A stretch of 64,000 nucleotides of DNA, from IMG/VR virus record IMGVR_UViG_3300045988_108820, positions 32,529 to 96,528 of that record; one strand, written 5' to 3'. How positions within the stretch are numbered: position 1 is the stretch's first letter; each line of letters opens with the position of its first letter. The position numbers and the translations under genes are program-made. This document shows, in pieces, positions 1 through 64,000 of this stretch. This DNA comes from a virus. Below the pieces are notes generated by a model. That model made no database searches and had not been told where the DNA came from. It worked only from the letters and a program-made list of their open reading frames with translations.

Positions 1-174
1 TGGGTGCTCAATTCCTACTACATCAAAGAATTTTTTATTAGTTGTATTAGGTTCATCTGAGGCTAAGAATGCTGAATGTGGAATAGCAATTACATGCCCA
101 TTAACTGTTACATTGGGAAGAATTAATGTAATTTTACTTCCATTCTCTAGAGTTTTAAATTTAAAATATTTCAT
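1..174 (-). CDS. hypothetical protein (partial; C-terminus runs off the left window edge)
   Basis: ATG at 174-172 (minus) opens a stop-free frame to position 1 (58 codons, MKYFKFKTLENGSK...). It is below the ORF-track length cut-off and co-oriented with the next gene. Confidence 0.3.
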   Translation of the reverse strand, partial: MKYFKFKTLENGSKITLILPNVTVNGHVIAIPHSAFLASDEPNTTNKKFFDVVGIEHP

Positions 175-192
175 AATCTTTTTAAATTAATT

Positions 193-636
193 TCACCATA
201 TATCCATTCGATAATTTCGAATTGTATAATAAAGGTTTTTACATTTTAGTTTATACACATCTCCTTTAAGCCACAGTTCCTTGCTCCATTCTTTTAAAAA
301 ATCACTTTGATCCAAAGGCATAAATCTGCCAATATTTTTAAGATTGACATATCGTGTGAATTTGTATTTAACAGGATGTATTGATATCATTTCCACATAG
401 TCAACCTCTTCAGACAATACTTTAAGTAGGTATTCACAGATACGTAAATCACGTAATACATTGTTTTCACTAGTCACGTTGTTACCACTACTCCACCATT
501 TTATCATTTTCTGAACTTTTCTAAGTTCAAGATGATAAAAGAATGTATAATCCCATTGTCTATCATTCCAAATTACTCTGAAATAATAGATAAGATTTCC
601 AATTCCTTGTTTGAATTTTCTATAATATTGTTTCAT
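193..636 (-). CDS. hypothetical protein (147 aa)
   Basis: ORF-track frame 193..678. The listed start is a GTG lying inside tRNA-Leu. The first ATG (MKQYYRKF...) is at 636, so the start is trimmed. No recognisable motif. Confidence 0.55.
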   Translation of the reverse strand: MKQYYRKFKQGIGNLIYYFRVIWNDRQWDYTFFYHLELRKVQKMIKWWSSGNNVTSENNVLRDLRICEYLLKVLSEEVDYVEMISIHPVKYKFTRYVNLKNIGRFMPLDQSDFLKEWSKELWLKGDVYKLKCKNLYYTIRNYRMDIW

Positions 637-651
637 TGTTAATTTAATTAG

Positions 652-735
652 TACAGGAAGTGGGACTTGAACCCACACGTTCTAATGAACATCAGAGCTT
701 AAATCTGAGGTGTCTACCAATTCCACCATTCCTGC
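652..735 (-). tRNA. tRNA-Leu(TAA), type II with long variable arm
   Basis: Hand-folded cloverleaf: acceptor GCAGGAA/TTCCTGT, anticodon stem TCAGA/TCTGA, loop TTTAAGC, variable hairpin GTTC-ATTA-GAAC, T arm GTGGG-TTCAAGT-CCCAC. Confidence 0.85.
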
Positions 736-761
736 AATACATAAAAATAAATAATAATTTG

Positions 762-832
762 AGTCATGTGTGGGAATTGAACCCACGAATCAACATTGGA
801 AGTGTTGCATTTTACCACTAAACTAACATGAC
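762..832 (-). tRNA. tRNA-Gly(TCC)
   Basis: Cloverleaf: acceptor GTCATGT/ACATGAC, anticodon stem CAACA/TGTTG, loop CTTCCAA, T arm GTGGG-TTCAATT-CCCAC. Length 71 nt. Confidence 0.9.
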
Positions 833-847
833 ATATAGTTAATAATG

Positions 848-878
848 CAAAGTTAATAATAATTTTATATGTAACAAA
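848..878 (-). promoter_or_regulatory. Bacteroidota-type promoter (TTTG-N19-TAACTTTG on minus strand)
   Basis: The reverse complement reads TTTG, 19 nt, TAACTTTG, just upstream of tRNA-Gly/tRNA-Leu and ORF 193..636. It matches the -33 TTTG / -7 TAnnTTTG consensus known for Bacteroides primary-sigma promoters. Confidence 0.5.
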
Positions 879-1034
879 GTTTTAATTGAAAAGCTTAAGT
901 AAATAAAGTAGAAAACCACTCTATCTTCACAGACCGAGTAGTACACATCATTGAAATATTTAAAAAACAAATGTATTAGATTTCTTTTATAACTAACATT
1001 TACACATAACTAAACTATAAATAACTTTTATTAG

Positions 1035-1105
1035 CTGATCTTATTGGAGTTGAACCAATATCTATAGTTTTGGAGACTATTGTTTTACCGTTAAACTAAA
1101 GACCA
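1035..1105 (-). tRNA. tRNA-Trp(CCA)
   Basis: Cloverleaf: acceptor TGGTCTT/AAGATCA (one G-U), anticodon stem ATAGT/ACTAT, loop CTCCAAA, T arm ATTGG-TTCAACT-CCAAT. Length 71 nt. Confidence 0.88.
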
Positions 1106-1369
1106 GTTAAATAGGACAACCACTTAACCTATTATGGTACGATAAGTTTTTTTAATTACTCGCAGGGACGTACTTTCAACTTAAACCCCGAAGTGGAAAT
1201 TTTTATTTAGTTTTTATAATAATTAGTAATAATTTCAAAATCCTTTAAATTACTATACCTGGCTTCTATAATAGTCATGCCAAAATACTTACTGAAATGT
1301 TTAGCGATTTTAATTGTTTCATAATAATTTAATTGATTTAGTTATTAATAAATGGTTAATTGTTTTGAG

Positions 1370-1443
1370 TACTCCTTGTAGGACTTGAACCTACGACTCC
1401 CAAGGTATAAGCTTGGTGCTCTAACCGACTGAACTAAAGGAGT
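1370..1443 (-). tRNA. tRNA-Ile(TAT), AUA-decoding
   Basis: Cloverleaf: acceptor ACTCCTT/AAGGAGT, D arm GTTC-AGTCGGTTA-GAGC, anticodon stem CCAAG/CTTGG, loop CTTATAC, T arm GTAGG-TTCAAGT-CCTAC. Length 74 nt. Confidence 0.88.
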
Positions 1444-1449
1444 AATTAT

Positions 1450-1508
1450 AAACCTCTCAAGAGTACTATTTTTAATAATTAATTTAACTATTAAAACTTG
1501 AGAGGTTT
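1450..1508. other. long inverted repeat / hairpin between ORF 1696..1890 and tRNA-Ile(TAT)
   Basis: AAACCTCTCAAG (1450-1461) pairs perfectly with CTTGAGAGGTTT (1497-1508). An inner TTTTAATA/TATTAAAA pairing extends the stem. No T-run follows on the minus strand. Confidence 0.4.
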
Positions 1509-1695
1509 AAGTCAAACAGAGATACAATTAATAAAAGAATTTAATAAGAATAAATTACAGCTCATCTACATCTATCTGTTGATTTTGATATTTTAAAGTA
1601 ATAAAATATCTCAGGGTTACTGACTTTTATTCACTACTATTAACCCTTTTTCGCTTAAATTCTTTTATCTTTAAAACTTTAGACTATTATTTCTA

Positions 1696-1890
1696 CTAAA
1701 GGTTGTCCCAGTAATGTTCATAATTACTATTTAATTCTTTCTCAATAAGTATAGCATCTTGAAGATAAGCTTTTAAAAATTGCGAACAATCATCAAATGA
1801 ATTAATATTTCCTTCAAATTCAATATTTAACCATTGTTCACAATATTTTATATCTTCTCTTTGCTTTTCTGTTGATTTAAGAAGTCTCAT
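1696..1890 (-). CDS. hypothetical protein (64 aa)
   Basis: ORF-track frame, co-oriented and only 5 nt downstream of the 1896..2204 gene. No motif recognised. Confidence 0.45.
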   Translation of the reverse strand: MRLLKSTEKQREDIKYCEQWLNIEFEGNINSFDDCSQFLKAYLQDAILIEKELNSNYEHYWDNL

Positions 1891-1895
1891 CGTAA

Positions 1896-2204
1896 TTATA
1901 ATTTTAATAACCTTTTAATTTTAGTCCATAATGAGCACTTTATAGATTTACTTTGTATGCCTTTGCCTGACTTTCTATTATTATAGATAGCATTTGGACT
2001 AACTACCATAAATGAAACTTTTAATTTTGAGGGATCTTTAGAAGGAGCTAGTACTTGATACCAATGTATTCTACAAGCAGCTTCTGTCCTATTTAGATCT
2101 TTACTTACTTCCCTAAAAGCTTTATTAATGTTTTGAGGATAGGCTTCTATAGCCTGGACTAAAACTTTGTTTTCCTCATCAGTCCAATACTTTCTTTTTG
2201 TCAT
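1896..2204 (-). CDS. Myb/SANT-like DNA-binding domain protein (102 aa)
   Basis: The N-terminus YWTDEENKVLVQAIEAYPQN...AFREVSKDLNRTEAACRIHWYQVL shows the W/aromatic spacing and acidic EE(N) patch typical of a single Myb/SANT repeat. Confidence 0.55.
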   Translation of the reverse strand: MTKRKYWTDEENKVLVQAIEAYPQNINKAFREVSKDLNRTEAACRIHWYQVLAPSKDPSKLKVSFMVVSPNAIYNNRKSGKGIQSKSIKCSLWTKIKRLLKL

Positions 2205-2240
2205 ACTTTATTACTTTGTTTCTTGTTTTTATTTATTTTG

Positions 2241-2312
2241 TACCCCTAGTAAGACTCGAACTTACATTTCAAGTTTAGGAAACTTGAGTTCTATCCTTTG
2301 AACTATAGGAGT
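2241..2312 (-). tRNA. tRNA-Arg(CCT)
   Basis: Cloverleaf: acceptor ACTCCTA/TAGGGGT (one U-G), anticodon stem CAAGT/ACTTG, loop TTCCTAA, T arm GTAAG-TTCGAGT-CTTAC. Length 72 nt. Confidence 0.85.
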
Positions 2313-2318
2313 TAATAG

Positions 2319-2392
2319 TCTTCCCAGTGAGACTCGAACTCACAACTTATGCTTTAGAAGAGCATTACTCTAATCCATTGAGTTATGGGAAG
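2319..2392 (-). tRNA. tRNA-Arg(TCT)
   Basis: Cloverleaf: acceptor CTTCCCA/TGGGAAG, anticodon stem ATGCT/AGCAT, loop CTTCTAA, T arm GTGAG-TTCGAGT-CTCAC. Length 74 nt. Confidence 0.9.
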
Positions 2393-2395
2393 ATA

Positions 2396-2510
2396 GTGCA
2401 GAGATTAGACTAAAAAATACTTAGTGCATTCTACTATGCTATCCATTCTATTGGCACAGGAGTTTGTCACCTGTTCTCTAAGTATTAGTTTTAGAAAAGA
2501 ATCTCTGCAC
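2396..2510 (-). ncRNA. candidate structured RNA (about 115 nt, nested helices) inside the tRNA array
   Basis: Outer 11-bp helix GTGCAGAGATT (2396-2406) / AATCTCTGCAC (2500-2510). Nested 9-bp helix AATACTTAG (2416-2424) / CTAAGTATT (2478-2486). Inner hairpins ACAGG..CCTGT and GCAT..ATGC. It starts 3 nt from the 5' end of tRNA-Arg(TCT) and has no T-loop, so it is not a tRNA. Confidence 0.35.
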
Positions 2511-2527
2511 ATGGCACGTGAATTTGT

Positions 2528-2557
2528 AATTTATAGGCAATACTAGACCTATAAATT
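2528..2557. other. perfect 10-bp hairpin in tRNA-array spacer
   Basis: AATTTATAGG (2528-2537) and CCTATAAATT (2548-2557) flank a 10-nt loop. Confidence 0.4.
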
Positions 2558-2641
2558 TTGGTTCTACCTTTTATTGTACAATTATTTTGATAGCCTGGAA
2601 TTATTTGGATTTGGTAATTATAGTATTCTATTCCACCCATG

Positions 2642-2715
2642 TGGGCTAGTAGAGGATTGAACTCTAAACCTTCACAGTATCAGTGTGATGCTCTAACCAA
2701 TTGAGCTACTAGCCT
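2642..2715 (-). tRNA. tRNA-Ile(GAT)
   Basis: Cloverleaf: D arm GCTC-AATTGGTTA-GAGC, anticodon stem TCACA/TGTGA, loop CTGATAC, T arm TAGAG-TTCAATC-CTCTA. Acceptor AGGCTAG/CTAGCCC has an A1-C72 mismatch. Confidence 0.8.
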
Positions 2716-2815
2716 ATAATGCTATTGTTTCACAACAACAGCATTAATAAAACAGTATTAACAACCAAAACAGTATTAATAAGACAAATTAACTTTAATG
2801 AAACCTACATAGATT

Positions 2816-3055
2816 CTATTCTTTATCTATTTTAAATAATTTATTGCATAAGTTAAAGCCTGAAATTATTTTGAGTTCAGGTTCAGTTATTAATAAAGCA
2901 CAAGCTAATATTAATAAAGTATCTAATACTACTGTACTTAAGAAAATAAAATATCCCTTGTCTGCTATACTATCTATACCACATATTGAAAACCATACTA
3001 CTAGTATAGTAATCCACAATAAGATACCTTTTACAATTAATTTAATTCTTTTCAT
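2816..3055 (-). CDS. small membrane protein (79 aa, two predicted TM segments)
   Basis: Hydrophobic stretches ILLWITILVVWFSICGI and FIFLSTVVLDTLLILACALLI. Its start overlaps the stop of the upstream lipoprotein gene by 14 nt. Confidence 0.5.
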   Translation of the reverse strand: MKRIKLIVKGILLWITILVVWFSICGIDSIADKGYFIFLSTVVLDTLLILACALLITEPELKIISGFNLCNKLFKIDKE

Positions 3056-3350
3056 TGCTCTTGAAGTTTAGTTCTTTGTGTATTTGTTCTTTTATTTCTT
3101 TTGAAAGATATTGTTTATAAATTTTTCCAGTCCTCTTTGATTTTTTATTTACATAGACTGCCCCACTATTAGTAATATAAATAGGGTATTTATTACCACT
3201 TTTATCTTCCCAAATATATTTAGTTTGTTGTCCTTCACTCTTTGTAGTTTGAGAAGTTACAACTTTAAAGGTATTACCTTCTCTTGTTACTTGAGCACAG
3301 CTTGTACAGCTTAATAAAGCTATAAACAAGCAGAAAATGAACTTTTTCAT
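3042..3350 (-). CDS. putative lipoprotein (102 aa)
   Basis: The N-terminus MKKFIFCLFIALLSC has a signal peptide with a lipobox-like LLSC. Confidence 0.6.
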   Translation of the reverse strand: MKKFIFCLFIALLSCTSCAQVTREGNTFKVVTSQTTKSEGQQTKYIWEDKSGNKYPIYITNSGAVYVNKKSKRTGKIYKQYLSKEIKEQIHKELNFKSNEKN

Positions 3351-3460
3351 TGTTTATTTTGTTTATTTTGTATTATATACTTTATAAATATTACATAAGC
3401 TAACCATAATACTGCTATTTCTATTAATCCTAATATAGATTTTTGAAGTAAATAAATCAT
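3347..3460 (-). CDS. small single-pass membrane peptide (37 aa)
   Basis: Not in the ORF track (below the length cut-off). Sequence MIYLLQKSILGLIEIAVLWLAYVIFIKYIIQNKQNKQ. Its stop overlaps the lipoprotein start as ATGA, suggesting translational coupling. Confidence 0.35.
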   Translation of the reverse strand: MIYLLQKSILGLIEIAVLWLAYVIFIKYIIQNKQNKQ

Positions 3461-3544
3461 AATTTTAATTTTTTAAATCAGTAGAAATAGTTATATATTA
3501 TTATTTTTACAAAGTTCTTGCAAAGGAAAAAGATAGATTGGAAT

Positions 3545-3589
3545 GGGAAAGATGATAGTTTATAAAATTTGCTTGACTATCATCTTCCC
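3545..3589 (-). terminator. hairpin downstream of 3601..3912 gene
   Basis: GGGAAAGATGATAGT (3545-3559) pairs with ACTATCATCTTCCC (3576-3589) with one bulge, 12 nt after the stop. No clear T-run, so the call is tentative. Confidence 0.4.
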
Positions 3590-3600
3590 AATATCAAATC

Positions 3601-3912
3601 TTAGAGACCAAGGTCTACATCTTCCCAAGAGCTATTACCTGGTTTGCAAAGCTTGAAGGTTCCTGACTCAAGCTCAACAACTTGCAAGCTGTCTTTCTGA
3701 GTAGCAATTTGCTGAGGTGTAAGCTCTCCAAGGTTAGAGCTGAAAGCTACAAGAGTAGTAACACCTTCAGAATTAACAAAGGCACAAGACTTGAAAGGTT
3801 CACCAGTTTCCCTGTTTACAAAAGGAGCAACCTTCATCTTACCATGTGCTCTTGCAAAAGAAATCAAAGACCAAGAATTCTTAATACCTACATTCTGTGC
3901 TGTATTAGCCAT
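3601..3912 (-). CDS. early-cassette protein, paralogue A (103 aa), unknown function
   Basis: Identical to the 4760..5071 product at 76 of 103 positions (hand alignment). G+C is visibly higher than in surrounding genes. It has its own upstream conserved element and a downstream hairpin. Confidence 0.7.
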   Translation of the reverse strand: MANTAQNVGIKNSWSLISFARAHGKMKVAPFVNRETGEPFKSCAFVNSEGVTTLVAFSSNLGELTPQQIATQKDSLQVVELESGTFKLCKPGNSSWEDVDLGL

Positions 3913-4022
3913 AATAAACTATCCATTTCAGGACTACTGCATAAATTAAAGTATTATGCTACCTAGCTGCATTACTAAATTAGATCATCAGAGACAGCTA
4001 ACTTCTGATTAATCTTTTTCTA

Positions 4023-4055
4023 TCAAAATATAGGTGGAGTTCTGTTTAGATTAGA
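4023..4055 (-). promoter_or_regulatory. conserved early-cassette upstream element, copy 1
   Basis: The minus strand reads TCTAATCTAAACAGAACTCCACCTATATTTTGA, ending 110 nt upstream of the ATG at 3912. It aligns with copies at 4688-4719 and 5166-5199. Confidence 0.5.
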
Positions 4056-4332
4056 ACTTAACACAATATAAACTTATCACACTAAGCTATTGTTATGATT
4101 AGATTAGTTTAGTGTTAAATTACTAACACTATTAATATGGCATAACTTTTCTATTCTATGCAATAGTTTACATGATTTAAACCTAACAATATTGCTCTAA
4201 GAAAGAAAAGAACCAAAAGAAAGAAACTATTATTTATTATTAATTTATATATTCCTAAAAGAAAGAAATATATAAAGAAAGAAAAGGGTTTAAAAATAGT
4301 GTAAAGTTTGCACTCTACACTATTTGTATTTA

Positions 4333-4632
4333 TCACTCACCTTTCAAGGTTGCAATGAGTTCATTCCTTACATAGTTTGGCATCATTATGCAAGGGAAAC
4401 TATCATTAAAGCTCATAGGACTCTCTACAACATGGAGGTCAAAGAAGCCCCTAGCACTAGAAGAAATAGATATAGGAGTATTATCTCTTATAATTCCAAA
4501 TTCTTCATAAGTAAGGTCTGTCTTAGTTATTTCAAGAACATCACCTTGAAACATAATAGTATCAAAAAGATAATTTACAAGTTCATTACATACAAACTCT
4601 ATAAGTTCATCACAGCTGTTCAAGACTCTCAT
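4333..4632 (-). CDS. small acidic protein (99 aa), unknown function
   Basis: The ORF-track start at 4653 is GTG and the first ATG is at 4632 (MRVLNSCDELIEF...). Hand count gives 16 D/E against 6 K/R. It is preceded by conserved element copy 2. The plus-strand ORF 4324..4644 is its antisense shadow. Confidence 0.5.
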   Translation of the reverse strand: MRVLNSCDELIEFVCNELVNYLFDTIMFQGDVLEITKTDLTYEEFGIIRDNTPISISSSARGFFDLHVVESPMSFNDSFPCIMMPNYVRNELIATLKGE

Positions 4633-4687
4633 AGTAAAGTATAGTTTCCACACTAGAGCAAACTAAAAAAGCTTTAAGTTATTTATA

Positions 4688-4719
4688 TCAAATTATAGGT
4701 GGAGTGTTGTTTGATTAGA
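4688..4719 (-). promoter_or_regulatory. conserved early-cassette upstream element, copy 2
   Basis: The minus strand reads TCTAATCAAACAACACTCCACCTATAATTTGA, about 55 nt upstream of the ATG at 4632 and directly after the hairpin plus T-run that ends the 4760..5071 unit. Confidence 0.5.
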
Positions 4720-4721
4720 TA

Positions 4722-4748
4722 AATAAAAAGAGAGGAGCTAAGCTCCCC
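4722..4748 (-). terminator. short hairpin plus T-run after 4760..5071 gene
   Basis: The minus strand shows GGAGC-TTA-GCTCC followed by TCTCTTTTTATTT. The stem is only 5 bp. Confidence 0.4.
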
Positions 4749-4759
4749 TCCCATCACTC

Positions 4760-5071
4760 TCAGAGTCCAAGGTCTACATCCTCCCAAGTGTCATGACCTG
4801 CCTTGCACAACTTGAAGTGTCCATTCTCCAGCTCAACCACTTGAAGTTCATCCTTCTGTGCTGCAATCTCTGCTGGAGTTAACTCACCAAGATTGCTACT
4901 AAAGGCTACCAAAGTTGTTACTTCATCAGAGTCAATGAATACACAACTCTTGAAATGCTCTCTGGTTTGCTTGTTGATGAATGGAGCTACTTTCATTCTG
5001 CCGTGAGTTTTAGCAAATGAGATTAATGACCGTGAGTTCTTGATACCTACTTCTGTTGCTGTTGTTGCCAT
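4760..5071 (-). CDS. early-cassette protein, paralogue B (103 aa), unknown function
   Basis: Paralogue of 3601..3912 (76 of 103 identical). A rough hand count over about 190 nt gives about 44% G+C against about 30% for typical neighbouring genes. Confidence 0.7.
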   Translation of the reverse strand: MATTATEVGIKNSRSLISFAKTHGRMKVAPFINKQTREHFKSCVFIDSDEVTTLVAFSSNLGELTPAEIAAQKDELQVVELENGHFKLCKAGHDTWEDVDLGL

Positions 5072-5165
5072 AATTATACATTTTAAGGGTTAATAATCAA
5101 AAGTATGTAAGAGTCATGCTAAGATTAGATACCTCAGCAAAGACCCCAGGGGATTATCCCCATTT

Positions 5166-5199
5166 CCAAAAGCTGGGTGGGGTGCTGTTGTAGATTATA
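5166..5199 (-). promoter_or_regulatory. conserved early-cassette upstream element, copy 3
   Basis: The minus strand reads TATAATCTACAACAGCACCCCACCCAGCTTTTGG, preceded by GTGTGG (an extended -10-like TGGTATAAT), ending 94 nt upstream of the ATG at 5071. Confidence 0.5.
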
Positions 5200-5250
5200 C
5201 CACACTCCTACACATCAAATAAAAAAAAATAAAAAAAATTTCAAAAAAAA

Positions 5251-5282
5251 TTTGGTAATTACAAAAATTATCTATAACTTTG
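5251..5282 (+). promoter_or_regulatory. Bacteroidota-type promoter (TTTG-N20-TAACTTTG) heading the rightward block
   Basis: TTTG at 5251-5254 and TAACTTTG at 5275-5282. It sits next to the poly(A) tracts and upstream of the plus-strand tRNA array. Confidence 0.55.
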
Positions 5283-5421
5283 CATAGTTAATTAATAATA
5301 ATAGTCCCAACTATTAATAGTAATAACACTTAATGGGGCTTTAACCTTTCTGAGAGGTTGATGTTGTTTGTTGTTTGTGTTAATTAAACCTCCTTAATCT
5401 GGGAAGATGGAAGAGGTACAT

Positions 5422-5493
5422 GGAGCCATCATCTAATGGTTAGGATACAAGATTTTCAACCTTGAAATAGGGGTTCAATTCCCCTTGGCTCTT
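5422..5493 (+). tRNA. tRNA-Glu(TTC)
   Basis: Cloverleaf: acceptor GGAGCCA/TGGCTCT (G1-U72), anticodon stem CAAGA/CCTTG (31-39 A-C mismatch), loop TTTTCAA, 4-nt variable loop, T arm AGGGG-TTCAATT-CCCCT. Confidence 0.8.
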
Positions 5494-5497
5494 CAAT

Positions 5498-5571
5498 AGA
5501 CTATGAAGTGTAATGGTTTTGCATACCACACTGTCAATGTGGTGGATGGGGTTCAATTCCCCCATAGTCTG
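5498..5571 (+). tRNA. tRNA-Asp(GTC)
   Basis: Anticodon stem CCACA/TGTGG, loop CTGTCAA, T loop TTCAATT between G and C runs, acceptor AGACTAT/ATAGTCT. The D-arm register is ambiguous by 1 nt, so the ends are accurate to about 1 nt. Confidence 0.75.
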
Positions 5572-5573
5572 CT

Positions 5574-5768
5574 ATGATAAAAATATTAAGAAAGGAGGGT
5601 TGGATATTAAACCCTAATGATAAAATAGTAAATGCTATTTTAAAAAGAGTAGAATTAAATAATGGAGAGTGTCCTTGTCAAAATGATAGTAGTGATAAGC
5701 ATTGTCCATGTACAGATTATAGAGATAAAAACTTATGTCATTGTAATCTCTATATCAAGTCAGAGTAA
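5574..5768 (+). CDS. ferredoxin-thioredoxin reductase catalytic-subunit-like Cys-rich protein (64 aa)
   Basis: It carries CPC-x8-CPC-x8-CHC (ECPCQNDSSDKHCPCTDYRDKNLCHCNLYI). This aligns with the CPC...CPC...CHC(M)L(F/Y) signature of FTR catalytic chains. The N-terminal LNPNDKIV..ILKRV also resembles the FTR lead-in. Confidence 0.55.
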   Translation: MIKILRKEGWILNPNDKIVNAILKRVELNNGECPCQNDSSDKHCPCTDYRDKNLCHCNLYIKSE

Positions 5769-5790
5769 TATCTACTCTAGAACTAACTAA

Positions 5791-5863
5791 GGGGTGAGTG
5801 ATGTAATTGGTAACATACTTCCTTTGCAAGGAAGAATTAAGGGTTCAAATCCCTCTTGCTCCA
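5791..5863 (+). tRNA. tRNA-Ala(TGC)
   Basis: Acceptor GGGGTGA/TTGCTCC with the G3-U70 alanine identity pair. Anticodon stem CTTCC/GGAAG, loop TTTGCAA, T arm AAGGG-TTCAAAT-CCCTC. The D-arm register is ambiguous by 1 nt. Confidence 0.8.
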
Positions 5864-6025
5864 CAATATTAACTATAATTTATTAATATGAAAAAGATTT
5901 TATCTTTATTTAAAAGGGGACTTAATGCCTATTTAAATGCATTAGCTAAATGTCCTTATGTACCGTCAGGAACTATCCCAATGGGAGTTTAGTTCCTTTA
6001 ATTTAGAATTAATACTATAATATAT

Positions 6026-6098
6026 TGGCATATAGTATAAAGGTTTATTACGATTGACTGTTAATCAATGAATCAAGGTTCGAGTCCTTGTATGCCAG
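6026..6098 (+). tRNA. tRNA-Asn(GTT)
   Basis: Cloverleaf: acceptor TGGCATA/TATGCCA, anticodon stem ATTGA/TCAAT, loop CTGTTAA, T arm CAAGG-TTCGAGT-CCTTG. Length 73 nt. Confidence 0.88.
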
Positions 6099-6119
6099 CA
6101 TAGAAAAATAATATATAAT

Positions 6120-6350
6120 ATGTGGTTATTGGAAAGTAATAGATCTAAACACCTACTTTATGCAATACCTTCAGCCTATATAGGTACTATATTATTTAGT
6201 ACTGGTTTAGCTTTTGGTATGGAGTTTAAAGATAAACAATATGGTGGTAAATTTGATTGGCTTGATATAGCTGCTACTATGATAGGTGGTATAGTTGGTC
6301 AATTATTGCAGGTTAGTATGATAAGTTTAATCTATTTAACATTTAATTAA
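6120..6350 (+). CDS. small membrane protein (76 aa)
   Basis: Two hydrophobic segments (AYIGTILFSTGLAFG and IAATMIGGIVGQLL). It is embedded in the tRNA array. A weak VanZ-like pattern is not verifiable by eye. Confidence 0.5.
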   Translation: MWLLESNRSKHLLYAIPSAYIGTILFSTGLAFGMEFKDKQYGGKFDWLDIAATMIGGIVGQLLQVSMISLIYLTFN

Positions 6351-6451
6351 TATGGAAGCACTTAATGTTATAATTGGTATTGTAGGTAATGCAATAGTAC
6401 TAGGTCTTATGTATTATTTTCTGGTAAAAAAGAAAGAATAATACTTAGGAT

Positions 6452-6537
6452 GCCTCCATGTTGGAATTAGTAGACAAGTTAGACTTAAAATCTAATAATC
6501 AGTAATGATTATGTGGGTGCAAGTCCCACTGGAGGTA
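6452..6537 (+). tRNA. tRNA-Leu(TAA), second copy, type II, atypical T-loop
   Basis: Acceptor GCCTCCA/TGGAGGT (G1-U72), anticodon stem TTAGA/TCTAA, loop CTTAAAA, long variable arm. T arm GTGGG-TGCAAGT-CCCAC has G at the usual U55 position. Confidence 0.7.
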
Positions 6538-6604
6538 CTATAGCAGCTCTTGAAGGGTGTAGAAAAGCATAGACTTACTAGACTATTTAGACAATCTGCT
6601 ATAA
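6538..6604 (+). pseudogene. possible truncated tRNA-Leu remnant / hairpin spacer
   Basis: TATAGCAG (6540-6547) pairs with CTGCTATA (6596-6603). The interior shares GTAGA..GC.TAGACTTA with the D and anticodon arms of both flanking Leu tRNAs but has no T arm. Confidence 0.25.
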
Positions 6605-6687
6605 ACCCACTTGCTGGAATTGGTAGACAGGCTAGACTTAGGATCTAGTATCTAAATGATGTAAGAGTTCAAGTCTCTTAGTGGGTA
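6605..6687 (+). tRNA. tRNA-Leu(TAG), type II
   Basis: Acceptor ACCCACT/AGTGGGT, anticodon stem CTAGA/TCTAG, loop CTTAGGA, long variable arm, T arm AAGAG-TTCAAGT-CTCTT. Confidence 0.88.
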
Positions 6688-6719
6688 CTAAAAATAATTA
6701 TAAAAAACTTATAAAAAAG

Positions 6720-6750
6720 TTTGTAATTTCAAATAAATTACTTATCTTTG
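6720..6750 (+). promoter_or_regulatory. Bacteroidota-type promoter (TTTG-N19-TATCTTTG)
   Basis: TTTG at 6720-6723 and TATCTTTG at 6743-6750, 14 nt upstream of tRNA-Thr. Confidence 0.55.
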
Positions 6751-6764
6751 TAATTGTTGAAGAT

Positions 6765-6836
6765 GGTCTCTTAGTATAAAGGTTAATATCCTTGCTTTGT
6801 AACCAAGGGATGTAAGTTCGATTCTTACAGGGACCT
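6765..6836 (+). tRNA. tRNA-Thr(TGT)
   Basis: Acceptor GGTCTCT/AGGGACC (one U-G), anticodon stem CTTGC/CCAAG (31-39 C-C), loop TTTGTAA, T arm GTAAG-TTCGATT-CTTAC. Length 72 nt. Confidence 0.82.
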
Positions 6837-6842
6837 CAATAT

Positions 6843-6915
6843 ACAGGGATGTTAGCAGTGGTAGCTAGTTAGCCTCATAAGCTAAAGGTCGTGGGTTCGA
6901 CTCCCACTCCCTGAA
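6843..6915 (+). tRNA. tRNA-Met(CAT) (elongator, initiator or Ile2 identity unresolved)
   Basis: D arm TAGC-AGTGGTA-GCTA, anticodon stem TTAGC/GCTAA, loop CTCATAA, T arm GTGGG-TTCGACT-CCCAC. The acceptor register is ambiguous, giving either an A1-A72 mismatch or a 4-bp T stem. Ends are accurate to about 1 nt. Confidence 0.75.
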
Positions 6916-6987
6916 CAAATTAAAATTAATAAATATATCTTCTTTGAAGAATACTTTATCTAGTGTATCATATATAAAAATAACACT

Positions 6988-7191
6988 ATGGGAGACAAGA
7001 AAGAGTTTAATGATGAACCTGTTTTCTATTGTAAAAATTGTTTATCTTTAAAAATAAAGACAGTTCCAGGCATGATAGAGTTAGACTACTGTGATGACTG
7101 TGGAGCAACTGATATATCTAAAACTGATATAGAAACATGGAGACAATTATATAAAGATAGATTTGGTTTTGATTATTTAGATAAATTTTAA
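6988..7191 (+). CDS. zinc-ribbon protein (67 aa)
   Basis: It carries CKNC...CDDC, that is two CxxC pairs. Confidence 0.55.
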   Translation: MGDKKEFNDEPVFYCKNCLSLKIKTVPGMIELDYCDDCGATDISKTDIETWRQLYKDRFGFDYLDKF

Positions 7192-7192
7192 T

Positions 7193-7423
7193 ATGGAAGA
7201 GAAAAAATTAACAGTAGAGCAGATTAAAGCTGCTGCAAATGAACAAATTGGTATTTTATATCAAAAGTTACAAGAAGCTAATTTAGCTAATACCTTTAAG
7301 AGACTTGATTATCTATTCAAGATAGTTGAAGGTAAATTTAATGAGGAACTAAAAAATAAAGCAATAGTAGAAATTGACAATATTATATTTGGGTATCCTC
7401 AAGAAGATAAACAGGAGAAGTAA
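7193..7423 (+). CDS. hypothetical protein (76 aa, helical)
   Basis: ORF-track frame, 1 nt after the previous stop and tightly packed in the operon. Confidence 0.5.
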   Translation: MEEKKLTVEQIKAAANEQIGILYQKLQEANLANTFKRLDYLFKIVEGKFNEELKNKAIVEIDNIIFGYPQEDKQEK

Positions 7424-7426
7424 ACA

Positions 7427-7813
7427 ATGATTGGGAAAGTTAATAATGTAATAGGACTTTCCCAGTCACCATTAGGTGATGAGTTCTTTAAATACTGGTT
7501 TATATTTCTAAGACCATTACACCATCTCACTGATAGAGAAATAGATGTGATAGCATCTTTTACTAAACATAGATACAACCTATCTAAAGTAATAACTGAT
7601 AATAGCTTATTAGATACTGTTCTCATGAGTGAGGAAACTAAAAGAAAGGTCAGAGAAGATTGTAATATAACTTTAGCCCATTTTCAAGTTATCATGGGAA
7701 AATTAAGAAAGAATAAAGTTATTATAGACAATAAAATAAATCCTAAACTTATTCCTAATATAGATAAAGATTCAAAAGGTCTACAATTATTAGTTTTATT
7801 TCCAATAAAATGA
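7427..7813 (+). CDS. hypothetical protein (128 aa)
   Basis: ORF-track frame. Its stop overlaps the next start as ATGA. A possible winged-helix-like C-terminus (ITLAHFQVIMGKLRKNKVI) is unverified. Confidence 0.5.
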   Translation: MIGKVNNVIGLSQSPLGDEFFKYWFIFLRPLHHLTDREIDVIASFTKHRYNLSKVITDNSLLDTVLMSEETKRKVREDCNITLAHFQVIMGKLRKNKVIIDNKINPKLIPNIDKDSKGLQLLVLFPIK

Positions 7814-8082
7814 ATAAGAGCATTATTCTAAATGCATCTAGAACTCTAAAAATATCACCTGATGTTGTTGAGAAAGTTTATAAAGCTTATTGGTTATATA
7901 TAAAAACAACTATAGAAGCTTTACCATTAAAAGAGGAACTTGATGAAGAAAGTTTCTTAAAGTTGAGAACTAATTTTAATATTCCGTCACTTGGAAAGTT
8001 GAATTGTACACTATCTAAATACAATGGAATTAAAAATAGGTTTAAGTTAATAAATATTATTAGAAATGCTAAAGATAAATAG
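7810..8082 (+). CDS. hypothetical protein (90 aa), weak HU/IHF-like pattern
   Basis: The N-terminal helices (SPDVVEKVYKAYWLYIKTTIEAL) and IPSLGKL resemble the HU/IHF helix-helix and first strand. The Arg-rich DNA-binding arm is not evident. Confidence 0.45.
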   Translation: MNKSIILNASRTLKISPDVVEKVYKAYWLYIKTTIEALPLKEELDEESFLKLRTNFNIPSLGKLNCTLSKYNGIKNRFKLINIIRNAKDK

Positions 8083-8488
8083 TATTAAACCATTATTTAA
8101 TAAAATAGTAACTACTTGTGATGTTTATACATCAGATAAAACACAAGGAGGTATTATTTTAAAAACAAATGGCACAATTAAGGAGTATCAAAGGGTTGAA
8201 GCAATTGGTTCAACTGTAAGAGATATAAAGGTTGGAGACCTAGTACTTATTAATCCTAAGAGATACATTGTTCCTCAACATAGAGAGAAAAAAGATGAAT
8301 CTCTGAGAGGTATTATTAGTGATGAATTAACCATGGATGTTGATTTTCCTATGGTTGAATATGGTGGTAAAAAACACTTACTCATTTATGATCAAGACAT
8401 TGATTATATTATTGATGGAGAGGAAGTTAAAGATGAGCAACCTAAGTCCTCATTGATACTCCCAGAGGACAAGAAAATTATTGTTTAA
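8066..8488 (+). CDS. GroES/Cpn10-like co-chaperonin (140 aa; analogous to T4 gp31)
   Basis: IKPLFNKIV..., DKTQGGIILK (mobile-loop-like), VEAIGSTVRDIKVGDLVLINPKRY and KHLLIYDQDIDYII parallel the GroES blocks (RPLhDRVhV, KTAGGIhL, VVAVG...VKVGDKVLF, YLIh.e.DILAhh). There is an insertion between them. Confidence 0.55.
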   Translation: MLKINSIKPLFNKIVTTCDVYTSDKTQGGIILKTNGTIKEYQRVEAIGSTVRDIKVGDLVLINPKRYIVPQHREKKDESLRGIISDELTMDVDFPMVEYGGKKHLLIYDQDIDYIIDGEEVKDEQPKSSLILPEDKKIIV

Positions 8489-8493
8489 TATAT

Positions 8494-8524
8494 AAGCTCA
8501 TGATTAAATTCATGAGCTTTTTTA
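8494..8524 (+). terminator. rho-independent terminator
   Basis: AAGCTCATGA (8494-8503), loop TTAAAT, TCATGAGCTT (8510-8519), then a T-run. Confidence 0.65.
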
Positions 8525-8538
8525 GTTTTTACTTTGAT

Positions 8539-8712
8539 ATGAAGAAATGCAGTAAATGTAATAGACTTTTACCAGAAAGTTCTTTTAAACTTAGGAAAGG
8601 TAAACTATATTATATGTGCAGAGAATGCGAAAAAGAGTACATGAGAGATAATCATATGAATATTATAAAATTAGCTAACTATTTGATAAAGGATGAAACT
8701 GTTCAGATATGA
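8539..8712 (+). CDS. zinc-ribbon protein (57 aa)
   Basis: The start is trimmed to MKKCSKC... because the ORF-track start at 8500 lies inside the terminator hairpin. It carries CSKC...CREC. Confidence 0.5.
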   Translation: MKKCSKCNRLLPESSFKLRKGKLYYMCRECEKEYMRDNHMNIIKLANYLIKDETVQI

Positions 8713-9241
8713 AGGATATAAAGTAGTTATATCTGAGGAAGCTTTTGCTTTAAAAGTATTTAGACAAATATGGAATAGAGATAGGAGTGTAAATAAAGAT
8801 AAAGCTATTATGGAGTTAGGTTATATATACTTTATTTCAGATCCTAGAAGTGACTACCAATATATAGTAGATGAAGAAGAGAGGTCTAAAGCTATTATTG
8901 AAGGTGAAGGATTACCAAGTAATTGGAAACCTGATAAAATAATTGTAGAAGCTATTAATTTTTATAAAAGTTTAAAATCCACCTCTGCTCTCCTATTAGA
9001 AGATACTAGAGCTGTTATAGATAATGTTAGAAAAACATTGAGAGAGTTTTCTTTTGATGATATGGAAGATAAGGATAGAGTAAATGCCATTAAAAGTGTG
9101 GCATCTACTATAGCTACTATACCTAAGTTAATTAAAGATTTAGATGAAGCAGAAAGAGCTGTTACTTCTGAAATGCAGAATGTAACTGGTAAAGTTAGGG
9201 GACAAAAAGAAAAGTCATTATTAGAGGATGGTATATTATGA
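8693..9241 (+). CDS. hypothetical protein (182 aa)
   Basis: ORF-track frame with overlapping start and stop relative to neighbours. No motif recognised. Confidence 0.55.
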   Translation: MKLFRYEGYKVVISEEAFALKVFRQIWNRDRSVNKDKAIMELGYIYFISDPRSDYQYIVDEEERSKAIIEGEGLPSNWKPDKIIVEAINFYKSLKSTSALLLEDTRAVIDNVRKTLREFSFDDMEDKDRVNAIKSVASTIATIPKLIKDLDEAERAVTSEMQNVTGKVRGQKEKSLLEDGIL

Positions 9242-9504
9242 TGAATATAATAAATAGTATAAATAATGTATTAACAAAGGGAGAATTATTATTACATATA
9301 GAACCAACTTCCACAGCTATAAAATCTGTGTTGAAAATTAACTATAAATTGTACATTCTAACTAAAGATAATGAATCTCCAAAAGAGATTCTTTTCTTCT
9401 CTAGTACTCTAACACCTGGGAATGTAATAAGTGATTTAGATGAATGGGCTACTCAAGAGATACTTAAATTTGTTATACATGGAGGGTTAAGAGATTATGA
9501 ATAA
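9238..9504 (+). CDS. hypothetical protein (88 aa)
   Basis: ORF-track frame. It overlaps the upstream stop by 4 nt and the terminase start by 8 nt. Confidence 0.5.
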   Translation: MMNIINSINNVLTKGELLLHIEPTSTAIKSVLKINYKLYILTKDNESPKEILFFSSTLTPGNVISDLDEWATQEILKFVIHGGLRDYE

Positions 9505-12500
9505 ATACCAAACAGAGTATTCTAAAGAATATATAGAGTCATTACCTAAAGAAGTTCAAGAACAATACTATGACTTTATAACTAGTGTACCTTATATATC
9601 AAAGCTACTTTCTGATAATAGAAAGTATGCTAAAGATTTACCTAGAGATAATGAGGGAAAGATAATAATAGATGTTACAGAACCACATATTTTAGAAAAT
9701 ACAGATTACTTTAGACCTAGTGCTATTCATTATCAACAATATGGTTGTTACACTAAATTAAAACCTAATGCTAATCCTAATAGTGAATATGGTAAATGGA
9801 TTAGAGAAGAGGTTAGAAGGTGTTGGGAAGGTTATATTAGACCAGAAGATGGAGAATGGATAACAGGGGATATGTATTTCTTTCTTAACTATTGTCCTAT
9901 ACAATTAATTAAAAAAGATAGTAATGGTAAGTCTATTAGAACTATTGACTTTCCTAAATTTTGGGATGGACATTATTATAAATTTCATTATTTAAATCAA
10001 TGTAGAAATGAAGGACATCATGCCGCAGAATTAGCTAGTAGAGGTAAGGGAAAAGCACACCCTTATAGCCAAAAAATATTAACTCCTTTTGGATGGAAAT
10101 ACTGGGGAGACATACAAATTGGTGACTATATTTATGGAGATAATGGAGAATTAACAAAAGTAGTAGATATTCCTTATGATGAAGTGTCTGATATATACAC
10201 TGTTACTTTATTAGATGGTAGAAAAGTACAATGTACAAATGGGCATTTATTTAAAGTAAAGAATCATAAAACAAAAAGAATAGAAATAAAACCTCTAATT
10301 GAAATTATTAAAGATTACAAGAGTACTAGAAAAGTATCTAATAAAACCCCAAATGGTATAGAATATAATTATAGAATACCAAAAATTACTAATGCTGTTT
10401 ACTTCCCTTCAAAGAGAGTACCAATAGACCCTTATACTTTAGGTTTGTTACTAGGTGATGGGTGCTTTAGAGTAATCTCAGCAAAGAACTATGTACTATT
10501 TACTTGTGATAAAGAAGATTATTACACTTATGAAGAAAACATACCTTACAAGATAGATAAAGTAACAAATAATAATTATACTCATGCTATAAGATTTTCT
10601 GTAGAACCTTTAATTAATTATAAATTATATGGATTAAAATCAGAGCATAAATTTATACCTAGAGACTACCTAGTAAATGATAGAAATGTGAGATTAGAAA
10701 TACTTAGAGGACTTATGGATTCAGATGGAACAGTGGATAAAACTTCTGGTATTCCTGTCTTTAGTACTACATCTGAGAAATTAAAGGAGGATTTTATATT
10801 CTTATGTAGGTCTCTAGGATATAATGTATCTTGTTCTTTACATGATTCAAAATTTAATAATATAACATATAAAAGTCATTATAGAATTAGAGTTATAACA
10901 AATGACCCTATCTTTAAATTAGGAAGGAAATTAAAGTTACTTAATAATTTTACTTCTAGCTATGCTAAAAGTAAGAGAGATTATACTACAATTATAGATA
11001 TTCAATACTCACATAAAGAACAAGCAAAGTGTATAACAGTTAATAACGAGTCACATTGTTATATAATAGGAGATTTTGTAGTAACTCATAATTCATATAG
11101 TGCAGCATCAATGTTAGCTAAAAGATTTATACTAGGAGAATCTAATGATGTAAAGAAGAAAGTACAATGTGTTGCTACAGCTAGTGAGAGAAAATATATT
11201 CAAGGAGCTAACCAACTACTTGATATGTTTCAATACTACATTGATTTCTGTGCTAACAATACAGAGTTTCCTAGACAAAGAATCACTTCCTCTTTACAGA
11301 ATTTAGCATGGACTATGGGCTATGTAGACTCTGAAACTAATACTAGGAGGGGAACTGAAAATAGTGTTATAGGTATTACTTCTAAGGATGATGAATCTAA
11401 GCTTAGAGGTTCTAGAGGTGTATTGTATCTTCTAGAAGAAGCAGGTTCATTTCCTAGACTATTAAATTTGTATCAAGTGCTAAGACCATCTGTAGAAGAT
11501 GGTAATAGTGTTTGGGGATTAATTTATTTATATGGTACAGCTGGTGATAGTGATTCTGACTTTAGTTCTATGCAAGAATTAATGTATAACCCTAAAGGTT
11601 ATAATATTAAAGCAATAAATAATGTTTATGATAAAGAGGGTCAAGGAAGAAAGCAGTTTACATACTTTTTTCCTGGTTATATGAATAGAGCTGATTGTTA
11701 TGATAAAGATGGAAATAGTGATGTCAATAAAGCCCTTATTGAAATACTTTTAGATAGGTATAAAGTAAAGTATAATAGTACTGATATTAATGCAATTACT
11801 AAGAGAATTGCAGAAATTCCTATAACTCCACAAGAAGCTATATTAAAGACTAAAGATAATATATTCCCTATCACAGAGTTAACTAAGAGACTTAATGAAA
11901 TTGATAATAATCCTAATTTCTTTGATGATATTTATGTTGGAGATTTAGCTTTTAATAAACAAGGTAAAGTAGAGTTTAATGCTACAACTACAGACACTCC
12001 TATAAGAGACTTTCCTACTAAAGATAATAAAGTACAAGGAGCAATAGAAATATATGAAATGCCCCAAGAGATACATGGTAAAGTTCCTAATGAAAGATAT
12101 ATTTTATCACTAGATAACTATGAAAATGATCAAGCCCAATCAATGTCATTGGGTAGTGTATTTGTGCTAGATCTATGGACTGATAGAATTGTAGCAGAAT
12201 ATACAGGAAGACCTATGTTTGTTGATGATTTAAATGAAATATGTAGAAAGTTATGTTTATTTTATAATGGTAAAGTGATGGTAGAAAATAATAAGAAAAA
12301 TACCTTTGCCTACTTTAGTAAAATGAATAGTTTACATCTAATGGCTGATACTCCAGAATATCTTAAGAATAAACAAATATTAAAAGTCAACACATTTGGT
12401 AATGCAAGTAAGGGATGTCCTGCTACAGTACCTGTGATTAATTTTTCTATGGAAAGATTAAGAGATTGGCTACTAAAACCTGTAACTGTAACAGAAGAAT

Positions 12501-12748
12501 CTAATGGGGAATCAATATCTACTACAATCCCCAATCTACACTTTCTAAAGAATAGAGCTTTAATTAAAGAATTAATGCTTTATAATCCTGCTATTAATGT
12601 AGATAGAATTATGTCTATGTGTCAACTCATGTTATATAGAGAAGAAAAGATGATTCTTTATCAAGGAGAACCTAGAAGAGCAGAGAAAAGAATTGATTCT
12701 ACTTATCTAGGAAATGATCCATTCTTTAATAAAAACTATAAACAGTAA
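9497..12748 (+). CDS. terL: terminase large subunit, interrupted by an intein (1083 aa precursor)
   Basis: Removing residues 187-532 joins ...ELASRGKGK to SYSAASMLAKRF..., restoring a GKGKS Walker A P-loop. A Walker-B-like VLYLLEEAG lies downstream, and the gene sits immediately upstream of the portal-sized ORF. Confidence 0.8.
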   Translation: MNKYQTEYSKEYIESLPKEVQEQYYDFITSVPYISKLLSDNRKYAKDLPRDNEGKIIIDVTEPHILENTDYFRPSAIHYQQYGCYTKLKPNANPNSEYGKWIREEVRRCWEGYIRPEDGEWITGDMYFFLNYCPIQLIKKDSNGKSIRTIDFPKFWDGHYYKFHYLNQCRNEGHHAAELASRGKGKAHPYSQKILTPFGWKYWGDIQIGDYIYGDNGELTKVVDIPYDEVSDIYTVTLLDGRKVQCTNGHLFKVKNHKTKRIEIKPLIEIIKDYKSTRKVSNKTPNGIEYNYRIPKITNAVYFPSKRVPIDPYTLGLLLGDGCFRVISAKNYVLFTCDKEDYYTYEENIPYKIDKVTNNNYTHAIRFSVEPLINYKLYGLKSEHKFIPRDYLVNDRNVRLEILRGLMDSDGTVDKTSGIPVFSTTSEKLKEDFIFLCRSLGYNVSCSLHDSKFNNITYKSHYRIRVITNDPIFKLGRKLKLLNNFTSSYAKSKRDYTTIIDIQYSHKEQAKCITVNNESHCYIIGDFVVTHNSYSAASMLAKRFILGESNDVKKKVQCVATASERKYIQGANQLLDMFQYYIDFCANNTEFPRQRITSSLQNLAWTMGYVDSETNTRRGTENSVIGITSKDDESKLRGSRGVLYLLEEAGSFPRLLNLYQVLRPSVEDGNSVWGLIYLYGTAGDSDSDFSSMQELMYNPKGYNIKAINNVYDKEGQGRKQFTYFFPGYMNRADCYDKDGNSDVNKALIEILLDRYKVKYNSTDINAITKRIAEIPITPQEAILKTKDNIFPITELTKRLNEIDNNPNFFDDIYVGDLAFNKQGKVEFNATTTDTPIRDFPTKDNKVQGAIEIYEMPQEIHGKVPNERYILSLDNYENDQAQSMSLGSVFVLDLWTDRIVAEYTGRPMFVDDLNEICRKLCLFYNGKVMVENNKKNTFAYFSKMNSLHLMADTPEYLKNKQILKVNTFGNASKGCPATVPVINFSMERLRDWLLKPVTVTEESNGESISTTIPNLHFLKNRALIKELMLYNPAINVDRIMSMCQLMLYREEKMILYQGEPRRAEKRIDSTYLGNDPFFNKNYKQ
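10055..11092 (+). mobile_element. intein (346 aa) with double-motif LAGLIDADG homing endonuclease
   Basis: Block A-like AHPYSQKILTPFGWKYWGDIQIGDYIYG, block B TNGH, LAGLIDADG motifs LGLLLGDGCF and LRGLMDSDGTV. Block F is AKCITVNNESHCY and block G is FVVTHN followed by Ser +1. Confidence 0.8.
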
Positions 12749-12769
12749 ATTTAGTAGAAAGTAGTAAAT

Positions 12770-12805
12770 AATTCACTTAGATTATTGTCTGAGTGAATTT
12801 TTTTA
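12770..12805 (+). terminator. rho-independent terminator after terL
   Basis: AATTCACT (12770-12777) pairs with AGTGAATT (12792-12799), followed by a T-run. Confidence 0.6.
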
Positions 12806-12815
12806 TATAACTTTG
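12785..12815 (+). promoter_or_regulatory. Bacteroidota-type promoter (TTG-N20-TAACTTTG)
   Basis: TAACTTTG lies at 12808-12815, 22 nt upstream of the portal ATG. The -33 element is reduced to aTTG. Confidence 0.45.
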
Positions 12816-12837
12816 TGAAGTTAAATAAATAAGAATT

Positions 12838-15246
12838 ATGAGTGAATTTTTGCAATTTCCACCTCAGCAACTTCCTATGAGTAAGAAGACAAAGAAATGG
12901 AGAAAGCAGATTCTTGATTGGGGTTCTAATAGGGCTACTATCAGTAGTTCATTAGTTAGGAAAAGTGTAATACATAAAAAGATTAATTATGATCTACTCA
13001 ATGGTATAATACACCTTAATGATATGATGACTATAATTAATCCAGATAATATACAAGCACAGTTTATTCCTAATAAAATTCAACATTACCCTATTATGAA
13101 TTCTAAACTCAATGTCTTGAGAGGTGAAGAGTCTAAAAGGGTCTTTGACTTTAGAGTTGTTATCACCAACCCTAATTCCATCTCAGAAATTGAGAATAAT
13201 AAGAAGCAAGCTTTACTCCAAGATATACAACAAGCAGTTGCTGATGAGTCACAATCAGAGGAAGAATTTAATGCTAGATTAGAGAAACTGAATGATTATT
13301 ATACATTTGAATGGCAAGATATGAGAGAAGTAAGAGCCAATGCTTTACTTAATCATTATGCTAAGGAGTATAATATGCCCCTTATATTTAATAAGGGATT
13401 CATGGATGCTATGACAGTTGCTGAAGAAATTTATCAATGTGATATTGTAGGAGGTGAACCTGTTATTGAAAAGCTTAATCCAAATAAAGTTAGAATTTAT
13501 AAATCAGGATATTCTAATAGAATAGAAGATGCTGATGTTATTGTAGTGGAAGACTACTGGAGTCCTGGCAGAATAATTGATACCTATTATGATGTATTAT
13601 CTAATAAAGATAGAGAATATATAGAAAATTTACCAGATTCTACAGGAGAAAGTGGAAGTGAATCTACTTACTTTTCTAACCCTAGAAATGAATTTATTAG
13701 GGTAGAAGATACATCACTTGGAGATGCTGTCTATAAAGATGGTTTCTTCTGGTCTCCAACAGGAGAAGGAAATAGTTCCATGAATTCTATGTTACCTTAT
13801 GATATAGAAGGTAATATCAGAGTAGTTAGAATGTTTTGGAAATCTAGAAGGAGAATTAAGAAAATTAAATATTATGATGAGAATGGTGAAGAACAGTTTA
13901 AGTTTAGAGATGAAAACTATGTAGTCAACACTGATTTAGGAGAAGAAGAACAAATACTTTATGTTAATGAAGCTTGGGAAGGTACTAAGATAGGTGAAGA
14001 TATCTATGTTAATATGAGACCAAGAGTAGTTCAATATAATAGATTAAGTAATCCTTCAAGATGTCACTTTGGTATCATAGGTTCTATTTATAATCTTAAT
14101 GACGATAGACCTTTTTCATTAGTGGATATGATGAAACCTTTTAACTATCTCTATGATGCTATCCATGATAGATTAAATAAGTTATTAGCTAAAAACTGGG
14201 GTAGAATAGTAACTCTAGATTTAGCTAAAGTTCCTACTGGATGGGATGTAGAGAAATGGCTCTATTTTGCAAAGACAAATAACATTGCAGTAGTAGATAG
14301 TTTCAAAGAAGGTAATATTGGTGCAGCTACAGGTAAGTTAGCTGGTGCTATGAATAATGCTTCTAGTGGAGTTATTGATGCTGAGCTTGGTAATTCTATA
14401 CAACAGAATATTAATTTACTTGAGTTTATCAAGATGGAAATGTCTGATGTAGCAGGTATTTCTAAGCAAAGAGAAGGTCAGATTTCAAATAGAGAAACTG
14501 TAGGTGGTGTAGAAAGAGCTACATTACAATCTTCACATATTACTGAGTGGCTATTTGTAATCCATGAGGATGTTAAGAAAAGGGCTTTAGAGTGCTTTCT
14601 TGAGACAGCTAAGATAGCTCTTAGAGGTAGAAGTAAGAAGTTCCAATATATTCTTTCTGATGGCTCTATGAAGGTTATGGATATTGATGGTGATGAATTT
14701 GCTGAGGCTGATTATGGTCTTGTGGTTGATAATAGTAATGCTATACAAGAGTTACAACAAAAGATGGATATGCTAGCTCAGGCAGCCCTACAAAATCAAA
14801 CATTAAATTTCTCTACTATTATGAAACTATATAATAGTTGTTCTATGGCTGAGAAGCAGAGAATAGTTGAAAGAAATGAACAAGAACTGATACAAAGACA
14901 GCAAGAAGCACAACAGCAACAGCTTCAACAGCAGCAACAACAAGCTGAAATGGAAGCCCAAGCTAAGGAACAAGAGATGCAGTTGAAAGATACAATGAAT
15001 CAAAGGGATAATGAAACTAAGATTCTAGTAGCTACAATATCTGCTAACTCAAATCAAGAAAGTGATGATGGTGTTCAAGAACAACCATTTTCAGAGGAAG
15101 CTAGAGCTAATCTACTTGAGAAGATGAGACAATTTGATCAAAAAATGAAATTAGATAGAGAAAAACTAGAATTGGATAAATATAAGTCTAGAGAGGATAT
15201 TAGACTAAAAGAAAAATCATTAAATAAGAAAACTAATATTAAATAA
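12838..15246 (+). CDS. putative portal protein (802 aa)
   Basis: Large ORF directly downstream of terL, as in the crAss-like gene order. Its size fits, and it has a Q-rich coiled C-terminus (QQQQLQQQQQQ). No motif check is possible by eye. Confidence 0.6.
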   Translation: MSEFLQFPPQQLPMSKKTKKWRKQILDWGSNRATISSSLVRKSVIHKKINYDLLNGIIHLNDMMTIINPDNIQAQFIPNKIQHYPIMNSKLNVLRGEESKRVFDFRVVITNPNSISEIENNKKQALLQDIQQAVADESQSEEEFNARLEKLNDYYTFEWQDMREVRANALLNHYAKEYNMPLIFNKGFMDAMTVAEEIYQCDIVGGEPVIEKLNPNKVRIYKSGYSNRIEDADVIVVEDYWSPGRIIDTYYDVLSNKDREYIENLPDSTGESGSESTYFSNPRNEFIRVEDTSLGDAVYKDGFFWSPTGEGNSSMNSMLPYDIEGNIRVVRMFWKSRRRIKKIKYYDENGEEQFKFRDENYVVNTDLGEEEQILYVNEAWEGTKIGEDIYVNMRPRVVQYNRLSNPSRCHFGIIGSIYNLNDDRPFSLVDMMKPFNYLYDAIHDRLNKLLAKNWGRIVTLDLAKVPTGWDVEKWLYFAKTNNIAVVDSFKEGNIGAATGKLAGAMNNASSGVIDAELGNSIQQNINLLEFIKMEMSDVAGISKQREGQISNRETVGGVERATLQSSHITEWLFVIHEDVKKRALECFLETAKIALRGRSKKFQYILSDGSMKVMDIDGDEFAEADYGLVVDNSNAIQELQQKMDMLAQAALQNQTLNFSTIMKLYNSCSMAEKQRIVERNEQELIQRQQEAQQQQLQQQQQQAEMEAQAKEQEMQLKDTMNQRDNETKILVATISANSNQESDDGVQEQPFSEEARANLLEKMRQFDQKMKLDREKLELDKYKSREDIRLKEKSLNKKTNIK

Positions 15247-15247
15247 T

Positions 15248-15871
15248 ATGAGAAAATTTGCAGGAATTATTGAATCTACAACAGTAGCTCCTCCTACTAA
15301 TTGTTTATGGATTAAAGGTAATGATGCTTTATATTTTACTAATGGTAAATGGGTATCTCTTTTAGCTGAAGACAGTGCAGATAGAATAGAGCTTGAAACT
15401 AAAGTAGATGATTTAGATAAAGAGGTTGGACAAATTAAGAAAGATTTATCTGTTTTTGGTTCAGAACAGGGTGTAGTAGAATTAGCTATAGGCAATACTC
15501 CAGAAATAAAGGCAGCTAACTTAGATAAATTAAAGACTATTCAATCTAATGACCATACATTTTTCACTGATATTAACTATGGTTATGGTACTGCATCTTG
15601 GTTACCTACTACAGGAGGTAATGCTCTTATTATAACTAACGAAGGTCATGCAGTTAAATATTCTATAGCTGCTGATGGTGAAGTTACTAAATTAAGTGAA
15701 TTTACTTTAGGGGAATATACTTTACCTAAAGCTACTAAAACTACATTGGGAGGTATTAAAGCTATTATTAATGTAGCTAATCTGGCTGAGGATGCTACTA
15801 TTGCACAAGTTGTAGGAGCAGTTAATACATTATTAGGACAATTTAGAAATTGTGGTTTAATACAATTGTAA
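15248..15871 (+). CDS. tail-fibre-like / virion appendage protein (207 aa)
   Basis: Adjacent to the portal. LPKATKTTLGGIKA resembles the A-T-x-x-x-x-G-h-h-x-h-A motif of phage fibre proteins. The N-terminal LWIKGNDALYFTNGKWVSL echoes the C-terminal motif of the next gene. Confidence 0.45.
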   Translation: MRKFAGIIESTTVAPPTNCLWIKGNDALYFTNGKWVSLLAEDSADRIELETKVDDLDKEVGQIKKDLSVFGSEQGVVELAIGNTPEIKAANLDKLKTIQSNDHTFFTDINYGYGTASWLPTTGGNALIITNEGHAVKYSIAADGEVTKLSEFTLGEYTLPKATKTTLGGIKAIINVANLAEDATIAQVVGAVNTLLGQFRNCGLIQL

Positions 15872-15875
15872 TATT

Positions 15876-18800
15876 ATGTTTTTTACTAGAGAAGATATAG
15901 AAAAAATTCACCAAGGCTTATTAAGATCTGGTATTAAAGACAGTGAATTACCAGAAACTATTAATGTTAATAGTGATGATACTTTAGCTGTGGTTCAAGA
16001 TGGTAAAAATAAAAAGATTAATATTGAAGAATTCCTTAATAATATATCTCTTTTTAAGAAAGAAGGCTTTATCAATATTACTGATAGATTTAACAAACAT
16101 TCAATGTCATTAATGGAGGCTATTCAAACTGTACCAACTCATCAGAGAATAGATGGTTTGGTTATTACATTTGAGGATATTAATGGAGATTGGAGAATCT
16201 ATCAGTTTAGAGGAGATGCAGTAGATTTCTTTGCTGAAAATAAATGGACTGATTTATATGACTATACTAATTATATAGTAAAATCTATTACTCCAGATGA
16301 AGAAGATTTAACAGTATCTAAACCTGATAAAAATGGTAATGCTATAGTATCTTTAAAGGATAGAGCTTATGATGAACCAAACTTTAGTGGGAAAGGTTAT
16401 ACGATACTTAGAAAGAATATTCAAACAATAGATGGGGTTAGAGGGAATATTCTTACTGACGATATGATAGATGAATTTAATACTATATATGAAATTAGAT
16501 ATGACTTTGATTTAAATGGTAAGGAGATTACTATACCAAGAAATTGTGTATTAAAATTCAATGGAGGTAGTTTAAACAATGGTATTATAAATGGAAATTA
16601 TGCAGAAATAGAAGCTGAAGCCTTAGATAATGTTCTTATTAATATAAAATACACTTCTCCTGTAAATTTTAATAAACTCTATACTTATTATATTATTCCT
16701 AAAGTATGGGGTATTATTGAGGGATACATAGAGAAGGGAGAAGATGGACATTATACAGAAGAACAATATGATATAATGTATAATAATGGAGTAGGATTTA
16801 CTAAAGCTATTGAATATGCCTCTAATAAGGGATTTAATAAAGTAGTATTTCCTAAAGGTAAATATTGTTTTACACCATTTGACTCTGTTGTTAAATTTAG
16901 AAATTCTAACAGTATTTGGATTCATGATTTATATAATTTTGATATAGATTTAAATAGTTCAGAATTATATTTTCTAATAGATAGTACACAAAAAAGTAAA
17001 TATGTTACTTTCAATTATGGTTCCATTTATGACATAAGAGGTAATTTAATAGGAATTACTACTTGCGAAAATCTTAATATTCATAATGGAGTTATAATAG
17101 GAGATAGGCTTATTAGAACTTATACTAATAAAAATGAAAAAGGGGTTGAACAAACTTATGGTATAGTAGTAAGTGGCATTAATATTAATATTAAAATAAA
17201 TGATATTGATGTTAGTAACTTTATGGGGGATGGTATTGCAGCCTTTATGAATAATATGGTACAAGTAGATTATAAAGTAAATACTCTATCTAAGAGTACT
17301 GACAACTTACTTAGGAAAAAGTCTGAGAAACTGTATTATATTCTGAATGGTCAAATTGCTACCAATATTAATTTAACATTTAAACAAGTAGGTTCTTCAA
17401 TTACTGATTTTATAGATACAGATTCCTTAATTACTAATAATTATTTGAAACATAACCTGCTTAAAAGATATAGGAAGTCTTTTAGACTTGCTGGTAATGG
17501 AGGTTATACAAGATTAGCTAATTGCTATTGCCCTAATATAGATGTACTCGTATATGATAGTAATGCGGAAGATGCTAAAGTTATTAGAATTATCCCGTGC
17601 TCTTTTCTTGAAGATTTTCAATTATATGAATATGAAAGATATATAAAATTACAGTTTATAAAAGATTTCGATATTCCTGATGAAGGAATTACAAGTAATC
17701 TTGTGGTTACTGTGAAAGGAGCTGATGGATTAACTATTAAAAATTGTTATATTCACAATAATCATAGAGGAAATTTTACTGGAAGTATAAATAATACTAC
17801 TATTAGAAAATGTATATTTGAAAAAGCTCTTACTTACAATCAAGATGTAGGTATTATAGATTACCCAGATAGTACTAATTATCATATAGATATTGAAGAT
17901 TCTTTTTGTCGTAAAGTTACTATACATGATTGTGATTTTATAGGAATTGCTAAAGCAGAATTACTTTTCGGATGCTATGATTTATCTTTTTATAATAATA
18001 GATGTAATCAGATGCCGACTATTTATAATAATATTAGTACTAATATTTATAATAATATATTTAAAAAAGGATCAATCTTTGGGTTAGGTGTAAAAATATT
18101 TACAGAGGGAACTATAGGTGGAAGAAATAAATTACAAAGGTGTATTAATATACATGATAACTATATATATAGTTTAAACTTAAACACTGTATCATTGGAT
18201 TTTATAAAAAACACAACTGTGTTATTTAACAATAACACGGGAGTTGTAAAAAGCTTTACTACTTATAACTTTAGTTCAACGGTAGAATCAGTTGCAAAAT
18301 ATATATTAGAAAATAATAATTTTATAGCTACAAATAATTATTTTTTCTTCTGTGACGATAACTATACAACTATCATTACTCTTGGAAAGTGGGTAAATAA
18401 TTTCTTTCTTAATAAGTTTGGAAATTTTGATAGGTATCAGTTTATAATAACTGCTGGGGATTTTATTGACAATGTTGTTGACCTTACAGATTGTAGGATA
18501 AAATTAGGAGAATTTAGAAACAATACAATTACAAGACAAAAGTTCATTGGTTATTCTGAACTAGTAAGAAACGCTGAAAATGACTATATGTATAAAAGTT
18601 TTAGTAACCTTGTTATAAAAAATTTACAGATAGACCCTCAGAGTAATATACCTAGTAACTCTGTTATAGAATTTATAGACTGTGATATTACAATAAGTAT
18701 TGATTATACATATCTACTAAGAAATGATAATACAACCCTTATATTTAATAGATGTAATTTCAATACAGATAAATCTTATATTGTTAGAAATAGTATAAAG

Positions 18801-19034
18801 AAAGATGTAAACTGTAGATTAATTTTAAAAGATTGTACTCTTAATAATAAACCATGGTCTACTGATGTAGTATTTGTATCAGGTGAGAAAAATCCAGTAT
18901 GTATAAAAAGAGGGTCTTCTACTCAAAGACCTTTATATGCAGAAGATGACTTCTTATATTATGATACTACTTTAAAAAAGTATATAAGATGGAATGGAGA
19001 AGAGTGGGTTAATTCTGATGGAACAACATTATAA
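15876..19034 (+). CDS. tailspike / tail fibre with predicted parallel beta-helix (depolymerase-like) domain (1052 aa)
   Basis: Repeated N/I/V-rich rungs: NLNIHNGVIIGD, INDIDVSNFMGDGIAA, LTIKNCYIHNNHRGN, TIRKCIFEKA, VTIHDCDFIG. The C-terminal FLYYDTTLKKYIRWNGEEWVNSDG motif is common at fibre tips. Confidence 0.6.
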   Translation: MFFTREDIEKIHQGLLRSGIKDSELPETINVNSDDTLAVVQDGKNKKINIEEFLNNISLFKKEGFINITDRFNKHSMSLMEAIQTVPTHQRIDGLVITFEDINGDWRIYQFRGDAVDFFAENKWTDLYDYTNYIVKSITPDEEDLTVSKPDKNGNAIVSLKDRAYDEPNFSGKGYTILRKNIQTIDGVRGNILTDDMIDEFNTIYEIRYDFDLNGKEITIPRNCVLKFNGGSLNNGIINGNYAEIEAEALDNVLINIKYTSPVNFNKLYTYYIIPKVWGIIEGYIEKGEDGHYTEEQYDIMYNNGVGFTKAIEYASNKGFNKVVFPKGKYCFTPFDSVVKFRNSNSIWIHDLYNFDIDLNSSELYFLIDSTQKSKYVTFNYGSIYDIRGNLIGITTCENLNIHNGVIIGDRLIRTYTNKNEKGVEQTYGIVVSGININIKINDIDVSNFMGDGIAAFMNNMVQVDYKVNTLSKSTDNLLRKKSEKLYYILNGQIATNINLTFKQVGSSITDFIDTDSLITNNYLKHNLLKRYRKSFRLAGNGGYTRLANCYCPNIDVLVYDSNAEDAKVIRIIPCSFLEDFQLYEYERYIKLQFIKDFDIPDEGITSNLVVTVKGADGLTIKNCYIHNNHRGNFTGSINNTTIRKCIFEKALTYNQDVGIIDYPDSTNYHIDIEDSFCRKVTIHDCDFIGIAKAELLFGCYDLSFYNNRCNQMPTIYNNISTNIYNNIFKKGSIFGLGVKIFTEGTIGGRNKLQRCINIHDNYIYSLNLNTVSLDFIKNTTVLFNNNTGVVKSFTTYNFSSTVESVAKYILENNNFIATNNYFFFCDDNYTTIITLGKWVNNFFLNKFGNFDRYQFIITAGDFIDNVVDLTDCRIKLGEFRNNTITRQKFIGYSELVRNAENDYMYKSFSNLVIKNLQIDPQSNIPSNSVIEFIDCDITISIDYTYLLRNDNTTLIFNRCNFNTDKSYIVRNSIKKDVNCRLILKDCTLNNKPWSTDVVFVSGEKNPVCIKRGSSTQRPLYAEDDFLYYDTTLKKYIRWNGEEWVNSDGTTL

Positions 19035-19283
19035 TATATAGATTTAAGAAATTATGTTTAAAAGCTTAAATTATAAATATAATAAAATGAATAGAAGAAA
19101 AGTATAGTAGAAAGGCAGTTTGAACCTATAAATTTGACTTAATTAATTATACTAACAATATTATTCTGTCAGGAGTTAAGTCAAGAGAAGACATAACTAA
19201 GTACAAAGACTATCTTGACAAAGTGAAAATAAAAGAAAAAAGTACCAAAAGTTCTTGGTAAATAAATATAATCTACTTACACT

Positions 19284-19315
19284 CTTGTGTAAGTGGATTA
19301 TTTATTATATATTTG
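19284..19315 (+). promoter_or_regulatory. Bacteroidota-type promoter (CTTG-N20-TATATTTG)
   Basis: CTTG at 19284-19287 and TATATTTG at 19308-19315. The ATG at 19320 follows after only 4 nt, which would give a near-leaderless mRNA. Confidence 0.5.
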
Positions 19316-19319
19316 CAGT

Positions 19320-19712
19320 ATGAAAAGATTAGTATTTATTGTAATAACTATCTTATTATTTTCAGCATGTAGAACCATTACAAAAACTATAGAAGTTCCT
19401 GTTGAAATACCTGTAGAAGTTGTAAAGAAGGAATATATACATGATACTAAAATAGATAGTATATATATCAGAGATAGTATTGATAGATGGCAAAAAGGTG
19501 ATACCTTATATATTACTAAATGGCATACAAAGTTCAAGTATATAAATAAGGTAGATACTATAGTTAAGACTGACTCTATTCCAAAGATAGTGCCAGTAGT
19601 GAAGGAAGTAGAAGTAAACCACATCTATTGGTGGCAAAAGACCTTAATGTGGGCAGGGGGTATATTATCAATTTGTATAATAATCTCTTTAATTTATAAT
19701 TTTAAAAAATAA
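19320..19712 (+). CDS. lipoprotein with C-terminal TM anchor (130 aa), unimolecular-spanin-like
   Basis: The ORF-track start at 19293 is GTG. The ATG at 19320 gives MKRLVFIVITILLFSAC (signal peptide plus lipobox-like FSAC). A C-terminal TM segment LMWAGGILSICIIISLIY is present. Confidence 0.55.
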   Translation: MKRLVFIVITILLFSACRTITKTIEVPVEIPVEVVKKEYIHDTKIDSIYIRDSIDRWQKGDTLYITKWHTKFKYINKVDTIVKTDSIPKIVPVVKEVEVNHIYWWQKTLMWAGGILSICIIISLIYNFKK

Positions 19713-20083
19713 TGATTGATGTTGATATATTAATAACAGGAGGAGTTGGATTAGTAACAAGTGCAGTTTCTAGTTGGACAGCTTGGTTTTTTGCAAGAAA
19801 GAAATATAATTCAGAGGTAGATTTAAATCTTGTAGAAAAGATGGAGAAGTCATTAGAATTTTATAGAAATCTTTCAGATGATAATAAAGCAAGACTTGAA
19901 GAGATAACAGAGAGGAATAATGAACTTGAGAAAGAAGTTGCAGAATTAAGGAAGCAAGTTCTTAATCTTACTATGAATATATGTATGGATTTAACTTGTT
20001 CTCACAGAATTAAAGAAATAACTAAGAGAAATGGGAAAAATAAAAGTAGGCTCGATGAAACAACTAGCCCTAGTAGAGGGTGA
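19712..20083 (+). CDS. N-terminal TM plus coiled-coil protein (123 aa), holin or i-spanin-like
   Basis: TM segment ILITGGVGLVTSAVSSWTAWFF followed by a coiled region (ARLEEITERNNELEKEVAELRKQVLNL). Its start overlaps the upstream stop. Confidence 0.5.
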   Translation: MIDVDILITGGVGLVTSAVSSWTAWFFARKKYNSEVDLNLVEKMEKSLEFYRNLSDDNKARLEEITERNNELEKEVAELRKQVLNLTMNICMDLTCSHRIKEITKRNGKNKSRLDETTSPSRG

Positions 20084-20231
20084 TATTAATTTATTATCTA
20101 AGAATGAAGTTTTAATCTCAAGAGAAGAAGGATATACAATTCTTAGGAAGAAATTAGACTCTGGGAATATAGAAACATTTGTAATAGTACCATTAAAAGA
20201 TTTTAATAGAAATGGAGATAGTAGTAGATAG
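20031..20231 (+). CDS. hypothetical protein (66 aa; alternative start at 20055)
   Basis: ORF-track frame that overlaps both neighbours. Confidence 0.4.
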   Translation: MGKIKVGSMKQLALVEGDINLLSKNEVLISREEGYTILRKKLDSGNIETFVIVPLKDFNRNGDSSR

Positions 20232-20691
20232 AAGATTTAAGAAACCCACTTATACAATAAGTAATCTAACTATTAATGGTAAGTGGTTCTGTAATGTAAT
20301 AGAAGATACTGATAGAGACTTGGACAATACAATGTCTCCTTCATATATTAGAAAGGTAAAGGATGTAAATGGGAATGGATTAAATGATGATTCTATTACA
20401 GCTATTCCAAGAGGTACTTATAAAGTTACACTTGATGTAGTATCTCCAAAGTTTAACAAAAAGGAGTATTATAGAAAATATTGTGGAGGAAAGGTTCCTA
20501 GAATACTTAATGTTCCTGGTTTTGATGGTATATTAATGCATTGTGGGTCTAGTGCCAAAAGCAGTGCTGGTTGTCTAATCTTAGGTTATAATAAGATTAA
20601 AGGGGGAGTAGTAGATTCCCAAAAGGCTTTTGAATTAGTGTATAGAGAGTTAATGAAAGATAAAAATAATCTAACAATTAAAATCTTATAA
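20212..20691 (+). CDS. putative cell-wall-active enzyme (159 aa), His/Cys motif, candidate endolysin
   Basis: IPRGTYKV...PRILNVPGFDGILMHCGSSAKSSAGCLILG has a conserved His followed by S-x-G-C, reminiscent of the L,D-transpeptidase (YkuD)-type active site. Membrane and spanin-like genes flank it. The fold is not verified. Confidence 0.4.
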   Translation: MEIVVDRRFKKPTYTISNLTINGKWFCNVIEDTDRDLDNTMSPSYIRKVKDVNGNGLNDDSITAIPRGTYKVTLDVVSPKFNKKEYYRKYCGGKVPRILNVPGFDGILMHCGSSAKSSAGCLILGYNKIKGGVVDSQKAFELVYRELMKDKNNLTIKIL

Positions 20692-20763
20692 TTATGGCTA
20701 AAAGTGGTAAGAAGAGACCAAAACCAATGTCTCCTAAAGCAGGAGTGGGTAAAGGAACTAAAT

Positions 20764-21156
20764 ATGGTTGTGGTGGAAAAATTAAGAAGAAGTAGTTTCC
20801 ATAAGCTATTACTGTTAGTGTTGAAATATATACCAATGGTAATAGCTTTATGCTATATGCTTAATACAATACTTTATATAGAACCATTAAGTAATATAGC
20901 AGGAGTGTCTCTATTAACATGGATATTCTTATATTTAGTTTCTATTGCATTTGAGTTTTGCTCTTATCATAGAATGTTTCTTTGGTATATTCTAATAGAT
21001 GACATATTAAATATAACTGATTACTATTGGAATATACCAATTAGCACTGATAATTTAATCAGAATACATAATATATTAGCAGGAATAACATTATTTGTAG
21101 TATTAGTTCTTTATGTTAAAAGTAATAAAATCACTATTAGAAAGAATAATAAATGA
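20764..21156 (+). CDS. multi-pass membrane protein (130 aa), holin candidate
   Basis: The ORF-track start at 20704 is GTG and the first ATG is at 20764. It has three or four hydrophobic segments (LLLLVLKYIPMVIALCYML, VSLLTWIFLYLVSIAF, ILAGITLFVVLVLYV). Confidence 0.5.
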   Translation: MVVVEKLRRSSFHKLLLLVLKYIPMVIALCYMLNTILYIEPLSNIAGVSLLTWIFLYLVSIAFEFCSYHRMFLWYILIDDILNITDYYWNIPISTDNLIRIHNILAGITLFVVLVLYVKSNKITIRKNNK

Positions 21157-21442
21157 TATAGATTGTGGTAATAGTAATATCACAGAAGATGAAGCTATGG
21201 AAATAATAAAAGTTATTAAGTCTTACACAGATAAGACTCAGAAACTTAGTAAATGCCAAGCATGTCAGAAACTTAATGTGAGTAGGGCTACCTTTGATAA
21301 TTTAGTTAGAGAAGGTATTATACCTAGAGGAGAAAAGGTTATGGGTTTTAAAGAATTATTTTGGGAAGAAAGGACTCTAGATGAAGTAATAAAGAGTAGA
21401 AGAAATGGTAACAAAGAAAACAATCAAAGTTCCAATCTATGA
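21113..21442 (+). CDS. helix-turn-helix DNA-binding protein (109 aa)
   Basis: LSKCQACQKLNVSRATFDNLVREGIIPRG is a typical excisionase/MerR-like HTH segment. Confidence 0.5.
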   Translation: MLKVIKSLLERIINDIDCGNSNITEDEAMEIIKVIKSYTDKTQKLSKCQACQKLNVSRATFDNLVREGIIPRGEKVMGFKELFWEERTLDEVIKSRRNGNKENNQSSNL

Positions 21443-21743
21443 TTATAGAGTAATTATCATAGTAGTAGATACTTGGGAAGAAGCACATGAACTCTATCCA
21501 AGTATAAAATGTAAAACAAGAGCCTGTGTGCTTGAAGGCCCAGACTATTCTATTATAGCTGTTCCACCTCATAAGACTAATTTAATAGTCCATGAATGTG
21601 TTCATTTAAAAAACTGCATTTGGAATTACATAGGATATAAACCAGAAGCAAATAATGATGAAGTAGATGCTTATTTAGTAGAATATCTATTTGACCAAGT
21701 ATCAAAAGTTGTAGCTAAACATAACTTAGAAACTCAATGCTAA
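21405..21743 (+). CDS. small HExxH metalloprotease-like protein (112 aa)
   Basis: It carries the HECVH motif (IVHECVHLKN) with downstream acidic residues (NDEVDAYLVEY). It overlaps the HTH gene by 38 nt. Confidence 0.45.
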   Translation: MVTKKTIKVPIYDYRVIIIVVDTWEEAHELYPSIKCKTRACVLEGPDYSIIAVPPHKTNLIVHECVHLKNCIWNYIGYKPEANNDEVDAYLVEYLFDQVSKVVAKHNLETQC

Positions 21744-21756
21744 ATATATAATTTAT

Positions 21757-21793
21757 AACACTCTTAAAGTTAATGCTTTAGGAGTGTTTTTTT
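21757..21793 (+). terminator. rho-independent terminator
   Basis: AACACTCTTAAAG (21757-21769) pairs with CTTTAGGAGTGTT (21776-21788) with one wobble, followed by TTTTT. Confidence 0.65.
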
Positions 21794-21906
21794 ATTCATT
21801 AGTATCATTATGTTTCTTGATAAAGTTTATATACCTTTGCTTTGTAAGCTTACAAAAAATAAATATTTTATAAACTATCAATTGAGAAACATTATGGAGA
21901 AAACTT

Positions 21907-22083
21907 ATGTTTTTGACACAGCTGAAGTTCATCAATACATTTGAGCATGAAAAGAACCACTTGGAGATGCACATCTGTGAGGCATTAGATATTAATCCTT
22001 ATTCAGAGGAAGCTGCACACTTGAGTGGTGACTTAGCTCAATTAATTCTTGAAGAAGCCTTATATTCTATTGTGGAACTTTAG
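21907..22083 (+). CDS. small hypothetical protein (58 aa)
   Basis: Not in the ORF track (below the cut-off). Sequence MFLTQLKFINTFEHEKNHLEMHICEALDINPYSEEAAHLSGDLAQLILEEALYSIVEL. A perfect terminator hairpin follows directly. The antisense ORF 21792..21974 is rejected. Confidence 0.45.
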   Translation: MFLTQLKFINTFEHEKNHLEMHICEALDINPYSEEAAHLSGDLAQLILEEALYSIVEL

Positions 22084-22085
22084 TA

Positions 22086-22113
22086 AAAAGGAGTACTTGT
22101 TAGTACTCCTTTT
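22086..22113 (+). terminator. rho-independent terminator
   Basis: AAAGGAGTACT (22087-22097), loop TGTT, AGTACTCCTTT (22102-22112), with a T-rich tail. Confidence 0.65.
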
Positions 22114-22141
22114 GCTATATTATAAATAACTTTATTATATA

Positions 22142-22173
22142 CTTGTCTAACCTATTTATTCTTATTAATTTTG
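22142..22173 (+). promoter_or_regulatory. Bacteroidota-type promoter (CTTG-N20-TAATTTTG) for the scaffold/capsid operon
   Basis: CTTG at 22142-22145 and TAATTTTG at 22166-22173, 28 nt upstream of the ATG at 22202. Confidence 0.55.
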
Positions 22174-22201
22174 CAAAGAAGTTTAATAAGGAGTATAATA
22201 T

Positions 22202-23341
22202 ATGGAAGGTTTATCATTAGATAATATAATGACTGGAGAAGAGGCAGCAGCTCTCTTTGATCCAGAAACTAAGCAAGAAGGAACTGAGGAAACTCCCTCA
22301 AAGAATTCTGATGAAAATGAAAAGGAAAGTAAAGAAACTACTGAGGTTGTAGATGTAGATACCTTATTTACAGATAAGCCAGAGAGCGTAGGTAGTGAAG
22401 ATCATAAGGGAAAGGAAGATACCTCTTCTAAAGAGGAAACTTCTCCCAACTTCTACTCTTCCATTGCCAAAACCTTTGCAGAAGATGGTGTCTTCCAAGA
22501 CCTTAATGATGAAGCTATTTCTAAGGTTAAAGATGCAGAGTCCTTTATGGATTTAGTAGAGGAGCAAATTCAATCTAAGCTTGATGAAAGGCAAAAAAGA
22601 ATTGACCAAGCTCTTAATGCAGGGATAGAACCTACACAAGTTCAGAGATTTGAGAATAACATCAAAATATTGAATAGTATTACTGATGAAGCTATCTCTG
22701 AAGAAGGTGAGAAAGGTGAAAATCTTAGAAAAAACATCATCTATGAGGACTATATTCAGAAGGGCTTCTCCAAAGAGAGAGCTATTAAAGCAGTTGAAAG
22801 ATCTATAACTGCTGGTACTGATATAGAAGATGCTAAAGAAGCTCTACAAAGTTGCAAAGAACAAGTAACCAAAGCTTATAATAATGCAGTTAAAGAAGCA
22901 GAGGAAGTAAAGGCAAAGGAAGAAAAAGAGCTAAAAGAGCAAGCAGAAGCTCTTAAAAAATCAATTCTTTCTGATAAGAAACCTTTTGGTGACTTAGAGA
23001 TAGATAAGAACACTAGACAAAGAGTATTTGATGCTATTTCTAAACCAGTATTTACTGATCCTGAAACAGGAGAAAGACTTACGGCAATTCAAAAGTTTGA
23101 AGCTGATAATCATAATGATTTTATGAAGTATGTTGGTCTTACTTATGTATTGACTGATGGTTTCAAATCACTTGATGGTTTAGTTAAAGGTAAAGTGAAG
23201 AAGGAAATTGGTAAGGGTCTAAAGGAGTTAGAACATACCTTAAATAACACTGCTAGAAACTCAGATGGTACACTTAAATTTACAAGTGGTGTAAACTCAG
23301 ACCCAGAATCTGCATTTAGTAGATTTACACTTGATATTTAA
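22202..23341 (+). CDS. putative scaffolding protein (379 aa, acidic, helical)
   Basis: Highly acidic, E/K-rich, coiled sequence located immediately upstream of the capsid-sized ORF. Confidence 0.5.
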   Translation: MEGLSLDNIMTGEEAAALFDPETKQEGTEETPSKNSDENEKESKETTEVVDVDTLFTDKPESVGSEDHKGKEDTSSKEETSPNFYSSIAKTFAEDGVFQDLNDEAISKVKDAESFMDLVEEQIQSKLDERQKRIDQALNAGIEPTQVQRFENNIKILNSITDEAISEEGEKGENLRKNIIYEDYIQKGFSKERAIKAVERSITAGTDIEDAKEALQSCKEQVTKAYNNAVKEAEEVKAKEEKELKEQAEALKKSILSDKKPFGDLEIDKNTRQRVFDAISKPVFTDPETGERLTAIQKFEADNHNDFMKYVGLTYVLTDGFKSLDGLVKGKVKKEIGKGLKELEHTLNNTARNSDGTLKFTSGVNSDPESAFSRFTLDI

Positions 23342-23356
23342 TATTTAATAACTATT

Positions 23357-24862
23357 ATGGCTGGACAATTAGGTAAGTTTCAGATGGTTGGTTTTGATGG
23401 CTGGAAAGGTTTGTCAAAATTAAACCATATTTCAGCTATCTATGGTATGGGTGCTCAAAAAGCATCTAATATGATGGTTGAGTTGTTAGCTTCTAAGATG
23501 GGTAATACTCTTGACACATTTCTGAGTAGACTCCCTATAAAGGAATTTGAAGATGATTCAGAGTATTATTGGGATATTATTTCTAGTGCAAGAAAGAATA
23601 TTCCTTTGGTAGAAGCTAGAGATGAGGATGGTAAGAAAGTTGAACTAGGTGATAATCCTGTAGGTGTTGGTACTACTCCTTTCTATTTAGTATTTGCAGA
23701 AGATTATTTCGCAGATGGCGAGGTGATTTTTGGTAGTTTAAATCAAGTATATCCTATTAGAGTACTTGGTGATGCAAGAATGGAAGGTACTAATGCTGTG
23801 TATCGCTGTGAAGTGATGGGTGGTATTACTACAGGTGTTCCTTCTGAAAGACTACAAACTGGTGAAAGATTCTCTGTAGGTTTTGCTCCTGTTGAAAAGG
23901 AATTAAGCCGCAAGGTTGGAGATATTAGATTTAATACTCCTGTAAGTATGCGTAATGAGTGGACTACTATTAGACTTCAACACAAGGTTTCAGGTGCAAT
24001 GCTTAATAGAAAACTTGCTGTTGGTATTCCTATGAAGGACACTTCTACAAATAAGACAGTGATTGCTAACTTATGGATGCATAATGTAGACTGGACATTT
24101 GAAAAACAATGGAGTGATTACAAGAATATTGCAACAGCTTGGGGTACTTCTAACCGTAATACTAATGGTGAATATCTAAACTTTGGTAAGAGTGGTGAAG
24201 CTATTAGAATGGGTGATGGTTTATTTGCTCAAATGGAAGTAGCTAACACTTACTACTATAATACATTCTCATTAAAGATGATTGAAGATGCACTTTATGA
24301 ATTAAGTGCAAATGCTTTAGACATCAAGGAAAGGGTGTTTGTTCTTAGAACAGGTATGAGAGGAGCATCTCTATTTAGCAAAGCAGTTGGTGATATTGTT
24401 TCTGGATGGACTCAATTTACAGTAAATGCTGATAACTTGGGTATTGTACAAAAGACTAATAATGTACAACATCAGACCTCCCTTGCAGCAGGTTATCAAT
24501 TTACTGAATTTAGAGCACCTAATGGTGTGATTCTAAAGATTGAAGTTGATAAGTTCTATGATGATCCTGTACAAAATAAGATTCAGCACCCACTTGGTGG
24601 TCCTGCAAGTTCTTATAGATTTGATATTATGGATATTGGTTCTATGGATCAACCTAATATCTTTAAGTGTCAAATCAAGGGAGAGCCAGAATATAGAGGT
24701 TATCAATCTGGTATGAGAAATCCTTTCACTGGAGCTATGAGTAATGACTTTATGTCTCATGATGAAGATAGTGCAACTATACACAAGATGACTACATTTG
24801 GTGTATGTGTACTAGATCCAACTAGAACAATGTCATTTATTCCTGCTGTGTTGCAAGGTTAA
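23357..24862 (+). CDS. putative major capsid protein (501 aa)
   Basis: Its position after the scaffold-like gene, its size, G+C above the local average and a strong hairpin directly downstream fit a highly expressed capsid gene in the crAss-like order. The fold is not verifiable by eye. Confidence 0.6.
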   Translation: MAGQLGKFQMVGFDGWKGLSKLNHISAIYGMGAQKASNMMVELLASKMGNTLDTFLSRLPIKEFEDDSEYYWDIISSARKNIPLVEARDEDGKKVELGDNPVGVGTTPFYLVFAEDYFADGEVIFGSLNQVYPIRVLGDARMEGTNAVYRCEVMGGITTGVPSERLQTGERFSVGFAPVEKELSRKVGDIRFNTPVSMRNEWTTIRLQHKVSGAMLNRKLAVGIPMKDTSTNKTVIANLWMHNVDWTFEKQWSDYKNIATAWGTSNRNTNGEYLNFGKSGEAIRMGDGLFAQMEVANTYYYNTFSLKMIEDALYELSANALDIKERVFVLRTGMRGASLFSKAVGDIVSGWTQFTVNADNLGIVQKTNNVQHQTSLAAGYQFTEFRAPNGVILKIEVDKFYDDPVQNKIQHPLGGPASSYRFDIMDIGSMDQPNIFKCQIKGEPEYRGYQSGMRNPFTGAMSNDFMSHDEDSATIHKMTTFGVCVLDPTRTMSFIPAVLQG

Positions 24863-24873
24863 ATATAACTTAT

Positions 24874-24897
24874 AGGGGGAATTAAGTTTCCCCCTTT
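24874..24897 (+). terminator. hairpin terminator after capsid gene
   Basis: AGGGGGAA (24874-24881) pairs with TTCCCCCT (24888-24895), followed by a T/A-rich tail. Confidence 0.55.
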
Positions 24898-24912
24898 AAT
24901 TAAATAAAATAT

Positions 24913-25809
24913 ATGGCAAAGGAAGATAAAATTAATGAGGAAAAACCTTTAGTTAATTGTCTAAAGAATGAGCAAATAATCATAAGATATTTGCCTAGAC
25001 AGAGTAGAATGGTAACTAACCCTAAACATGTACTATTTGGAGGAATGGCAGAGAATGCTACAAGAACTTTTGTAGTTCCTATGTTGTCTTCTGGTAGATA
25101 TGTTAATGTTCTTACAGATAGTGAAAAGGATTTCCTTGAAGAATTAATGGGATTACCTCCAAATGCACTTTCTATATATAAGAAAGTAGATAACTTTTGG
25201 GATGATGCTAATGAAGCTGGTATATCTAAAGTAACATTAAGAAAGCAAGATAATTATCTTAACTTAGCTAATGTAGAAGATTATATTAGATATAAAATTC
25301 TACTAGCTAATAAAGACTATATTGCTCCTTCTCTAGAAGCTTTGGAAACTAACCCTAAGGCAACTTATCAATTTGTAATTCTTACAGAAGACTCAGAAAC
25401 CCAATCTGCTAAGAAGGGTATGACAACTTTAATGCAATGTTATACTGCTTATGGTAAGATTGAAGATGAAGTTGATACTCTTAGAGTTATTGTTGAAACT
25501 CTTACTGGTGTAAGAGTCCATAAGAATACTAAAAAAGAGTTCTTACAAACTAAGGTAAATGAGTTAATACAAGGTAACAGTAAGATGTTCTTAAAAGTTG
25601 CTACAGACCCTATGTTATCAACTAAAGTTCTTATCAGAAGATGTGTTGAAGAAGGATTAATAGCTCATAGAGGTAATCAGTACTACATTAAAGATGGTAA
25701 TATCCCTATGTGTGAAGATGGAGAACCTACTTTAAATGTAGCAGCACAATGGATTAACTTACCAAAGAATCAAGAAATTAAGCTTAGTCTAGAAGCTAAA
25801 CTTAAATAA
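24913..25809 (+). CDS. virion structural protein, function unassigned (298 aa)
   Basis: ORF-track frame within the head module. No motif recognised. Confidence 0.55.
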   Translation: MAKEDKINEEKPLVNCLKNEQIIIRYLPRQSRMVTNPKHVLFGGMAENATRTFVVPMLSSGRYVNVLTDSEKDFLEELMGLPPNALSIYKKVDNFWDDANEAGISKVTLRKQDNYLNLANVEDYIRYKILLANKDYIAPSLEALETNPKATYQFVILTEDSETQSAKKGMTTLMQCYTAYGKIEDEVDTLRVIVETLTGVRVHKNTKKEFLQTKVNELIQGNSKMFLKVATDPMLSTKVLIRRCVEEGLIAHRGNQYYIKDGNIPMCEDGEPTLNVAAQWINLPKNQEIKLSLEAKLK

Positions 25810-25825
25810 TATAAATTGAAAGCCC

Positions 25826-26605
25826 ATGACCAATGAAGAATTTAGTAATGAATTTGATGTTCTTTACAATAATATAACTAGTAATCAGGCTCCTGGGCTT
25901 GATGAATATGAGAAAAGTGTTTTCTTAACTAAGGCACAATCTGAAATACTGAGAGAATATTTTAACTATAGAGTAGATAATACTAATGGAGGTTTTGATG
26001 GGAGTCAAAAAAGACAATATGACTTTTCATTCCTAATTAAAACTGCTAAATTAGAAGCTAATGTTTCTAATGAGGGGGATGAGAACTATATTCCTAAGAT
26101 GGATAATAGAGGCTCCCTATTTAACTTCCCAGAGGATTACTTTCTTAGTATCAATGAGGTTATTAGGGATGATGCATCTAGTAATAAGTTTTACTCTGTA
26201 GTCTCAATAAGTTATTCTGATTATCAAAGATTAATGACTAAACCTTATGCTTATCCACCTAAAAGAATGGCATGGAGGTTATTCATTGGAACAATACAAA
26301 AGACTTTAGAAGATACTTCTAAAGTAATAGTTCCTGTGGCAGAGATTATAGGAAAATTTGTTGGAGATCCAACTACTTGGGACTACACTCTTAGATATGT
26401 AAAGAAACCTAGTCCAATTATTCTTATTAATTTAACTGATGATGACTTATCAATTGAAGGTGAAAAAGTAAAAACTCCTTGTGAGTTTCCTTCTCAATTA
26501 CATCAAGAGATCCTTGAAAGAGCTGTGTCATTAGCTAAAATAGCATATCAGGCAGGTTCTACTGCTACTATTGCAGCACAATCTAGTAAAAATAATCAAC
26601 AATAG
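25826..26605 (+). CDS. head-tail connector-region protein, paralogue 1 (259 aa)
   Basis: It shares the N-terminal T-x-EEFSNEFDVL-x-N...LDEYEKSV-x-LT and C-terminal L-x-I-x-GEK-x-K..C...ILE-x-AV-x-LA blocks with the next gene. Confidence 0.55.
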   Translation: MTNEEFSNEFDVLYNNITSNQAPGLDEYEKSVFLTKAQSEILREYFNYRVDNTNGGFDGSQKRQYDFSFLIKTAKLEANVSNEGDENYIPKMDNRGSLFNFPEDYFLSINEVIRDDASSNKFYSVVSISYSDYQRLMTKPYAYPPKRMAWRLFIGTIQKTLEDTSKVIVPVAEIIGKFVGDPTTWDYTLRYVKKPSPIILINLTDDDLSIEGEKVKTPCEFPSQLHQEILERAVSLAKIAYQAGSTATIAAQSSKNNQQ

Positions 26606-26610
26606 TAATT

Positions 26611-27297
26611 ATGACTACAGAGGAATTTAGTAATGAATTTGATGTCCTACTTAATAGCTATATTACTATTAACCAAGATTCATTTAAACTAGATGAATAT
26701 GAGAAATCAGTTCTTCTAACTGAATCACAAGAAGCTGTAATTAAGGAATTATATAATGGAAAACTAGCAGGGGAAGGATTTGAAGAAACAGAAGAAATTA
26801 GAAGAGGACTAGATAGTTTAGTCAACACTCTAGAACTAACATCTAAAGATATTTCAAAACCTAAGATGTCAGATAAATCTCAGTTTTTTCAACTGCCAAC
26901 AGATATATGGTTTATTACCTATGAATCAGCACTTTTATCAGATGAGTCTTTAGGATGTAAAAATAATACTAGAGTAATTGTAATTCCTATAAGACAGGAT
27001 GAGTACCATAGTGTAGAAAGTAATCCCTTCAGAGGACCTTCAGATAAAAGAGTTTTAAGAATAGACACTGGCTCCTCAATAGTAGAACTTATATCTAAAT
27101 ATAATATTAAGAGCTATTTTGTAAAGTATCTTAGTAAACCTAAACCTATTATTTTACAGGACATCTCAAATGAGAATTTAACAATAAATGGTGAGAAATT
27201 AAAGATGGAGTGTAAATTAAATGAATCTTTACACAGAACCATCTTAGAGGGAGCTGTAGCTTTAGCCATTAAGAGACTTCCCTCGAAGAATGTATAA
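26611..27297 (+). CDS. head-tail connector-region protein, paralogue 2 (228 aa)
   Basis: Tandem paralogue of 25826..26605 with the same N- and C-terminal blocks. Confidence 0.55.
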   Translation: MTTEEFSNEFDVLLNSYITINQDSFKLDEYEKSVLLTESQEAVIKELYNGKLAGEGFEETEEIRRGLDSLVNTLELTSKDISKPKMSDKSQFFQLPTDIWFITYESALLSDESLGCKNNTRVIVIPIRQDEYHSVESNPFRGPSDKRVLRIDTGSSIVELISKYNIKSYFVKYLSKPKPIILQDISNENLTINGEKLKMECKLNESLHRTILEGAVALAIKRLPSKNV

Positions 27298-27314
27298 CTT
27301 AAACTAATTTAAAG

Positions 27315-28382
27315 ATGGCAGTTTTTTCTGTAAATCAAAACAGACAGCTTTATGTAGCAAATGCTTATAAAGCAACAGTAGCAGGAACTGACCCTGCTGG
27401 TACAATATCAGTTAAGGCTGATAAAGCAAAAAAGTATTTTTATTTTCCTTATGTAGGTGTTGATAACCTCATGAGAAGTGATCTAATTGATGTAGATAAG
27501 GTAATGTATGCTAAGGCTACAGATGCTGATGCTCTAGCAATGAAGCTAAAATCAGTACTTGTAACTCTAGATTCAGCAGTTAATGGTGGTGAACCTATCT
27601 CAGGTCAGGATTATATACTAAGGATAGCCTTTAGACAGTATTTTGGTAATTCAGATGGTAATATGTACTTTAAGCATGGTGCTGTTCATGGCTTTGCTGG
27701 TATGACTGCTTCTGTATTCTATGCTAAAATGGCACAGTCTTTAGCTCTTAACTTTAGTAGAGAAAGAGTTAAACCTCTAGCTATTCACTTAGTAAGTGGT
27801 GACCTTGCAGATGGAGGCACTGATGAAGGTGAGGTGTTGCCAACTTCAGTTATTGCTAAAAAGAAGAGTGATACAAGTGATTTTGATCCTTTTACTACAA
27901 CTTACACTGGTATTTTAATTGAGGAAGTAGAACAAGATTGGGTTCTTGGAACTAAAAAGCAAGTGCCTGTTTACTTTGATGTATATCCTTCTACTGTTAT
28001 TAGTGGTGGTGATGAAGTAATTTGGGGAACAGCTGAAGAGGTTGCTAGTAAAGAATCTATAGGTAATGGTCATAATATTGCAGATCTTGAGTATTTCTGT
28101 ATGGGTGAAAGAGGTGATCAATATAGAAATATTGGTTGGCCTAATGTAATTAAAACTAAGTATTTAGTAGATCCTGAAAAGAAATATAATATCATTGATA
28201 TACATTATGCTTATGTAGGTGATGGTGTCAGTGTACAGAAGTCAGAGAAAGATATTACTATTGTAGTACCAAAGGTTGGTGCTAATAATCAAGCTAGTAA
28301 TAAACTGACTAATGATATTATTGCTGCAATAAACACAGCTACTGGTCTTAATATTGCTACACTTGATAATTCAGCAGGTTAA
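27315..28382 (+). CDS. virion structural protein, function unassigned (355 aa)
   Basis: ORF-track frame followed by a strong terminator, consistent with an abundant structural product. Confidence 0.55.
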   Translation: MAVFSVNQNRQLYVANAYKATVAGTDPAGTISVKADKAKKYFYFPYVGVDNLMRSDLIDVDKVMYAKATDADALAMKLKSVLVTLDSAVNGGEPISGQDYILRIAFRQYFGNSDGNMYFKHGAVHGFAGMTASVFYAKMAQSLALNFSRERVKPLAIHLVSGDLADGGTDEGEVLPTSVIAKKKSDTSDFDPFTTTYTGILIEEVEQDWVLGTKKQVPVYFDVYPSTVISGGDEVIWGTAEEVASKESIGNGHNIADLEYFCMGERGDQYRNIGWPNVIKTKYLVDPEKKYNIIDIHYAYVGDGVSVQKSEKDITIVVPKVGANNQASNKLTNDIIAAINTATGLNIATLDNSAG

Positions 28383-28398
28383 GCTAGTATAAATTCAA

Positions 28399-28427
28399 AG
28401 TAGATGTGATGAGCATCTACTTTTTTT
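28399..28427 (+). terminator. rho-independent terminator
   Basis: AGTAGATG (28399-28406), loop TGATGAG, CATCTACT (28414-28421), then TTTTTT. Confidence 0.7.
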
Positions 28428-28446
28428 ATTTTAATACATTACTAAT

Positions 28447-29094
28447 ATGATACACTATAACAATTTATATATAACTGAGGATAGCAAGTATTTAGTAATA
28501 GATGTAGCTATAGATGAAGATTCTACCTATGATGATGTTTATCTGTATAGAATAGCTATAGACACTCAAGATACTTACATTACTAATGGTCCTAGTAATA
28601 ATGCTAAAATTATCTTCCTAGATGAAGGTGATATAGAAAAACCTAGTATGAATGGTATTGAGGAAGTTAAAAATAGTGGTAAAGATTCTAAAAAAGTAAA
28701 GCATACTAAACTAACTCTATCTGCTAAAGATTTAGGAGTTAATTTAAATAAGGATATGCTATTCATCTATAGTACAGCTTCAGGGTTTATACCAGAAGAT
28801 AAACCAGATGTTCTCAAATATATAACTGATACAATACTTAATGTAGTTGTTAATACTTATGAAGTGTACAAAAGTATTATCCCTTTAATTAAGGAGATTG
28901 GTGAATTATGTAAGGATCCTATATCATTTATTGATAGAGAATTACAAATCAAAGCTGTAGAATACTCTATAAAAAATAGTAATTATCTATTAGCTATTAA
29001 ATATTGGAAGAAATACTTTATGGATAATACAATTACATCCTCATCTAATAAATGTAACTGCAATGGAAACTCTCAATGTTCTTGCATTAGATAG
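28447..29094 (+). CDS. hypothetical virion-module protein (215 aa)
   Basis: ORF-track frame with a Cys-rich C-terminal tail (NKCNCNGNSQCSC). Confidence 0.5.
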   Translation: MIHYNNLYITEDSKYLVIDVAIDEDSTYDDVYLYRIAIDTQDTYITNGPSNNAKIIFLDEGDIEKPSMNGIEEVKNSGKDSKKVKHTKLTLSAKDLGVNLNKDMLFIYSTASGFIPEDKPDVLKYITDTILNVVVNTYEVYKSIIPLIKEIGELCKDPISFIDRELQIKAVEYSIKNSNYLLAIKYWKKYFMDNTITSSSNKCNCNGNSQCSCIR

Positions 29095-29401
29095 TATTAA
29101 TAAAATAATGAGTAGATTATCTAAAATTGGGTATTTAAACAAATGCTTTATTTACCCAGTATTAGCCTTAGTTTATTTATGTGATATATTAAATAAATAT
29201 GGTCAATATGTATCAGAAGATGACTATAAATATATCACTAAAGCTATTCAAAATCTCTCTGATAATTCCTGTCTAATTGCTTTACCAGATTTCTATGAAT
29301 TAAAGAATTCTCATCTACCACAATATAATCCACTGATAAGTAGAATTAGTGAGGACTCTCTAAGTAGATTAGCAGAAGATAATTCATTAAGACTATTATA
29401 A
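29063..29401 (+). CDS. hypothetical protein (112 aa)
   Basis: ORF-track frame that overlaps the upstream gene by 32 nt. Confidence 0.45.
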   Translation: METLNVLALDSINKIMSRLSKIGYLNKCFIYPVLALVYLCDILNKYGQYVSEDDYKYITKAIQNLSDNSCLIALPDFYELKNSHLPQYNPLISRISEDSLSRLAEDNSLRLL

Positions 29402-29425
29402 TATAATTAAATAAAAGATTATTCT

Positions 29426-29457
29426 CTTGTGTATAAGACTTGTATTTATTATCTTTG
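29426..29457 (+). promoter_or_regulatory. Bacteroidota-type promoter (CTTG-N20-TATCTTTG)
   Basis: CTTG at 29426-29429 and TATCTTTG at 29450-29457, 28 nt upstream of the ATG at 29486. It lies inside the GTG-extended ORF-track frame. Confidence 0.55.
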
Positions 29458-29485
29458 CACAAGAGAGTTTTTATTTTATACAGAT

Positions 29486-30211
29486 ATGACTTATAGAGAA
29501 ATAATTTATATGTGCTTAGATGCACTAAAGATTACCTCAGATGATGCTATATTCAATGAAGATCATATATTGTTTCTTGTAAATAAATATAGAAATCTAT
29601 TACTTCAACAAAAATATTCAGACATTAGAAATGCAGTTCTTGAAAGTAACTATCAAACACTTTGTCTAGATTTAGAAATAGATAATACTAAAAGTGTTAG
29701 TATATGTAATGAGGAGATACTCAGAAGTAGTAATAAGATACCAAAATTATTGAATGTTGGAAATACAGAAGTTACTTTAGATGACTATTATATTGGAGAA
29801 ATAGCATTAGTATCCCCAAACAGAATGAGATATGTTGGTCATAATAGATGGTTACAAAATGCAATATATTGTTCAATATACTCTGATGATCATCTATATT
29901 TTAAATCAGCTAATTCTCAACATCTAAATTTAGAAACAGTGAGGCTAAAAGGTGTTTTTGAGGACCCAATTGAGGCATACAAATTATCCTGTGACTGCAA
30001 TTCTAAAAATATGTGTGATTACCTAGACTTAACACTCCCATTGGAGGATGGTCTTGTTCCTAAATTATTAGAATTAATAGTGCAATTTATAACTGCTGGT
30101 ATTTATAAACCAGAAGATACTGAGAATAATGCAAAAGATGATTTATCCTCAATGATGCAGTTTATAAGAAGTAATATGAAATCCAATCTACAGAAACAAA
30201 TAGAAGGCTAA
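29486..30211 (+). CDS. tail-module protein (241 aa)
   Basis: The ORF-track start at 29429 is GTG and overlaps the promoter, so the start is trimmed to the ATG at 29486 (MTYREIIYM...). Confidence 0.5.
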   Translation: MTYREIIYMCLDALKITSDDAIFNEDHILFLVNKYRNLLLQQKYSDIRNAVLESNYQTLCLDLEIDNTKSVSICNEEILRSSNKIPKLLNVGNTEVTLDDYYIGEIALVSPNRMRYVGHNRWLQNAIYCSIYSDDHLYFKSANSQHLNLETVRLKGVFEDPIEAYKLSCDCNSKNMCDYLDLTLPLEDGLVPKLLELIVQFITAGIYKPEDTENNAKDDLSSMMQFIRSNMKSNLQKQIEG

Positions 30212-30744
30212 TGGATGATTTTAGGAAAGAAATGCTTAAAATAAATGAATCAAGAGTTCATAAAGTAAAGAATTCTTTAGGTGTTTACGATGCTTATAAA
30301 TGGATAAGGAAGAATGAATGGTTAGGAATGAGTCCTATATCAGAACATGATTTTTATGCAATTATAAGAACTGTAAATAAAGCTCTTGCTAATAAATTTC
30401 TATACTCAGGCTCTATTAAATTACCATTAAGAATGGGAGAAATTGTATTAAGGAAATATAAACCTAGTATAACTTTACAAGATGGTAAGATTAAAACTAA
30501 TTTACCTATTGATTGGGATTCTACTTTACAATTATGGTCAGAAGATAAAGAGTCTTATAAAAAGAGAACTTTAATTAGAATAGAAGAAAAAGAGATATTT
30601 AAAGTACTTTATGATAAGAGTAAAGCACTATACAATAATAAATCCTTCTATGCATTTAGTCTTAATAGAGACATTAAGACAGCTCTTAAGAAACAATTAA
30701 AAAATGGATTATTAGATGCATTTATGTTATGTGGGAAGACTTAA
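30211..30744 (+). CDS. tail-module protein (177 aa)
   Basis: ORF-track frame. Its ATG overlaps the upstream stop. Confidence 0.5.
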   Translation: MDDFRKEMLKINESRVHKVKNSLGVYDAYKWIRKNEWLGMSPISEHDFYAIIRTVNKALANKFLYSGSIKLPLRMGEIVLRKYKPSITLQDGKIKTNLPIDWDSTLQLWSEDKESYKKRTLIRIEEKEIFKVLYDKSKALYNNKSFYAFSLNRDIKTALKKQLKNGLLDAFMLCGKT

Positions 30745-30746
30745 GT

Positions 30747-31469
30747 ATGAAAGATAGAGCATCTCTTATCAAAATAGCTGTAGACAATGGAGTATATGAC
30801 ATTAATGAAATAAGAGGTAGCTATAACCAATATAAAAATGGAGGATATAAACCATCTGCTTCCATAAGAAAGACAATAACAAATTGGGAGGGAAGGTCAA
30901 TGAGAACTAATAGATCATTTGAAGCTGAAGCTAGAGACTTTAATAGAGCATTACCTAAAGGGGCTTTACAAAGATTAACTCAGCAACAACTTGATGGTCT
31001 TTATAGCTATAGTTATAATGTAGGTTCAGGCAATTTTAGAAGTAGAGTTGTACCTACTCTTGCAAAGTATTTAGCAGGAATGGCTTCTACACAGGATGTA
31101 CAAAAAGCTATGTGGGCATCTGGAGATACTAGGCTTAGGGGATTAGCCAGAAGAAGAGCAGCTGAAAGAAGGATGTTTGGTAGTAGTTCTTCACCAACAA
31201 TTGCTCAAAGTGCTATTATTCCTGAGACTGTACAAGACTTTAACCCATATTCCTTAGTCTATGAAGAAGCACCAGAGATTCCACCACTTAAATTTAATGA
31301 AGGTATAGTTGCTCCAGATATACCTAATTCAGAAGAACTAGATACTAAAGATACAATAGATGATACTAATACTCCTGAACCAGATTATGGATCAATTGAA
31401 CAATTATCTAATATATTAGATATGATACATACATCTAGGAGTCCTAGGGAAATAAATATTAATATATAA
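30747..31469 (+). CDS. lysozyme-like (GH24-type) virion-associated murein hydrolase (about 240 aa)
   Basis: ITNWEGRS (catalytic-Glu context), LTQQQLDGLYSYSYNVGSGNF and RLRGLARRRAAERRMF parallel the conserved GH24 phage-lysozyme blocks (EG..., Q.DALvSfaFN.G, GL..RR..E..lf). An alternative start exists at 30729. Confidence 0.6.
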   Translation: MKDRASLIKIAVDNGVYDINEIRGSYNQYKNGGYKPSASIRKTITNWEGRSMRTNRSFEAEARDFNRALPKGALQRLTQQQLDGLYSYSYNVGSGNFRSRVVPTLAKYLAGMASTQDVQKAMWASGDTRLRGLARRRAAERRMFGSSSSPTIAQSAIIPETVQDFNPYSLVYEEAPEIPPLKFNEGIVAPDIPNSEELDTKDTIDDTNTPEPDYGSIEQLSNILDMIHTSRSPREININI

Positions 31470-32155
31470 TGGAAAGATATATATCAATAAAAGAAGTTTT
31501 AGATAACTTACTTGACAATCCATTACTACAGGATTTGACTCTTGAAAGAGTTGTCAACTATACAATTGATTTTATACGAAAGGTAGGTATGCCTAAAGTA
31601 TATATAGAGAAAACAGCAAATCTTGAAGTTAAAGAATATAGAGCATTACTTCCTTGTGATTTTCATAAAATGATTCAAGTGAGAACTTTTAAGGAGGGTT
31701 GTAGTCAAACATTTAGAAGTTCTACTGATAATTTTCATTTCTCTAATAATAAGAGGAACTCACATGACTTAACCTATAAATTACAAGGTCAGGTTATTTA
31801 TACCTCTATAAAAGATGGTACAATAGAAATAGCTTACCAAGCTATTCCTGTTGATTGTGATGGTTATCCAATGATAGCTGATAATAGTTCCTTTAGGGAA
31901 GCATTAGAGCTTTACATTACAAAGAGAAGATATAAAGTACTATTTGATATAGGTAAAATTAGAGGTGATGTTTATAGTTCTACTTGTCAAGATTATGCCT
32001 TTGCTGTAGGTCAAGCTCAAACAAGTTTAATAATGCCTACAATTGATGAAATGGAATCAATTACTAACTCTTGGAATACATTAATTCCTAGAGTTACAGA
32101 GCATAGAATGGGATTTATTAATAATGGTTCAAAGGAGACCCTTAAACAACAATAA
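31469..32155 (+). CDS. tail-module protein (228 aa)
   Basis: ORF-track frame with start and stop overlapping both neighbours. Confidence 0.5.
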   Translation: MERYISIKEVLDNLLDNPLLQDLTLERVVNYTIDFIRKVGMPKVYIEKTANLEVKEYRALLPCDFHKMIQVRTFKEGCSQTFRSSTDNFHFSNNKRNSHDLTYKLQGQVIYTSIKDGTIEIAYQAIPVDCDGYPMIADNSSFREALELYITKRRYKVLFDIGKIRGDVYSSTCQDYAFAVGQAQTSLIMPTIDEMESITNSWNTLIPRVTEHRMGFINNGSKETLKQQ

Positions 32156-35100
32156 TGATGAGGCAAGATTTTCATGTTTTTCAAGGTATGAGGCAGGATA
32201 ATCATCCTATTAGACAAGAATCTAAATACCTATGGGAAGCACATAATATAAGATTTACAGCTAGGGATGATAGTACATTATTATCTATGACCAATGAGAA
32301 GGGAACTAAGATTATTACCAAATTAATAGTAGGTTCTTATATAGGTCATTGTGTAGTAGGAAATTATTTAGTAGTCTTCACTGTTGGTAATAAAAATAGT
32401 ACTTTAAATTATATATATAGAATAGAAAAGAAAGCAGATGGTTGGGTAATTACTATATTGTATATTGGCAATTTAAATATGGATGTAGAACATCCTATAC
32501 AAGCATTAGGTATCTATGAAGGGGAATTAGTTCAAAAGGTATATTGGGTAGATGGAAAGAATCAACCAAGGTCTATTAATATAGTAGCTAATAGATTATT
32601 ATTTAAAGACAAAGATATTATGGAGTTGTCTGATGCAGATAAAAATAATCTATATCCAGAAGGTTGCTTTGATTTTACTCAAGAATTACTTTTAAATGAA
32701 GAAATAACAGTCACTAGAGAAGAGGGTGGTGGAGCATTCTCTCCAGGAACTATACAATATGCTTTTTCATATTATAATAGACATGGACAAGAAAGTAATT
32801 TATTCTACACTACTGAACTTCTTAATATATCCTTTCCTACTAGAGGTGGAAGTCCAGAGGATGTAGTTAGTAATACCTTTCATATCTCTATCAAGAACCC
32901 TGAATCTAATTTTCAATATCTTAGAATTTATTCTATTCACAGGACATCAGTAGATGCAACTCCTATAGTAAAGATAGTAACTGATATAGAAATAACTGGA
33001 AGTAATGAAATAACTTATGTAGATACAGGACTTACTGGATCTAATATAGATCCAACAAAGATGCTATATATTGGTGGAGAATCTATTATAGCTGGAACTA
33101 TAGCTGAGAAAGATAATACATTATTCTTAGGTAACATAGAATTAAAGAGAGATAGTATTCCTGACTCTATAAAAAATACTCTAAAAGATTCTGTAGCTAA
33201 TAATAAAGTATCAATAGGAACTAGAACAATAGAACTTAATAGTGTTGATGATTCAGAAGCTATTTATGAGTATAGTAATCAACTTGCTGCTGGTAATACA
33301 TCATCATTTAAAGTAGGTGACACCTATAGACTTGGTATTCAGTTTCAACATAAGACAGGTAAATGGTCTGAACCTCTATGGTTAGGTAACTATGATGTTC
33401 CTAGAGATATTAAGCCACATAGAGATGGTGATAACATTGTAGTTCCAAAAATGACATTTAGTCTAGATAATGATACAAAGAGTACTCTATCAAGTTTAGA
33501 ATATAAAAGAGCTAGGGCATTAGTAGTATTACCATCTATTTATGATAGAATGGTATTAGCTCAAGGTATATTATGTCCTACTGTATTCTCTATTAAAGAT
33601 AGAGTTTCTAATACACCATTTGCCCAATCCTCTTGGTTCTTCAGACCAATGTCTGAGAGTACAAATAATCTTACTGATATAGAAAAAGGATCTACAGTAT
33701 CATTTGCTCATCTAGATCTATTAAAGTCAGGGAGTGATAGAGGAGCTGAAATTCAAAATATGATTTCAACACCTTTTTCTACTGCAAATAGTGATGCAAA
33801 ACAAGATAGAGCTACTAATAATAATGCATTCTTTGTTGACCAATCTATAATTACTATGCACTCTCCTGATATAGAGTTTGATGATAGTACAAAACAAGCT
33901 TTAGAGGAAGGAGATTTTGAGCTTAATATAGTTGGATTAACAGAGTTTAAATCAAATGCAGGAGATATTTCTATACAGACATCTTCAGCAGTACCAGCTC
34001 CTAATGATAATGGTTTCTTTCACAAATCATTCCTTACTACTAATTATGAAAACAAAGGAATGGTTGCAGGTATGTTCTATAAAAGTCATCTTATAGATGA
34101 TAAAGATAGTGGAAAAACTCTCTATGCTTATAATGCTACACAGAAGAGTTGGGAATTAAATTGGCTAGTATATCCTTGGCAGAGATCAGGTTCATTAAAT
34201 AATGACATTGTTAGACCAGAGTCTGGGGGAGCTAGAACTTCAGTATTAAAAAGAAAAGTTATTTCAAATATTAGATTCTCTCCAGATGTAAAATGGTTGA
34301 GTAAATCTTGGAGTTCAGGAGATAAAAATGGTATTACACCAGTCTCTATTTTCAATAGTAATGAGGTATCACTTATAAAGATACCTACTCCAAAGAATTC
34401 AGGTATTAGAGCATTGAATTATTATGGTAATGTTGATACTTTGATTACTACAGATAGTGAATACACTTTCTATGTAACACCTAATACAGGTGTGGATTTA
34501 CAAGGTTCTGGAGTAATAGTCAACCCATTCACAAAGATTCCACTTCAAAGTATTAAAACTAATTATAGTGATAATCTTGCAGGAGATTTTAAAGAGCAAT
34601 TAAAAACTACTAATGAACCTGTAAGAATGAAATATAAATCTACACCTCATGCAGTTTTCGCTTTTAATTATTTAAATAATTCATCTCCAGTTATTTTACC
34701 TAGAATGAATAACTTAAATAAATATATAGGAACTAATGAGGTCCCATTTTGGTCTAATGTAGATCCAGAGATACCAAATCAATATAGAGATGTTGATATT
34801 CAAGAGGTTTATCCTATTTCTGGTAGTCCTAAAGAAGTAGAAAATGCAGTAATTAAAAATTTAGAGAGTAATTATGGTGATACACTCCCAGATGATTGTG
34901 CTATATGCACTTGTTCAGTAAGGAGTCAAGATACTAACTATGCAGATTTATATGTAGCTGTACAGGGAGGTAAATGGAAAAAAGTAACTGAAGATAGCCC
35001 AGACTTAAAACTAGGTAATATTTATTATTACAAAGGAGGAAATATATATTGGAAGGTTGTTTATCATGGTTCTGGTAGAGTACTATATAAAATAGGTGAA

Positions 35101-36633
35101 ACTACTTCATATTCTGTAAAACAAGATAATATTGATATTTCAGAAACAAAGCCTTGTTTATATATGGCTGAGTTAAGAAGAAAATCAAAACCTACTAATA
35201 TGTTTGGGGGAGATACTGATGAAGCTCTTAGAAATAATTCTTGGATACCTGCTGGTCCTATTGTTCCACTTGACTCTAAAATTGAGTTTAGATATGGAGA
35301 TACATATTATCAAAGGTATGACTGTTTAAAGACTTATTCCTTTACAGAGGAGGATGAAAATAGTGTAATAGAAATTGCCTCCTTTATGTGTGAATCTAGA
35401 ATTAATCTAGACGGAAGATATGATAGGAATAGGGGTCAAATTAGTAATCTAAATATGTCTCCTATTAATTTTAATTTAATGAACCCTATCTATTCTCAGA
35501 GAGATAATTTCTTTAACTATAGAATACTTGATAAAGAGTACTATAGAAACAATAAATATCCTACTCAAATATTATGGTCATTAGAAAAGTCATATCTAGA
35601 GGATATAGATACATGGGCTAATGTGACCTTAGCTAATTCTATAGATTTAAGTGGCAGTGCAGGATCTATTACATCCCTTGAAACATTTAATGATACTTTA
35701 ATAGCTTTCCAAGAGCAATCTATAAGTCAGATTTTGTTTAATAGTAGAGTTCAAATACCTACATCAGATGGTACTCCTATAGAAATCACTAATAATTATA
35801 AGGTTGAAGGAACTAGACCAATTAGTAATGTTATAGGATGTCAAGATAAATTCTCTATAGCAAAATCTCCAAGTGGTTTATATTTTATAGATAATAATGC
35901 TGATATATTATACTTATATAATGGTCAACTGCAAGATATAAGCACACAGTTTGGTGGAAAGTTTTGGTTAAGAAAATATCATGCAAATGAGAAATGGAAT
36001 ATTAATAGTAAGTCATCTGTAAGATTAAGTTATGATCCAAAGAATAAAGATTTATATCTAAGTCCCATTGGAGACACTAATAATGAAAATACTTTATGTT
36101 ATTCAGAACAAATGGGTCAATTTACATCCTTAATGAGTTATAGTAAAGCTATTATGTTCCCAATTGATAATAGTTTCTACTCTATTACTAGTTCAAATGG
36201 TACTACAAAATTATGGGAGAACTTTAAAGGAAATTATAATCAATTTTTTGATGAGATAAAGTTACCTAGATTTACTTATATTTGTAATGAAGATGTTTCA
36301 TATACAAAAATATTTGATACTATTGAGTATAGAGCAGATGTTTATAACAAAGAGGGATTATTAATTCATAATAAATCTTTTGATTGGATTAAAGCAGCAA
36401 ATGAATATCAAGATACAGGTGAGAAGACTTTAAGTCAGGCTAGAAGAACTATAAATGATATATCATTAAGAAAGAAATTTAGAGTATGGAGAGGACAGAT
36501 ACCTAGACAAGGAAGAGAGAGAATTAGAAATCCTTGGACTTCAATTAGTTTAGGTTTTAAAAAGTCTTTAAATGAGAATGATAATATGTTTCATTTTATA
36601 TTACATGATATTTCAACAAAGTACACAATCTAA
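32155..36633 (+). CDS. large tail structural protein (1492 aa)
   Basis: A single uninterrupted frame in the tail module. Its size is comparable to the large tail (muzzle/hub-type) proteins of crAss-like phages. No motif verified. Confidence 0.6.
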   Translation: MMRQDFHVFQGMRQDNHPIRQESKYLWEAHNIRFTARDDSTLLSMTNEKGTKIITKLIVGSYIGHCVVGNYLVVFTVGNKNSTLNYIYRIEKKADGWVITILYIGNLNMDVEHPIQALGIYEGELVQKVYWVDGKNQPRSINIVANRLLFKDKDIMELSDADKNNLYPEGCFDFTQELLLNEEITVTREEGGGAFSPGTIQYAFSYYNRHGQESNLFYTTELLNISFPTRGGSPEDVVSNTFHISIKNPESNFQYLRIYSIHRTSVDATPIVKIVTDIEITGSNEITYVDTGLTGSNIDPTKMLYIGGESIIAGTIAEKDNTLFLGNIELKRDSIPDSIKNTLKDSVANNKVSIGTRTIELNSVDDSEAIYEYSNQLAAGNTSSFKVGDTYRLGIQFQHKTGKWSEPLWLGNYDVPRDIKPHRDGDNIVVPKMTFSLDNDTKSTLSSLEYKRARALVVLPSIYDRMVLAQGILCPTVFSIKDRVSNTPFAQSSWFFRPMSESTNNLTDIEKGSTVSFAHLDLLKSGSDRGAEIQNMISTPFSTANSDAKQDRATNNNAFFVDQSIITMHSPDIEFDDSTKQALEEGDFELNIVGLTEFKSNAGDISIQTSSAVPAPNDNGFFHKSFLTTNYENKGMVAGMFYKSHLIDDKDSGKTLYAYNATQKSWELNWLVYPWQRSGSLNNDIVRPESGGARTSVLKRKVISNIRFSPDVKWLSKSWSSGDKNGITPVSIFNSNEVSLIKIPTPKNSGIRALNYYGNVDTLITTDSEYTFYVTPNTGVDLQGSGVIVNPFTKIPLQSIKTNYSDNLAGDFKEQLKTTNEPVRMKYKSTPHAVFAFNYLNNSSPVILPRMNNLNKYIGTNEVPFWSNVDPEIPNQYRDVDIQEVYPISGSPKEVENAVIKNLESNYGDTLPDDCAICTCSVRSQDTNYADLYVAVQGGKWKKVTEDSPDLKLGNIYYYKGGNIYWKVVYHGSGRVLYKIGETTSYSVKQDNIDISETKPCLYMAELRRKSKPTNMFGGDTDEALRNNSWIPAGPIVPLDSKIEFRYGDTYYQRYDCLKTYSFTEEDENSVIEIASFMCESRINLDGRYDRNRGQISNLNMSPINFNLMNPIYSQRDNFFNYRILDKEYYRNNKYPTQILWSLEKSYLEDIDTWANVTLANSIDLSGSAGSITSLETFNDTLIAFQEQSISQILFNSRVQIPTSDGTPIEITNNYKVEGTRPISNVIGCQDKFSIAKSPSGLYFIDNNADILYLYNGQLQDISTQFGGKFWLRKYHANEKWNINSKSSVRLSYDPKNKDLYLSPIGDTNNENTLCYSEQMGQFTSLMSYSKAIMFPIDNSFYSITSSNGTTKLWENFKGNYNQFFDEIKLPRFTYICNEDVSYTKIFDTIEYRADVYNKEGLLIHNKSFDWIKAANEYQDTGEKTLSQARRTINDISLRKKFRVWRGQIPRQGRERIRNPWTSISLGFKKSLNENDNMFHFILHDISTKYTI

Positions 36634-36638
36634 TTTAA

Positions 36639-36677
36639 TAGGGATATAAGAGAAGTCTTATGTCCCTATTATTTTTA
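36639..36677 (+). terminator. rho-independent terminator
   Basis: TAGGGATATAAG (36639-36650) pairs with CTTATGTCCCTA (36657-36668) with one wobble, followed by TTATTTTTA. Confidence 0.6.
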
Positions 36678-36687
36678 TATTTAGGTT

Positions 36688-36719
36688 CTTGATAATATCA
36701 CTCATTTTATATATCTTTG
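36688..36719 (+). promoter_or_regulatory. Bacteroidota-type promoter (CTTG-N20-TATCTTTG)
   Basis: CTTG at 36688-36691 and TATCTTTG at 36712-36719, 20 nt upstream of the ATG at 36740. Confidence 0.55.
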
Positions 36720-36739
36720 CACAAGTAAACTAATAAGTT

Positions 36740-39466
36740 ATGGCTAATAGAATTAATAATAGAAGATATAATAAGTTATTAAGTTATAGAAATAACTACT
36801 TTGTAGGAGGAGGACACATGTTTGCTCCTTATTATCAGACACCACCAATATTAGGGGGTATGGGTGGAGCACAGAATCCTACTCAAGGATATGAGCCTAC
36901 AGGAATTCCATCTAATACATCTAGTACTAATGGAGGATTATTTGGTAATCTAGGAACTTCAATTGTAAATGGTTTTAAATCAGGTGCTCTTAATGGTTTA
37001 GCTGGTGGACTAGGAAATATTGCAGGAGGTGCAATAGGAGGAGGAATGTCTAGTGGTGTTGGAAGTGCTATGACTAGTCTAAGTGGCTTAGCTAGTGCTA
37101 TTCCAGGACCTTGGGGTGCTATTTCCTCAGCAGGTTTAGGAGTACTTGGAGGCTTAACAAATAGAATGTTTGGTTCTAAATTGAATAAAGAGAATATTGC
37201 CGATGTTGAGGGTAATATTAATAGACTTAACAGCCTACAAGCAGATGCTAATAGCTTTGATACTTTAGCTGATATTTGGGGTAACACATCTATGGGAAGT
37301 AACTTTACTAATAGTTATATTGGTAAAGATGGATGGTTTTCTAATAAAGCAAAAAAGAAAGCTAAACAATTGAGGAACCAAATGGAGTTAGCTAATGCTT
37401 ATGCTGAAAATGCACTTCAAAATAATGCTCATAATATTTCAGAAACTACTATGAATAACTTAGAAGCAAATTATGCAGCTCTTGGAGGATTTCTAAATCA
37501 ATATGCTGATGGTGGTAGTATATATATTAAACCTGAAAATAGAGGAAAATTTAATGCTACTAAAAAAAGAACTGGAAAAACTACAGAAGAGTTGACACAT
37601 AGTAAAAATTCATTAACTAGAAAAAGAGCAATCTTTGCTCAGAATGCAGCAAAATGGCACCATGCTTTTGGTGGTGAATTAAATACTAATGGAGCAGACT
37701 TTCCAACTGGATTAACCTTCATTGGTAATGGGGGTTTACATGAAGATAACCCTTATGAAGGTGTACCAATGGGTGTAGATCCAGAAGGTACTCCTAACTT
37801 AGTTGAAGAAGGAGAGGTTATATATAATGACTATGTATTTAGTAATAGATTGACTGTTCCTAAGACTATAAGATCTAAATATAAGTTAAAGGGAGATAAG
37901 GATTTAACCTTTGCTGATGCTGTTAAGCAAATCTCTAAAGGTGCTACAGAAAGACCTAATGATCCTATTAGTCAAGAAACTTTACATGAGATAATGTCTG
38001 ATTTAGCTCAGACCCAAGAAGGTGTTAGAGAAGAAGCTAGTGAGGGTAATAAATTTGCAAAAGGTGGTATCTTAGGTAACTTATATGAAGGTGATGGTTC
38101 AGCATGGCAAGTGCTAAATAGAAATAATAAAACCAAAGGTCTTAACTTTGGAGATCCTAAATTTAATCCTTATACTAAGAGTGGAGATATTGATTGGAAT
38201 ATAATGTATGGTAAAGATAGTCCTTACATGAAAAGAAGACAATATGTTCTAGATAATTGGGAAAGTGAAGGAGTTAAAAATTGGCTTTCTAAATATGTAG
38301 AAGGAGTTAATGCTTATAATAGAGATAGAAAAGGCTATAAGCCTATGTCTGTTAATGATATTACTAAAGATGTATTTGAACACAGAACTTTTGATAAAAG
38401 TTGGGGAGGAATGCATTCAGGTATTGATTATGCAGGAGACCCATCTGTAAATAGAGCTAATAGATATTTTCTTAGAAGTAAAGATGATAGTGGAAAATAT
38501 GCTATAACTCCTATGGAAACTACCCCATGGAAAGGTTTTGCTCAAAGTGGTGAATACCAAGGTCTCAAATATGAAGAAGCTTTCCCAGATTATAAAGAGG
38601 TAGGAAGTGAAGAGAGACCTCTTGATAAGAGTACAAATACTATATACACTGATTATTATTATGATACTATTCCAAAAGAGAAAGCTCCTGAAGAACCTAA
38701 AAAACTACCTCCATTAAATTTAGGTAGAAGCAATGAGGATCTTAGATATATTCCTGCAATAGGTTTAGGTTTAGCATCACTAACAGATGCACTAGGATTA
38801 ACTAATAAACCAGATTATTCTGAAGCAGCTCAGATAGAAGCAACTACAAGAGGTGGCTCTTATAGACCTGTATCTTGGAGTCCAATTGGTAATAAACTTG
38901 GTTATAGACCATTTGATAGAGATTACTATACTAATAAACTTAGTGCAGAAGCTAGTGCTTTAAGAAGATCTTTAGCTAATCAAAGTGGTGGTAATAGTGG
39001 TAGAGCAATAGCAGGTTTATTAGCTGCTGACTATAATGCTCAAGATAAACTTGGTGAATTATTCAGAAAATCAGAAGAATATAATTTAGAACAAAGACAG
39101 AAGATTGAAGACTTTAATAGAGCTACTAATCAAGCTAATTCTCAAGGTATGCTTCAAGCTGATATGGCTAATCAACAAGCTTATGCAAATGCAAGAGAAA
39201 GTAACCTTAGGGGTATTTTAGCAGCTGCTGAAATGAGACAAAAAGCTAGATTATCTGCTGAAGCTGCTAAATCTGCTAATTTAAGTGGATTCCTACAGGC
39301 TATAGGAGATATAGGGTATGAAAATAAATCACTTAATATGATAAGAGCATTAATGGAAGCTGGTCTTGTACCAGTATCAGACTCTATACAAGACCTTTAT
39401 GCCGCATCTTCAGCTAAAAAGAGATTAACCTCTAATGGTAAAACTAATAAAAAGGGAGGTAAGTAA
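36740..39466 (+). CDS. tail / ejected internal protein with Gly-rich N-terminal region (908 aa)
   Basis: Residues about 45-140 are G/A/S/L-rich (GGLFGNLGTSIVNGF...GLAGGLGNIAGGAIGGGMSSGVGS...GLGVLGGL), glycine-zipper-like. The rest is unassigned. Confidence 0.55.
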   Translation: MANRINNRRYNKLLSYRNNYFVGGGHMFAPYYQTPPILGGMGGAQNPTQGYEPTGIPSNTSSTNGGLFGNLGTSIVNGFKSGALNGLAGGLGNIAGGAIGGGMSSGVGSAMTSLSGLASAIPGPWGAISSAGLGVLGGLTNRMFGSKLNKENIADVEGNINRLNSLQADANSFDTLADIWGNTSMGSNFTNSYIGKDGWFSNKAKKKAKQLRNQMELANAYAENALQNNAHNISETTMNNLEANYAALGGFLNQYADGGSIYIKPENRGKFNATKKRTGKTTEELTHSKNSLTRKRAIFAQNAAKWHHAFGGELNTNGADFPTGLTFIGNGGLHEDNPYEGVPMGVDPEGTPNLVEEGEVIYNDYVFSNRLTVPKTIRSKYKLKGDKDLTFADAVKQISKGATERPNDPISQETLHEIMSDLAQTQEGVREEASEGNKFAKGGILGNLYEGDGSAWQVLNRNNKTKGLNFGDPKFNPYTKSGDIDWNIMYGKDSPYMKRRQYVLDNWESEGVKNWLSKYVEGVNAYNRDRKGYKPMSVNDITKDVFEHRTFDKSWGGMHSGIDYAGDPSVNRANRYFLRSKDDSGKYAITPMETTPWKGFAQSGEYQGLKYEEAFPDYKEVGSEERPLDKSTNTIYTDYYYDTIPKEKAPEEPKKLPPLNLGRSNEDLRYIPAIGLGLASLTDALGLTNKPDYSEAAQIEATTRGGSYRPVSWSPIGNKLGYRPFDRDYYTNKLSAEASALRRSLANQSGGNSGRAIAGLLAADYNAQDKLGELFRKSEEYNLEQRQKIEDFNRATNQANSQGMLQADMANQQAYANARESNLRGILAAAEMRQKARLSAEAAKSANLSGFLQAIGDIGYENKSLNMIRALMEAGLVPVSDSIQDLYAASSAKKRLTSNGKTNKKGGK

Positions 39467-40758
39467 TGCAGTTAGTTATAGATAGTAAATTTAGACCATT
39501 TTCCTATGATGAGCTTGTAAAGCCTCTTACACAATATAAAGAGGCTTATGATAAAGTGGAAGCACAATATTCTGATTTAGTTTCACAAACGGAACAATGG
39601 AAAGATATTGCGAATAGAACAAAAAGTCCTGAAGCTTATGCAATGTATAGTAAGTATGCTAATGACTTAAATAATATAGTAGATGATTTTAGTAGAGGTA
39701 TGACTTTACAAAATAGAAGTCAACTTATGTCTATGAAGAGAAGGTATGCTAGTGAAATACAACCTATTGCAAGAGCTAGTGAAGCTATGAAAGAAGCTAA
39801 TGACCTTAGAGTAAAGTCTGGTCCTGATTCTATATTTGAGGTAGGAGAATATAATTCACTAGATCAATTTCTTCATGGTAAAACAGCTAATAATAGATCT
39901 CAAAGTAGAGATGCTCTTACTAAGAGAACAGCAGCTATGACAGAAGCTGCTATGGCTTCAGCAATGAAAGATCCAGAGTTCAAAAAAGCATTGGGAGATC
40001 AATATTGGATGTTAACACAGCACACAGGAGGTTCTTATGCAGACCTTAAAGCTGCTATAGCCAATAATCCTCAAGCACAAAATAGATTTGCTGAAATTAA
40101 AGCTCAGGTGATGAAAGAAGCTGGTTATGATAGATATGATGCTATGGGTAAGCAAGCTATAGAGAGTGCTATTAATACAGGTTTATATGCAGGTCTAGAT
40201 AAACCAGTTAGGTCATTCCAAGCTAATCAAGCTTATCTTAACCCATTACAAGCTGAACAATTGTCTCAAGCTAAGACTGAGTTTGAGTGGAAGAAACAAG
40301 CTAGAAGACCTCTACCTCTTGGGAATGGTAACTATCTTGACCCAGTTTCAGGTCTTACCTTTACTGAAGATAATAAAGGTAAGAGAACTTATAATTTTTC
40401 TGGTAAGGGTTCTGGTAAGGGTTCTAATAAGGGTAGTTCTGGAGATGGTGATAATAGATCTACAAGAAAAGTTAATAGATTAGCTAAACCTATAAAGGTT
40501 AAAGTGGGTGGTGGAAATCCTATAGAAGAATATGGTGATACTGTAGAACCTACTGGTACAAAGGTACCATTTAATAAGTTAACTGGTGCAGCTAGGGACA
40601 TTGCTAAACAATATATGAATGATGATACTTCAGAGGGTTATGATATTTATATTGAAACACCAGGTACATGGGAATGGCATTCTCATCAGAGAATGTACAT
40701 AATACCAAGAAAAGTTGAAAGTATTGATAAAGAGGATGAAGGTGAAAATGATATTTAA
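39466..40758 (+). CDS. tail / ejected internal protein (430 aa)
   Basis: ORF-track frame. Its ATG overlaps the upstream stop. It contains a GKGSGKGSNKGSSGDG low-complexity tract. Confidence 0.55.
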   Translation: MQLVIDSKFRPFSYDELVKPLTQYKEAYDKVEAQYSDLVSQTEQWKDIANRTKSPEAYAMYSKYANDLNNIVDDFSRGMTLQNRSQLMSMKRRYASEIQPIARASEAMKEANDLRVKSGPDSIFEVGEYNSLDQFLHGKTANNRSQSRDALTKRTAAMTEAAMASAMKDPEFKKALGDQYWMLTQHTGGSYADLKAAIANNPQAQNRFAEIKAQVMKEAGYDRYDAMGKQAIESAINTGLYAGLDKPVRSFQANQAYLNPLQAEQLSQAKTEFEWKKQARRPLPLGNGNYLDPVSGLTFTEDNKGKRTYNFSGKGSGKGSNKGSSGDGDNRSTRKVNRLAKPIKVKVGGGNPIEEYGDTVEPTGTKVPFNKLTGAARDIAKQYMNDDTSEGYDIYIETPGTWEWHSHQRMYIIPRKVESIDKEDEGENDI

Positions 40759-40768
40759 ATTTTAATCT

Positions 40769-43700
40769 ATGTTTACAGAAATTTTAAGAGGTCTTAAAGG
40801 TCTTAAAGGTCTCAGGGGTCTTGAAGGTCTTTCCCAACAAGAAAGAGATGCTTGGAGAAGAGTTAATGCAAGTAAACTCGAAGGTAAGTCTGCTCAATAT
40901 GAAGATAGATTGTATGCAAATCAACAATTTGTCAAGAAATTTGGAATGGATGCCTTTAACTCCTTTAATAGGGACCAAAGAGACTATATATATAAGGATA
41001 CAATAGTAAATGAACTTTATACTGATCTTTATAGCCCCTATACTGATAAAGTAGGAACTGATGGTAAATATATAGTTGACCCTAATAAGGGAATGGGGAG
41101 TGAAGCAGAATTTAAAAAGTATTATGCTATGGATGCAGACTCAAAATTGGAATTAATTAGAAGTGGTTGGAAACCTACTCCTCAAATTGAGTCTGAATTA
41201 AAGAAAGAGCGTGATATGAAATTAGCAGCAATAAATAATTCTAATGCTTGGGTTGGTGCTCCTAGCTATGCTCAAGGAGGTGTAACAGCTAGTTTTATTT
41301 TTAGAGAACCAATACACGAAGAGCTTTCTAGATCCGAGAATAATAAAATTTTGGAAGGAATTTATGCTAGAGATTTAAAGAAAAGGGAGGATGAACTTCA
41401 ACCTGAAATAGATGACTACTATTTAAATACTATAGGAAAACTAAGCGACTCAGAGGTGAAATCCCAATTTATGAAAGCTTTAACTCCCAGTGATACTAAT
41501 ATTGGTAATTCACAATTGCTTGCATTTTTTCATGATGGTAAAAATGTAGAAGACGAAGTAAAGAATTTTAGCATAGATGATATGAGGATGTATCTAGCTA
41601 AGTTCAAAGTCCTTAATGATAGATTAGGAGCTGGTGCAGCCTACACTGCATTAGATAATTATGCTAAGGAATATATAAGTGATCATCAAGGAAACCTCAC
41701 TTATGCAGGATTACTAGCAAAAGATATTGGTATAAGTGTGCTGTCTTATACTGCTGATAAAGTAAATAGTATAAGGCAACTATTTAATACTGGTAAAGGA
41801 AAATCTGTAGTATGGATCGATAATAAAGGTAATGTAGTTGCTCCAGATCAAGTTAAAACAGCAAAGAATGGAGATAAATATTATATCAATGATGATGGAG
41901 AAGTTACTGCAATAAAGCAGACTAAAATGAGTGTTACAGACTTAGATTATTTAGGTAAAGATGCTGAAGGTAATACTAGAAGTGACTTCCTAAATAATCA
42001 GTTTTGGGCAGATGCTGAACAATATGGTACTCTTGATTCTGATGAAATAAAACAATATAAAAAGTTAGGAGCATCTCCTTACAAAGTTGTATATAAACCA
42101 GGTGATGATTCAGATTTACTGTATGAAACTATTAAAATGACATCATTTGCTATAGCCGATGCTGCTTCTATGCTTATTCCAGGATACGGAGAAACTGTGG
42201 GTGCTGCAATGCAAACAACTAAAGCAGCTTCTTTATTAAGTAAGGCAATTAGTACTCTTGGTAAGGGTATATATTATACAAGTAAATTAGCAAAAGCTGT
42301 TCAACCTACAATTAGTGCTACAGCTATTGGACATGCCTATGGTAGAGGTGTATTTGGGGAGAGTCTAGCTCAAAATATGCAACAACTAGAAGAATATGCT
42401 TACACCTTTGCTCAGAAAAATTTTCATGATAATTATTATAGTAATAAACAGTTTAAGGATCAAGTAGACAAAGATGTACAAACTGAATTTAATAAACTAA
42501 AGAATATACAAAAGGCTGAGTTAAACACATCGGAGGGAAATAAAGAAATAGCTAACCAAGGACTCACTGATGAGGCTCTTATGGAAAAAGCTAAGCAGAT
42601 TGTTCATAGTACTTACATTGATAGAGGTGTTAAAGATATTCAAAATTCTGATGATTATTTTGATATGGTTGGCAAGGCTTCAGAAAGTGCAAGTGATGCA
42701 GCTATGACAGCTGCTATTACAGACGGTGCTAAGTATATGTTAGTTAATAATTTTGGATATAGAAAATTTCTATTTAATACTGCTGCTGATAGAGCTGCAT
42801 CTTCTGCAAGAAGATTAGCTCGAAATTTATCTGAAAAGGAGAGCAGAAGATTACTCTTTAAAAGTCTTATTGATGGAAATAAGTTAAAAACTATTGGGAA
42901 GATAACAGCATCTCAAGCATGGGGAGGTGCATGGACTAACTTTACTGATGAAATGCAATCTTGGGGTGGTAAACAAATAAATCAGGATAGATTCTCTTCT
43001 TATTTAAGTGGTTTTTATAATGGTCAAGCTTCAGATGATATCTATGGTGCTATAGATGCAGTAACTTCATATTTTAATGGTGCTATGGCTTCCTTAGCTA
43101 AAGGCACAACTTGGAAGGCAGGATTTGTTGGTGCTACTGGTTCATTAACTTCATTCGCTCCTAATGTTGCTTCAATAACTACTACTATTGGTACAAAAAG
43201 AGGTAGAGAAGCTTGGAGAAAAGCTTCTTTAGGAGAAAGAGCCAATATGATTTTTAATAATGGAGTTCTTAATGAATACTATGGAAAGAAACAGGGTGAA
43301 TCAGAAATAAAAAGGTATGTAGATGTAGTTAATAAATTACTTGATGAACAAGATAACTTTTCTATATTAAAAAGTGCTGTAGCTCTAGATAGAGCTTCTA
43401 TTGATGTAAGTAATCAGGAAGATAAAAATGCTATCACATTCCTAAAAGCGGTAAATGCAATATCACTATTACATCAATTTCAGAGTGATAGTGGTATTAA
43501 AGATCAGTCTAGTTCTAGAATAAAAAGATGGTTAAAGAATAAATTTGGTGAAGGTGAAAACACTTTAGGGGCTGTTGCTAGTCAATCTACTATACTTACT
43601 AAGGCTTTATCAGAAATAGAAGATTTAGTTAATGGAAATCTAAGTGAAGAATCTGCAAAGAGTTATCTATCTGAATACTATGCTAAAAACCCAACAGTAG

Positions 43701-46700
43701 AACAATCAGAGGATAATAATAAAAGAGCTTTAGAGGAGATGTCCCAAAATGCTAAAACTCTCCAAGAGGCTGAAAATACTTGGCAAGATATTAATTCTAA
43801 GCTTGATATGGTTGAGAAGGATAGAGGTTCCAAAATATCTTCTAATGTTAGAAGTAGACTACTTGAAAGAGCGGCACTTGATGGTTTCTTATCAGAAAGG
43901 TTAGATGCTCTGGAGGATAAAATTTCAGGTAATAGAATTAACACTTCTACTGAATCAACTGCTGAGACCTGGGGTACTAAGGAAGCTATTAAGGAACAAG
44001 TTCTATCTATGGAAAGAACTGAGAGGGATCTTAATAAGGATATAATTGTTGCAAAGAATAGATTAGATAATGCCACTACTAAGTTAAATGAGTATAAAAA
44101 GACTCATGATATTGAGAACTTAGATGATATAGCTACTACAGAGTACATAGGTTTACTAAATAATGTTGAAGCTGCCAAACTACAGTATGAATATACTACT
44201 AATTCTATGGATAAGCTCAAATCTAGGCAAGAAAAGATGAAAGCTATGAGTAAAGAGGAATCATCAAGAGTTTTATCTAAGAATGAAATACTGGCATTGC
44301 CCTCAGAAGCTAGAGCTAGAATGCTTAATGATTTGAATAGAAGTAATTATTCAAAGGAGCAACTTGAACAAATAGATGCTCTTAAGAATGAACTAACTCT
44401 AAAGGATCCATCATTACTACAATCTATACAAGATCAAGCTAGGCTCTTAAAGCAGAAAAATGCTAATGCTAGTGCCTATGAAATGATGTTAGAGAATCCA
44501 GAGGCAGCTTATACAGAATTTGAAGCTCAAGATGGTGTAGATGCTACTATATCTAGAGATTTATTCTTTAGAAGGTATAGTGAGAGCATTAATAATGTGA
44601 TAAGAAAATTGAGTAGTCTGAGTAATATAAAAGATATAAGTCAAGATGATATAAGGGAAGCAATATATAAAAATCTTAGAGTCTTACATCCCAAGATACT
44701 TGATTACTTAGACACAACTCTACCCAATGAAAAAGGTTTAGAATTTATTCCTTTATATAGCAATGAGATAGTAAAGGCTAAAGAATGGTCTAATATGCTT
44801 ACAGATATAAGTAAGGCTGTTGACCAAATGAACTTTGACGATTCAACTAAGAAAGTATTCAGTGACAATATAGGTAATCTTATTGATAAAGCTTCTACAA
44901 GAAAGCAAGCTATGGATATTTTAGAGCAAGTTAGTAACTCTACTGATGTTTCAAACTCAGATCAAGCTAACTTTAGGAAGTTACTGAATATAATCAATGG
45001 TGTTGAAGAACAAAGAAATGCTACTACTACAGAGACTAAAGAAGAAAAAAAAGCTAGACAGGAATCTCAAGAGACTCAAGCAAAGCAAGAGGAAAAGAGA
45101 GTAAAGGATGCTGAAGATAAAGCACAAGAAGCTATTGAAGTAACAGAAAAAGAAGCATCAAATGATAAAAATGCTCAAGAAGCTTATCAAGAAACAGAAA
45201 AAGAGAAATCCAATGAACAAAATGCTCAAGAGACTTACACTGAAACTAAACAAGAGAGAAGAAATCAAGAAGAAGCTAATAAGCAATTAAATACTTATGA
45301 GCAGACTGACGAAGATATAGCTAGAGATAAAGCTATAGAAGAACAAAGAAAAGAGGGTGTGGACTTTTCATCAGGAACTATAGACTTTGAGAGTCCTGAT
45401 TGGGAAAAACAAGTAGAACAAGCAGAGGCAGAAGGACATAAAATAGAAGAAGGATTTGTTAGTAAAGATACTACTGATGTTACTGATCAAGGAAATAGAG
45501 AGTCTATGCAACCTAGTGAAGTTTTAGCAGGAAATTATTTTCATAGATATGATGTAGATGCTCTAATAGAAGATAAAAAAGAGGTAGTTAGCTATGGTAG
45601 AAAGGGAGATATATTAGATAGAATATTAAAGTGGTTTGAAAATGCAGGAATCAAACTTCAGGAGATAGTAGATACTGAAGTGGGAGACATTATGAAAACT
45701 AAGCCTGAAGTACATCTACTATATGTAAATCCTAAAACTACTGCTACTGATGATGCTTGCTTTAGTGACACCGCTATGTTAGCAGTAGAATATACTGACA
45801 AAATATCTAAAATACATAATAATGATAGGGGGGGAGTAATTACTGCTAATGGTAAGCAATATCTAATAATAGGTACTCTAGGATTCAATAATAGAGAGCA
45901 ACAAAGCAATTATGTAAGTGTGCATAATCCAGCAAAAGGCTCAAGACTTAAATATTTTACAGCTAATCCTAATGAACGATTCTATATCCTTCCAACTGCT
46001 CATACCGAGATAGCTGAGATGACATCAGGAAGAATAACAAGACAATTAGAGAGTGATTCAGAGGTAAAAATTAGACCTGTTACAGAACTCTTATCTGAAC
46101 CTAATAGAAATCCTAAGGGATTAAAACTCCAAGATCTTAAGTGGGGTATAATGTTTGAAGATGGTTTACATTATGCAAATGTTTCTCCTAGAAATACTGT
46201 GTACCCTCCTAGAGATACCCTAAGTAACTTAGGTGCTGTATTTTTACTAATTGAAACTGCTAATGGTAATTATATACCAGTAGCAATAAGATCTACAATG
46301 CTCTCTGATTTACAAGATGGTACATTAAAGACTCAATTAAATAATCTATTTAATGAATTAAGTTCTACTAAATATTCAGATAGATTAGGTGCTATTAATC
46401 AACTTGTAAAATTACTTAATATAAATGAGAAGGGAGATAATATACTCATAGGAATGGATGATAAAGCAACTGTTAGTACAGTTAAGAATGGTACTGTATT
46501 AAGGACATTCAATTTGAAAGATGCTAACTTTAGTAGAATGGACTTAATTAATGCTATTTTTGAGCTTAATCCTAGAGTTAATATTACTTTATCTACTCTA
46601 AGTGATCCTGTACAGTTAAAAATGTATGCAGAAGCAGGTGCTTTGAACACTGATATAGCTAAATTAGGAACATCCAATGCAAGTTATACAGTGTACTCAA

Positions 46701-48487
46701 TGGATGCTAATGGTAATCCAATTAAGACTAAGCCAATAGAGAATAGAGATCCAAGTACAGAAGCTAATAGTGACTTAAACAAAGCTGACTATAAGAAGAA
46801 ACACTCTGTATATTATAGAGGTTCTCAATATAGAGAGAAGAATGGAAAGTGGTATAATACTAATTGGAAAGAAGTAACAGATCCTATATTACTTAGTCAA
46901 ATTAAATGGACTAGCTATATTAGAGTAAATGATTTGACTCCTAATTTAGTTGGTAATGATATGTTTGGTAATAAGAATAATGAATATTACATTATTAATT
47001 CTAATCCTACAAATGCAAAAGTGATTAAAGTACTTAGTAATGGTATTGTAGCTGAACTTAACATAAATGATTCTAGAGTAATAATAGAGAAAGTACAAAA
47101 TAGAGATATTCAAGCAACTAGAGAAAAAGCAGCTAAAGAAGAGAAAGAAAGACTTATGCATATTGAAAACTCTATGGACTATGATAATGCAGAAGCGGCT
47201 GGTGAGGGTGAAGATGTTACTAAGGTTAATGAGATTAGTGGAGCTAATTTAACTGAGGAACAAATTATTGCACAAGGTAATGGGGATTTCCAACTTGACT
47301 CTAAACCTCAACCAACAGATACTGAGCTTAAGGCACAAGCTATGGTAGATAGAATAACCTCTGATTCTCATGACATCATTCTAGATGAAAAGAGAGGTGT
47401 ATATGTAGATTCCACAGGCAAAGAAAGAGCTAGAGTTACATCAGTAATTCAAGCTACTGAAGGTACTGAGAGATTTGACCCAAATAGTCCTTGGATTACT
47501 CCTTCTACTAATGTGGGAACAGGAATGGATAACTTTGTAAGAGACTTCTTTGCTAGTAAATTGGGAAGTTTAGATAGCCTTCAGGAGAGGTATCCTAATG
47601 CCACAACTGCTCAACTACAAGCCTTTGAGAAACAGCTCCAAGAGTTCAAGGCTAAGCTTGATAAAGCTGGTTTAACAGTAGTTCCAAGGGATGTTACTGT
47701 CACTGGGGAAGTTGAAGTTACAGATACTAATGGTAAGAAATATAAATTACCTGTAGCAGGAACTCTAGACTTGCTTGCCTATGACAAAGATGGTAACTTC
47801 TATATCTTTGATATGAAGACAAATCATAGTACTCCTAATGCTAAAAAAGCTGCAAAGTGGAACAAACAGTTATCTTTATATAAGCAGTTCTTAGAAGAAA
47901 AGTATGGTGTTAGTGTAAAAGAGACTTCTATAATTCCAATAGAAGTGAAGTACCCAGCTCCTAAAGGATGGAGAAATGGAAAAACTGTATATAGAGCAGA
48001 TGAAAAAACTAATCAACTCTATTATCAGACAGAGGATAATTCTGGAGCATTAACCTCTAGTACTCCATATAGAGATGCTAAACCAATCTTACACTCTAAC
48101 ATACCAATCTCAACTAGTCCTGTAAAGATAGAGTATAGTTTACTAACTGATTCTGAGAAAGCATTATTATCTCCTGTGGTAGATGGAACATTTAATTCAT
48201 CTACAGGTACTACTAACATTGAGAATAAAAATAAGAACAAAGACATTAATAAGACAGGTGACATTTCACTAGCTGAATTACAAGCTAGTACAAATGCTAA
48301 ACCTACTAATGTAAGTTCTATGCTTAAAAATAGAAACTATAGTAAAAAGGTAAGAGGAATACTAAAAGAGAAAGGTTTTAATGGTAAAATGTCTGAGGTA
48401 GAAGCTTGGTTAAAAGAGCATAATATGCCTATAAGTAATATAAAAGACATAGATTCTTGGATTGATATGTTACAAAACTGTAGATAA
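40769..48487 (+). CDS. giant tail / ejected protein (2572 aa) with C-terminal PD-(D/E)xK nuclease domain
   Basis: A single uninterrupted frame. It has an N-terminal GLKGLKGLRGLEGL repeat, hydrophobic Ala/Gly-rich segments, a central E/K/Q-rich repeat tract and a C-terminal nuclease motif set (see sub-feature). Confidence 0.7.
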   Translation: MFTEILRGLKGLKGLRGLEGLSQQERDAWRRVNASKLEGKSAQYEDRLYANQQFVKKFGMDAFNSFNRDQRDYIYKDTIVNELYTDLYSPYTDKVGTDGKYIVDPNKGMGSEAEFKKYYAMDADSKLELIRSGWKPTPQIESELKKERDMKLAAINNSNAWVGAPSYAQGGVTASFIFREPIHEELSRSENNKILEGIYARDLKKREDELQPEIDDYYLNTIGKLSDSEVKSQFMKALTPSDTNIGNSQLLAFFHDGKNVEDEVKNFSIDDMRMYLAKFKVLNDRLGAGAAYTALDNYAKEYISDHQGNLTYAGLLAKDIGISVLSYTADKVNSIRQLFNTGKGKSVVWIDNKGNVVAPDQVKTAKNGDKYYINDDGEVTAIKQTKMSVTDLDYLGKDAEGNTRSDFLNNQFWADAEQYGTLDSDEIKQYKKLGASPYKVVYKPGDDSDLLYETIKMTSFAIADAASMLIPGYGETVGAAMQTTKAASLLSKAISTLGKGIYYTSKLAKAVQPTISATAIGHAYGRGVFGESLAQNMQQLEEYAYTFAQKNFHDNYYSNKQFKDQVDKDVQTEFNKLKNIQKAELNTSEGNKEIANQGLTDEALMEKAKQIVHSTYIDRGVKDIQNSDDYFDMVGKASESASDAAMTAAITDGAKYMLVNNFGYRKFLFNTAADRAASSARRLARNLSEKESRRLLFKSLIDGNKLKTIGKITASQAWGGAWTNFTDEMQSWGGKQINQDRFSSYLSGFYNGQASDDIYGAIDAVTSYFNGAMASLAKGTTWKAGFVGATGSLTSFAPNVASITTTIGTKRGREAWRKASLGERANMIFNNGVLNEYYGKKQGESEIKRYVDVVNKLLDEQDNFSILKSAVALDRASIDVSNQEDKNAITFLKAVNAISLLHQFQSDSGIKDQSSSRIKRWLKNKFGEGENTLGAVASQSTILTKALSEIEDLVNGNLSEESAKSYLSEYYAKNPTVEQSEDNNKRALEEMSQNAKTLQEAENTWQDINSKLDMVEKDRGSKISSNVRSRLLERAALDGFLSERLDALEDKISGNRINTSTESTAETWGTKEAIKEQVLSMERTERDLNKDIIVAKNRLDNATTKLNEYKKTHDIENLDDIATTEYIGLLNNVEAAKLQYEYTTNSMDKLKSRQEKMKAMSKEESSRVLSKNEILALPSEARARMLNDLNRSNYSKEQLEQIDALKNELTLKDPSLLQSIQDQARLLKQKNANASAYEMMLENPEAAYTEFEAQDGVDATISRDLFFRRYSESINNVIRKLSSLSNIKDISQDDIREAIYKNLRVLHPKILDYLDTTLPNEKGLEFIPLYSNEIVKAKEWSNMLTDISKAVDQMNFDDSTKKVFSDNIGNLIDKASTRKQAMDILEQVSNSTDVSNSDQANFRKLLNIINGVEEQRNATTTETKEEKKARQESQETQAKQEEKRVKDAEDKAQEAIEVTEKEASNDKNAQEAYQETEKEKSNEQNAQETYTETKQERRNQEEANKQLNTYEQTDEDIARDKAIEEQRKEGVDFSSGTIDFESPDWEKQVEQAEAEGHKIEEGFVSKDTTDVTDQGNRESMQPSEVLAGNYFHRYDVDALIEDKKEVVSYGRKGDILDRILKWFENAGIKLQEIVDTEVGDIMKTKPEVHLLYVNPKTTATDDACFSDTAMLAVEYTDKISKIHNNDRGGVITANGKQYLIIGTLGFNNREQQSNYVSVHNPAKGSRLKYFTANPNERFYILPTAHTEIAEMTSGRITRQLESDSEVKIRPVTELLSEPNRNPKGLKLQDLKWGIMFEDGLHYANVSPRNTVYPPRDTLSNLGAVFLLIETANGNYIPVAIRSTMLSDLQDGTLKTQLNNLFNELSSTKYSDRLGAINQLVKLLNINEKGDNILIGMDDKATVSTVKNGTVLRTFNLKDANFSRMDLINAIFELNPRVNITLSTLSDPVQLKMYAEAGALNTDIAKLGTSNASYTVYSMDANGNPIKTKPIENRDPSTEANSDLNKADYKKKHSVYYRGSQYREKNGKWYNTNWKEVTDPILLSQIKWTSYIRVNDLTPNLVGNDMFGNKNNEYYIINSNPTNAKVIKVLSNGIVAELNINDSRVIIEKVQNRDIQATREKAAKEEKERLMHIENSMDYDNAEAAGEGEDVTKVNEISGANLTEEQIIAQGNGDFQLDSKPQPTDTELKAQAMVDRITSDSHDIILDEKRGVYVDSTGKERARVTSVIQATEGTERFDPNSPWITPSTNVGTGMDNFVRDFFASKLGSLDSLQERYPNATTAQLQAFEKQLQEFKAKLDKAGLTVVPRDVTVTGEVEVTDTNGKKYKLPVAGTLDLLAYDKDGNFYIFDMKTNHSTPNAKKAAKWNKQLSLYKQFLEEKYGVSVKETSIIPIEVKYPAPKGWRNGKTVYRADEKTNQLYYQTEDNSGALTSSTPYRDAKPILHSNIPISTSPVKIEYSLLTDSEKALLSPVVDGTFNSSTGTTNIENKNKNKDINKTGDISLAELQASTNAKPTNVSSMLKNRNYSKKVRGILKEKGFNGKMSEVEAWLKEHNMPISNIKDIDSWIDMLQNCR
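47351..47968 (+). other. PD-(D/E)xK (RecB/Cas4-like) nuclease domain within the 2572-aa protein
   Basis: Ordered motifs: RVTSVIQ (res 2222-), GTGMDNFVRDFF, GTLDLLAYD (D2334), IFDMKT (D2348-x-K2350) and QLSLYKQF (Q2367-xxx-Y2371). Confidence 0.6.
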
Positions 48488-48492
48488 AAAAG

Positions 48493-48520
48493 AAAGCCAG
48501 TAGGAATTCTACTGGCTTTT
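48493..48520. terminator. bidirectional terminator between convergent giant genes
   Basis: AAAGCCAGTAG (48493-48503), loop GAATT, CTACTGGCTTT (48509-48519). It is flanked by an A-run on the left and a T-run on the right, between the stops at 48487 (+) and 48530 (-). Confidence 0.7.
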
Positions 48521-48529
48521 ATTATATTA

Positions 48530-51500
48530 TTACTTTTGTAAATTGTTCTTTTCAAACACTTGGAATACACCATTATCAGTATCCATTTCATTAAGTTGTT
48601 CAATTTGTCCGTAAAATGGAATTAAATACTTTTGAATGTTTCTAAAGTATTTATTTTCCCCCTTATGCTTACCAGACTTAATTGTGTCATTAATATCTCC
48701 AATACCAGCAAATGGGTATAAAAAGGAATTAACTACATTAGATGCAGCTATAGGACTGTTTATTAGAGTATTCATTTCCATAGGAATACCCCATGGAGTT
48801 GAACCATTTATATCTGTAATAGCTCTCTTTGTTTGATATATCCACATCCTTGTCCAAAATTCTTTCTTATGGTCATCAGGTTCACCGAGAGCAAATGATA
48901 ATGTAAGAAGACTAGATAATACAAGTATTTCAGATAGTGCTCTTCTACAATTAGCTTTTTGCATAGGATTCATCTCATTCCAATGCAACATTGATTCTCT
49001 TTGAAACCTAAATATATCCCCAGCCATAGCATAAGCAAACTTAGAAGCTGTGTTATAATATCCCTCTCTATTTTCTCCAAGAGTAGCATCATAATGAGAA
49101 CTCCTAAATCTTCTAGAGTAGTGTTCAACCATCCATTGCCTTAAATTCATTATAAATCTACCAGCCATGTGTTGATGAATTAAACCTTTGTCTTCTTCAT
49201 TCATAGCACCATGGGTAGTTTGATTTACATATCTAATTCTTTTTCTAATCTTCTCTAAAAAGGCATCATCAATAGGAACTTCTTGACCATTATCATCAGT
49301 ATATGTAGCATTTTTATCAATTATTAGTTCAGAATTACCATCTACCTTATTACCTACAGAGAATACATCATAAAGGGATTTAGTTTTTCCATTTATTTTA
49401 ATCTTAGTATTATGTAATACAGCATACATATTTACAAAGTGAATTAAGTGTTCACCTGCCCCATAACCTATGAATGAGAAGTTCTTTCCCAAAAGATGTC
49501 TTAGTGGTCCTCTGTAATATCTTTGATGCTGTAATTCTCCAAAATTTTCATTTAATGGATCAAATATTTGTGCTAACAATACTGATTTACTATTAGTATT
49601 ATTAGTCATAAAGTCCATTATTCTTCCTACAGAGCCTTTAATATTATCACCAAAAACTTTCTTATGTGCCCATGCATAATCAATAGGATTATAAAACTCC
49701 ATAGCCCCAGACTCTACTAACATTTGAAGTTCACCTACTAGGTAGTTAGATATAGCTCCTTTAACATTAACAGCCAAACTCTTTAAAGAAGTATATGCAA
49801 GTAGATTCTTCAGTAACATGTGATATTTTCCAGGGTTTTTAATATTAACACCATATATAAATTTATCAACAAATCCATCAACAATACCAATAGTATTAGA
49901 ATTACTTGCAAAAGCTCTTAATTGTTTATAAACCCTAATACCTGTATCTTCTACCATATCTAGACTTTTATAGTTCCTTCCAGCAGCTACTTCTTGGTCT
50001 TTAATAAAATCAGCCATAAATTCAACAGTGTCTTTAATATTATTCATAGCCTCATAGTTTATTGCAGTTCCTGCTAAGTGTTGTATAGCACTAGAGAAAT
50101 CTTTCAGTAGTTCTCCTTTATCTTTAATCTTATTGATATAGAATATAGGTATTTGTCTAAATGGAGTATTATCTAATGCTCCACTAACTATGTTATATTC
50201 TTCTCCATTTACTATACCATTATTTGCATATCTATCATCATCTTCTCTTATAGTAGTAAAGTCTTTAAGTTTTGTTCTAATAGCTTTTATTAAATCTCTA
50301 AGACTTCCCTTCTTAACAGCAGCTTTCATAGCATCCACAAAGGATCTCCTAATTTGAGGAGGTACAAATTGTCTTTGAGCATAATTAGGTAATAAGGTTC
50401 CTAATTCTCCTTTTATTTGCATCATTGTTTCATAATACTCCTGTTGCTCACTAGTTAATTTAGGAAATGCTTTTCTATATGTGGAATTAGGAACTCTCTC
50501 AGTTCTGCCACTTACTAAATCTACAACTCTATCCTCTGTATTAGCTTCTTCCCAATTTTTTATAGCTTCATCTACAGATAGACCTCTAGTTCCTTGCCCT
50601 ATTAATCCTTTTCTAAAATTAGCTCTAGCTTTATAATAAGCAGTCCAATCAATATCACTTATGATATAACCATTAGGCTCATACATAAAGTCACTCTTAA
50701 AACCTGCTTTTCTGAGTTTATGTTCTGCTCTTCTTATTCTAAGAGATATAGCATTCATCTTAGCATCCCTAGAAGATTGAGCATCTCTTATAATGTTACC
50801 CATAGTAGCAATTAATGGGTTAGAAACTCTTCCAATACTATATAAATAGTCATAGATAGTAGAGTCTTTTTCAGCCATTTCAACTATATTAACTACAGAC
50901 ATGCCATTAGAAAGTTTATCTCCTAAATATTCAGTAGCTATAGTAGTCATAGTATTTAGTCTTAACTCCCTTAGAGTTTTATCATGTTTATCAAAGAATT
51001 CTACTAGTTTAGTAGCTTGATCTTTTATAATTTGTTTATCAGTATCACTAAGTCTTTCATCTGAGATAATACTATCAATATTAGACAATGATGTAAGAAT
51101 GCTTTTATAACCATCAGTAATAGATTTAACCTGCATTAGTGACTTAGCTATAGCAGAAGCTCTCTCTAGATTACTTCCAGATTGTGGAGTATTCTGGAGG
51201 ATTTTTTCCACTTCTTGTATTTGTGTAGATGCTTCACTAAGAAATCCTAGAATACCAACATAGTATCTATTACTATTAATTTCCTTCATAAGTGTATGCA
51301 AAGACTGTTCCAATCTAGTAGTTTCAGGGGTTATTCCCTGCTCTGCTTTCATCTTTTTGAGCTGTCTTTGTAATGTTATAGCAGCTTCTGATGCTGCTTG
51401 AGATAAACTCCTTATATTATTTCCAACTAGTACTACTTCATTAAAGTCTAGATTATATTTCTTATTTAGTGCTTTTATTGTATCTTCTATCTTACCTTCT

Positions 51501-52375
51501 TCTGAATTTCCAATTGCCTGTTCTACACTCTCTATTTGTTGTGAAACTGCATTAATATCAAGTCCATTATACTTTTTACAATTATTTAATGTAGCATCTA
51601 TTAAGGCTTTTTGAGAAGCTGTTACTCCACCAACTCTATAAGAGTCATATATTTTTTGAGCAACTTCTTCCAATGTGCCAAACATTTGCTTAAGTCTTTG
51701 TACTTGACTACTTGATTCATTAAATACTAGAAGGTCTTTAATCTCTTTTCTGTCAAGAAACTTATTATCAGTAAATTGTACATTATGCATTTGAAGTATA
51801 GCATTTCTAGCATTAGCTGCATTATATACTGATTTATTAACATCAGCAGATTCAATGTCTATACCAACATTATTTAAAGATTGTTTTAATATATCCCATT
51901 GTTGTAGTTGCTTTTCAACTTGAGCACTTCTTAATTGTGTTCTTGAGTTTCTCACATCTACTACAATATTAAATTTATCTCCTCCAGAATAGACAGCAGC
52001 TACAGTACCTTTACTAGAATTATTATGACGCTGTGCTATATCAAGGGCATCTTTAGCATTAGTATAATCAATAGGATTTCCTGAGAAATCAGTAGCTCCT
52101 ATTGTTCTTGATACTTCACTTACCTTTCCTTCTGTAGATTCCCTAATAAATGACATTACATCTAGGTACTTTTCTACATCTGCAATCTTATGTTCACCTT
52201 GGTCATTTCTAGAATAACCTAGGCTATCCATCTGTGCAGCTACCCCCGATTGGAGGTAGACTGCATAGATGTAATTAGCCTTTGGTCTATTCCCTGTGAC
52301 TTTAAGTAACTCCTTATAGAGTTTACTAGGTTTACCCTGTATTGTAGGGTATAATTCACATGAATTTTTAGCCAT
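48530..52375 (-). CDS. giant virion/ejected protein co-transcribed with the RNAP-type gene (1281 aa)
   Basis: Its ATG immediately follows the TAA of the 3115-aa gene with no spacer. A single uninterrupted frame. No catalytic motif recognised. Confidence 0.65.
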   Translation of the reverse strand: MAKNSCELYPTIQGKPSKLYKELLKVTGNRPKANYIYAVYLQSGVAAQMDSLGYSRNDQGEHKIADVEKYLDVMSFIRESTEGKVSEVSRTIGATDFSGNPIDYTNAKDALDIAQRHNNSSKGTVAAVYSGGDKFNIVVDVRNSRTQLRSAQVEKQLQQWDILKQSLNNVGIDIESADVNKSVYNAANARNAILQMHNVQFTDNKFLDRKEIKDLLVFNESSSQVQRLKQMFGTLEEVAQKIYDSYRVGGVTASQKALIDATLNNCKKYNGLDINAVSQQIESVEQAIGNSEEGKIEDTIKALNKKYNLDFNEVVLVGNNIRSLSQAASEAAITLQRQLKKMKAEQGITPETTRLEQSLHTLMKEINSNRYYVGILGFLSEASTQIQEVEKILQNTPQSGSNLERASAIAKSLMQVKSITDGYKSILTSLSNIDSIISDERLSDTDKQIIKDQATKLVEFFDKHDKTLRELRLNTMTTIATEYLGDKLSNGMSVVNIVEMAEKDSTIYDYLYSIGRVSNPLIATMGNIIRDAQSSRDAKMNAISLRIRRAEHKLRKAGFKSDFMYEPNGYIISDIDWTAYYKARANFRKGLIGQGTRGLSVDEAIKNWEEANTEDRVVDLVSGRTERVPNSTYRKAFPKLTSEQQEYYETMMQIKGELGTLLPNYAQRQFVPPQIRRSFVDAMKAAVKKGSLRDLIKAIRTKLKDFTTIREDDDRYANNGIVNGEEYNIVSGALDNTPFRQIPIFYINKIKDKGELLKDFSSAIQHLAGTAINYEAMNNIKDTVEFMADFIKDQEVAAGRNYKSLDMVEDTGIRVYKQLRAFASNSNTIGIVDGFVDKFIYGVNIKNPGKYHMLLKNLLAYTSLKSLAVNVKGAISNYLVGELQMLVESGAMEFYNPIDYAWAHKKVFGDNIKGSVGRIMDFMTNNTNSKSVLLAQIFDPLNENFGELQHQRYYRGPLRHLLGKNFSFIGYGAGEHLIHFVNMYAVLHNTKIKINGKTKSLYDVFSVGNKVDGNSELIIDKNATYTDDNGQEVPIDDAFLEKIRKRIRYVNQTTHGAMNEEDKGLIHQHMAGRFIMNLRQWMVEHYSRRFRSSHYDATLGENREGYYNTASKFAYAMAGDIFRFQRESMLHWNEMNPMQKANCRRALSEILVLSSLLTLSFALGEPDDHKKEFWTRMWIYQTKRAITDINGSTPWGIPMEMNTLINSPIAASNVVNSFLYPFAGIGDINDTIKSGKHKGENKYFRNIQKYLIPFYGQIEQLNEMDTDNGVFQVFEKNNLQK

Positions 52376-55300
52376 TTAGCAAAGTTTTTTATATTCTTCT
52401 TCTATAGTTTTTTCATCAAATTTAATTCCAAGAACTTCAAGTCTAGATTTCATGAACTTCTTAACTTGTGATTCAATAGCCTTCTTAAACTCATTGTCCA
52501 TATTTTTATAATTTTGGATAGTACTTTCTGCATCTGCAAGTGTTTTACCCTTCGTCATATATATTTGGTGTAATAAGTCTATTTGCTCTTGTTCACTATT
52601 AGTAGATTCATCTAACTTAGTTTCTCTATCCACATCTGGATTATTAATCTCTGATTTTGTATTATCTTCCAAGGATACTGAAGGAATCTCAAGAGGTTTC
52701 TCAATTCCATCAATGCTAATCTCTAGATAGTCTTTGTTACTTCCAAGAGGATTAATTTCTTTGTACTCAATAGATTCATCTTTTGATAGAACTTGCTGAT
52801 ATAATTTATCAACATTATCTACTCTCATTTTAAAATATTGAGTTTTCTGAAGATCTTTAACATCACTCTCTTTATATACTTCAAAGTTACCATTCTCAAG
52901 CTTTCTCATAACAAGATTTTTCTTTCTAGGAACAAGCTTGTTATTGTCCCAGTTATTTCTAATAAACTGGTCAAGGACTATCTCAGGTGTGCTACTTGGG
53001 AGTACTCTAAATGTATCAACATAACTACTAAGTCTCTCTTTCACATATACAGGAACTAAACTCATAAAGGTTTTAGGAGAAAATCCTATTCCAGCTCTAA
53101 AGAAACAGTACTTAAAGAGTTTTTCAGATAATTCTGGATTCACTCTATGAAGGTCAATCCAAGCACTACTTAGTCTTTCTTTTTGTAGAATATCAAGACC
53201 AGTAATATCAACCTGAAGAGTGGCTCTACCTCCTTTATCAGTTCCATATTTTATAGACTGAATGAGAAGATTATTTTTATACTGTTCTTTGTAGTTTTTC
53301 TCCATAAACTCCTTAGGGAACTCTGATATAGTTTTACCTAAATCATTTGATTTTACTACATTACCTGCTACAACAAGATAGGACTGATAGAAGTCACTTA
53401 AACTACTAAGAATTTTTCTATCACCGAGAATAACATCACCTATTGGATTTTCACTAGCATAAGTGAGGATATTTCTAAATCCTGTACTATTAGCTGGCAT
53501 ACTACTAAATAAGCCTTGTGCTATTCCTAATGTTTTTCTAAATTGATTTAGAATAGGATGTGCAAGGAAGATATCATTAATACTAATTTCCTCTCCATCT
53601 GAGCCAAGAATATTACTCTCAGAAGAAAGCTTTTCCATTTTATGCTCGGTGATTAAATTATCAATAATCAATGGACCCACTGCACTACTTATTGAGTTAA
53701 ATCTAGTAGCAAATGTAGGCATCCTCATAGCGTCAGCAAGTCTTTGAAAGTTTCTAAATGACTTAAGAACTTTGTATTCAATTCTTGAATCCCTTGATTT
53801 TACACCTTTAATTAATTGCTCTCTAGTAAGTTCTTCTTCATTAAGTAAACTATTCTCATCAATATTTAGATCTTTCTCTATTTTCTTTATCCTATTTTCA
53901 ACTACTTTACTTAAAGAAGTAAATCCTGTGATATTTTCACTACTAAATTGATTAAGAACATCTGATATAACTCTTTGAGATAAGAAGAGAGCAGCATCAT
54001 CAAAAGGCATTCCAAGTCTTACAAGAGTATTAAGAATATTAGCTGTATTACTATTAATATTCATCAAGTTAAGTACAGGATCTTTAACAGCATCAGCTGC
54101 ACTAGCAACTAAACTACCAAGTACTTTACCAACTGATTGTCCACTATTATCAAGTCTAACATCAATAGGCATATTACCTCCAAAAGTCATATCTGCTACA
54201 GTAAATGGTCTAGTAAGGTTACATGCATTATCTACATTCATCATATATCCTTCATTCTCTATTACTGCATGAGCAGTTCTATTAACTGCAAAGATACCAA
54301 TAAGAGAACCAGCAGCACTATTTTGTTTGTAGAATTGTATATGAGTATCAATAAACATAAGATTCTTATCTTTACTACTTAAATCCTTGAGTTCATCAAT
54401 AGACATCTTACTTAATTCATCATAGCTTTTGTCAGTAGTTCTAAGAGCAGTTACAAGATAACCCATTCTCTTTTGTGGGTCAAAGCCACCTGGATTTAGC
54501 ATTTCTGCACAACTAGTTTCATGTGTTAATACCTCATAAGTCATATCAACAATCTTATTATTTCTATAAGTTCTTCCTTCTGTAGGTTTATTAACAGTAA
54601 AAGCATTTTGTAAATATAACTTAAGTAACTTACTATAAGAATTACTAGGAATTGACATGAATCCTTCAGCTGTCTTTTGATTAACTAGAGAGGCTCTATC
54701 AAATGGGTCTTCAAGAAATTGTCTAACCAAATCATTAAGTTTGCTTTTAACATTATAACTTAGTTTCCCTTTTTGAGACTCAACTAGAGAATCATATAAT
54801 ATTTTATGAAGAGCAGATTTAGTAATTTTATTTTTAGAAATACTGTAATCTTTTCTCATAAGATACTCCTTATCAACATCAAAGTCTGAACCTGTGAGTA
54901 GTGTAATATCACTAGGTAACATAATACCATCACCAGCTTCTCTAGGTAAGAAACCCACAATCTTCAAAGGAGCCATACTATATTTAGCTTCAGTAGGAAT
55001 TCTATAGCCAATCATCTTTAATAAATCAGGGTCAAGAGCTTCCAATGCTTCTATGCTAATGTTACCATTCTTATCAGCGAATTGACTGAATAGATTGTTA
55101 GCATATATAGGAGCAAATACCTCAAAGTAAGCAATACCTCCTTGATTTTCTTTTATATAATCTTTATAGGACATTGTACCTTCAGAAACCTTTAATCCTT
55201 TGTATTTAGCATTAAATTTATCAGTTTGAGAAAGTTCTTTCTTTATAGGATTTTTTTCATATTCTGCTCTTGTTTTTAATAAACCTCCATTCTTGTCTTT

Positions 55301-58300
55301 AAATCTAATATTAAGTTCTCTAGAAGTACCAAAGTTAGTAACCTGTACAACAGGACCACCAGCTATTTCTTGTTTATTAACTCTATTCTTTATAACAGAG
55401 TTGACTAATTGTTCAACTCTTTTACTCTGAATAGGATCTCCAAGAGGTATTCTAAATCTACCATTTTCATCAACCGAACAAGCTTGTAAGAGATCTATAC
55501 CATATCTAGGACTGGATAATATTTCTCTTTGTAATATCTTACTAAGAGCTATATTTCTATCTTTTGTATTAGTACTTTGAAGACCTAGAGCACTCTCTAA
55601 ACCACTTATACTATCTTCAATATTATCTGCAATAGTTTGTTCATACTCAGACTTAAATTCATCAGCAGATATTTTTTTACCTTCAACTTCATAGGTTGCA
55701 TCATTTCCAAAGCTATCTTTTGTAGCAAGTTCTGATACTACAATATATCTCAATTGGGAGCCATGAACTTGCTCATGATTCTTAAAGTGCTCAGGCACTT
55801 CTTGTTGTAAACAATAGTCTTCAAAAGGTAGCTCTTGAACATAAGTTTGATTATATTTACCTGTTTTGGTATCTATAGTCACATCCTCAAGTTTTCCAGT
55901 CTCTTGGTTAGTTCTTTGGATTGTTTTAGGAGCTGTCTCATATATACAAGCCTCCATAACAGCTTTGGCTTTAGCTTCTCCATTGACATCATTAATATAT
56001 TTATTAAGATTAATTCTGCCCATTAAGCCAGACTTTACAGTTGACTCAAACTGAACAGTATCAATACCATCTGTCTTATAGTTACCATCTTCATCATAGT
56101 GACTTTCTTCCATTACTTCATAGATTGCTCTAAGTAGGTTTGGTCTACCAGTGTTCTCATTTTGAAGAATAGCATCAGCCATTATAAGAAGATATTCAGA
56201 GTTTTTATTCTGTACAGGTATTTTAAGCTTATCAAGGGGAGCATTAGGTACACCAGAAGACTTTTCTATTTGACTATAAACAAAGGGCTTTAGTGGTTGA
56301 AACGCTACACTTAGATCACTATAATTGTAATCTCCCTTTCTAAGTTTTTGATATATTTCTTCTGCCTTTTTACTCCATTTACCAAAAATAAATGCTTTCT
56401 TTCTATATGATGTTGGAGAAGAATATCCTTGAGCATCTGCTACATTTATTTTTCTAAATGCACCATCTTTACCTACAAGAGAGTCTTTTAATACTCTATA
56501 ACCATCTTTTTCAGCTTCTGGAGCTTCAGCTATCTTTCTATCAAAAACAATTGATACATTGTCAATGATATTAGATACAAAGTCATCCCAGTCTTTAAGA
56601 TAGAAGGTTCTTTCCTTTCCATCAGAGACTTTACTACCTTCATAGTCTGTAGCATCTACATTACCTCTTATACCTGGAGCATGGATTTGTGCTAATCTCT
56701 TTTGTAAATCTTCTGCATCCTTATAATAGGCAATATCAGTTACAGTTAATTCCATTATGTTCATAGCTGCAAAAGTATCATTCCAAACAAAGTTTTCAAG
56801 ATTAGATTTAATCTCTTCCTCTGTAGTACCAATACCTGAGATTTTCTTAGCTCCTTCCATAAGACCAGAGTTAATCCAATTCTCTACAATGGATTTAGCT
56901 CTAGTGTCTAAAGTATCAAAGATAGCTTTATTAGCAAGTTCATATAACTTAGCTTCATCTACTTCTTTACCATTGATTTTATTGTTTATAAGTTTACCTA
57001 ATTCACTATTCTTTTTATCTCCAGTAAGATAATCATTCATAAAGTCAAGGAAGCAGAACTTTTTACCATTTTTATCAAAATTCTTTATGAATCTTGGACC
57101 TTTACTATCGAGGTTTCTCATCAGTACGGTTTGGATTCTACTTAACTCTTGATTAAATATGTCCATCATACCATCTGTAATAGTTTCTCTATAGTTAATA
57201 CCTCTTTCACTATAAAACCTTATGAATTCAGAAGATGGCTTATTAGATAACATAGGCACCCTAAACCAAGCAGGTACTCTTGATTGTTTATCATTTGCAC
57301 CTTCTGAAAAATACTCTGTAAGTAATGAGAGTGCATACTCCATATCACTCATATTCTTCATATAATTGTGCTTATTGAAACTGAGTTGTACTTTATGTTT
57401 AAAAACACTTCTAGCTTTACTATCAGTAGCTAAAGTTCTAAGCCAACTGTTTCTCCAACCTCTTTCAATATCTGTGCCTTCATGAAACCATGGTTGGTTT
57501 GCATACTCCTCGGTCAGAAAGTCATCAAAAGCCTGTCCCTCTTGACTAAATTTTTGCATTAACTTAGACATATAAGAAGGAGTTACATAACTTTGATACA
57601 TTTTACCATTATCATAAAAGGCAGAAATTGCAATATCTTCTAAGTGTTCTGTGATAGGCTTTAAGAACTCTCTCATATTACCATTGATACTATCTTTAGC
57701 CTTAAACTTGAAAGGTTCATAAGAAGCATTATCAAGATTATTTTCAAAAGATCTTATCATGTATCCTAAAGCACTATACATCTTTTTAAAAGTTTCACTC
57801 GTAAGATTACTCTTTACCATATCAGGAGTTACATAATAACCAAATAAGCTTGAAATATAATCTAAAGTATTAGCAACTTCATCTTTATCAACTTCTTTAG
57901 ATAAATCATATCCTGTATGCCTAAACTTTTCAAGACTGTCATAAGCAGATTTAAGTTCTCCAAATGATTTTTTATTTATACCCTCAGTAGTAAATAATGG
58001 ATGTTCTCCTATTTTATACTGAGTTGTGACTTGCGTCATGGCTTCACTAAGAGCAGGATTTTCATTTACTGAAATACTTTTATATTTTCCATCTTCTTCA
58101 ATTACTGTTGAATATGATTGAAATGGCTTAAAGAATGTTCCGTAGAATTGACTCTGAAAATCAGTCTCTTTACCAGAAGTATCAGATAATCTATCAATAA
58201 GTTGTTTAACCCAAGGATTATCTTTCTGCTTTCCTTGTAATTTAGTTATTGCACTAGCCAAACTTAATGAGCCTTGTGTCCATCTAAGTATAGAATTAGT

Positions 58301-61300
58301 TGCTTCTCTTACATTTATTCTTTCATTGATACCAAACTCTGATTGTACATTGTTCCCATCTTTATCAAGAATATAACATTTAAGTAAGGCTTTCCTAACC
58401 AATTGAGACATAGTTTCAAGTATATCTTGACATCTAGATTCTAATTGCCAATGCTCTTGAAGATTACCTTCAATTTCTTCCACACTTGCCTGGTCATTAG
58501 ATTCATTAAAGTTATCTGCATCACCCACAAGATCTTCATTGACTTCATTAACTTTCCCATCAGGTGTGGATACTATACTAAAATCTTCAAAGTTTAAGAA
58601 TGAACTTTGTGCAAGTAACATTACAGCTTGCCAATTATCAGTAATAGCAGTAGCTTTATCTATTGTATCAAAGTTGTCAAAGTCATTATGTTCAGGAGAA
58701 AACTTCTGTCTGCACATTTCAATTATATTGTCAACTCCAATAGTTCTAACTACATCTGCTCTAGTCATAGAGGCAAAATCTTTGTCAGTACCATCCTTAT
58801 TTTTAAACCTATCACCATAGATAGTTTTAGCTGCCTCTGGATTTTCTTGCAATTCAGTAATATGGTCTGAAATCCAATATACAGCTTGTTCAGCTATATG
58901 TCTTACTTCTGTTGCAGAAAGGAGACTATCTCCTAAAAGGTTGTCTATTTGTTGCATCTTATCTTGTTGTTTTAATGTATATAAATCTTGTTCTTTTTCT
59001 TTTCTATCTATCTGTGAAGTTTCTTCTTGAGTACCATCTTCAGTATTAGCTACTTGAACATTAGTAGTAGTTTGTAGATTATTATCCTGAGACTCTTGCT
59101 TATTTAATCTAATACCTTTCTCTAGTTCTATTCTATGAATAGCATCTAAAGTAGCTCTCTTCTCTACTTCTATTTTGTTAGGTGAAAGCCAATCTATTGC
59201 ATAAGGAACTAAACTACCATAAGTATCTCTTATATCTCCTTCATAATAGTCTTTACCACTATCCTCCCAATACTTATGACTTAATTCATGATATGTTACT
59301 AAATTTTTAGCATCTTCATCAGTTTGAATTATTTCTCTTAGTCTTTCTTCTGTATATCCTTCCTTTGCTAATTCTTTAAAGACTACCCTTTTTTGTTCTG
59401 ATGTGCTACTAGGGACTTCACCTTTAATATATTTAAAAACATCTTCTTTACTAAGATTCCTAGCAACTACTATATTACCACTCCTAGTAAATCCAAGTTT
59501 TCCATTTAATATTTTCTCATCAGTAGTTTCATTTATAGGAGCTTGAAATTTAGAGTACTCTTCAAAAGTTCCATCACTCTTAAGATAATCACTACTACCT
59601 TTGGAGTAATCATAAATACCCCCTCTTAAGTTTTTATTAGCAGAATTAAAATACTCTTGTGAAATAGAAATAATTTCCTCTAAAGCTGAATCTTTTATAT
59701 CTATTCCTTGAGATTTAAACATTTTATTAAATAAATTAGTAAGATAATTTATAAATCTCTTAAAAGCATTTTCTTTCTTACCTAACTTTATTTTACTTAA
59801 TTCTACTTGAAAGGCTCTATCTGTTAAAGCTACAGCTACAAATTCTTTAGCATTAGTTAATCCATACCACTCAGTTCCCTTTAATTGTTCTTCACATTGT
59901 AGATATAGATTCCATACATTATTAGAAAATTCTGTTTGTACTTTATTAAAGTTCTTTATTTTAGACCAAGAAGGGTGATAATTTAAAATCTCAGCAGTAA
60001 CAGCATGAATTAATTCGTGAGTTAATACCTTCATAATACCTCCCTTTACATTAGCTTTATCATCTGTCATTAGATAATCTAATAATAAAGCAGGATTAAT
60101 TCTTATTGTAGCTGTTCTAAAATTATCTTGTTTTCTACTAGCTATACCATCTAAATTAGAGTCTATAAGTATATTTATAGGAATATTATTATTTCTTAAT
60201 ATCTCAACTACTTGTTTAAATAATTGGTGATATGGATTAGTAGGTTTTACTTTACTTAAAAACTCATCAATTAAAGAGTTATTTAGAGTAATACCTTCCT
60301 GCTTTAATATAGCTATAGCTCTCTCTCCCTCTATAGCATTCTCAATAGAGTCCCCTGATATATAGTCTTCCCTATTAAGCAATTCTAACTCCTTATTAAT
60401 TTCTTCTTGTCTTGAGAAAGCTTGCTTTTTATGCCATTTATCTATTAAATTATCAGCTAACTTAGGGTTTTTTAATTCTGATAAAACATTATCTAGTTCT
60501 TTTAAATTGTGAATTATATTACCCTTATCATCAACTTTTATTCTAGTATTATAGCTTTTATTAAATCCAGCTGCCTTTCTTCTTAATGCTCCTACTTTTC
60601 TTTCTAATGGAAGATTTTTAAAGTCTTCTTTAGCTATATCCATTAGACTTAGAACATTACTAAGATTTTCTCTCTCTTTCTCTATAGACTTTATTCTATC
60701 ATCTATTTTACTCTGTAATTGTGTCTTAGATTCTCCCTTATAAGAAATTCCAAGAGCTGATTTTTCTTCATTATAATAATCTATTCTATCATCAGTTCTG
60801 GAGAAGGTTCCTATATTACTCTCAGCTGATTTAATTTGATTTGGGGTTGGAACAACTATTTCTTCATATCTCCCCTCAGCACCTGAATATAACACACCAT
60901 CATATTCTTCCGTATTACCTATTCCCCTATTAAAGTTTTCAGCTAATTCCACATTTTTAATAGCTTCTTTCATACTTATATTAGGATCTGTCCCTGCTCT
61001 TAATGGTTTTTTTATATTTACAAATAATTTCATTATATTACCATATTGAGCAGCTTTATTCTCTACGGAAGATAAATATAATCCTTTACCATAGTATCCA
61101 TCATCTGTGTTTTTACCAAACATTTTAGTATCTAGTATATTCCACTTACTATTGGTACCATGATAAACAACTAAAGGTTCACCATTTTCATCTACTACTT
61201 TAGAAGCATTCTCTGGGTCATTTTCCCAATCACCAAACCAACCTTTAAATTCTTTAGTTCTAACCTGAGCATATTGTCTTTCATCAAGATTAGACTTTTT

Positions 61301-61723
61301 ACCGTTAGGAGCTAATAAATTACCTTCTGAGTCTCTTTTAGCATTAGATAAAATATACTTATATTCTGACTCAAATGTGGGATTTCCTATCATTAAATCA
61401 TAAGTTCCATTTTTTCTCTCTACAATAGAAATACTATCCTTTCCAAATATTTTAACTGCATTGTTATACTCCTCATTAGCTAAGATTAGTGTGGGAAAGT
61501 TAATAGGAGATGAGTATTGCTTCTCCCATACTTCAATCATATTATGGTCTCCAGTAAAAGACTTTGGCTTGAGTAAATTATTTACTTCTTCTGCACTTGG
61601 AAATCTATCACTATTCTCAGAATTTTGTATCTTATGAATAATTAGTTCTAGAGCAGATGAGGATATATCTACCTCATCAAGTAAAGTTTTAAACTCTCTT
61701 GAATTAATATTAACACAACTCAT
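52376..61723 (-). CDS. giant virion-packaged RNA-polymerase-type protein (3115 aa) with N-terminal ART-like and HExxH modules
   Basis: DFDVD at residues 2280-2284 (LLTGSDFDVDKEY) matches the DxDxD metal-binding motif of two-barrel RNAPs, as reported for crAss-like virion RNAPs. The N-terminal effector-like domains are listed as sub-features. Confidence 0.7.
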   Translation of the reverse strand: MSCVNINSREFKTLLDEVDISSSALELIIHKIQNSENSDRFPSAEEVNNLLKPKSFTGDHNMIEVWEKQYSSPINFPTLILANEEYNNAVKIFGKDSISIVERKNGTYDLMIGNPTFESEYKYILSNAKRDSEGNLLAPNGKKSNLDERQYAQVRTKEFKGWFGDWENDPENASKVVDENGEPLVVYHGTNSKWNILDTKMFGKNTDDGYYGKGLYLSSVENKAAQYGNIMKLFVNIKKPLRAGTDPNISMKEAIKNVELAENFNRGIGNTEEYDGVLYSGAEGRYEEIVVPTPNQIKSAESNIGTFSRTDDRIDYYNEEKSALGISYKGESKTQLQSKIDDRIKSIEKERENLSNVLSLMDIAKEDFKNLPLERKVGALRRKAAGFNKSYNTRIKVDDKGNIIHNLKELDNVLSELKNPKLADNLIDKWHKKQAFSRQEEINKELELLNREDYISGDSIENAIEGERAIAILKQEGITLNNSLIDEFLSKVKPTNPYHQLFKQVVEILRNNNIPINILIDSNLDGIASRKQDNFRTATIRINPALLLDYLMTDDKANVKGGIMKVLTHELIHAVTAEILNYHPSWSKIKNFNKVQTEFSNNVWNLYLQCEEQLKGTEWYGLTNAKEFVAVALTDRAFQVELSKIKLGKKENAFKRFINYLTNLFNKMFKSQGIDIKDSALEEIISISQEYFNSANKNLRGGIYDYSKGSSDYLKSDGTFEEYSKFQAPINETTDEKILNGKLGFTRSGNIVVARNLSKEDVFKYIKGEVPSSTSEQKRVVFKELAKEGYTEERLREIIQTDEDAKNLVTYHELSHKYWEDSGKDYYEGDIRDTYGSLVPYAIDWLSPNKIEVEKRATLDAIHRIELEKGIRLNKQESQDNNLQTTTNVQVANTEDGTQEETSQIDRKEKEQDLYTLKQQDKMQQIDNLLGDSLLSATEVRHIAEQAVYWISDHITELQENPEAAKTIYGDRFKNKDGTDKDFASMTRADVVRTIGVDNIIEMCRQKFSPEHNDFDNFDTIDKATAITDNWQAVMLLAQSSFLNFEDFSIVSTPDGKVNEVNEDLVGDADNFNESNDQASVEEIEGNLQEHWQLESRCQDILETMSQLVRKALLKCYILDKDGNNVQSEFGINERINVREATNSILRWTQGSLSLASAITKLQGKQKDNPWVKQLIDRLSDTSGKETDFQSQFYGTFFKPFQSYSTVIEEDGKYKSISVNENPALSEAMTQVTTQYKIGEHPLFTTEGINKKSFGELKSAYDSLEKFRHTGYDLSKEVDKDEVANTLDYISSLFGYYVTPDMVKSNLTSETFKKMYSALGYMIRSFENNLDNASYEPFKFKAKDSINGNMREFLKPITEHLEDIAISAFYDNGKMYQSYVTPSYMSKLMQKFSQEGQAFDDFLTEEYANQPWFHEGTDIERGWRNSWLRTLATDSKARSVFKHKVQLSFNKHNYMKNMSDMEYALSLLTEYFSEGANDKQSRVPAWFRVPMLSNKPSSEFIRFYSERGINYRETITDGMMDIFNQELSRIQTVLMRNLDSKGPRFIKNFDKNGKKFCFLDFMNDYLTGDKKNSELGKLINNKINGKEVDEAKLYELANKAIFDTLDTRAKSIVENWINSGLMEGAKKISGIGTTEEEIKSNLENFVWNDTFAAMNIMELTVTDIAYYKDAEDLQKRLAQIHAPGIRGNVDATDYEGSKVSDGKERTFYLKDWDDFVSNIIDNVSIVFDRKIAEAPEAEKDGYRVLKDSLVGKDGAFRKINVADAQGYSSPTSYRKKAFIFGKWSKKAEEIYQKLRKGDYNYSDLSVAFQPLKPFVYSQIEKSSGVPNAPLDKLKIPVQNKNSEYLLIMADAILQNENTGRPNLLRAIYEVMEESHYDEDGNYKTDGIDTVQFESTVKSGLMGRINLNKYINDVNGEAKAKAVMEACIYETAPKTIQRTNQETGKLEDVTIDTKTGKYNQTYVQELPFEDYCLQQEVPEHFKNHEQVHGSQLRYIVVSELATKDSFGNDATYEVEGKKISADEFKSEYEQTIADNIEDSISGLESALGLQSTNTKDRNIALSKILQREILSSPRYGIDLLQACSVDENGRFRIPLGDPIQSKRVEQLVNSVIKNRVNKQEIAGGPVVQVTNFGTSRELNIRFKDKNGGLLKTRAEYEKNPIKKELSQTDKFNAKYKGLKVSEGTMSYKDYIKENQGGIAYFEVFAPIYANNLFSQFADKNGNISIEALEALDPDLLKMIGYRIPTEAKYSMAPLKIVGFLPREAGDGIMLPSDITLLTGSDFDVDKEYLMRKDYSISKNKITKSALHKILYDSLVESQKGKLSYNVKSKLNDLVRQFLEDPFDRASLVNQKTAEGFMSIPSNSYSKLLKLYLQNAFTVNKPTEGRTYRNNKIVDMTYEVLTHETSCAEMLNPGGFDPQKRMGYLVTALRTTDKSYDELSKMSIDELKDLSSKDKNLMFIDTHIQFYKQNSAAGSLIGIFAVNRTAHAVIENEGYMMNVDNACNLTRPFTVADMTFGGNMPIDVRLDNSGQSVGKVLGSLVASAADAVKDPVLNLMNINSNTANILNTLVRLGMPFDDAALFLSQRVISDVLNQFSSENITGFTSLSKVVENRIKKIEKDLNIDENSLLNEEELTREQLIKGVKSRDSRIEYKVLKSFRNFQRLADAMRMPTFATRFNSISSAVGPLIIDNLITEHKMEKLSSESNILGSDGEEISINDIFLAHPILNQFRKTLGIAQGLFSSMPANSTGFRNILTYASENPIGDVILGDRKILSSLSDFYQSYLVVAGNVVKSNDLGKTISEFPKEFMEKNYKEQYKNNLLIQSIKYGTDKGGRATLQVDITGLDILQKERLSSAWIDLHRVNPELSEKLFKYCFFRAGIGFSPKTFMSLVPVYVKERLSSYVDTFRVLPSSTPEIVLDQFIRNNWDNNKLVPRKKNLVMRKLENGNFEVYKESDVKDLQKTQYFKMRVDNVDKLYQQVLSKDESIEYKEINPLGSNKDYLEISIDGIEKPLEIPSVSLEDNTKSEINNPDVDRETKLDESTNSEQEQIDLLHQIYMTKGKTLADAESTIQNYKNMDNEFKKAIESQVKKFMKSRLEVLGIKFDEKTIEEEYKKLC
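54872..54886 (-). other. DFDVD candidate catalytic Mg-binding motif of the two-barrel RNAP
   Basis: The minus strand reads GAC TTT GAT GTT GAT (D2280-F-D-V-D2284). Confidence 0.6.
59276..59290 (-). other. second HExxH motif (HELSH, residues 812-816)
   Basis: The minus strand reads CAT GAA TTA AGT CAT in the context LVTYHELSHKYWED. This may be an ArdC/SprT-like Zn-peptidase module, unverified. Confidence 0.35.
59774..60166 (-). other. zincin-like metallopeptidase module (HELIH, residues 569-573)
   Basis: VLTHELIHAVTAEIL, with the motif nucleotides at 60005-60019. Domain borders are approximate. Confidence 0.45.
60809..61351 (-). other. ADP-ribosyltransferase-like domain of the polyvalent-protein type (residues about 125-305)
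   Basis: LLAPNGKKSNLDERQYAQVRTKEFKGWFGDWE...SKVVDENGEPLVVYHGT...YGKGLYLSS...YEEIVVP matches the recurrent lead-in and H..Y..E pattern I recall for ART-like domains of phage and conjugative-element polyvalent proteins. Confidence 0.5.
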
Positions 61724-61748
61724 ATAATTTTTAATTAAGATTTTAGTA

Positions 61749-61780
61749 CAAAGTTAATTAAATTTTGCTTAGTTATCAAA
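61749..61780 (-). promoter_or_regulatory. Bacteroidota-type promoter (TTTG-N20-TAACTTTG on minus strand) for the RNAP-type operon
   Basis: The reverse complement of 61749-61756 is TAACTTTG and of 61777-61780 is TTTG. It lies 25 nt upstream of the ATG at 61723. Confidence 0.55.
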
Positions 61781-61810
61781 TATATAAGAACAAAAGTTGA
61801 TTGTTTTAAG

Positions 61811-61842
61811 AAAAAAATAGGGAAGAGTATAAACTCTTCCCT
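61811..61842 (-). terminator. rho-independent terminator after 61849..62067
   Basis: The minus strand shows AGGGAAGAGT, loop TTAT, ACTCTTCCCT, followed by ATTTTTTT. Confidence 0.7.
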
Positions 61843-61848
61843 TATTAT

Positions 61849-64000: not shown

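Follow-up and report, generated by a model that had tools for sequence, protein, structure and literature searches.

We found that four minus-strand copies of a ~33-base motif head the first small genes within the window (the whole 64-kb stretch of DNA that was analyzed), which belongs to a Steigviridae/Asinivirinae crassvirus ~81% identical to cr116_1. We propose, with a probability of roughly one half, that this element is a lineage-specific phage promoter of ~33 bp for autonomous early cassettes and that it is most likely read by the virion RNA polymerase (RNAP). The element would drive each first transcription unit at the head of the leftward, presumably early, module; each unit would be laid out as promoter, short gene or genes, and hairpin terminator, with two tandem promoters in the first. 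Crassvirales, the most abundant human gut phages, all inject an RNAP that is giant and highly divergent, and in the literature on crass phages we found no published early-promoter consensus or start-site map. Should the virion RNAP read the element, crass-type virion RNAPs would gain their first promoter consensus, from one lineage only. Even if the host polymerase reads it, the element would define a separate temporal class. The motif is confined to the first units of a single lineage, with diverged forms that can be followed in related genera, and could serve as a defined template in transcription assays in vitro and in the mapping of 5' ends.

Element copies and cassettes

The consensus of the four copies is T(C/A)TAATC-N8-10-ACYC-N9-TTTG(A/G). 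The copies and the features around them are listed in the leftward direction.

5251 to 5282, plus strand: canonical host-type promoter, TTTG-N20-TAACTTTG, facing the tRNA and the late module
5166 to 5199, minus strand: copy 3 (distal, first of the leftward module), TATAATCTACAACAGCACCCCACCCAGCTTTTGG, profile E 3.2e-7
5149 to 5161, minus strand: hairpin GGGGATAATCCCC, after the distal copy only (alignment and fold)
5097 to 5129, minus strand: copy 4 (proximal), TCTAATCTTAGCATGACTCTTACATACTTTTGA, profile E 3.2e-6
4760 to 5071, minus strand: F0a, 103-aa protein, paralogue of 3601 to 3912
4721 to 4752, minus strand: intrinsic terminator, 11-bp stem and T-run, -21 kcal/mol, z -3.88, abutting copy 2
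4688 to 4719, minus strand: copy 2, TCTAATCAAACAACACTCCACCTATAATTTGA, profile E 2.9e-6, with a gene unrelated to F0 downstream
4333 to 4632, minus strand: F2, 99-aa protein
4294 to 4325, minus strand: terminator hairpin after F2, 14-bp stem and T-run, -16.3 kcal/mol, z -7.33
4023 to 4055, minus strand: copy 1, TCTAATCTAAACAGAACTCCACCTATATTTTGA, profile E 2.6e-9
3913 to 4022, minus strand: F0b leader, 110 nt, with a decayed remnant of a proximal copy (ATCTAAT...CTTTAA)
3601 to 3912, minus strand: F0b, 103-aa protein, paralogue of F0a
3544 to 3590, minus strand: long hairpin at the end of the third cassette, without a clean T-run, -21.3 kcal/mol, z -5.07

A preliminary description had listed three of these copies; their minus-strand coordinates and sequences were confirmed when the window was re-read, and so was the distance of 55-110 nt to the reading frames (110, 55, and 94 nt to the ATGs for copies 1, 2, and 3). 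The count itself was too low, as copy 4 at 5129-5097, which sits between copy 3 and the ATG at 5071, had been overlooked. Hairpins had likewise been credited to the ends of two of the three units, and we found strong ones at all three (z -3.9, -7.3, and -5.1), the first two followed by T-runs. Every copy is oriented towards a gene downstream and either follows a terminator directly or stands where the leftward module begins: copy 2 begins a few nucleotides after a terminator T-run (hairpin 4752-4728, element from 4719), and the distal copy is, by alignment, the first conserved block past a divergent poly-T region. The plus-strand promoter at 5251-5282 marks the divergent control region and provides a contrast class for the element.

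When 41 unique instances were compared, the register of the core was fixed and the spacing from TAATC to the core was variable. The element may be described as a TAATC box on the upstream side, followed by a spacer whose length differs by 0-2 nt and then by a core of fixed register, ACYCCACC-YATAT-TTTG(A/G), in which the 3' TTTG is invariant. The hairpin at 5149-5161 belongs to a ~60-nt block conserved across Asinivirinae genera, with equivalents in crAss001, IAS virus, and a broad clade; its stems are invariant, so covariation is uninformative either way. An outer stem around this G/C hairpin was considered for the window's own clade and dropped, being inconsistent between genomes in the alignment.

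Pfam and PHROG searches of the F0 and F2 proteins returned no match. The 103-aa protein has 1607 homologues in metagenomes, none of them named, a protein identical to F0b occurs on 17 public contigs, and the AlphaFold model of the 103-aa protein (pLDDT 42) was unusable for function. Homology of the 103-aa family to crAss001 Gp1 was not established at 20% identity in the alignment.

Restriction to the cassette heads

Using an nhmmer profile built from the relatives' copies only, we recovered exactly four sites in the window (E 2.6e-9 to 3.2e-6), and the next-best window match had an E of 6.6, a gap of six orders of magnitude. The consensus pattern likewise had 4 matches in the window against 0.01 expected. 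Over the 22-nt core, the four copies have a mean identity of 66%, compared with 28-33% in the 30-nt flanks and a random expectation of 29%, and similarity between paralogous copies ends at the element borders; copies 1 and 3 are not fully independent, since they stand before paralogous genes (3912 and 5071) that share 74% identity. When an equivalent profile was run over the complete cr116_1 genome (101,082 bp), it hit four equivalent sites, which share a strand and lie within 2.2 kb. The idea of a distinct class confined to these cassettes, put forward in the preliminary description, holds in profile searches of the 64-kb window and of the complete cr116_1 genome. In the 10 kb further downstream in the same phage, the profile search gave no further same-strand match, and the sole other match below E = 1 (E 0.067) lay on the opposite strand.

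Two pattern searches of viral contigs were set aside: the degenerate pattern ACANNACNCCACCNANNNTTTG returned ~120 single chance matches and was uninformative, and the exact pattern ACTCCACCTATANTTTGA returned just two already known contigs and chance matches.

Presumed early module and transcription start

The organization of the window matches that of crAss001, and the leftward module is syntenic with the early module that RNA-seq has defined there, the corresponding leftward genes being of the 0-10 min class (PMC8375218). By this synteny, early timing of the window cassettes is plausible. In phi14:2, the only crass-type case studied, early genes are transcribed by a rifampicin-resistant virion RNAP, early transcripts have no common upstream motif, and the RNAP uses single-stranded templates only in vitro, with no activity on double-stranded DNA (bioRxiv 10.1101/2020.03.07.982082). 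A virion RNAP (a 3115-aa DFDVD protein) is encoded in the window with a host-type promoter in front, and this protein, injected together with its 1281-aa and 2572-aa partners, is the polymerase that would most likely act on the element. The early module also encodes a Myb-like DNA-binding protein, and the late module two predicted regulators.

The position of the transcription start can be approached through relatives. In L001, L130, L244, and L249, the F3 gene, which encodes a membrane protein, has its ATG 3 nt past TTTG, and in homologous elements of the wider clade the leader stems start at the TGG/GG of YTTGG, with compensatory changes (A:U to U:A and G:C to A:U) and G.U variants. Because of this start-codon position and the leader-stem covariation, the start is indirectly placed at or upstream of the terminal G, and no more finely; the covariation is limited to one or two positions per stem, and the start-codon argument rests on one inherited arrangement. 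Transcription from the proposed promoter would most likely begin at or within ~3 nt of the terminal G and would give purine-rich 5' ends. In IAS virus, only 17 nt separate the F3 homologue from the terminator before it, too short a gap to hold the element, so expression of F3 by read-through is possible.

The element and host-type promoters

The Bacteroidetes sigma-A promoter consists of a -33 TTTG and, 19-21 nt downstream of it, a -7 TAnnTTTG (T-12, A-11, T-8, T-7, T-6, and G-5), with the G at -5 and the start 4-5 nt downstream (PMC6847099). The pattern (T/C)TTG-N18-21-TAnnTTTG matched none of the four element copies and found 13 other sites in the window. The -33 TTTG is absent from all four copies, a perfect TAnnTTTG is present in copy 4 only (TACTTTTG at 5105-5098), and the -7 region reads TA-N3-TTTG in copies 1 and 2 and CAGCTTTTG in copy 3. 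The spacer of the element is C-rich, whereas host promoters, both here and in the literature, are AT-rich (PMC6847099). The earlier view that the element does not fit the host-type promoter is thus borne out by the pattern search and by the published -33/-7 definition (PMC6847099), from which the copies depart.

Element profiles found nothing significant in the complete crAss001 genome, and CCACC-type k-mers were not enriched in it. The host-type pattern is ~4-fold enriched alike in crAss001, cr116_1, and the window. From these comparisons the element appears to evolve fast between genera, while the host-type promoters of the same genomes stay canonical. An exact 13-mer is common to the element and crAss001, with ~0.26 expected by chance according to our estimate, and we note it as a lead.

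Because the copies depart from the host -33/-7 arrangement and the element diverges fast while host-type promoters stay canonical, the virion RNAP is the most likely reader, and on these sequence grounds we favor the injected enzyme over the host polymerase with an added factor. The more specific proposal, in which the element is a double-stranded promoter of the injected two-barrel virion RNAP, with transcription beginning at the terminal G and specificity set by the CA-rich block, is one that we advance tentatively and at somewhat less than even odds. Several features count against the favored reading. TTTG matches the stretch of the host -7 box that is conserved best, TAATC lies roughly at -33, and since copy 4 also carries TAnnTTTG, the geometry of the element fits a sigma-dependent promoter as well. 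A variable spacer is typical of sigma-type promoters and not of single-enzyme phage polymerases. Four sites per genome are, in addition, too few for a whole early and middle programme.

These features would be accommodated if the host RNAP read a promoter of unusual design, in which sigma-A takes the TTTG part as a -7-like box and TAATC and CCACC are sites for a regulator. This regulator, from phage or host, might activate or repress, or it might remodel sigma as T4 MotA/AsiA do, and such a factor would give the cassettes their own timing. We consider this account less likely than the favored one, and the likeliest of the alternatives. It draws on the invariant TTTG, which is part of a perfect TAnnTTTG in copy 4 and of TA-N3-TTTG in others, on a TAATC near the -33 position with spacing variable as in sigma promoters, on the spacing variants of the -7 box known from Flavobacterium (motif SM5, PMC9723704), and on the Myb-like protein and the two predicted regulators as available DNA-binding or regulatory proteins. 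It is opposed by the missing -33 TTTG and by the C-rich spacer, unlike that of host promoters (PMC6847099), and a G at -5 would put the start inside or after the F3 start codon. The leader stems of the wider clade begin at the G. Moreover, the element diverges between genera that share the same host-type promoter, and a phage-made factor would come too late for the first-expressed genes unless it were injected.

A leader RNA or a promoter

The four copies of the element had no structure beyond that of shuffles (z -0.98 to +0.90). A search with Rfam 15 at gathering thresholds found tRNAs only, the best matches in 3400-5420 being eukaryotic families far under threshold, and the distance from element to ATG varies from 3 to 110 nt in the window and its relatives. 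These results weigh against the alternative, raised in the preliminary description, of a conserved 5'-leader RNA element, which we regard as improbable. Here the promoter would be T(C/A)TAAT only, or would lie further upstream, and CCACC...TTTGA would work as part of the RNA, for instance by binding a protein or by signalling processing or stability. The F3 leader would then be ~21 nt long, against a modal 23 nt in Bacteroides mRNAs (PMC7366714), and a start inside the element is compatible with the evidence for a start at or upstream of the G. An RNAalifold model in which the C-rich block, where C has changed to T, would still pair as G.U with G-runs further downstream also suits this account, but the GGTGG partner is absent downstream of copies 1, 2, and 4, and the C-rich block has no compensatory change. 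A lone 5-nt TAATC box is, furthermore, too little for a promoter. The deepest conservation in the element lies in its 3' half, which the internal copies of the wider clade keep while TAATC is not conserved in them, and the suggestion that T(C/A)TAAT is a -10 placing CCACC in the transcript found no support.

Self-folding of the element into a hairpin, or a dyad centred on TAATC, was rejected as not general, being present only in the distal copies, and weakly there. The fold of the F0b leader was not significant (z -1.2).

Cassette exchange among relatives

Close relatives are ~80-95% identical throughout. Orthologues of copy 3 are present in cr116_1, L129, L130, L132, L228, L244, L249, and others, and those of copy 4 in L001, L129, L130, L228, L244, and L249. 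Genes of families F0, F2, and F3 lie downstream of the element, and one genome has an empty slot there. Across seven genomes, the slot after the third element holds F2, F3(+F5), F3+F7+F2+F5, or nothing, and L130 has a fusion ORF that spans a cassette junction; the inner cassettes are thus swapped or deleted between relatives. The orientation of the element and its position relative to terminators and genes stay constant among relatives, and a recognizable homologue is kept in lineages whose F0 proteins are just 60-68% identical. In a secondary role, the promoter-terminator junctions may serve as recombination points at which small early genes are swapped, fused, and lost.

A motif with no regulatory role, left behind by cassette duplication or as a recombination or homing scar that persists through phage kinship, would agree with the paralogous genes of two cassettes, the differing gene content between copies, the fused ORF, and the high overall identity of close relatives, but it is highly improbable, given that paralogous copies share the core and have flanks at the random level, that unrelated genes lie downstream of the element, that homologues persist beyond the close relatives, and that orientation and position are constant.

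Comparison with known systems

Read as a promoter of the injected virion RNAP, the element can be set beside several phage systems. The promoters of coliphage N4 are DNA hairpins (5-7 bp stem and 3-nt loop) read by a T7-like single-subunit enzyme. Unlike these, the element has no hairpin of its own, folding no better than shuffles, and one follows the distal copy only. The resemblance to N4 lies in the few clustered sites (three in N4 and four here) at the early-gene end of the genome, and in early promoters that differ from the middle and late ones (PMC4496689). The pre-early promoter of gp96 in P23-45, a phage with a two-barrel virion RNAP, is similarly a strongly conserved motif confined to the first-expressed genes (PMC10770324); relatives share it, and the promoters that act later differ from it. 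Unlike the element, it is AT-rich and was tied to its enzyme by 5'-end mapping and ChIP-seq (PMC10770324). For gp66 of phi14:2 there is no common early motif, unlike here (bioRxiv 10.1101/2020.03.07.982082).

The element resembles the Bacteroidetes sigma-A promoter in its 3' TTTG, in a box placed upstream near the -33 distance, and in spanning ~33 bp overall (PMC6847099, PMC7366714). It differs in the lack of a -33 TTTG, in having TAnnTTTG in one copy of four, and in the C-rich spacer; the F3 cassettes argue indirectly against the sigma-A start-site geometry, and the canonical examples in the window look different. T4 middle promoters (MotA/AsiA) resemble the element in combining a host-type downstream box with a phage-specific box that replaces the -35/-33 (PMC2988021), but their mechanism needs phage factors made earlier, which is a misfit with the first genes of a module.

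In layout the element is also like the PeSL of T4-type phages, where a stem-loop terminator and, directly behind it, a conserved promoter of early type recur between small ORFs of unknown function (PMC2839356, PMC4122927), within a plastic region where insertions, deletions, replacements, and fusions are bounded by the repeats. PeSL carries an early promoter for E. coli sigma-70, to which the motif here is unrelated in sequence, and the motif also falls outside the definition of its own host's promoter; unlike PeSL, it belongs to a crassvirus that injects its own RNAP, and it occurs in four copies per genome in a single region. The relation is one of analogy and not of membership. On this analogy, crassviruses, like T4-like phages, would exchange small early genes where a terminator and a promoter meet.

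A conserved element at the head of the leftward module

One named phage of the reference collection matches window positions 3400-5400, with 81% identity: uncultured phage cr116_1 (Crassvirales, Steigviridae, Asinivirinae, Pamirivirus). The window's phage is also present as a 99,371-bp contig from a Hadza gut metagenome. Two features of the window stand out, the first in a layout that agrees with that of crAss001:

about 5200-5420: divergent poly-T-rich control region, with tRNAs and the late module rightwards and small genes and tRNAs leftwards
52376-61723, minus strand: crass-type virion RNA polymerase (RNAP), a 3115-aa ORF with DFDVD, with a canonical host-type promoter upstream

Synteny with crAss001, whose counterpart leftward genes belong to the class turned on 0-10 min after infection (PMC8375218), suggests that the leftward cassettes of the window are early. 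The cassettes are flanked by fifteen tRNA genes in two opposed arrays (651-2715, minus; 5422-6916, plus), and at least one of these genes has a host-type promoter of canonical form upstream (878-848, minus strand). The leftward module also encodes a 102-aa protein (1896-2204, minus) that matches Myb-like DNA-binding domains (PF00249, PF13921) and, as a candidate early regulator, compares with the transcriptional regulator of the crAss001 early module. In the place that the large terminase has in crAss001 and cr116_1, directly 5' of the portal gene, lies a 1083-aa ORF (9497-12748, plus) with weak Hom_end and LAGLIDADG matches; it exceeds the crAss001 terminase (2289-bp gene) by about 320 aa and may contain an intein or homing-endonuclease insertion.

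The preliminary description reported three minus-strand copies of a ~33-nt element upstream of the cassettes, and all three are present (copies 1 to 3: 4055-4023, 4719-4688 and 5199-5166). The total is four: copy 4, TCTAATCTTAGCATGACTCTTACATACTTTTGA (5129-5097), falls between copy 3 and the ATG of the first gene (5071), which therefore carries a tandem pair of elements. An nhmmer search with a profile of 12 copies from three relatives, window sequence excluded, matched the window at these four copies only (E 2.6e-9, 3.2e-7, 2.9e-6, 3.2e-6; next-best match E = 6.6), and the pattern TAATC-N7-10-ACNCNNNC-N5-TTTG occurs 4 times against 0.01 expected. The 22-nt cores of the copies share 50-86% identity (mean 66%), and the 30-nt flanks on each side fall to the random level (28-33%). 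The element is real, sharply delimited and conserved.

We also scanned related genomes. A profile made without cr116_1 sequences found four sites in its complete 101,082-bp genome, confined, as in the window, to the head of the equivalent module (single strand, 2.2-kb span; next match E = 2.9). A profile search of a further 10 kb downstream in the window's own phage gave no same-strand copy, the sole other match below E = 1 (E 0.067) being on the opposite strand. About ten more genomes, and an intermediate lineage (CTAATCACAACATCACTCCACCCATATTTTGACAGAAAA), came from scans of viral and metagenome collections, which brought the total to 41 unique instances. The consensus drawn from them starts with T(C/A)TAATC, followed by a spacer varying by 0-2 nt and by A.CA..ACYC...C.A...TTTG(A/G)(T/A)A in fixed register, usually with a purine-rich stretch 3' of it. 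In lineages whose 103-aa proteins (family F0, encoded at 3601-3912 and 4760-5071 in the window) are just 60-68% identical, the site 5' of that gene is ACACATCACCACYCCTATATYTTGGAGG and the module's first site is GATAATAC(C/A)ACACACCACCCCCACCATAYYTTGGAWTGGGATATACCCCCTGGGG, so the old core consists of the CA-rich block, TATAT and YTTG(G/A). At the first sites of crAss001 and IAS virus the motif itself is absent, and element profiles gave no significant match to crAss001; the architecture is kept: poly-T comes first, next a CA-rich block containing CCACC and a C-run, and last a G-run/C-run hairpin.

This layout, which is also that of copy 3, precedes the first leftward gene at 100-260 in crAss001 and 1850-2000 in IAS virus (both minus), with long poly-T tracts, and the alternating C-run/G-run/C-run(/G-run) pattern was seen in every genus examined. 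The 13-mer AACTCCACCTATA of copy 1 recurs exactly in crAss001 (about 99,533-99,546, minus strand), within the last codons of the HNH endonuclease gp99 and 5' of a 400-nt non-coding early-module stretch; with an estimated 0.26 chance matches expected, we treat it as a lead only.

Cassette organization

Strong hairpins close all three window units (z -3.9, -7.3, -5.1), one more than previously reported, with T-runs after the first two. Two of the genes (3912 and 5071) are paralogous, with 74% identity, and the third (4632; F2, 99 aa) is unrelated. Across seven mapped genomes the frame is constant (two elements, F0, a variable middle, one element, a second F0), and further genes, F5 and F7, are gained or lost. 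The third element is followed by:

F2: window and one relative (L228)
small membrane protein F3: cr116_1 and two relatives (L130, L244)
nothing: one relative (L171)

One ORF (L130, 5091-5432) joins the first eight F0 codons (MATTATTV) to an F2-type body (..NNCDELKDF..) and appears to be a recombinant across a cassette junction.

Two further features lie among the cassettes. A pyrimidine-rich non-coding stretch (CCCTTTTCTTTCTTTATATATTTCTTTCTTTTAGG ... TTTCTTTCTTTTGGTTCTTTTCTTTCTT; 4200-4290, minus) separates the F2 terminator from copy 1, and cr116_1 and far more distant relatives (L131-L148) have a near-identical TTTCTTTCTTTATATATTTCTTTCTTTT at the corresponding position; in phi14:2, long early-module intergenic regions are among the most highly transcribed. 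A second repeated motif of about 40 nt, CTTAAAGCTYTTTYAGTYTGCTCTAGTRTGGARACTRTA (4640-4680 in the window; about 5990-6030 and 5640-5690 in relative L001; all minus), stops 8-12 nt 5' of the ATG of the unrelated genes F2 and F7 and is retained in the empty L171 cassette. It could be a translation signal, a processing signal or another recombination junction.

A probable promoter and candidate polymerases

We consider the element to be a promoter, with a probability of about 0.75: a phage-specific, presumably early promoter, new in sequence, within promoter-terminator cassettes. The distinct regulatory class proposed for these autonomous cassettes holds, now with four copies and with early timing drawn from synteny.

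In Bacteroidetes, a sigma-A promoter consists of TAnnTTTG, whose G is at -5 with 4-5 nt to the start, together with a weak -33 TTTG, and its spacer is AT-rich (PMC6847099, PMC7366714). The pattern (T/C)TTG-N18-21-TAnnTTTG has 13 matches in the window, many at late-operon heads and upstream of tRNAs and the RNAP gene, and the host-type pattern is about 4-fold enriched in each of crAss001, cr116_1 and the window. As claimed earlier, the element does not fit it: none of the four copies matches, only copy 4 has TAnnTTTG, and all four have a C-rich block in place of the AT-rich spacer of host promoters.

Two clues place the transcript 5' end, with moderate confidence, at or upstream of the G of TTTG/YTTGG. 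First, in four genomes the conserved N-terminal membrane helix of F3 begins at an ATG 3 nt past TTTG, so a start 4-5 nt past the G would cut into that codon; this arrangement was inherited once, and the IAS virus F3 homologue lies 17 nt past a terminator without an element. Second, the leader stem that follows the first site in the wider clade reads TGGAATG/CATTCCA, TGGATTG/CAATCCA or TGGAGTG/CATTCCA (G.U variants and a single A:U to U:A exchange), and at internal sites the first pair falls at the first G of TTGG in 10/10 sequences (RNAalifold), where manual pairing shows a further exchange, G:C to A:U, from a comparison of L136 and L149; this covariation involves few positions.

That the virion RNAP reads the element is a tentative proposal, at slightly less than even odds. 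It is consistent with the sites' position at the head of a module whose crAss001 counterpart is early, with the misfit to the host definition, and with the element's quick divergence between genera, as crass-type virion RNA polymerases likewise change quickly (PMC7886860). Also in its favour, early transcription in phi14:2 is rifampicin-resistant and carried out by the virion enzyme (bioRxiv 10.1101/2020.03.07.982082); against it, that phage is without any common early motif (same source). Host RNAP, with or without a factor, is favoured instead by TTTG being invariant, by the bipartite, sigma-like layout whose spacer varies and by copy 4 having a perfect -7 box; we regard this alternative as rather unlikely.

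A structural or translational leader element, the alternative offered earlier, is unlikely, given that the element alone folds no better than shuffles in 4/4 copies (z -0.98, -0.98, +0.90, -0.34), that Rfam found only tRNAs at its thresholds and no credible match in 3400-5420 at relaxed ones, and that anything between 3 nt (TTTGATATG before F3) and 110 nt separates it from the start codon. The earlier -10 assignment of the T(C/A)TAAT block is likewise unsupported. The leaders 3' of the element are structured (z = -2.49 after copy 3), including one in the wider clade:

L135-L154 (e.g. L150, 5830-6000): conserved, highly structured 5' leader of about 190 nt, from the first element to the next ATG, 5' of an F0 paralogue

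This leader has 11 pairs with compensatory changes and no Rfam match, and may be an uncharacterized cis-regulatory RNA.

Comparison with known systems

In the published literature we found neither a map of transcription starts nor an early-promoter consensus for any crassvirus. The element is chiefly of value as a specific candidate, open to experimental test, for the promoter that the crass-type virion RNA polymerase recognizes. The few conserved sites at the early end resemble the virion-polymerase sites of N4 (PMC4496689) and P23-45 (PMC10770324); unlike in N4, there is no hairpin in the element, and its link to an enzyme is a proposed one. The combination of a terminator with an early promoter, and the cassette shuffling, recall the PeSL terminator-promoter junctions, for which such behaviour is described in T4-type phages (PMC2839356, PMC4122927). 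PeSL promoters, however, are host sigma-70 promoters, and the element is therefore not a PeSL.

What the first reader, a model, noticed from the sequence alone, without database searches (positions are those of the whole stretch)
10055..11092. Class-3-like intein with LAGLIDADG endonuclease splitting the terminase P-loop
Excision of residues 187-532 fuses ...SRGKGK to SYSAAS..., recreating a GKGKS Walker A motif. The insert has these features:
- Ala at position 1 (AHPYSQKIL...).
- Block B TNGH, followed by Phe where class 3 inteins have Trp.
- Two LAGLIDADG motifs (LGLLLGDGCF and LRGLMDSDGTV).
- Block F AKCITV, with Cys at the position normally occupied by Asp.
- Block G VVTHN, followed by Ser +1.

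Class 3 inteins lack an N-terminal nucleophile and use a block-F Cys with a block-G Thr (the WCT triplet). They are linked to phage genes. I infer that this is a class-3-type intein (an FCT variant) in the most conserved ATPase motif of the packaging motor, so splicing would be obligatory for packaging.
Basis: partly seen in the sequence, partly recalled or inferred. Interest (0 to 1): 0.65.

Follow-up and report, generated by a model that had tools for sequence, protein, structure and literature searches.

The report
Mobile class-3-type intein in crAss-like terminase
The terminase (DNA-packaging motor) gene of this human-gut crAss-like phage is interrupted, exactly inside its ATP-binding loop, by a 346-residue self-splicing intein with a homing endonuclease; it is real and apparently still mobile, but of an already well-described kind.

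Summary
Window 10055..11092 is an exact, in-frame 346-codon insertion in the large terminase gene (9497..12748). Intein-free alleles that are 91% and 99% identical in protein read ...ELASRGKGK|SY... at exactly this point.

The insert has a high-confidence Hint plus LAGLIDADG fold. Its closest relatives are proven class 3 inteins, and its Cys326 aligns with the catalytic Cys118 of the M. smegmatis DnaB-1 intein.

It carries these splicing residues:
- Ala1
- His at B:10
- Cys at F:4
- Thr-His-Asn at G:5-7
- Ser at +1

The one departure from the class 3 signature is Phe66 at B:12, where Trp is usual. Among 242 related inteins, 212 have the WCT triplet and 10 have FCT.

The host site is a true Walker A loop. 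A model of the intein-free allele shows strand, RGKGK loop, then helix, and its best structural match is T4 gp17.

DNA comparisons point to recent homing:
- The intein has diverged less than its host gene (dS 0.22 against about 0.55).
- dN/dS is about 0.05 in both the splicing and endonuclease parts.
- Substitutions cluster at the insertion site.

Class 3 inteins in phage terminases, P-loop intein insertions and inteins in crAss-like terminases are all published. I rate this a new member of a known kind, of modest interest.

The parts
9497..12748 (+). Large terminase (TerL) precursor gene, 1083 aa including the intein; the mature protein is predicted at 737 aa.
   Evidence: - ORF listing.
- The spliced sequence hits PHROG 6681 'terminase large subunit' at 1.9e-102.
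- A model of the intein-free allele matches T4 gp17 (3CPE, 9.9e-13), HK97, D6E and P74-26 terminases.
- The portal gene follows at 12838..15246.
10034..10054 (+). N-extein half of the Walker A motif (A-S-R-G-K-G-K), ending in the P-loop lysine at position -1.
   Evidence: - The motif ASRGKGK|S fits [AG]xxxxGK[ST].
- R-G-x-x-K-S is conserved across diverse Crassvirales TerLs.
- In the model of intein-free P0027, a strand spans 175-180, a loop 181-185 and a helix 186-200.
10055..11092 (+). The intein, 346 aa: a Hint splicing domain with an inserted LAGLIDADG homing endonuclease.
   Evidence: - The insertion is exact relative to intein-free alleles.
- The model has pLDDT 90.8 and matches PI-SceI, TliVMA and PI-PfuI.
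- Homologues were found.
10055..10093 (+). Block A (AHPYSQKILTPFG). Ala1 (10055-10057) is not a nucleophile.
   Evidence: - Alignment.
- Position 1 is Ala in 150 of 221 aligned relatives.
10211..10258 (+). Block B (LDGRKVQCTNGHLFKV): Thr61 (B:7), His64 (B:10) and Phe66 (B:12, 10250-10252). Phe66 sits where class 3 inteins usually have Trp.
   Evidence: -.
- B:10 is His in 268 of 270 relatives.
- B:12 is Trp in 221 relatives and Phe in 16.
10439..10468 (+). First LAGLIDADG motif (LGLLLGDGCF), with the acidic residue retained.
   Evidence: - Sequence.
- This region is nearly invariant in the family alignment (P131, Y132, G135, G139, D140, G141 in the numbering of alignment A1).
10703..10735 (+). 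Second LAGLIDADG motif (LRGLMDSDGTV), with the acidic residue retained.
   Evidence: - Pfam LAGLIDADG_3 covers residues 212-282 and Hom_end covers 202-298.
- The motif aligns to FLAGLIDSDGYV of PI-SceI.
11024..11068 (+). Block F (AKCITVNNESHCYII). Cys326 (11030-11032) sits at F:4 and is the predicted branch-point nucleophile.
   Evidence: - Cys326 aligns with Cys118 of 6BS8 (PMC6195587).
- The column is Cys in 240 of 240 relatives.
- It lies at the end of the long strand 315-334 of the model.
11069..11092 (+). Block G (GDFVVTHN): Thr344 (G:5), His345 (G:6) and Asn346 (G:7).
   Evidence: Thr in 236 of 240 relatives, His in 231 of 240, Asn in 240 of 240.
11093..11095 (+). Ser+1 (codon TCA). It is both the first C-extein residue and the Walker A Ser.
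   Evidence: -.
- The codon is TCA in both intein-containing alleles and AGT in both intein-free alleles.
9976..11134 (+). Putative co-conversion tract and homing-site flanks. These are extein nt 480-600, about 79 nt upstream and about 42 nt downstream of the intein.
   Evidence: Against the 97.8%-identical intein-free allele, 18 of 121 positions differ here and 31 of 2093 elsewhere (Fisher p = 1.5e-11). Nearly all the differences are synonymous.

Best explanation
A full-length mobile intein of the class 3 lineage sits between Lys186 and Ser187 of the Walker A P-loop (ASRGKGK|S) of the large terminase of a crAss-like (Steigviridae-type) gut phage.

**Proposed splicing pathway.** This is inferred from homology to experimentally dissected class 3 inteins.
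1. Because residue 1 is Ala, the thiol of Cys326 (block F:4) attacks the Lys186-Ala1 peptide bond. His64 (B:10) assists, and Thr344 (G:5) positions that His. The result is a block-F thioester branched intermediate.
2. The N-extein is passed to the hydroxyl of Ser+1.
3. Asn346 cyclises with help from His345 and releases the intein.
4. An O-to-N acyl shift restores the native GKGKS P-loop and gives a 737-aa terminase.

Phe66 replaces the usual B:12 Trp as the hydrophobic packing residue next to His64.

**Proposed mobility.** The internal LAGLIDADG endonuclease cuts intein-free terminase alleles of co-infecting related phages. Repair then copies the intein and short flanks into them (homing).

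**Consequence.** The insert splits the ATP-binding loop, so splicing should be needed to make an active packaging ATPase.
For: **Shown here**
- The insertion is exact relative to intein-free alleles at 91% and 99% protein identity.
- The Hint plus LAGLIDADG model has pLDDT 90.8. Its best structural matches are PI-SceI (2.7e-17), the TliVMA intein and PI-PfuI.
- The nearest solved Hint domains by sequence are the class 3 inteins 6BS8 and 6RIX/6RIY.
- Cys326 aligns with the proven nucleophile Cys118.
- In relatives, F:4 is Cys in 240/240, G:5 is Thr in 236/240, G:7 is Asn in 240/240 and B:10 is His in 268/270. Position 1 is mostly Ala, and +1 is Thr or Ser in 220/239.
- Of 242 paired intein regions, 212 carry WCT and 10 carry FCT.
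- A cultured, plaque-forming crAss-like phage, DAC15, carries a 44%-identical WCT intein at the same TerL site.

**Host site**
- The extein matches the TerL PHROG at 1.9e-102.
- The intein-free model shows a strand, the RGKGK loop and a helix. Its top fold match is T4 gp17.

**Mobility and selection (window against P0146)**
- The intein is 95.3% identical in DNA and 97.4% in protein, while the exteins are only 87-90% identical.
- Intein dS is 0.22, against 0.54-0.56 in the exteins, and extein dS falls towards the junction.
- dN/dS is 0.038 in the Hint part and 0.060 in the endonuclease part.
- Substitutions cluster at the junction against the intein-free allele (p = 1.5e-11), and the Ser+1 codon switches between TCA and AGT.
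- Among the 120 closest TerL clusters, 118 have no intein. This sporadic distribution is typical of a mobile element.

**Literature**
- Class 3 mechanism and signature: PMC2807308, PMC5222942 and PMC6195587.
- W67F in the prototype intein keeps about 50% splicing at 30 C.
- An MCT intein was shown experimentally to be class 3 (PMC7891396).
Against: - No experiment exists. Splicing, the block-F branched intermediate and endonuclease activity are all inferred.
- The canonical B:12 Trp is absent. Trp-to-Ala mutations abolish splicing in three class 3 inteins (PMC5222942).
- Grafting Ala1, Trp and Cys onto gp41-1 did not produce a working class 3 intein (PMC7664689). The signature alone therefore does not guarantee the mechanism.
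- The Pfam splicing-domain profiles score below their curated cut-offs: Intein_splicing 19.5 bits against 35.8, and Hom_end_hint 15.4 against 32.1.
- The residue statistics come from sequences selected for similarity to the query, and the block models were trained on Cys-containing relatives, so they are not an unbiased sample.
- I could not read the model coordinates, so the distance from Cys326 to the scissile bond was not measured.
Confidence: 0.85

Rival explanations
1. The intein splices by a class 2-like route. Ser+1 attacks the N-terminal scissile bond directly, and Cys326 is only structural or regulatory.
For: - Ala1 is shared with class 2 KlbA inteins.
- Block B keeps the class-1/2-like Thr at B:7 (TNGH) and lacks the class 3 Trp.
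- Tori and Perler note that inteins with the class 3 signature could in principle use either route until Cys F:4 is mutated (PMC5222942).
Against: - F:4 is Cys in every aligned relative (240/240), and G:5 Thr is nearly invariant.
- Class 2 inteins have Asp at F:4 and Cys at +1 (PMC2807308).
- A Ser hydroxyl attacking an unactivated amide directly is unfavourable.
- The intein's nearest relatives are proven class 3 inteins.
Confidence: 0.06
2. The intein is a decaying, splicing-impaired remnant because of the loss of Trp at B:12. This terminase allele would then be non-functional or only partly functional, for example in a defective phage or an assembly of a dying lineage.
For: - Trp B:12 substitutions impair splicing in tested class 3 inteins.
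- 118 of the 120 closest TerL clusters lack the intein.
Against: - dN/dS is 0.04-0.06 across both intein domains between two alleles whose dS is 0.22.
- All other catalytic residues are intact.
- The FCT state is shared by relatives only 41-53% identical, namely P0149, P0006, P0158 and P0191.
- The P0146 cluster alone has 147 member sequences.
- The window has an uninterrupted set of large structural ORFs.
- W67F kept about half of splicing activity in the prototype.
Confidence: 0.04
3. The intein splices but no longer moves. Its endonuclease is inactive, and its patchy distribution reflects vertical inheritance with repeated precise loss.
For: - Endonuclease activity was not tested.
- Many inteins carry dead endonucleases.
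- A scan of IMG/VR found no further copies.
Against: - The intein has diverged less than its host gene (dS 0.22 against about 0.55), with a gradient in the flanks.
- Flank substitutions cluster at the junction, and the Ser codon switch segregates with intein presence.
- dN/dS in the endonuclease part is 0.060.
- Both LAGLIDADG acidic residues are retained.
Confidence: 0.1

Closest known systems
Class 3 inteins with LAGLIDADG endonucleases in actinobacteriophage proteins. Examples are the MP-Be DnaB prototype, the helicase intein of Mycobacterium phage Alice gp175 (recalled as the Catera gp206 type), and the mycobacteriophage TerL1-c/d/e inteins (PMC2807308; PMC5050341; bioRxiv 10.1101/2025.01.02.630785).
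   Same: - Non-nucleophilic residue 1, Cys at F:4, Thr-His-Asn at G:5-7 and Ser/Thr at +1.
- An in-frame LAGLIDADG endonuclease.
- A phage ATPase as host.
- Full-length alignment to Alice gp175 at 30% identity.
   Different: - B:12 is Phe, not Trp.
- B:7 is Thr.
- The host is a Bacteroides-type crAss-like phage, not an actinobacteriophage.
- In mycobacteriophages the class 3 TerL inteins were reported at sites c, d and e. The paper did not state, in the parts I read, which class occupies the P-loop sites a and b.
M. smegmatis DnaB-1 intein (PDB 6BS8) and M. chimaera DnaB1 intein (6RIX/6RIY). Both are class 3 mini-inteins inserted in a P-loop.
   Same: - They are the best sequence matches among solved Hint domains.
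- They have the same P-loop GK|S/T type of insertion.
- The catalytic Cys118 aligns with Cys326.
- All end in THN.
   Different: - They lack the endonuclease domain.
- They have Trp67 and a DxxH block B.
- They sit in bacterial DnaB helicases.
TerL inteins of other crAss-like phages. These include Bacteroides phages DAC15 and DAC17, cr111_1, and the Delta- and Zeta-group genomes described by Yutin et al. 2021 (PMC7886860).
   Same: - The same host gene.
- For DAC15 and cr111_1, the same P-loop site and the same intein family, at 44% and 37.5% identity.
   Different: - Those copies have the canonical WCT triplet.
- The published descriptions mention TerL inteins for the Delta and Zeta groups and do not assign a splicing class.
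- This copy is in a Steigviridae-like (Beta-group) genome.
gp41-1 intein (6QAZ), and its engineered Ala1/Trp/Cys variant (6RIZ).
   Same: - Phe at B:12, a C-terminal THN followed by Ser+1, and detectable sequence and structure similarity.
- The window's intein is in effect gp41-1-like at B:12 but carries Ala1 and Cys at F:4.
   Different: - gp41-1 is a split class 1 intein with Cys1 and Asp at F:4.
- The engineered class-3-like variant did not splice (PMC7664689).
AceL NrdHF intein (6ZGQ), a natural class 3 intein with an MCT triplet (PMC7891396).
   Same: It is a natural class 3 intein that lacks Trp at B:12 and was shown experimentally to use the block-F Cys.
   Different: - It is a split mini-intein.
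- It has Met rather than Phe at B:12.
- It lacks the block F and block G histidines.
- Its host protein is different.

Membership tests
Inteins (Hint-domain protein-splicing elements) | An in-frame insertion that is absent from orthologues, with precise boundaries. | tested here: met
   The gap is exactly residues 187-532 against cr116_1 TerL and against P0027.
Inteins (Hint-domain protein-splicing elements) | Splicing blocks A, B, F and G, with His at B:10, a C-terminal Asn, and Ser/Thr/Cys at +1. | tested here: met
   His64, Asn346 and Ser+1 are present.
Inteins (Hint-domain protein-splicing elements) | A Hint fold. | tested here: met
   The AlphaFold2 model has pLDDT 90.8. Foldseek matches PI-SceI, TliVMA, PI-PfuI, Prp8 and gp41-1 inteins.
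Inteins (Hint-domain protein-splicing elements) | Pfam splicing-domain profiles (PF14890, PF05203) score above their curated cut-offs. | tested here: not met
   Scores were 19.5 bits against a cut-off of 35.8, and 15.4 bits against 32.1. This shows that these two profiles are insensitive to this lineage. It is not a defining biological feature.
Inteins (Hint-domain protein-splicing elements) | Actual excision of the intein and ligation of the exteins. | not testable with these tools
   This needs protein expression followed by a western blot or mass spectrometry.
Class 3 inteins | No Cys, Ser or Thr at intein position 1. | tested here: met
   Residue 1 is Ala.
Class 3 inteins | Cys at block F position 4. 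| tested here: met
   Cys326 aligns with Cys118 of 6BS8. The column is Cys in 240 of 240 relatives.
Class 3 inteins | Thr at block G position 5. | tested here: met
   Thr344 is present. The column is Thr in 236 of 240 relatives.
Class 3 inteins | Trp at block B position 12, the first letter of the WCT signature. | tested here: not met
   - The residue is Phe66.
- This is a signature feature, not a mechanistic requirement.
  - A survey of 1702 class 3 inteins selected them by the absence of a residue-1 nucleophile plus Cys at F:4. It lists FCV (7), FCS (1), MCT, NCT and HCT variants, but no FCT (PMC7891396 Table S1).
  - The MCT intein was proven to be class 3.
  - W67F keeps about 50% splicing.
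Class 3 inteins | Ser or Thr, rarely Cys, at +1. | tested here: met
   Ser+1 is present.
Class 3 inteins | Groups by sequence with experimentally proven class 3 inteins. | tested here: met
   - The top solved Hint-domain hits are 6BS8 and 6RIX/6RIY.
- 88% of the 242 nearest intein regions carry WCT.
- It aligns over its full length to Alice gp175.
Class 3 inteins | An obligate block-F thioester branched intermediate: the Cys F:4 mutant is dead, and N-terminal cleavage occurs without the +1 nucleophile. | not testable with these tools
   This needs mutagenesis and thiol-lability assays.
LAGLIDADG homing endonucleases (intein-borne, two-motif monomers) | Two LAGLIDADG motifs with conserved acidic residues and an I-DmoI/PI-SceI-like fold. 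| tested here: met
   - The motifs lie at residues 129-138 and 217-227.
- Pfam matches LAGLIDADG_3 and Hom_end above their cut-offs.
- Foldseek matches PI-SceI and I-DmoI.
LAGLIDADG homing endonucleases (intein-borne, two-motif monomers) | Site-specific cleavage of the intein-free allele. | not testable with these tools
   There is only indirect support: the intein is younger than its extein, there is a co-conversion-like tract, and dN/dS is 0.06.
Large terminase (TerL) ASCE ATPase; the insertion lies in Walker A | A terminase fold, with the motif forming a strand-loop-helix P-loop. | tested here: met
   - PHROG 6681 at 1.9e-102.
- In the model, a strand spans 175-180, the RGKGK loop 181-185 and a helix 186-200.
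- Foldseek matches T4 gp17 at 9.9e-13, plus HK97, D6E and P74-26 TerL.
- No residue-level superposition was available.

The most novel reading that the evidence does not exclude
The FCT inteins of crAss-like terminases combine Ala1 and Cys at F:4 with a class-1-like block B (TxxH, then Phe at B:12, as in gp41-1). They may be natural intermediates between gp41-1-like class 1 inteins and canonical WCT class 3 inteins.

If they splice efficiently, two things would follow:
- The class 3 pathway does not need the B:12 Trp.
- Class 3 inteins could have arisen from class 1 by ordinary divergence. That would run against the separate-origin proposal of Beyer et al. 2020 (PMC7664689).
Probability: 0.12. 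Interest if true: 0.55.

Novelty: new member of a known kind. Interest (0 to 1): 0.3.

Why it matters
**Annotation.** A 1083-aa terminase ORF in a crAss-like phage should be read as a 737-aa terminase plus a 346-aa intein. Related intein-containing proteins are named "hypothetical protein" or "DarB-like antirestriction" in public records.

**Biology.** Class 3 inteins appear to be actively homing among very abundant human-gut phages, in a Beta-group (Steigviridae-like) lineage. This copy targets the ATP-binding loop of the packaging motor. Splicing would therefore be a compulsory maturation step and a possible control point for virion production.

**Protein engineering.** A naturally conserved Phe at B:12 offers a ready-made test of how much the signature Trp matters in class 3 splicing.

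None of this changes current understanding; it extends known patterns to a new host group.

Tried and rejected
**Searches that found nothing useful**
- *Solved terminase by sequence.* phmmer with the spliced extein, and a profile of 18 diverse Crassvirales TerL ATPase domains, both found nothing in the PDB. Pfam also had no hit for the extein. The P-loop assignment therefore had to come from a structure model plus Foldseek.
- *IMG/VR scan.* A scan for close relatives of the intein found nothing that tblastn confirmed.
- *Paper not held.* Tori and Perler 2011 (PMC3133030), on the expanded definition of class 3 inteins, is not in the library.

**Comparisons that gave weak or unusable results**
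- *Co-conversion against cr116_1.* Identity near the junction was 80% against 85% overall, which is no clear signal at that divergence. The signal became clear only with the 97.8%-identical allele.
- *Neighbour-joining tree.* A tree of 193 related inteins timed out. I replaced it with an identity ranking. Whether the FCT inteins form one clade is therefore not resolved.
- *C-extein dN/dS.* The first calculation was invalid because an indel put the sequences out of register. I repeated it on the first 280 codons. The "elsewhere" mismatch counts for P0146 and cr116_1 have the same register problem and are not used.

**Alternatives considered and rejected**
- *A different intein start.* A start at the upstream Ser181 is excluded by the intein-free alleles.
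- *A second intein or an intron in the window.* None was found with the family block models or with Rfam.

**Not possible**
- Model coordinates are not exposed, so I could not measure the geometry between Cys326 and the scissile bond.
Full report
**What is there**

The window encodes a 1083-aa ORF at 9497..12748 on the + strand. Residues 187-532 (nt 10055..11092) translate to AHPYSQKILTPFGW...IIGDFVVTHN. Deleting them joins ...ELASRGKGK to SYSAASMLAKRF.... Megablast against GenBank phages found crAss-like phage cr116_1 (NC_055882; Steigviridae, Pamirivirus). It matched over exactly 68% of the query in two pieces at 85.9% identity. Its annotated terminase large subunit is followed by the portal gene, as in the window.

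A global protein alignment is 90.9% identical, with a single gap of exactly residues 187-532. The cr116_1 protein reads ELASRGKGK|SYFAAAM across that gap. A search of 5.8 billion proteins with the spliced sequence then returned 120 top clusters at 91-99% identity. Of these, 118 are 736-742 aa and have no intein. The best, P0027, is 99% identical and reads SRGKGK|SYYAAS.

**What the insert is**

*Profiles and sequence hits.* Pfam finds LAGLIDADG_3 (1.6e-8) and Hom_end (5.7e-7) above their cut-offs. The two intein splicing-domain profiles fall below theirs. Against PDB sequences, the Hint part matches the M. smegmatis DnaB-1 intein 6BS8 (1.6e-5), gp41-1 (2.1e-4) and the M. chimaera DnaB1 intein 6RIX/6RIY. 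The endonuclease part matches PI-PkoII and PI-SceI.

*Structure.* An AlphaFold2 model, built with 5 extein residues on each side and a 22-sequence alignment, has mean pLDDT 90.8 and pTM 0.90. Foldseek places it with full-length endonuclease-containing inteins: PI-SceI at 2.7e-17, TliVMA at 1.4e-16 and PI-PfuI. It also matches I-DmoI and mini-inteins, including gp41-1.

*Size of the family.* There are 17,158 representative proteins with E <= 1e-3 and 1117 with E <= 1e-30. Matches occur in 837 GenBank phage records.

**Which class of intein**

6BS8 and 6RIX are class 3 inteins. In 6BS8, Cys118 at block F:4 is the experimentally proven first nucleophile (PMC6195587; PMC5222942). HMMER aligns the window's QAKC(326)ITVNNESHCYIIGD-FVVTHN with PVRC(118)VEVDNPEHLYLAGPGMVPTHN.

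A MAFFT alignment of the insert with 26 database homologues, the DAC15 and cr111_1 terminases and Mycobacterium phage Alice gp175 shows the same columns throughout. Alice gp175 is a helicase whose intein I recall as the Catera gp206 type. The shared columns are:
- a non-nucleophilic residue 1 after G-x-G-K;
- H-L-W in block B;
- Cys in "x-C-[IV]-x-V";
- T-H-N followed by Ser or Thr.

I then built block models and applied them to the 150 best representative proteins plus the earlier hits.

| Position | Residue counts among aligned relatives |
|---|---|
| 1 | Ala 150/221 |
| B:10 | His 268/270 |
| B:12 | Trp 221, Phe 16, Leu 11 |
| F:4 | Cys 240/240 |
| G:5 | Thr 236/240 |
| G:7 | Asn 240/240 |
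| +1 | Thr 124, Ser 96, Cys 19 |

Of 242 paired intein regions, 212 carry WCT, 10 FCT, 6 NCT, 2 HCT and 2 LCT. These sequences were chosen for similarity to the query, so the sample is biased. They still show that the insert sits inside the class 3 lineage and that its Cys is at F:4.

The only departure from the class 3 signature is Phe66 at B:12. Three published results bear on it:
- A survey of 1702 class 3 inteins lists WCT 1685, FCV 7, MCT 1, NCT 3, HCT 1, FCS 1, WCS 3 and WCC 1, but no FCT (PMC7891396 Table S1).
- The same paper proves that an MCT intein uses the class 3 route.
- In the prototype MP-Be DnaB intein, W67F gave about equal amounts of precursor and product at 30 C and was rescued at 15 C (PMC2807308).

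Phe is shared by relatives of the window's intein that are only 41-53% identical: P0149, P0006, P0158 and P0191. These are interspersed in the identity ranking with WCT copies. Phe66 is therefore a tolerated natural state, not a lesion.

**The host site**

The spliced protein hits the terminase PHROG 6681 at 1.9e-102. It has no Pfam or PDB sequence match, even with a profile. I therefore modelled the intein-free allele P0027 with a 64-sequence alignment, giving mean pLDDT 86.5. In the model a strand at 175-180 leads into a loop at 181-185 (RGKGK), and a helix begins at residue 186. This is the classic P-loop arrangement, with the insertion point at the loop-helix boundary. Foldseek's best matches are T4 gp17 (3CPE, 9.9e-13), HK97, T7, D6E and P74-26 terminases and the RB49 gp17 nuclease domain.

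R-G-x-x-K-S is conserved across diverse Crassvirales terminases. A conserved LLEE motif lies about 110 residues downstream, and G-T-x-G lies about 30 residues further on. From my own knowledge of T4 gp17, this matches the Walker A, Walker B and C-motif spacing of terminases.

Insertion between the P-loop Lys and Ser/Thr is the "classic" P-loop intein site (PMC5050341). Most relatives found here sit at G-x-G-K|[ST] of PhoH-like, DnaB, RecA, helicase or terminase proteins. That an unspliced precursor cannot package DNA is an inference from the broken P-loop. It was not tested.

**Evidence that the element is alive and moving**

*The same intein in a different terminase background.* P0146 represents a cluster of 147 sequences. 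Its intein is 97.4% identical in protein and 95.3% in DNA to the window's, but its exteins are only 87-90% identical in DNA.
- Synonymous divergence is 0.22 in the intein, 0.56 in the N-extein and 0.54 in the C-extein. It falls to 0.39-0.45 in the 60-70 codons nearest the intein.
- dN/dS is 0.038 for the Hint part and 0.060 for the endonuclease part.

*Comparison with the intein-free allele P0027 (97.8% identical in DNA).*
- 18 of the 49 differences fall within extein nt 480-600 around the junction, that is 18 of 121 positions against 31 of 2093 elsewhere (Fisher p = 1.5e-11). Almost all are synonymous.
- The Ser+1 codon is TCA in both intein-containing alleles and AGT in both intein-free alleles.

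Together these results fit homing with co-conversion of short flanks, and perhaps target-site immunity. They argue against a decaying or immobile element. A cultured crAss-like phage, DAC15, carries a 44%-identical WCT intein at the same site. Inteins of this family at this site are therefore compatible with a viable phage.

**Comparison with what is known**

- Class 3 inteins were defined on a mycobacteriophage protein and were noted early on in terminase large subunits (PMC2807308).
- Mycobacteriophage TerL carries inteins at seven sites. Two are in the P-loop, and class 3 inteins occupy sites c, d and e (PMC5050341).
- A 2025 survey counted 287 class 3 inteins in actinobacteriophages, mostly in TerL and Cas4.
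- For crAss-like phages, Yutin et al. reported TerL inteins in the Delta and Zeta groups and said that alpha-gamma genomes lack such insertions. They assigned no splicing class (PMC7886860; review PMC10136315).

What this window adds is modest:
- a class 3 assignment for crAss-like TerL inteins;
- an FCT triplet that was not in the 2020 survey;
- presence in a Steigviridae-like lineage;
- population-level signs of ongoing homing.

**Verdict**

The mechanism rests on strong homology and has not been tested by experiment. I estimate about 0.85 for class 3 splicing, and essentially certainty that the insert is an intein. It is a new member of a known kind. Interest is about 0.3.

Noticed in passing
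window 8500..8712 (+); compare L005 2632-3216: The 70-aa ORF just upstream of the terminase operon is an internally deleted copy of a 194-aa Endonuclease_7 (PF02945) gene. The intact gene is present in the 97.8%-identical intein-free relative, and one is annotated in cr116_1. The first 48 and the last ~22 residues match almost exactly (one substitution in the tail), and 124 codons, including the catalytic part, are missing in frame. This genome has therefore lost a free-standing endonuclease and carries an intein-borne one in TerL. I did not explore whether the two facts are connected.
   Followed up: partly
P0114, a TerL 94% identical to the window's extein. The equivalent site in the window is just after VLYLLEEAG at 11420..11446.: A close relative has an intact P-loop but carries a different, class-1-type (Cys1) LAGLIDADG intein directly after the Walker B motif (LLEESG|CHLKG...TIVHN|TFPRLL). 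Two unrelated inteins therefore target two ATPase motifs of the same terminase in one phage population.
   Followed up: partly
Representative proteins P0147-P0295, for example P0204, P0196, P0200, P0209 and P0227.: Crassvirales terminases carry inteins of this family at four or more further sites. Some proteins hold two or three inteins. The sites, with their equivalents in the window, are:
- ...YE|CNKKG, equivalent to VMVE|NNKKN in the window;
- GN[KQ]|SKG, equivalent to TFGNA|SKG;
- KDNK|CKG, equivalent to KDNK|VQG;
- PDK|[SC]RGK, equivalent to DESK|LRG.
   Followed up: no
L002 1898-5230 (DAC15 YP_010106262.1); L004 1054-3993 (Alice gp175); other rows.: RefSeq names several intein-containing proteins "DarB-like antirestriction". 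These include the DAC15 terminase, the Alice helicase, and proteins of Clostridium phage phi8074-B1 and Klebsiella phage Miami. The shared element is this intein family, so the name looks like an annotation carried over through the intein.
   Followed up: partly
window 651..6916, both strands: There is a dense array of 15 tRNA genes, 7 on the - strand and 8 on the + strand. It includes two tRNA-Leu(TAA), tRNA-Ile(TAT) and tRNA-Trp(CCA). No suppressor tRNA was called.
   Followed up: no
P0150 and P0157: Two divergent Crassvirales terminases have Tyr where the Walker A Lys should be (T/A-R-G-R-G-Y|S), directly before their P-loop intein. This is unexpected for an active ATPase.
   Followed up: no
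P0008 (192 aa): A metagenomic fragment is 91% identical to the window's N-extein and intein start. After block B (...CTDGHLFKVKNHTTNKD...) it diverges into unrelated sequence. This could be a misassembly or a disrupted intein copy.
   Followed up: no
window 12838..15246 (+): The portal protein (PHROG 6547, 3.2e-141) has a Gln/Glu-rich, low-complexity C-terminal tail (...QQEAQQQQLQQQQQQAEMEAQAKEQE...).
   Followed up: no

Follow-up and report, generated by a model that had tools for sequence, protein, structure and literature searches.

Fold, profile and conservation analyses confirmed that the C-terminal domain (aa ~2184-2466, 47318..48166, + strand; Pfam PF12705, AF2 model and Foldseek) of a 2572-residue crassvirus protein is a RecB-family PD-(D/E)xK nuclease, with a predicted active site that is intact. 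The protein is encoded at 40769..48487 (+) of the window, that is, the whole 64,000-nucleotide stretch of viral DNA analysed here, which comes from a Steigviridae crassvirus whose closest relative is cr116_1. A preliminary description of this DNA had placed the nuclease at 47351-47968; a nuclease domain does lie there, but it ends about 200 nt further 3', because a conserved β-rich extension follows the catalytic core. The frame is single and unbroken. Over its full length the protein is 79% identical to its cr116_1 counterpart (YP_010111554), and the nuclease domain, at 90.8% identity, is the best conserved segment. It is also the sole segment conserved (~50% identity) in DAC15, IAS virus, Kolpuevirus, cr106_1 and cr126_1.

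Pfam family PF12705 (PDDEXK_1) matches aa 2284-2395 with 23.8 bits (E 5e-5), a marginal score given the curated cut-off of 22 bits; the IAS virus orthologue scores 35.5 bits, and 6/18 homologues carry the family at E<1e-3. The AlphaFold (AF2) model of the domain (pLDDT 88.8, pTM 0.85) has a restriction-endonuclease-like α/β core, and when it was compared with the PDB using Foldseek, the 16 best matches were all RecB-family nucleases (prob 0.96-1.00), in line with the nuclease fold first proposed. AdnA, AddA, the Cas4-family ACE1, Exo5 and Cas4 gave the best matches (prob 0.97-1.00), and RecE and MGME1 were also matched. Searches of PDB sequences, whether started from the single domain or from a 15-sequence profile, returned chance matches only (transketolase, an Rhs protein, MukF); the relationship to known nucleases is detectable solely via the Pfam profile and the fold. 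The bare D..(D/E)xK..QxxxY pattern occurs in 42% of shuffles of an equally long protein and is therefore weak evidence taken alone. The full RecB-type signature (GxxD-hh ... hh-[DE]xK-[ST] ... QxxxY) appeared in 0/2000 shuffles and once among the 159 six-frame ORFs of the window. No second structural-block domain of this kind ("PDDEXK_a") was found in the window by an unfiltered HMM search of all six-frame ORFs or by Pfam scans of 25 ORFs.

All four motifs lie where the preliminary description had put them, and its numbering of the catalytic residues is correct. The putative N-terminal motif I, RVTSVIQ (aa 2222-2228, 47432..47452, +), sits at a strand-to-helix junction of the model (strand 45-48, then helix 49-57), with the Arg present in 123/130 and the Thr in 121/130 non-gap homologues; since the Pfam alignment stops short of this motif, its assignment rests on conservation and on this modelled position. 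Motif II, GTLDLLAYD (aa 2331-2339, 47759..47785, +), contains the predicted metal-binding residue D2334, and motif III, IFDMKT (aa 2346-2351, 47804..47821, +), contributes D2348-x-K2350. These three residues align with D1067 (GFIDLVF) and D1080/K1082 (LLDYKS) of E. coli RecB, at a pairwise E of 0.046 only. Motif IV, QLSLYKQF (aa 2367-2374, 47867..47890, +), provides Q2367-xxx-Y2371 within helix 184-205 of the model and aligns with QYQLY of RecB. In the extension that follows (IIPIxVxYPxPxG..., aa ~2400-2466, 47966..48166, +), strands are modelled at positions 208-290 with a pLDDT of ~90; P2390, Y2395 and P2398 are nearly invariant among homologues. In an alignment of 167 homologues, most pairs of which are less than 50% identical, D2334 is found in 165/165, D2348 in 163/165, K2350 in 166/167 and Q2367 and Y2371 each in 164/166 sequences. 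The five residues proposed as catalytic are thus kept in 98-100% of these diverged proteins, and the predicted active site, as judged from the alignment, is under strong selection.

The domain had been assigned at the outset to the RecB/AddB/Cas4/lambda-Exo branch. Placement with RecB, AddA and Cas4 stands on the Pfam profile, the fold, the conservation and the RecB alignment, while lambda Exo and RecE are represented by weak fold matches. With RecB, AddA and AdnA the domain has in common the fold (best Foldseek matches 6ppr_A, 3u44_A and 4ceh_A), the signature GxxD-hh ... hhD-x-K-[ST] ... QxxxY and the lack of an Fe-S cluster. Unlike these enzymes, the 2572-aa protein has no SF1 helicase (no helicase Pfam match); it also bears the additional β-rich C-terminal extension, and the carrier is a phage particle protein rather than a cellular repair enzyme. 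Cas4, ACE1, Exo5 and AddB belong to the same Pfam family, PDDEXK_1, give strong fold matches (9iac, 7lwa, 4ic1) and have a similar N-terminal strand-helix with an S/T-rich motif. The suggested likeness to AddB and Cas4 therefore holds for the nuclease family but not for the Fe-S cluster: the four cysteines that bind the 4Fe-4S cluster in Cas4, AddB and Exo5 are absent. The whole protein has two Cys residues only, C1664 and C2571, and none in aa 2184-2466. As to lambda Exo, RecE and YqaJ, the protein has no YqaJ Pfam match, the RecE fold match is weak (E 0.035, prob 0.69), and no annealing protein was seen among the ORFs neighbouring the nuclease gene in the window. Kinship with gp70, the PD-(D/E)xK exonuclease of the phiCrAss001 replication block, was rejected, as profile comparison found no similarity; gp70 and the cargo-block domain thus represent two separate subfamilies.

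The rest of the protein had been called otherwise unassignable, and neither Pfam nor PHROGs (searched with the whole protein, no match) assigns anything else in it. Upstream of the nuclease lies a folded block (aa 1620-2140, 45626..47188, +; AF2 pLDDT 83.1) whose model has no counterpart among PDB folds (best E 0.59), which rules out an upstream helicase or DNA-binding partner of the RecB/AddA motor-nuclease type. In two homologues (P0133 and P0135) this block moves independently of the nuclease module. The two are separated by an acidic, poorly conserved linker (aa 2141-2183, 47189..47317, +; 51% identity to cr116_1 vs 79% overall). The protein closes with a conserved tail (...WIDMLQNCR, 48344..48484, +) that includes Cys2571 (nt 48479-48481); a Cys within the final 7 residues occurs in 82/84 homologues in which the nuclease domain is C-terminal. 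Weak similarity to the Kolpuevirus orthologue is seen in the N-terminal and central parts, and full-length matches are found in ~25 metagenomic giants.

The gene neighbourhood agrees with the cargo-block context initially described. The genes for the muzzle and for cargo proteins 1 and 2 lie directly 5' of the giant ORF (Pfam E 1e-57 to 1e-289), cargo protein 1 (gp45-like; PF25725, E 3.7e-57) at 36740..39466 (+) and cargo protein 2 (gp46-like; PF25712, E 1.7e-92) at 39466..40758 (+). With the cargo protein 2 gene preceding it and a gp49-like gene convergent with it, an arrangement that is the same in phiCrAss001, the ORF occupies the position that belongs there to gp47, the "RNA-polymerase-associated" cargo protein of that phage. 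The gp49-like giant protein (1281 aa, 48530..52375, -; phmmer vs phiCrAss001 gp49, E 6e-56) is followed by a 3115-aa homologue of the virion RNA polymerase gp50 (52376..61723, -), recognised by its homology to phiCrAss001 gp50 and its DFDVD motif (aa 2280, nt 54872-54886, -), which also carries an ART-PolyVal domain (aa 178-307, nt 60803-61192, -; E 9.5e-20). Between the two convergent giant genes lies a bidirectional terminator-like hairpin (48492..48520) with a 13-bp stem and T-runs on both strands; two such sites were observed, vs 0.2 expected from shuffles. Some GenBank records label homologues of the 2572-aa protein as an RNA-polymerase subunit; we reject this label, because the protein is without DxDxD and the motif is in its 3115-aa neighbour. 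The same layout, in which the muzzle and cargo protein genes lead into a gp47-type gene convergent with the genes of a gp49-like protein and a DFDxD polymerase, is seen in 62/80 IMG/VR loci.

Mass spectrometry of phiCrAss001 virions detected gp47 along with gp49 and gp50, and ejection of gp47 into the host has been proposed (PMC10172136). The virion detection applies to phiCrAss001 gp47, which is only 24% identical to the window protein in the nuclease domain. The gp47 nuclease domain is homologous but divergent (E 8e-12), has IYDVKT as its equivalent of motif III, lies at aa ~1714-1868 of 2341 rather than at the C-terminal end, and is missed by Pfam; outside it, no similarity between gp47 and the window protein was detectable. 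A PDDEXK domain in large transcription-block proteins of only "some" crAss-like phages was noted by Yutin et al. 2021 (PMC7886860) and likewise in PMC10136315, and UniProt names the cr116_1 orthologue "PD-(D/E)XK endonuclease-like domain-containing protein". A nuclease domain on a crassvirus cargo protein is hence already known, and the window adds another member rather than a discovery. The literature searched contained no characterisation of the gp47 nuclease after 2021.

The nuclease module is mobile between carrier proteins within the cargo/polymerase block. It lies inside this block in 80/80 IMG/VR loci, but the carriers differ: it forms the C-terminus of a gp47-like protein in 62 loci and is fused to a gp49-like protein in ~10; the fusion to this protein type is also that of the IAS-virus lineage. 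In four further loci (L077, L082, L084 and L085) it shares one ORF with the DFDID polymerase motif, and in the last three of these it occupies the N-terminal region that holds ART-PolyVal in the present window. Among 18 giant homologues, five bear ART-PolyVal on the same polypeptide as the nuclease, and GNAT, FtsK-gamma or SF1-helicase (AAA_30/AAA_19) domains accompany it in single cases. No copy was found in Cellulophaga phage phi14:2, either in g065-g067 or elsewhere, by an unfiltered HMM search and a motif scan. We therefore reject an obligatory tie of the nuclease to the virion polymerase.

We tentatively propose, at somewhat less than even confidence, that the module is an accessory, swappable, virion-delivered DNA nuclease effector rather than an integral component of the polymerase. 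The C-terminal domain would be a metal-dependent DNA nuclease on flexible linkers that works with neither a helicase partner nor an Fe-S cluster. Its carrier would be packed in the capsid and expelled with the genome into the Bacteroides cell, so that the nuclease would be present from the start of infection, before phage gene expression. There it may cut DNA that has free ends or is single-stranded, most likely that of the host, of plasmids or of competing phages, with the giant ejected proteins serving as a delivery vehicle in the style of "polyvalent proteins". A similar build is described for the polyvalent proteins that phages and conjugative elements encode (Iyer et al. 2017, PMC5512222): giant and multidomain, with genes beside those of the virion, interchangeable enzymatic modules and a predicted route of packaging and injection. 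ART-PolyVal is common to them, to the polymerase protein of the window and to the 5/18 nuclease-bearing homologues. Polyvalent proteins differ from the window protein, in which a single enzymatic domain, a DNase of the RecB type, can be recognised. T4 Alt (an ADP-ribosyltransferase) and the N4 virion RNA polymerase are head-loaded enzymes that act in the host before phage gene expression (PMC5512222) and follow the same logic, although neither is a nuclease. A characterised virion-injected RecB-type nuclease was not found in the literature searched.

An effector role agrees with the variety of carriers and with the slots shared with ART-PolyVal. It agrees also with phi14:2, where the polymerase works in vivo in a phage that lacks the domain, and with phiCrAss001, which already has the unrelated replication-block exonuclease gp70. 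Several points speak against it. RecB-type nucleases require DNA ends or single strands. A host chromosome offers no ends, in contrast to the linear genome that enters, so that the phage's own DNA is the more obvious substrate. The carrier is likely present in few copies per virion, which does not favour bulk degradation of host DNA, and strong conservation is atypical of arms-race effectors. Moreover, the module is confined to the polymerase block and sometimes fused to the polymerase, which a transcription-linked role would fit equally well.

Could the nuclease instead process the ends of its own genome? Terminal repeats would be resected on entry, leading to annealing into a circle or concatemer, or damaged or blocked ends would be removed. 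RecB, AddA, lambda Exo and RecE act at DNA ends, and the incoming genome would be the sole DNA with ends at that moment. The high conservation would suit such a housekeeping substrate, and the packaged DNA of phiCrAss001 is predicted to carry a direct terminal repeat of 576 bp (PMC6235969). On the other hand, a separate early exonuclease exists in the replication block (gp70 in phiCrAss001; g046, with a Sak4-like annealing protein, in phi14:2), the module has no annealing protein as a fusion partner or neighbour, and its patchy distribution and carrier hopping are unlike core genome maturation. We consider this role unlikely, if still worth weighing.

In influenza PA and bunyavirus L, a PD-(D/E)xK endonuclease is joined to or associated with the virion RNA polymerase and cuts capped host mRNA for primers. 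The likeness is an analogy only, as the crassvirus domain has the DNA-repair-type QxxxY, and to our knowledge bacteria have no mRNA caps. In crassviruses, the nuclease might prepare the template: resection or nicking of one strand at the genome end that enters would present single-stranded DNA to the co-ejected virion RNA polymerase. The related phi14:2 polymerase gp66 works efficiently on single-stranded or denatured DNA and hardly on native dsDNA, and no early promoter motif was found for it (preprint 10.1101/2020.03.07.982082); the restriction of the module to the polymerase block in all 80 loci, with the four single-ORF fusions, points the same way. The absence of the domain from phi14:2, however, means that the polymerase does not need the nuclease, and the domain is present in only "some" crAss-like phages (Yutin et al. 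2021). The plainly host-modifying ART-PolyVal is found in the same slots, so that fusion to the polymerase may mean mere shared delivery, and the genome would not survive resection of a 40-kb early region. Template preparation is improbable in our judgement, and a nuclease that is the polymerase's working partner, tethered to its complex or fused with it where the genome enters and stripping or nicking a strand to make the single-stranded template that this polymerase family needs, is a slightly longer shot; if true, it would explain the missing early promoter motifs, and phi14:2-like lineages would use another factor.

We give similarly low credence to counter-defence, in which the nuclease would destroy DNA or RNA components of defence systems or block ends from RecBCD-like nucleases. 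Delivery before gene expression, as with known injected anti-restriction proteins, the co-occurrence of conflict-type domains (ART-PolyVal, GNAT) and the patchy distribution across lineages would suit it, but no known anti-defence nuclease was matched, the PDB and BFVD matches being generic repair and recombination nucleases. A degenerate domain, its fold kept for DNA binding or packing and not for catalysis, would accommodate a Pfam score barely over the cut-off and the failure to match PDB sequences, yet such retention of the catalytic residues among the diverged homologues would be unexpected of an inactive protein, and we regard it as highly improbable.

The selection on the active site, the hopping of the module among three carriers, the swap with ART-PolyVal and its dispensability in phi14:2 argue for an accessory effector. 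The start of infection is poorly understood for crAss-like phages, which are the most abundant human gut viruses; their particles contain three giant proteins around an unusual RNA polymerase. What becomes of host, plasmid or rival-phage DNA, or of the ends of the phage genome itself, could depend on an active nuclease in the virion, if it is real, and gp47 of phiCrAss001 offers a culturable test case.

The giant ORF occupies positions 40769..48487 (+) as one unbroken frame of 2572 amino acids, and its translation bears out the positions of the four motifs that the preliminary description had recognized in the C-terminal part of the protein: RVTSVIQ (residues 2222-2228), GTLDLLAYD (2331-2339, including D2334), IFDMKT (2346-2351, including D2348 and K2350) and QLSLYKQF (2367-2374, including Q2367 and Y2371). 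By itself, the bare D..(D/E)xK..QxxxY pattern is weak evidence for a nuclease, because it is present in 42% of shuffles of an equally long protein. The full RecB-type signature was obtained in 0/2000 shuffles and occurs a single time among the 159 six-frame ORFs of the window. A PD-(D/E)xK domain had been proposed for 47351-47968; it does lie there, but its true end is further 3'. The folded and conserved unit extends from residue ~2184 to ~2466 (nt 47318-48166), since the catalytic core is succeeded by a conserved β-rich extension.

The Pfam profile PDDEXK_1 (PF12705) matches residues 2284-2395 marginally, scoring 23.8 bits where the curated cut-off is 22, while the IAS-virus orthologue is a clearer match at 35.5 bits. 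An AlphaFold2 model of residues 2175-2475, made from 15 sequences, reached a pLDDT of 88.8 and a pTM of 0.85. In line with the nuclease fold that had been predicted, the PDB structures that it resembles most are AdnA and AddA (their nuclease domains), the Cas4-family ACE1, Exo5 and Cas4 SSO0001, with RecE and MGME1 placed lower; sequence searches of the PDB with the domain found no relative. Compared by hhalign, the domain and the nuclease domain of E. coli RecB give a weak pairwise score (E 0.046). The alignment pairs D2334, D2348 and K2350 with D1067, D1080 and K1082 of RecB, and Q2367 and Y2371 with its QYQLY motif; the RecB residues are established as catalytic. The 2572-aa protein contains two cysteines, both outside the nuclease domain, and therefore the Fe-S cluster of Cas4, AddB and Exo5 is absent. 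No helicase was detected in the protein by a Pfam scan or by a fold search of the upstream block. The domain is a member of the RecB family with an intact active site.

Among 1.84 billion cluster representatives, a profile search recovered 758 relatives of the nuclease domain (462 at E<1e-10), and the best 150 of the 758 are nearly all giant proteins of 1200-5199 aa. The five putative catalytic residues are strongly kept in an alignment of 167 homologous domains: D2334 in 165/165, D2348 in 163/165, K2350 in 166/167, and both Q2367 and Y2371 in 164/166 of the aligned domains. In DAC15/17, IAS virus, Kolpuevirus, cr106_1 and cr126_1, which belong to other genera, tblastn recognizes no part of the protein except the nuclease domain, at about 50% identity. 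Identity to cr116_1, the closest relative, is 90.8% in the domain, 79% over the whole protein and 51% in the linker preceding the domain. The nuclease finding is correct and well supported, yet already known: a PDDEXK domain has been described in only some crAss-like phages (Yutin et al.), a review from 2023 says the same and regards the function as unclear (PMC10136315), and UniProt/BFVD names the cr116_1 orthologue “PD-(D/E)XK endonuclease-like domain-containing protein”. A functional study of the domain was not found in the literature.

Outside the nuclease domain, neither Pfam nor PHROGs recognizes a family. The block of residues 1620-2140 (window 45626-47188, +), which has conserved residues such as EAGAL-T, was modelled confidently (pLDDT 83.1), and a PDB fold search with this model gave no significant match (best E 0.59). 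The position of the upstream block (residues 1509-2137 / 1620-2140) relative to the nuclease module varies among gp47-like homologues. The C-terminal tail, residues 2526-2572 (window 48344-48484, +), is also conserved and contains Cys2571 (48479-48481); 82/84 homologues with a C-terminal nuclease have a cysteine in the final 7 residues, and one possibility is that this tail is a packaging or anchoring signal.

The window belongs to a Steigviridae crassvirus whose nearest relative is Pamirivirus cr116_1. Pfam profiles recognize a series of virion proteins in it (major capsid protein, portal, tail ring proteins, auxiliary capsid protein, tail hub) and, immediately 5' of the giant ORF, the muzzle protein and cargo proteins 1 and 2. 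On its 3' side, a gp49-like protein and a 3115-aa DFDVD protein (ORF 52376..61723, -; DFDVD at aa 2280) are encoded on the opposite strand, a layout that matches gp44 to gp50 of phiCrAss001. The gp47 protein of phiCrAss001 has the nuclease domain in a diverged form (VAGEVDIL / IYDVKT / QLSAYK, E 8e-12), and gp47, gp49 and gp50 were detected in virions by mass spectrometry (PMC10172136). Virion packaging has been demonstrated for the homologue gp47 only; for the window protein we infer ejection, nuclease activity and substrate. The two convergent giant genes are 42 bp apart, and between them is a hairpin (48492-48520) with a 13-bp stem and T-runs on either strand, likely a bidirectional terminator, at which the GC skew switches sign. 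The window starts with 15 tRNA genes in two divergent arrays, 651-2715 (-) and 5422-6916 (+), and phiCrAss001 likewise has such arrays. The 1083-aa ORF 5' of the portal gene (9497..12748, +) presumably encodes the large terminase; a LAGLIDADG/homing-endonuclease match mid-protein (residues 388-481) suggests an intein or similar insertion.

The nuclease module stays inside the cargo/polymerase block in 80/80 IMG/VR loci, but its carriers differ. At 62 of these loci it is the C-terminus of a gp47-like protein; it also stands ahead of a gp49-like region in fused ORFs some 1640 aa long, IAS virus gp057 being an example, or shares one unbroken ORF of 2684-3154 aa with the DFDID virion RNA polymerase (IMG/VR loci L077, 8471-17932; L082, 9548-17710; L084, 9479-17683; L085, 9521-17572). 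In L082 the module (residues 142-449) is followed by polymerase homology with an E of 1e-235. The 3115-aa DFDVD protein of the window carries an ART-PolyVal ADP-ribosyltransferase at residues 178-307 (60803-61192, -; E 9.5e-20) and a HELIH motif at aa 569. The N-terminal region that holds ART-PolyVal in this protein holds the nuclease module in L082, L084 and L085. Among 18 giant homologues scanned, 5 have ART-PolyVal in the same chain as the nuclease, and GNAT, FtsK-gamma and SF1-helicase domains are single cases each. In GenBank, the giant proteins that bear the nuclease in Kolpuevirus and IAS virus (loci L001, 6376-13101, and L002, 10465-15393) are named “RNA-polymerase subunit”; they have no DxDxD motif region, and the nuclease is their sole recognizable enzyme domain.

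RecB-type enzymes require DNA ends or single strands. Because a terminally repeated phage genome supplies ends at entry, processing of the phage's own genome ends by the nuclease is a serious rival explanation. The attractive idea that the nuclease generates a single-stranded template for the virion polymerase would suit the polymerase of Cellulophaga phage phi14:2, the phage in which the crAss-type virion polymerase was characterised; this enzyme transcribes single-stranded DNA and hardly any native DNA. But a copy of the domain is nowhere detectable in the phi14:2 genome (NC_021806; contigs L088 and L087), which does encode an exonuclease of its own in the replication block (g046) along with a Sak4-like annealing protein (g034), and the module is restricted to some crAss-like phages (Yutin et al.), hops between carriers and exchanges places with ART-PolyVal. 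The carrier hopping, the exchange with ART-PolyVal and the existence of a separate replication-block exonuclease (gp70 in phiCrAss001) suggest that the crassvirus nuclease is an accessory effector, for which the ejected giant proteins would serve as the delivery vehicle, in a manner likened to that of polyvalent proteins (Iyer et al. 2017).
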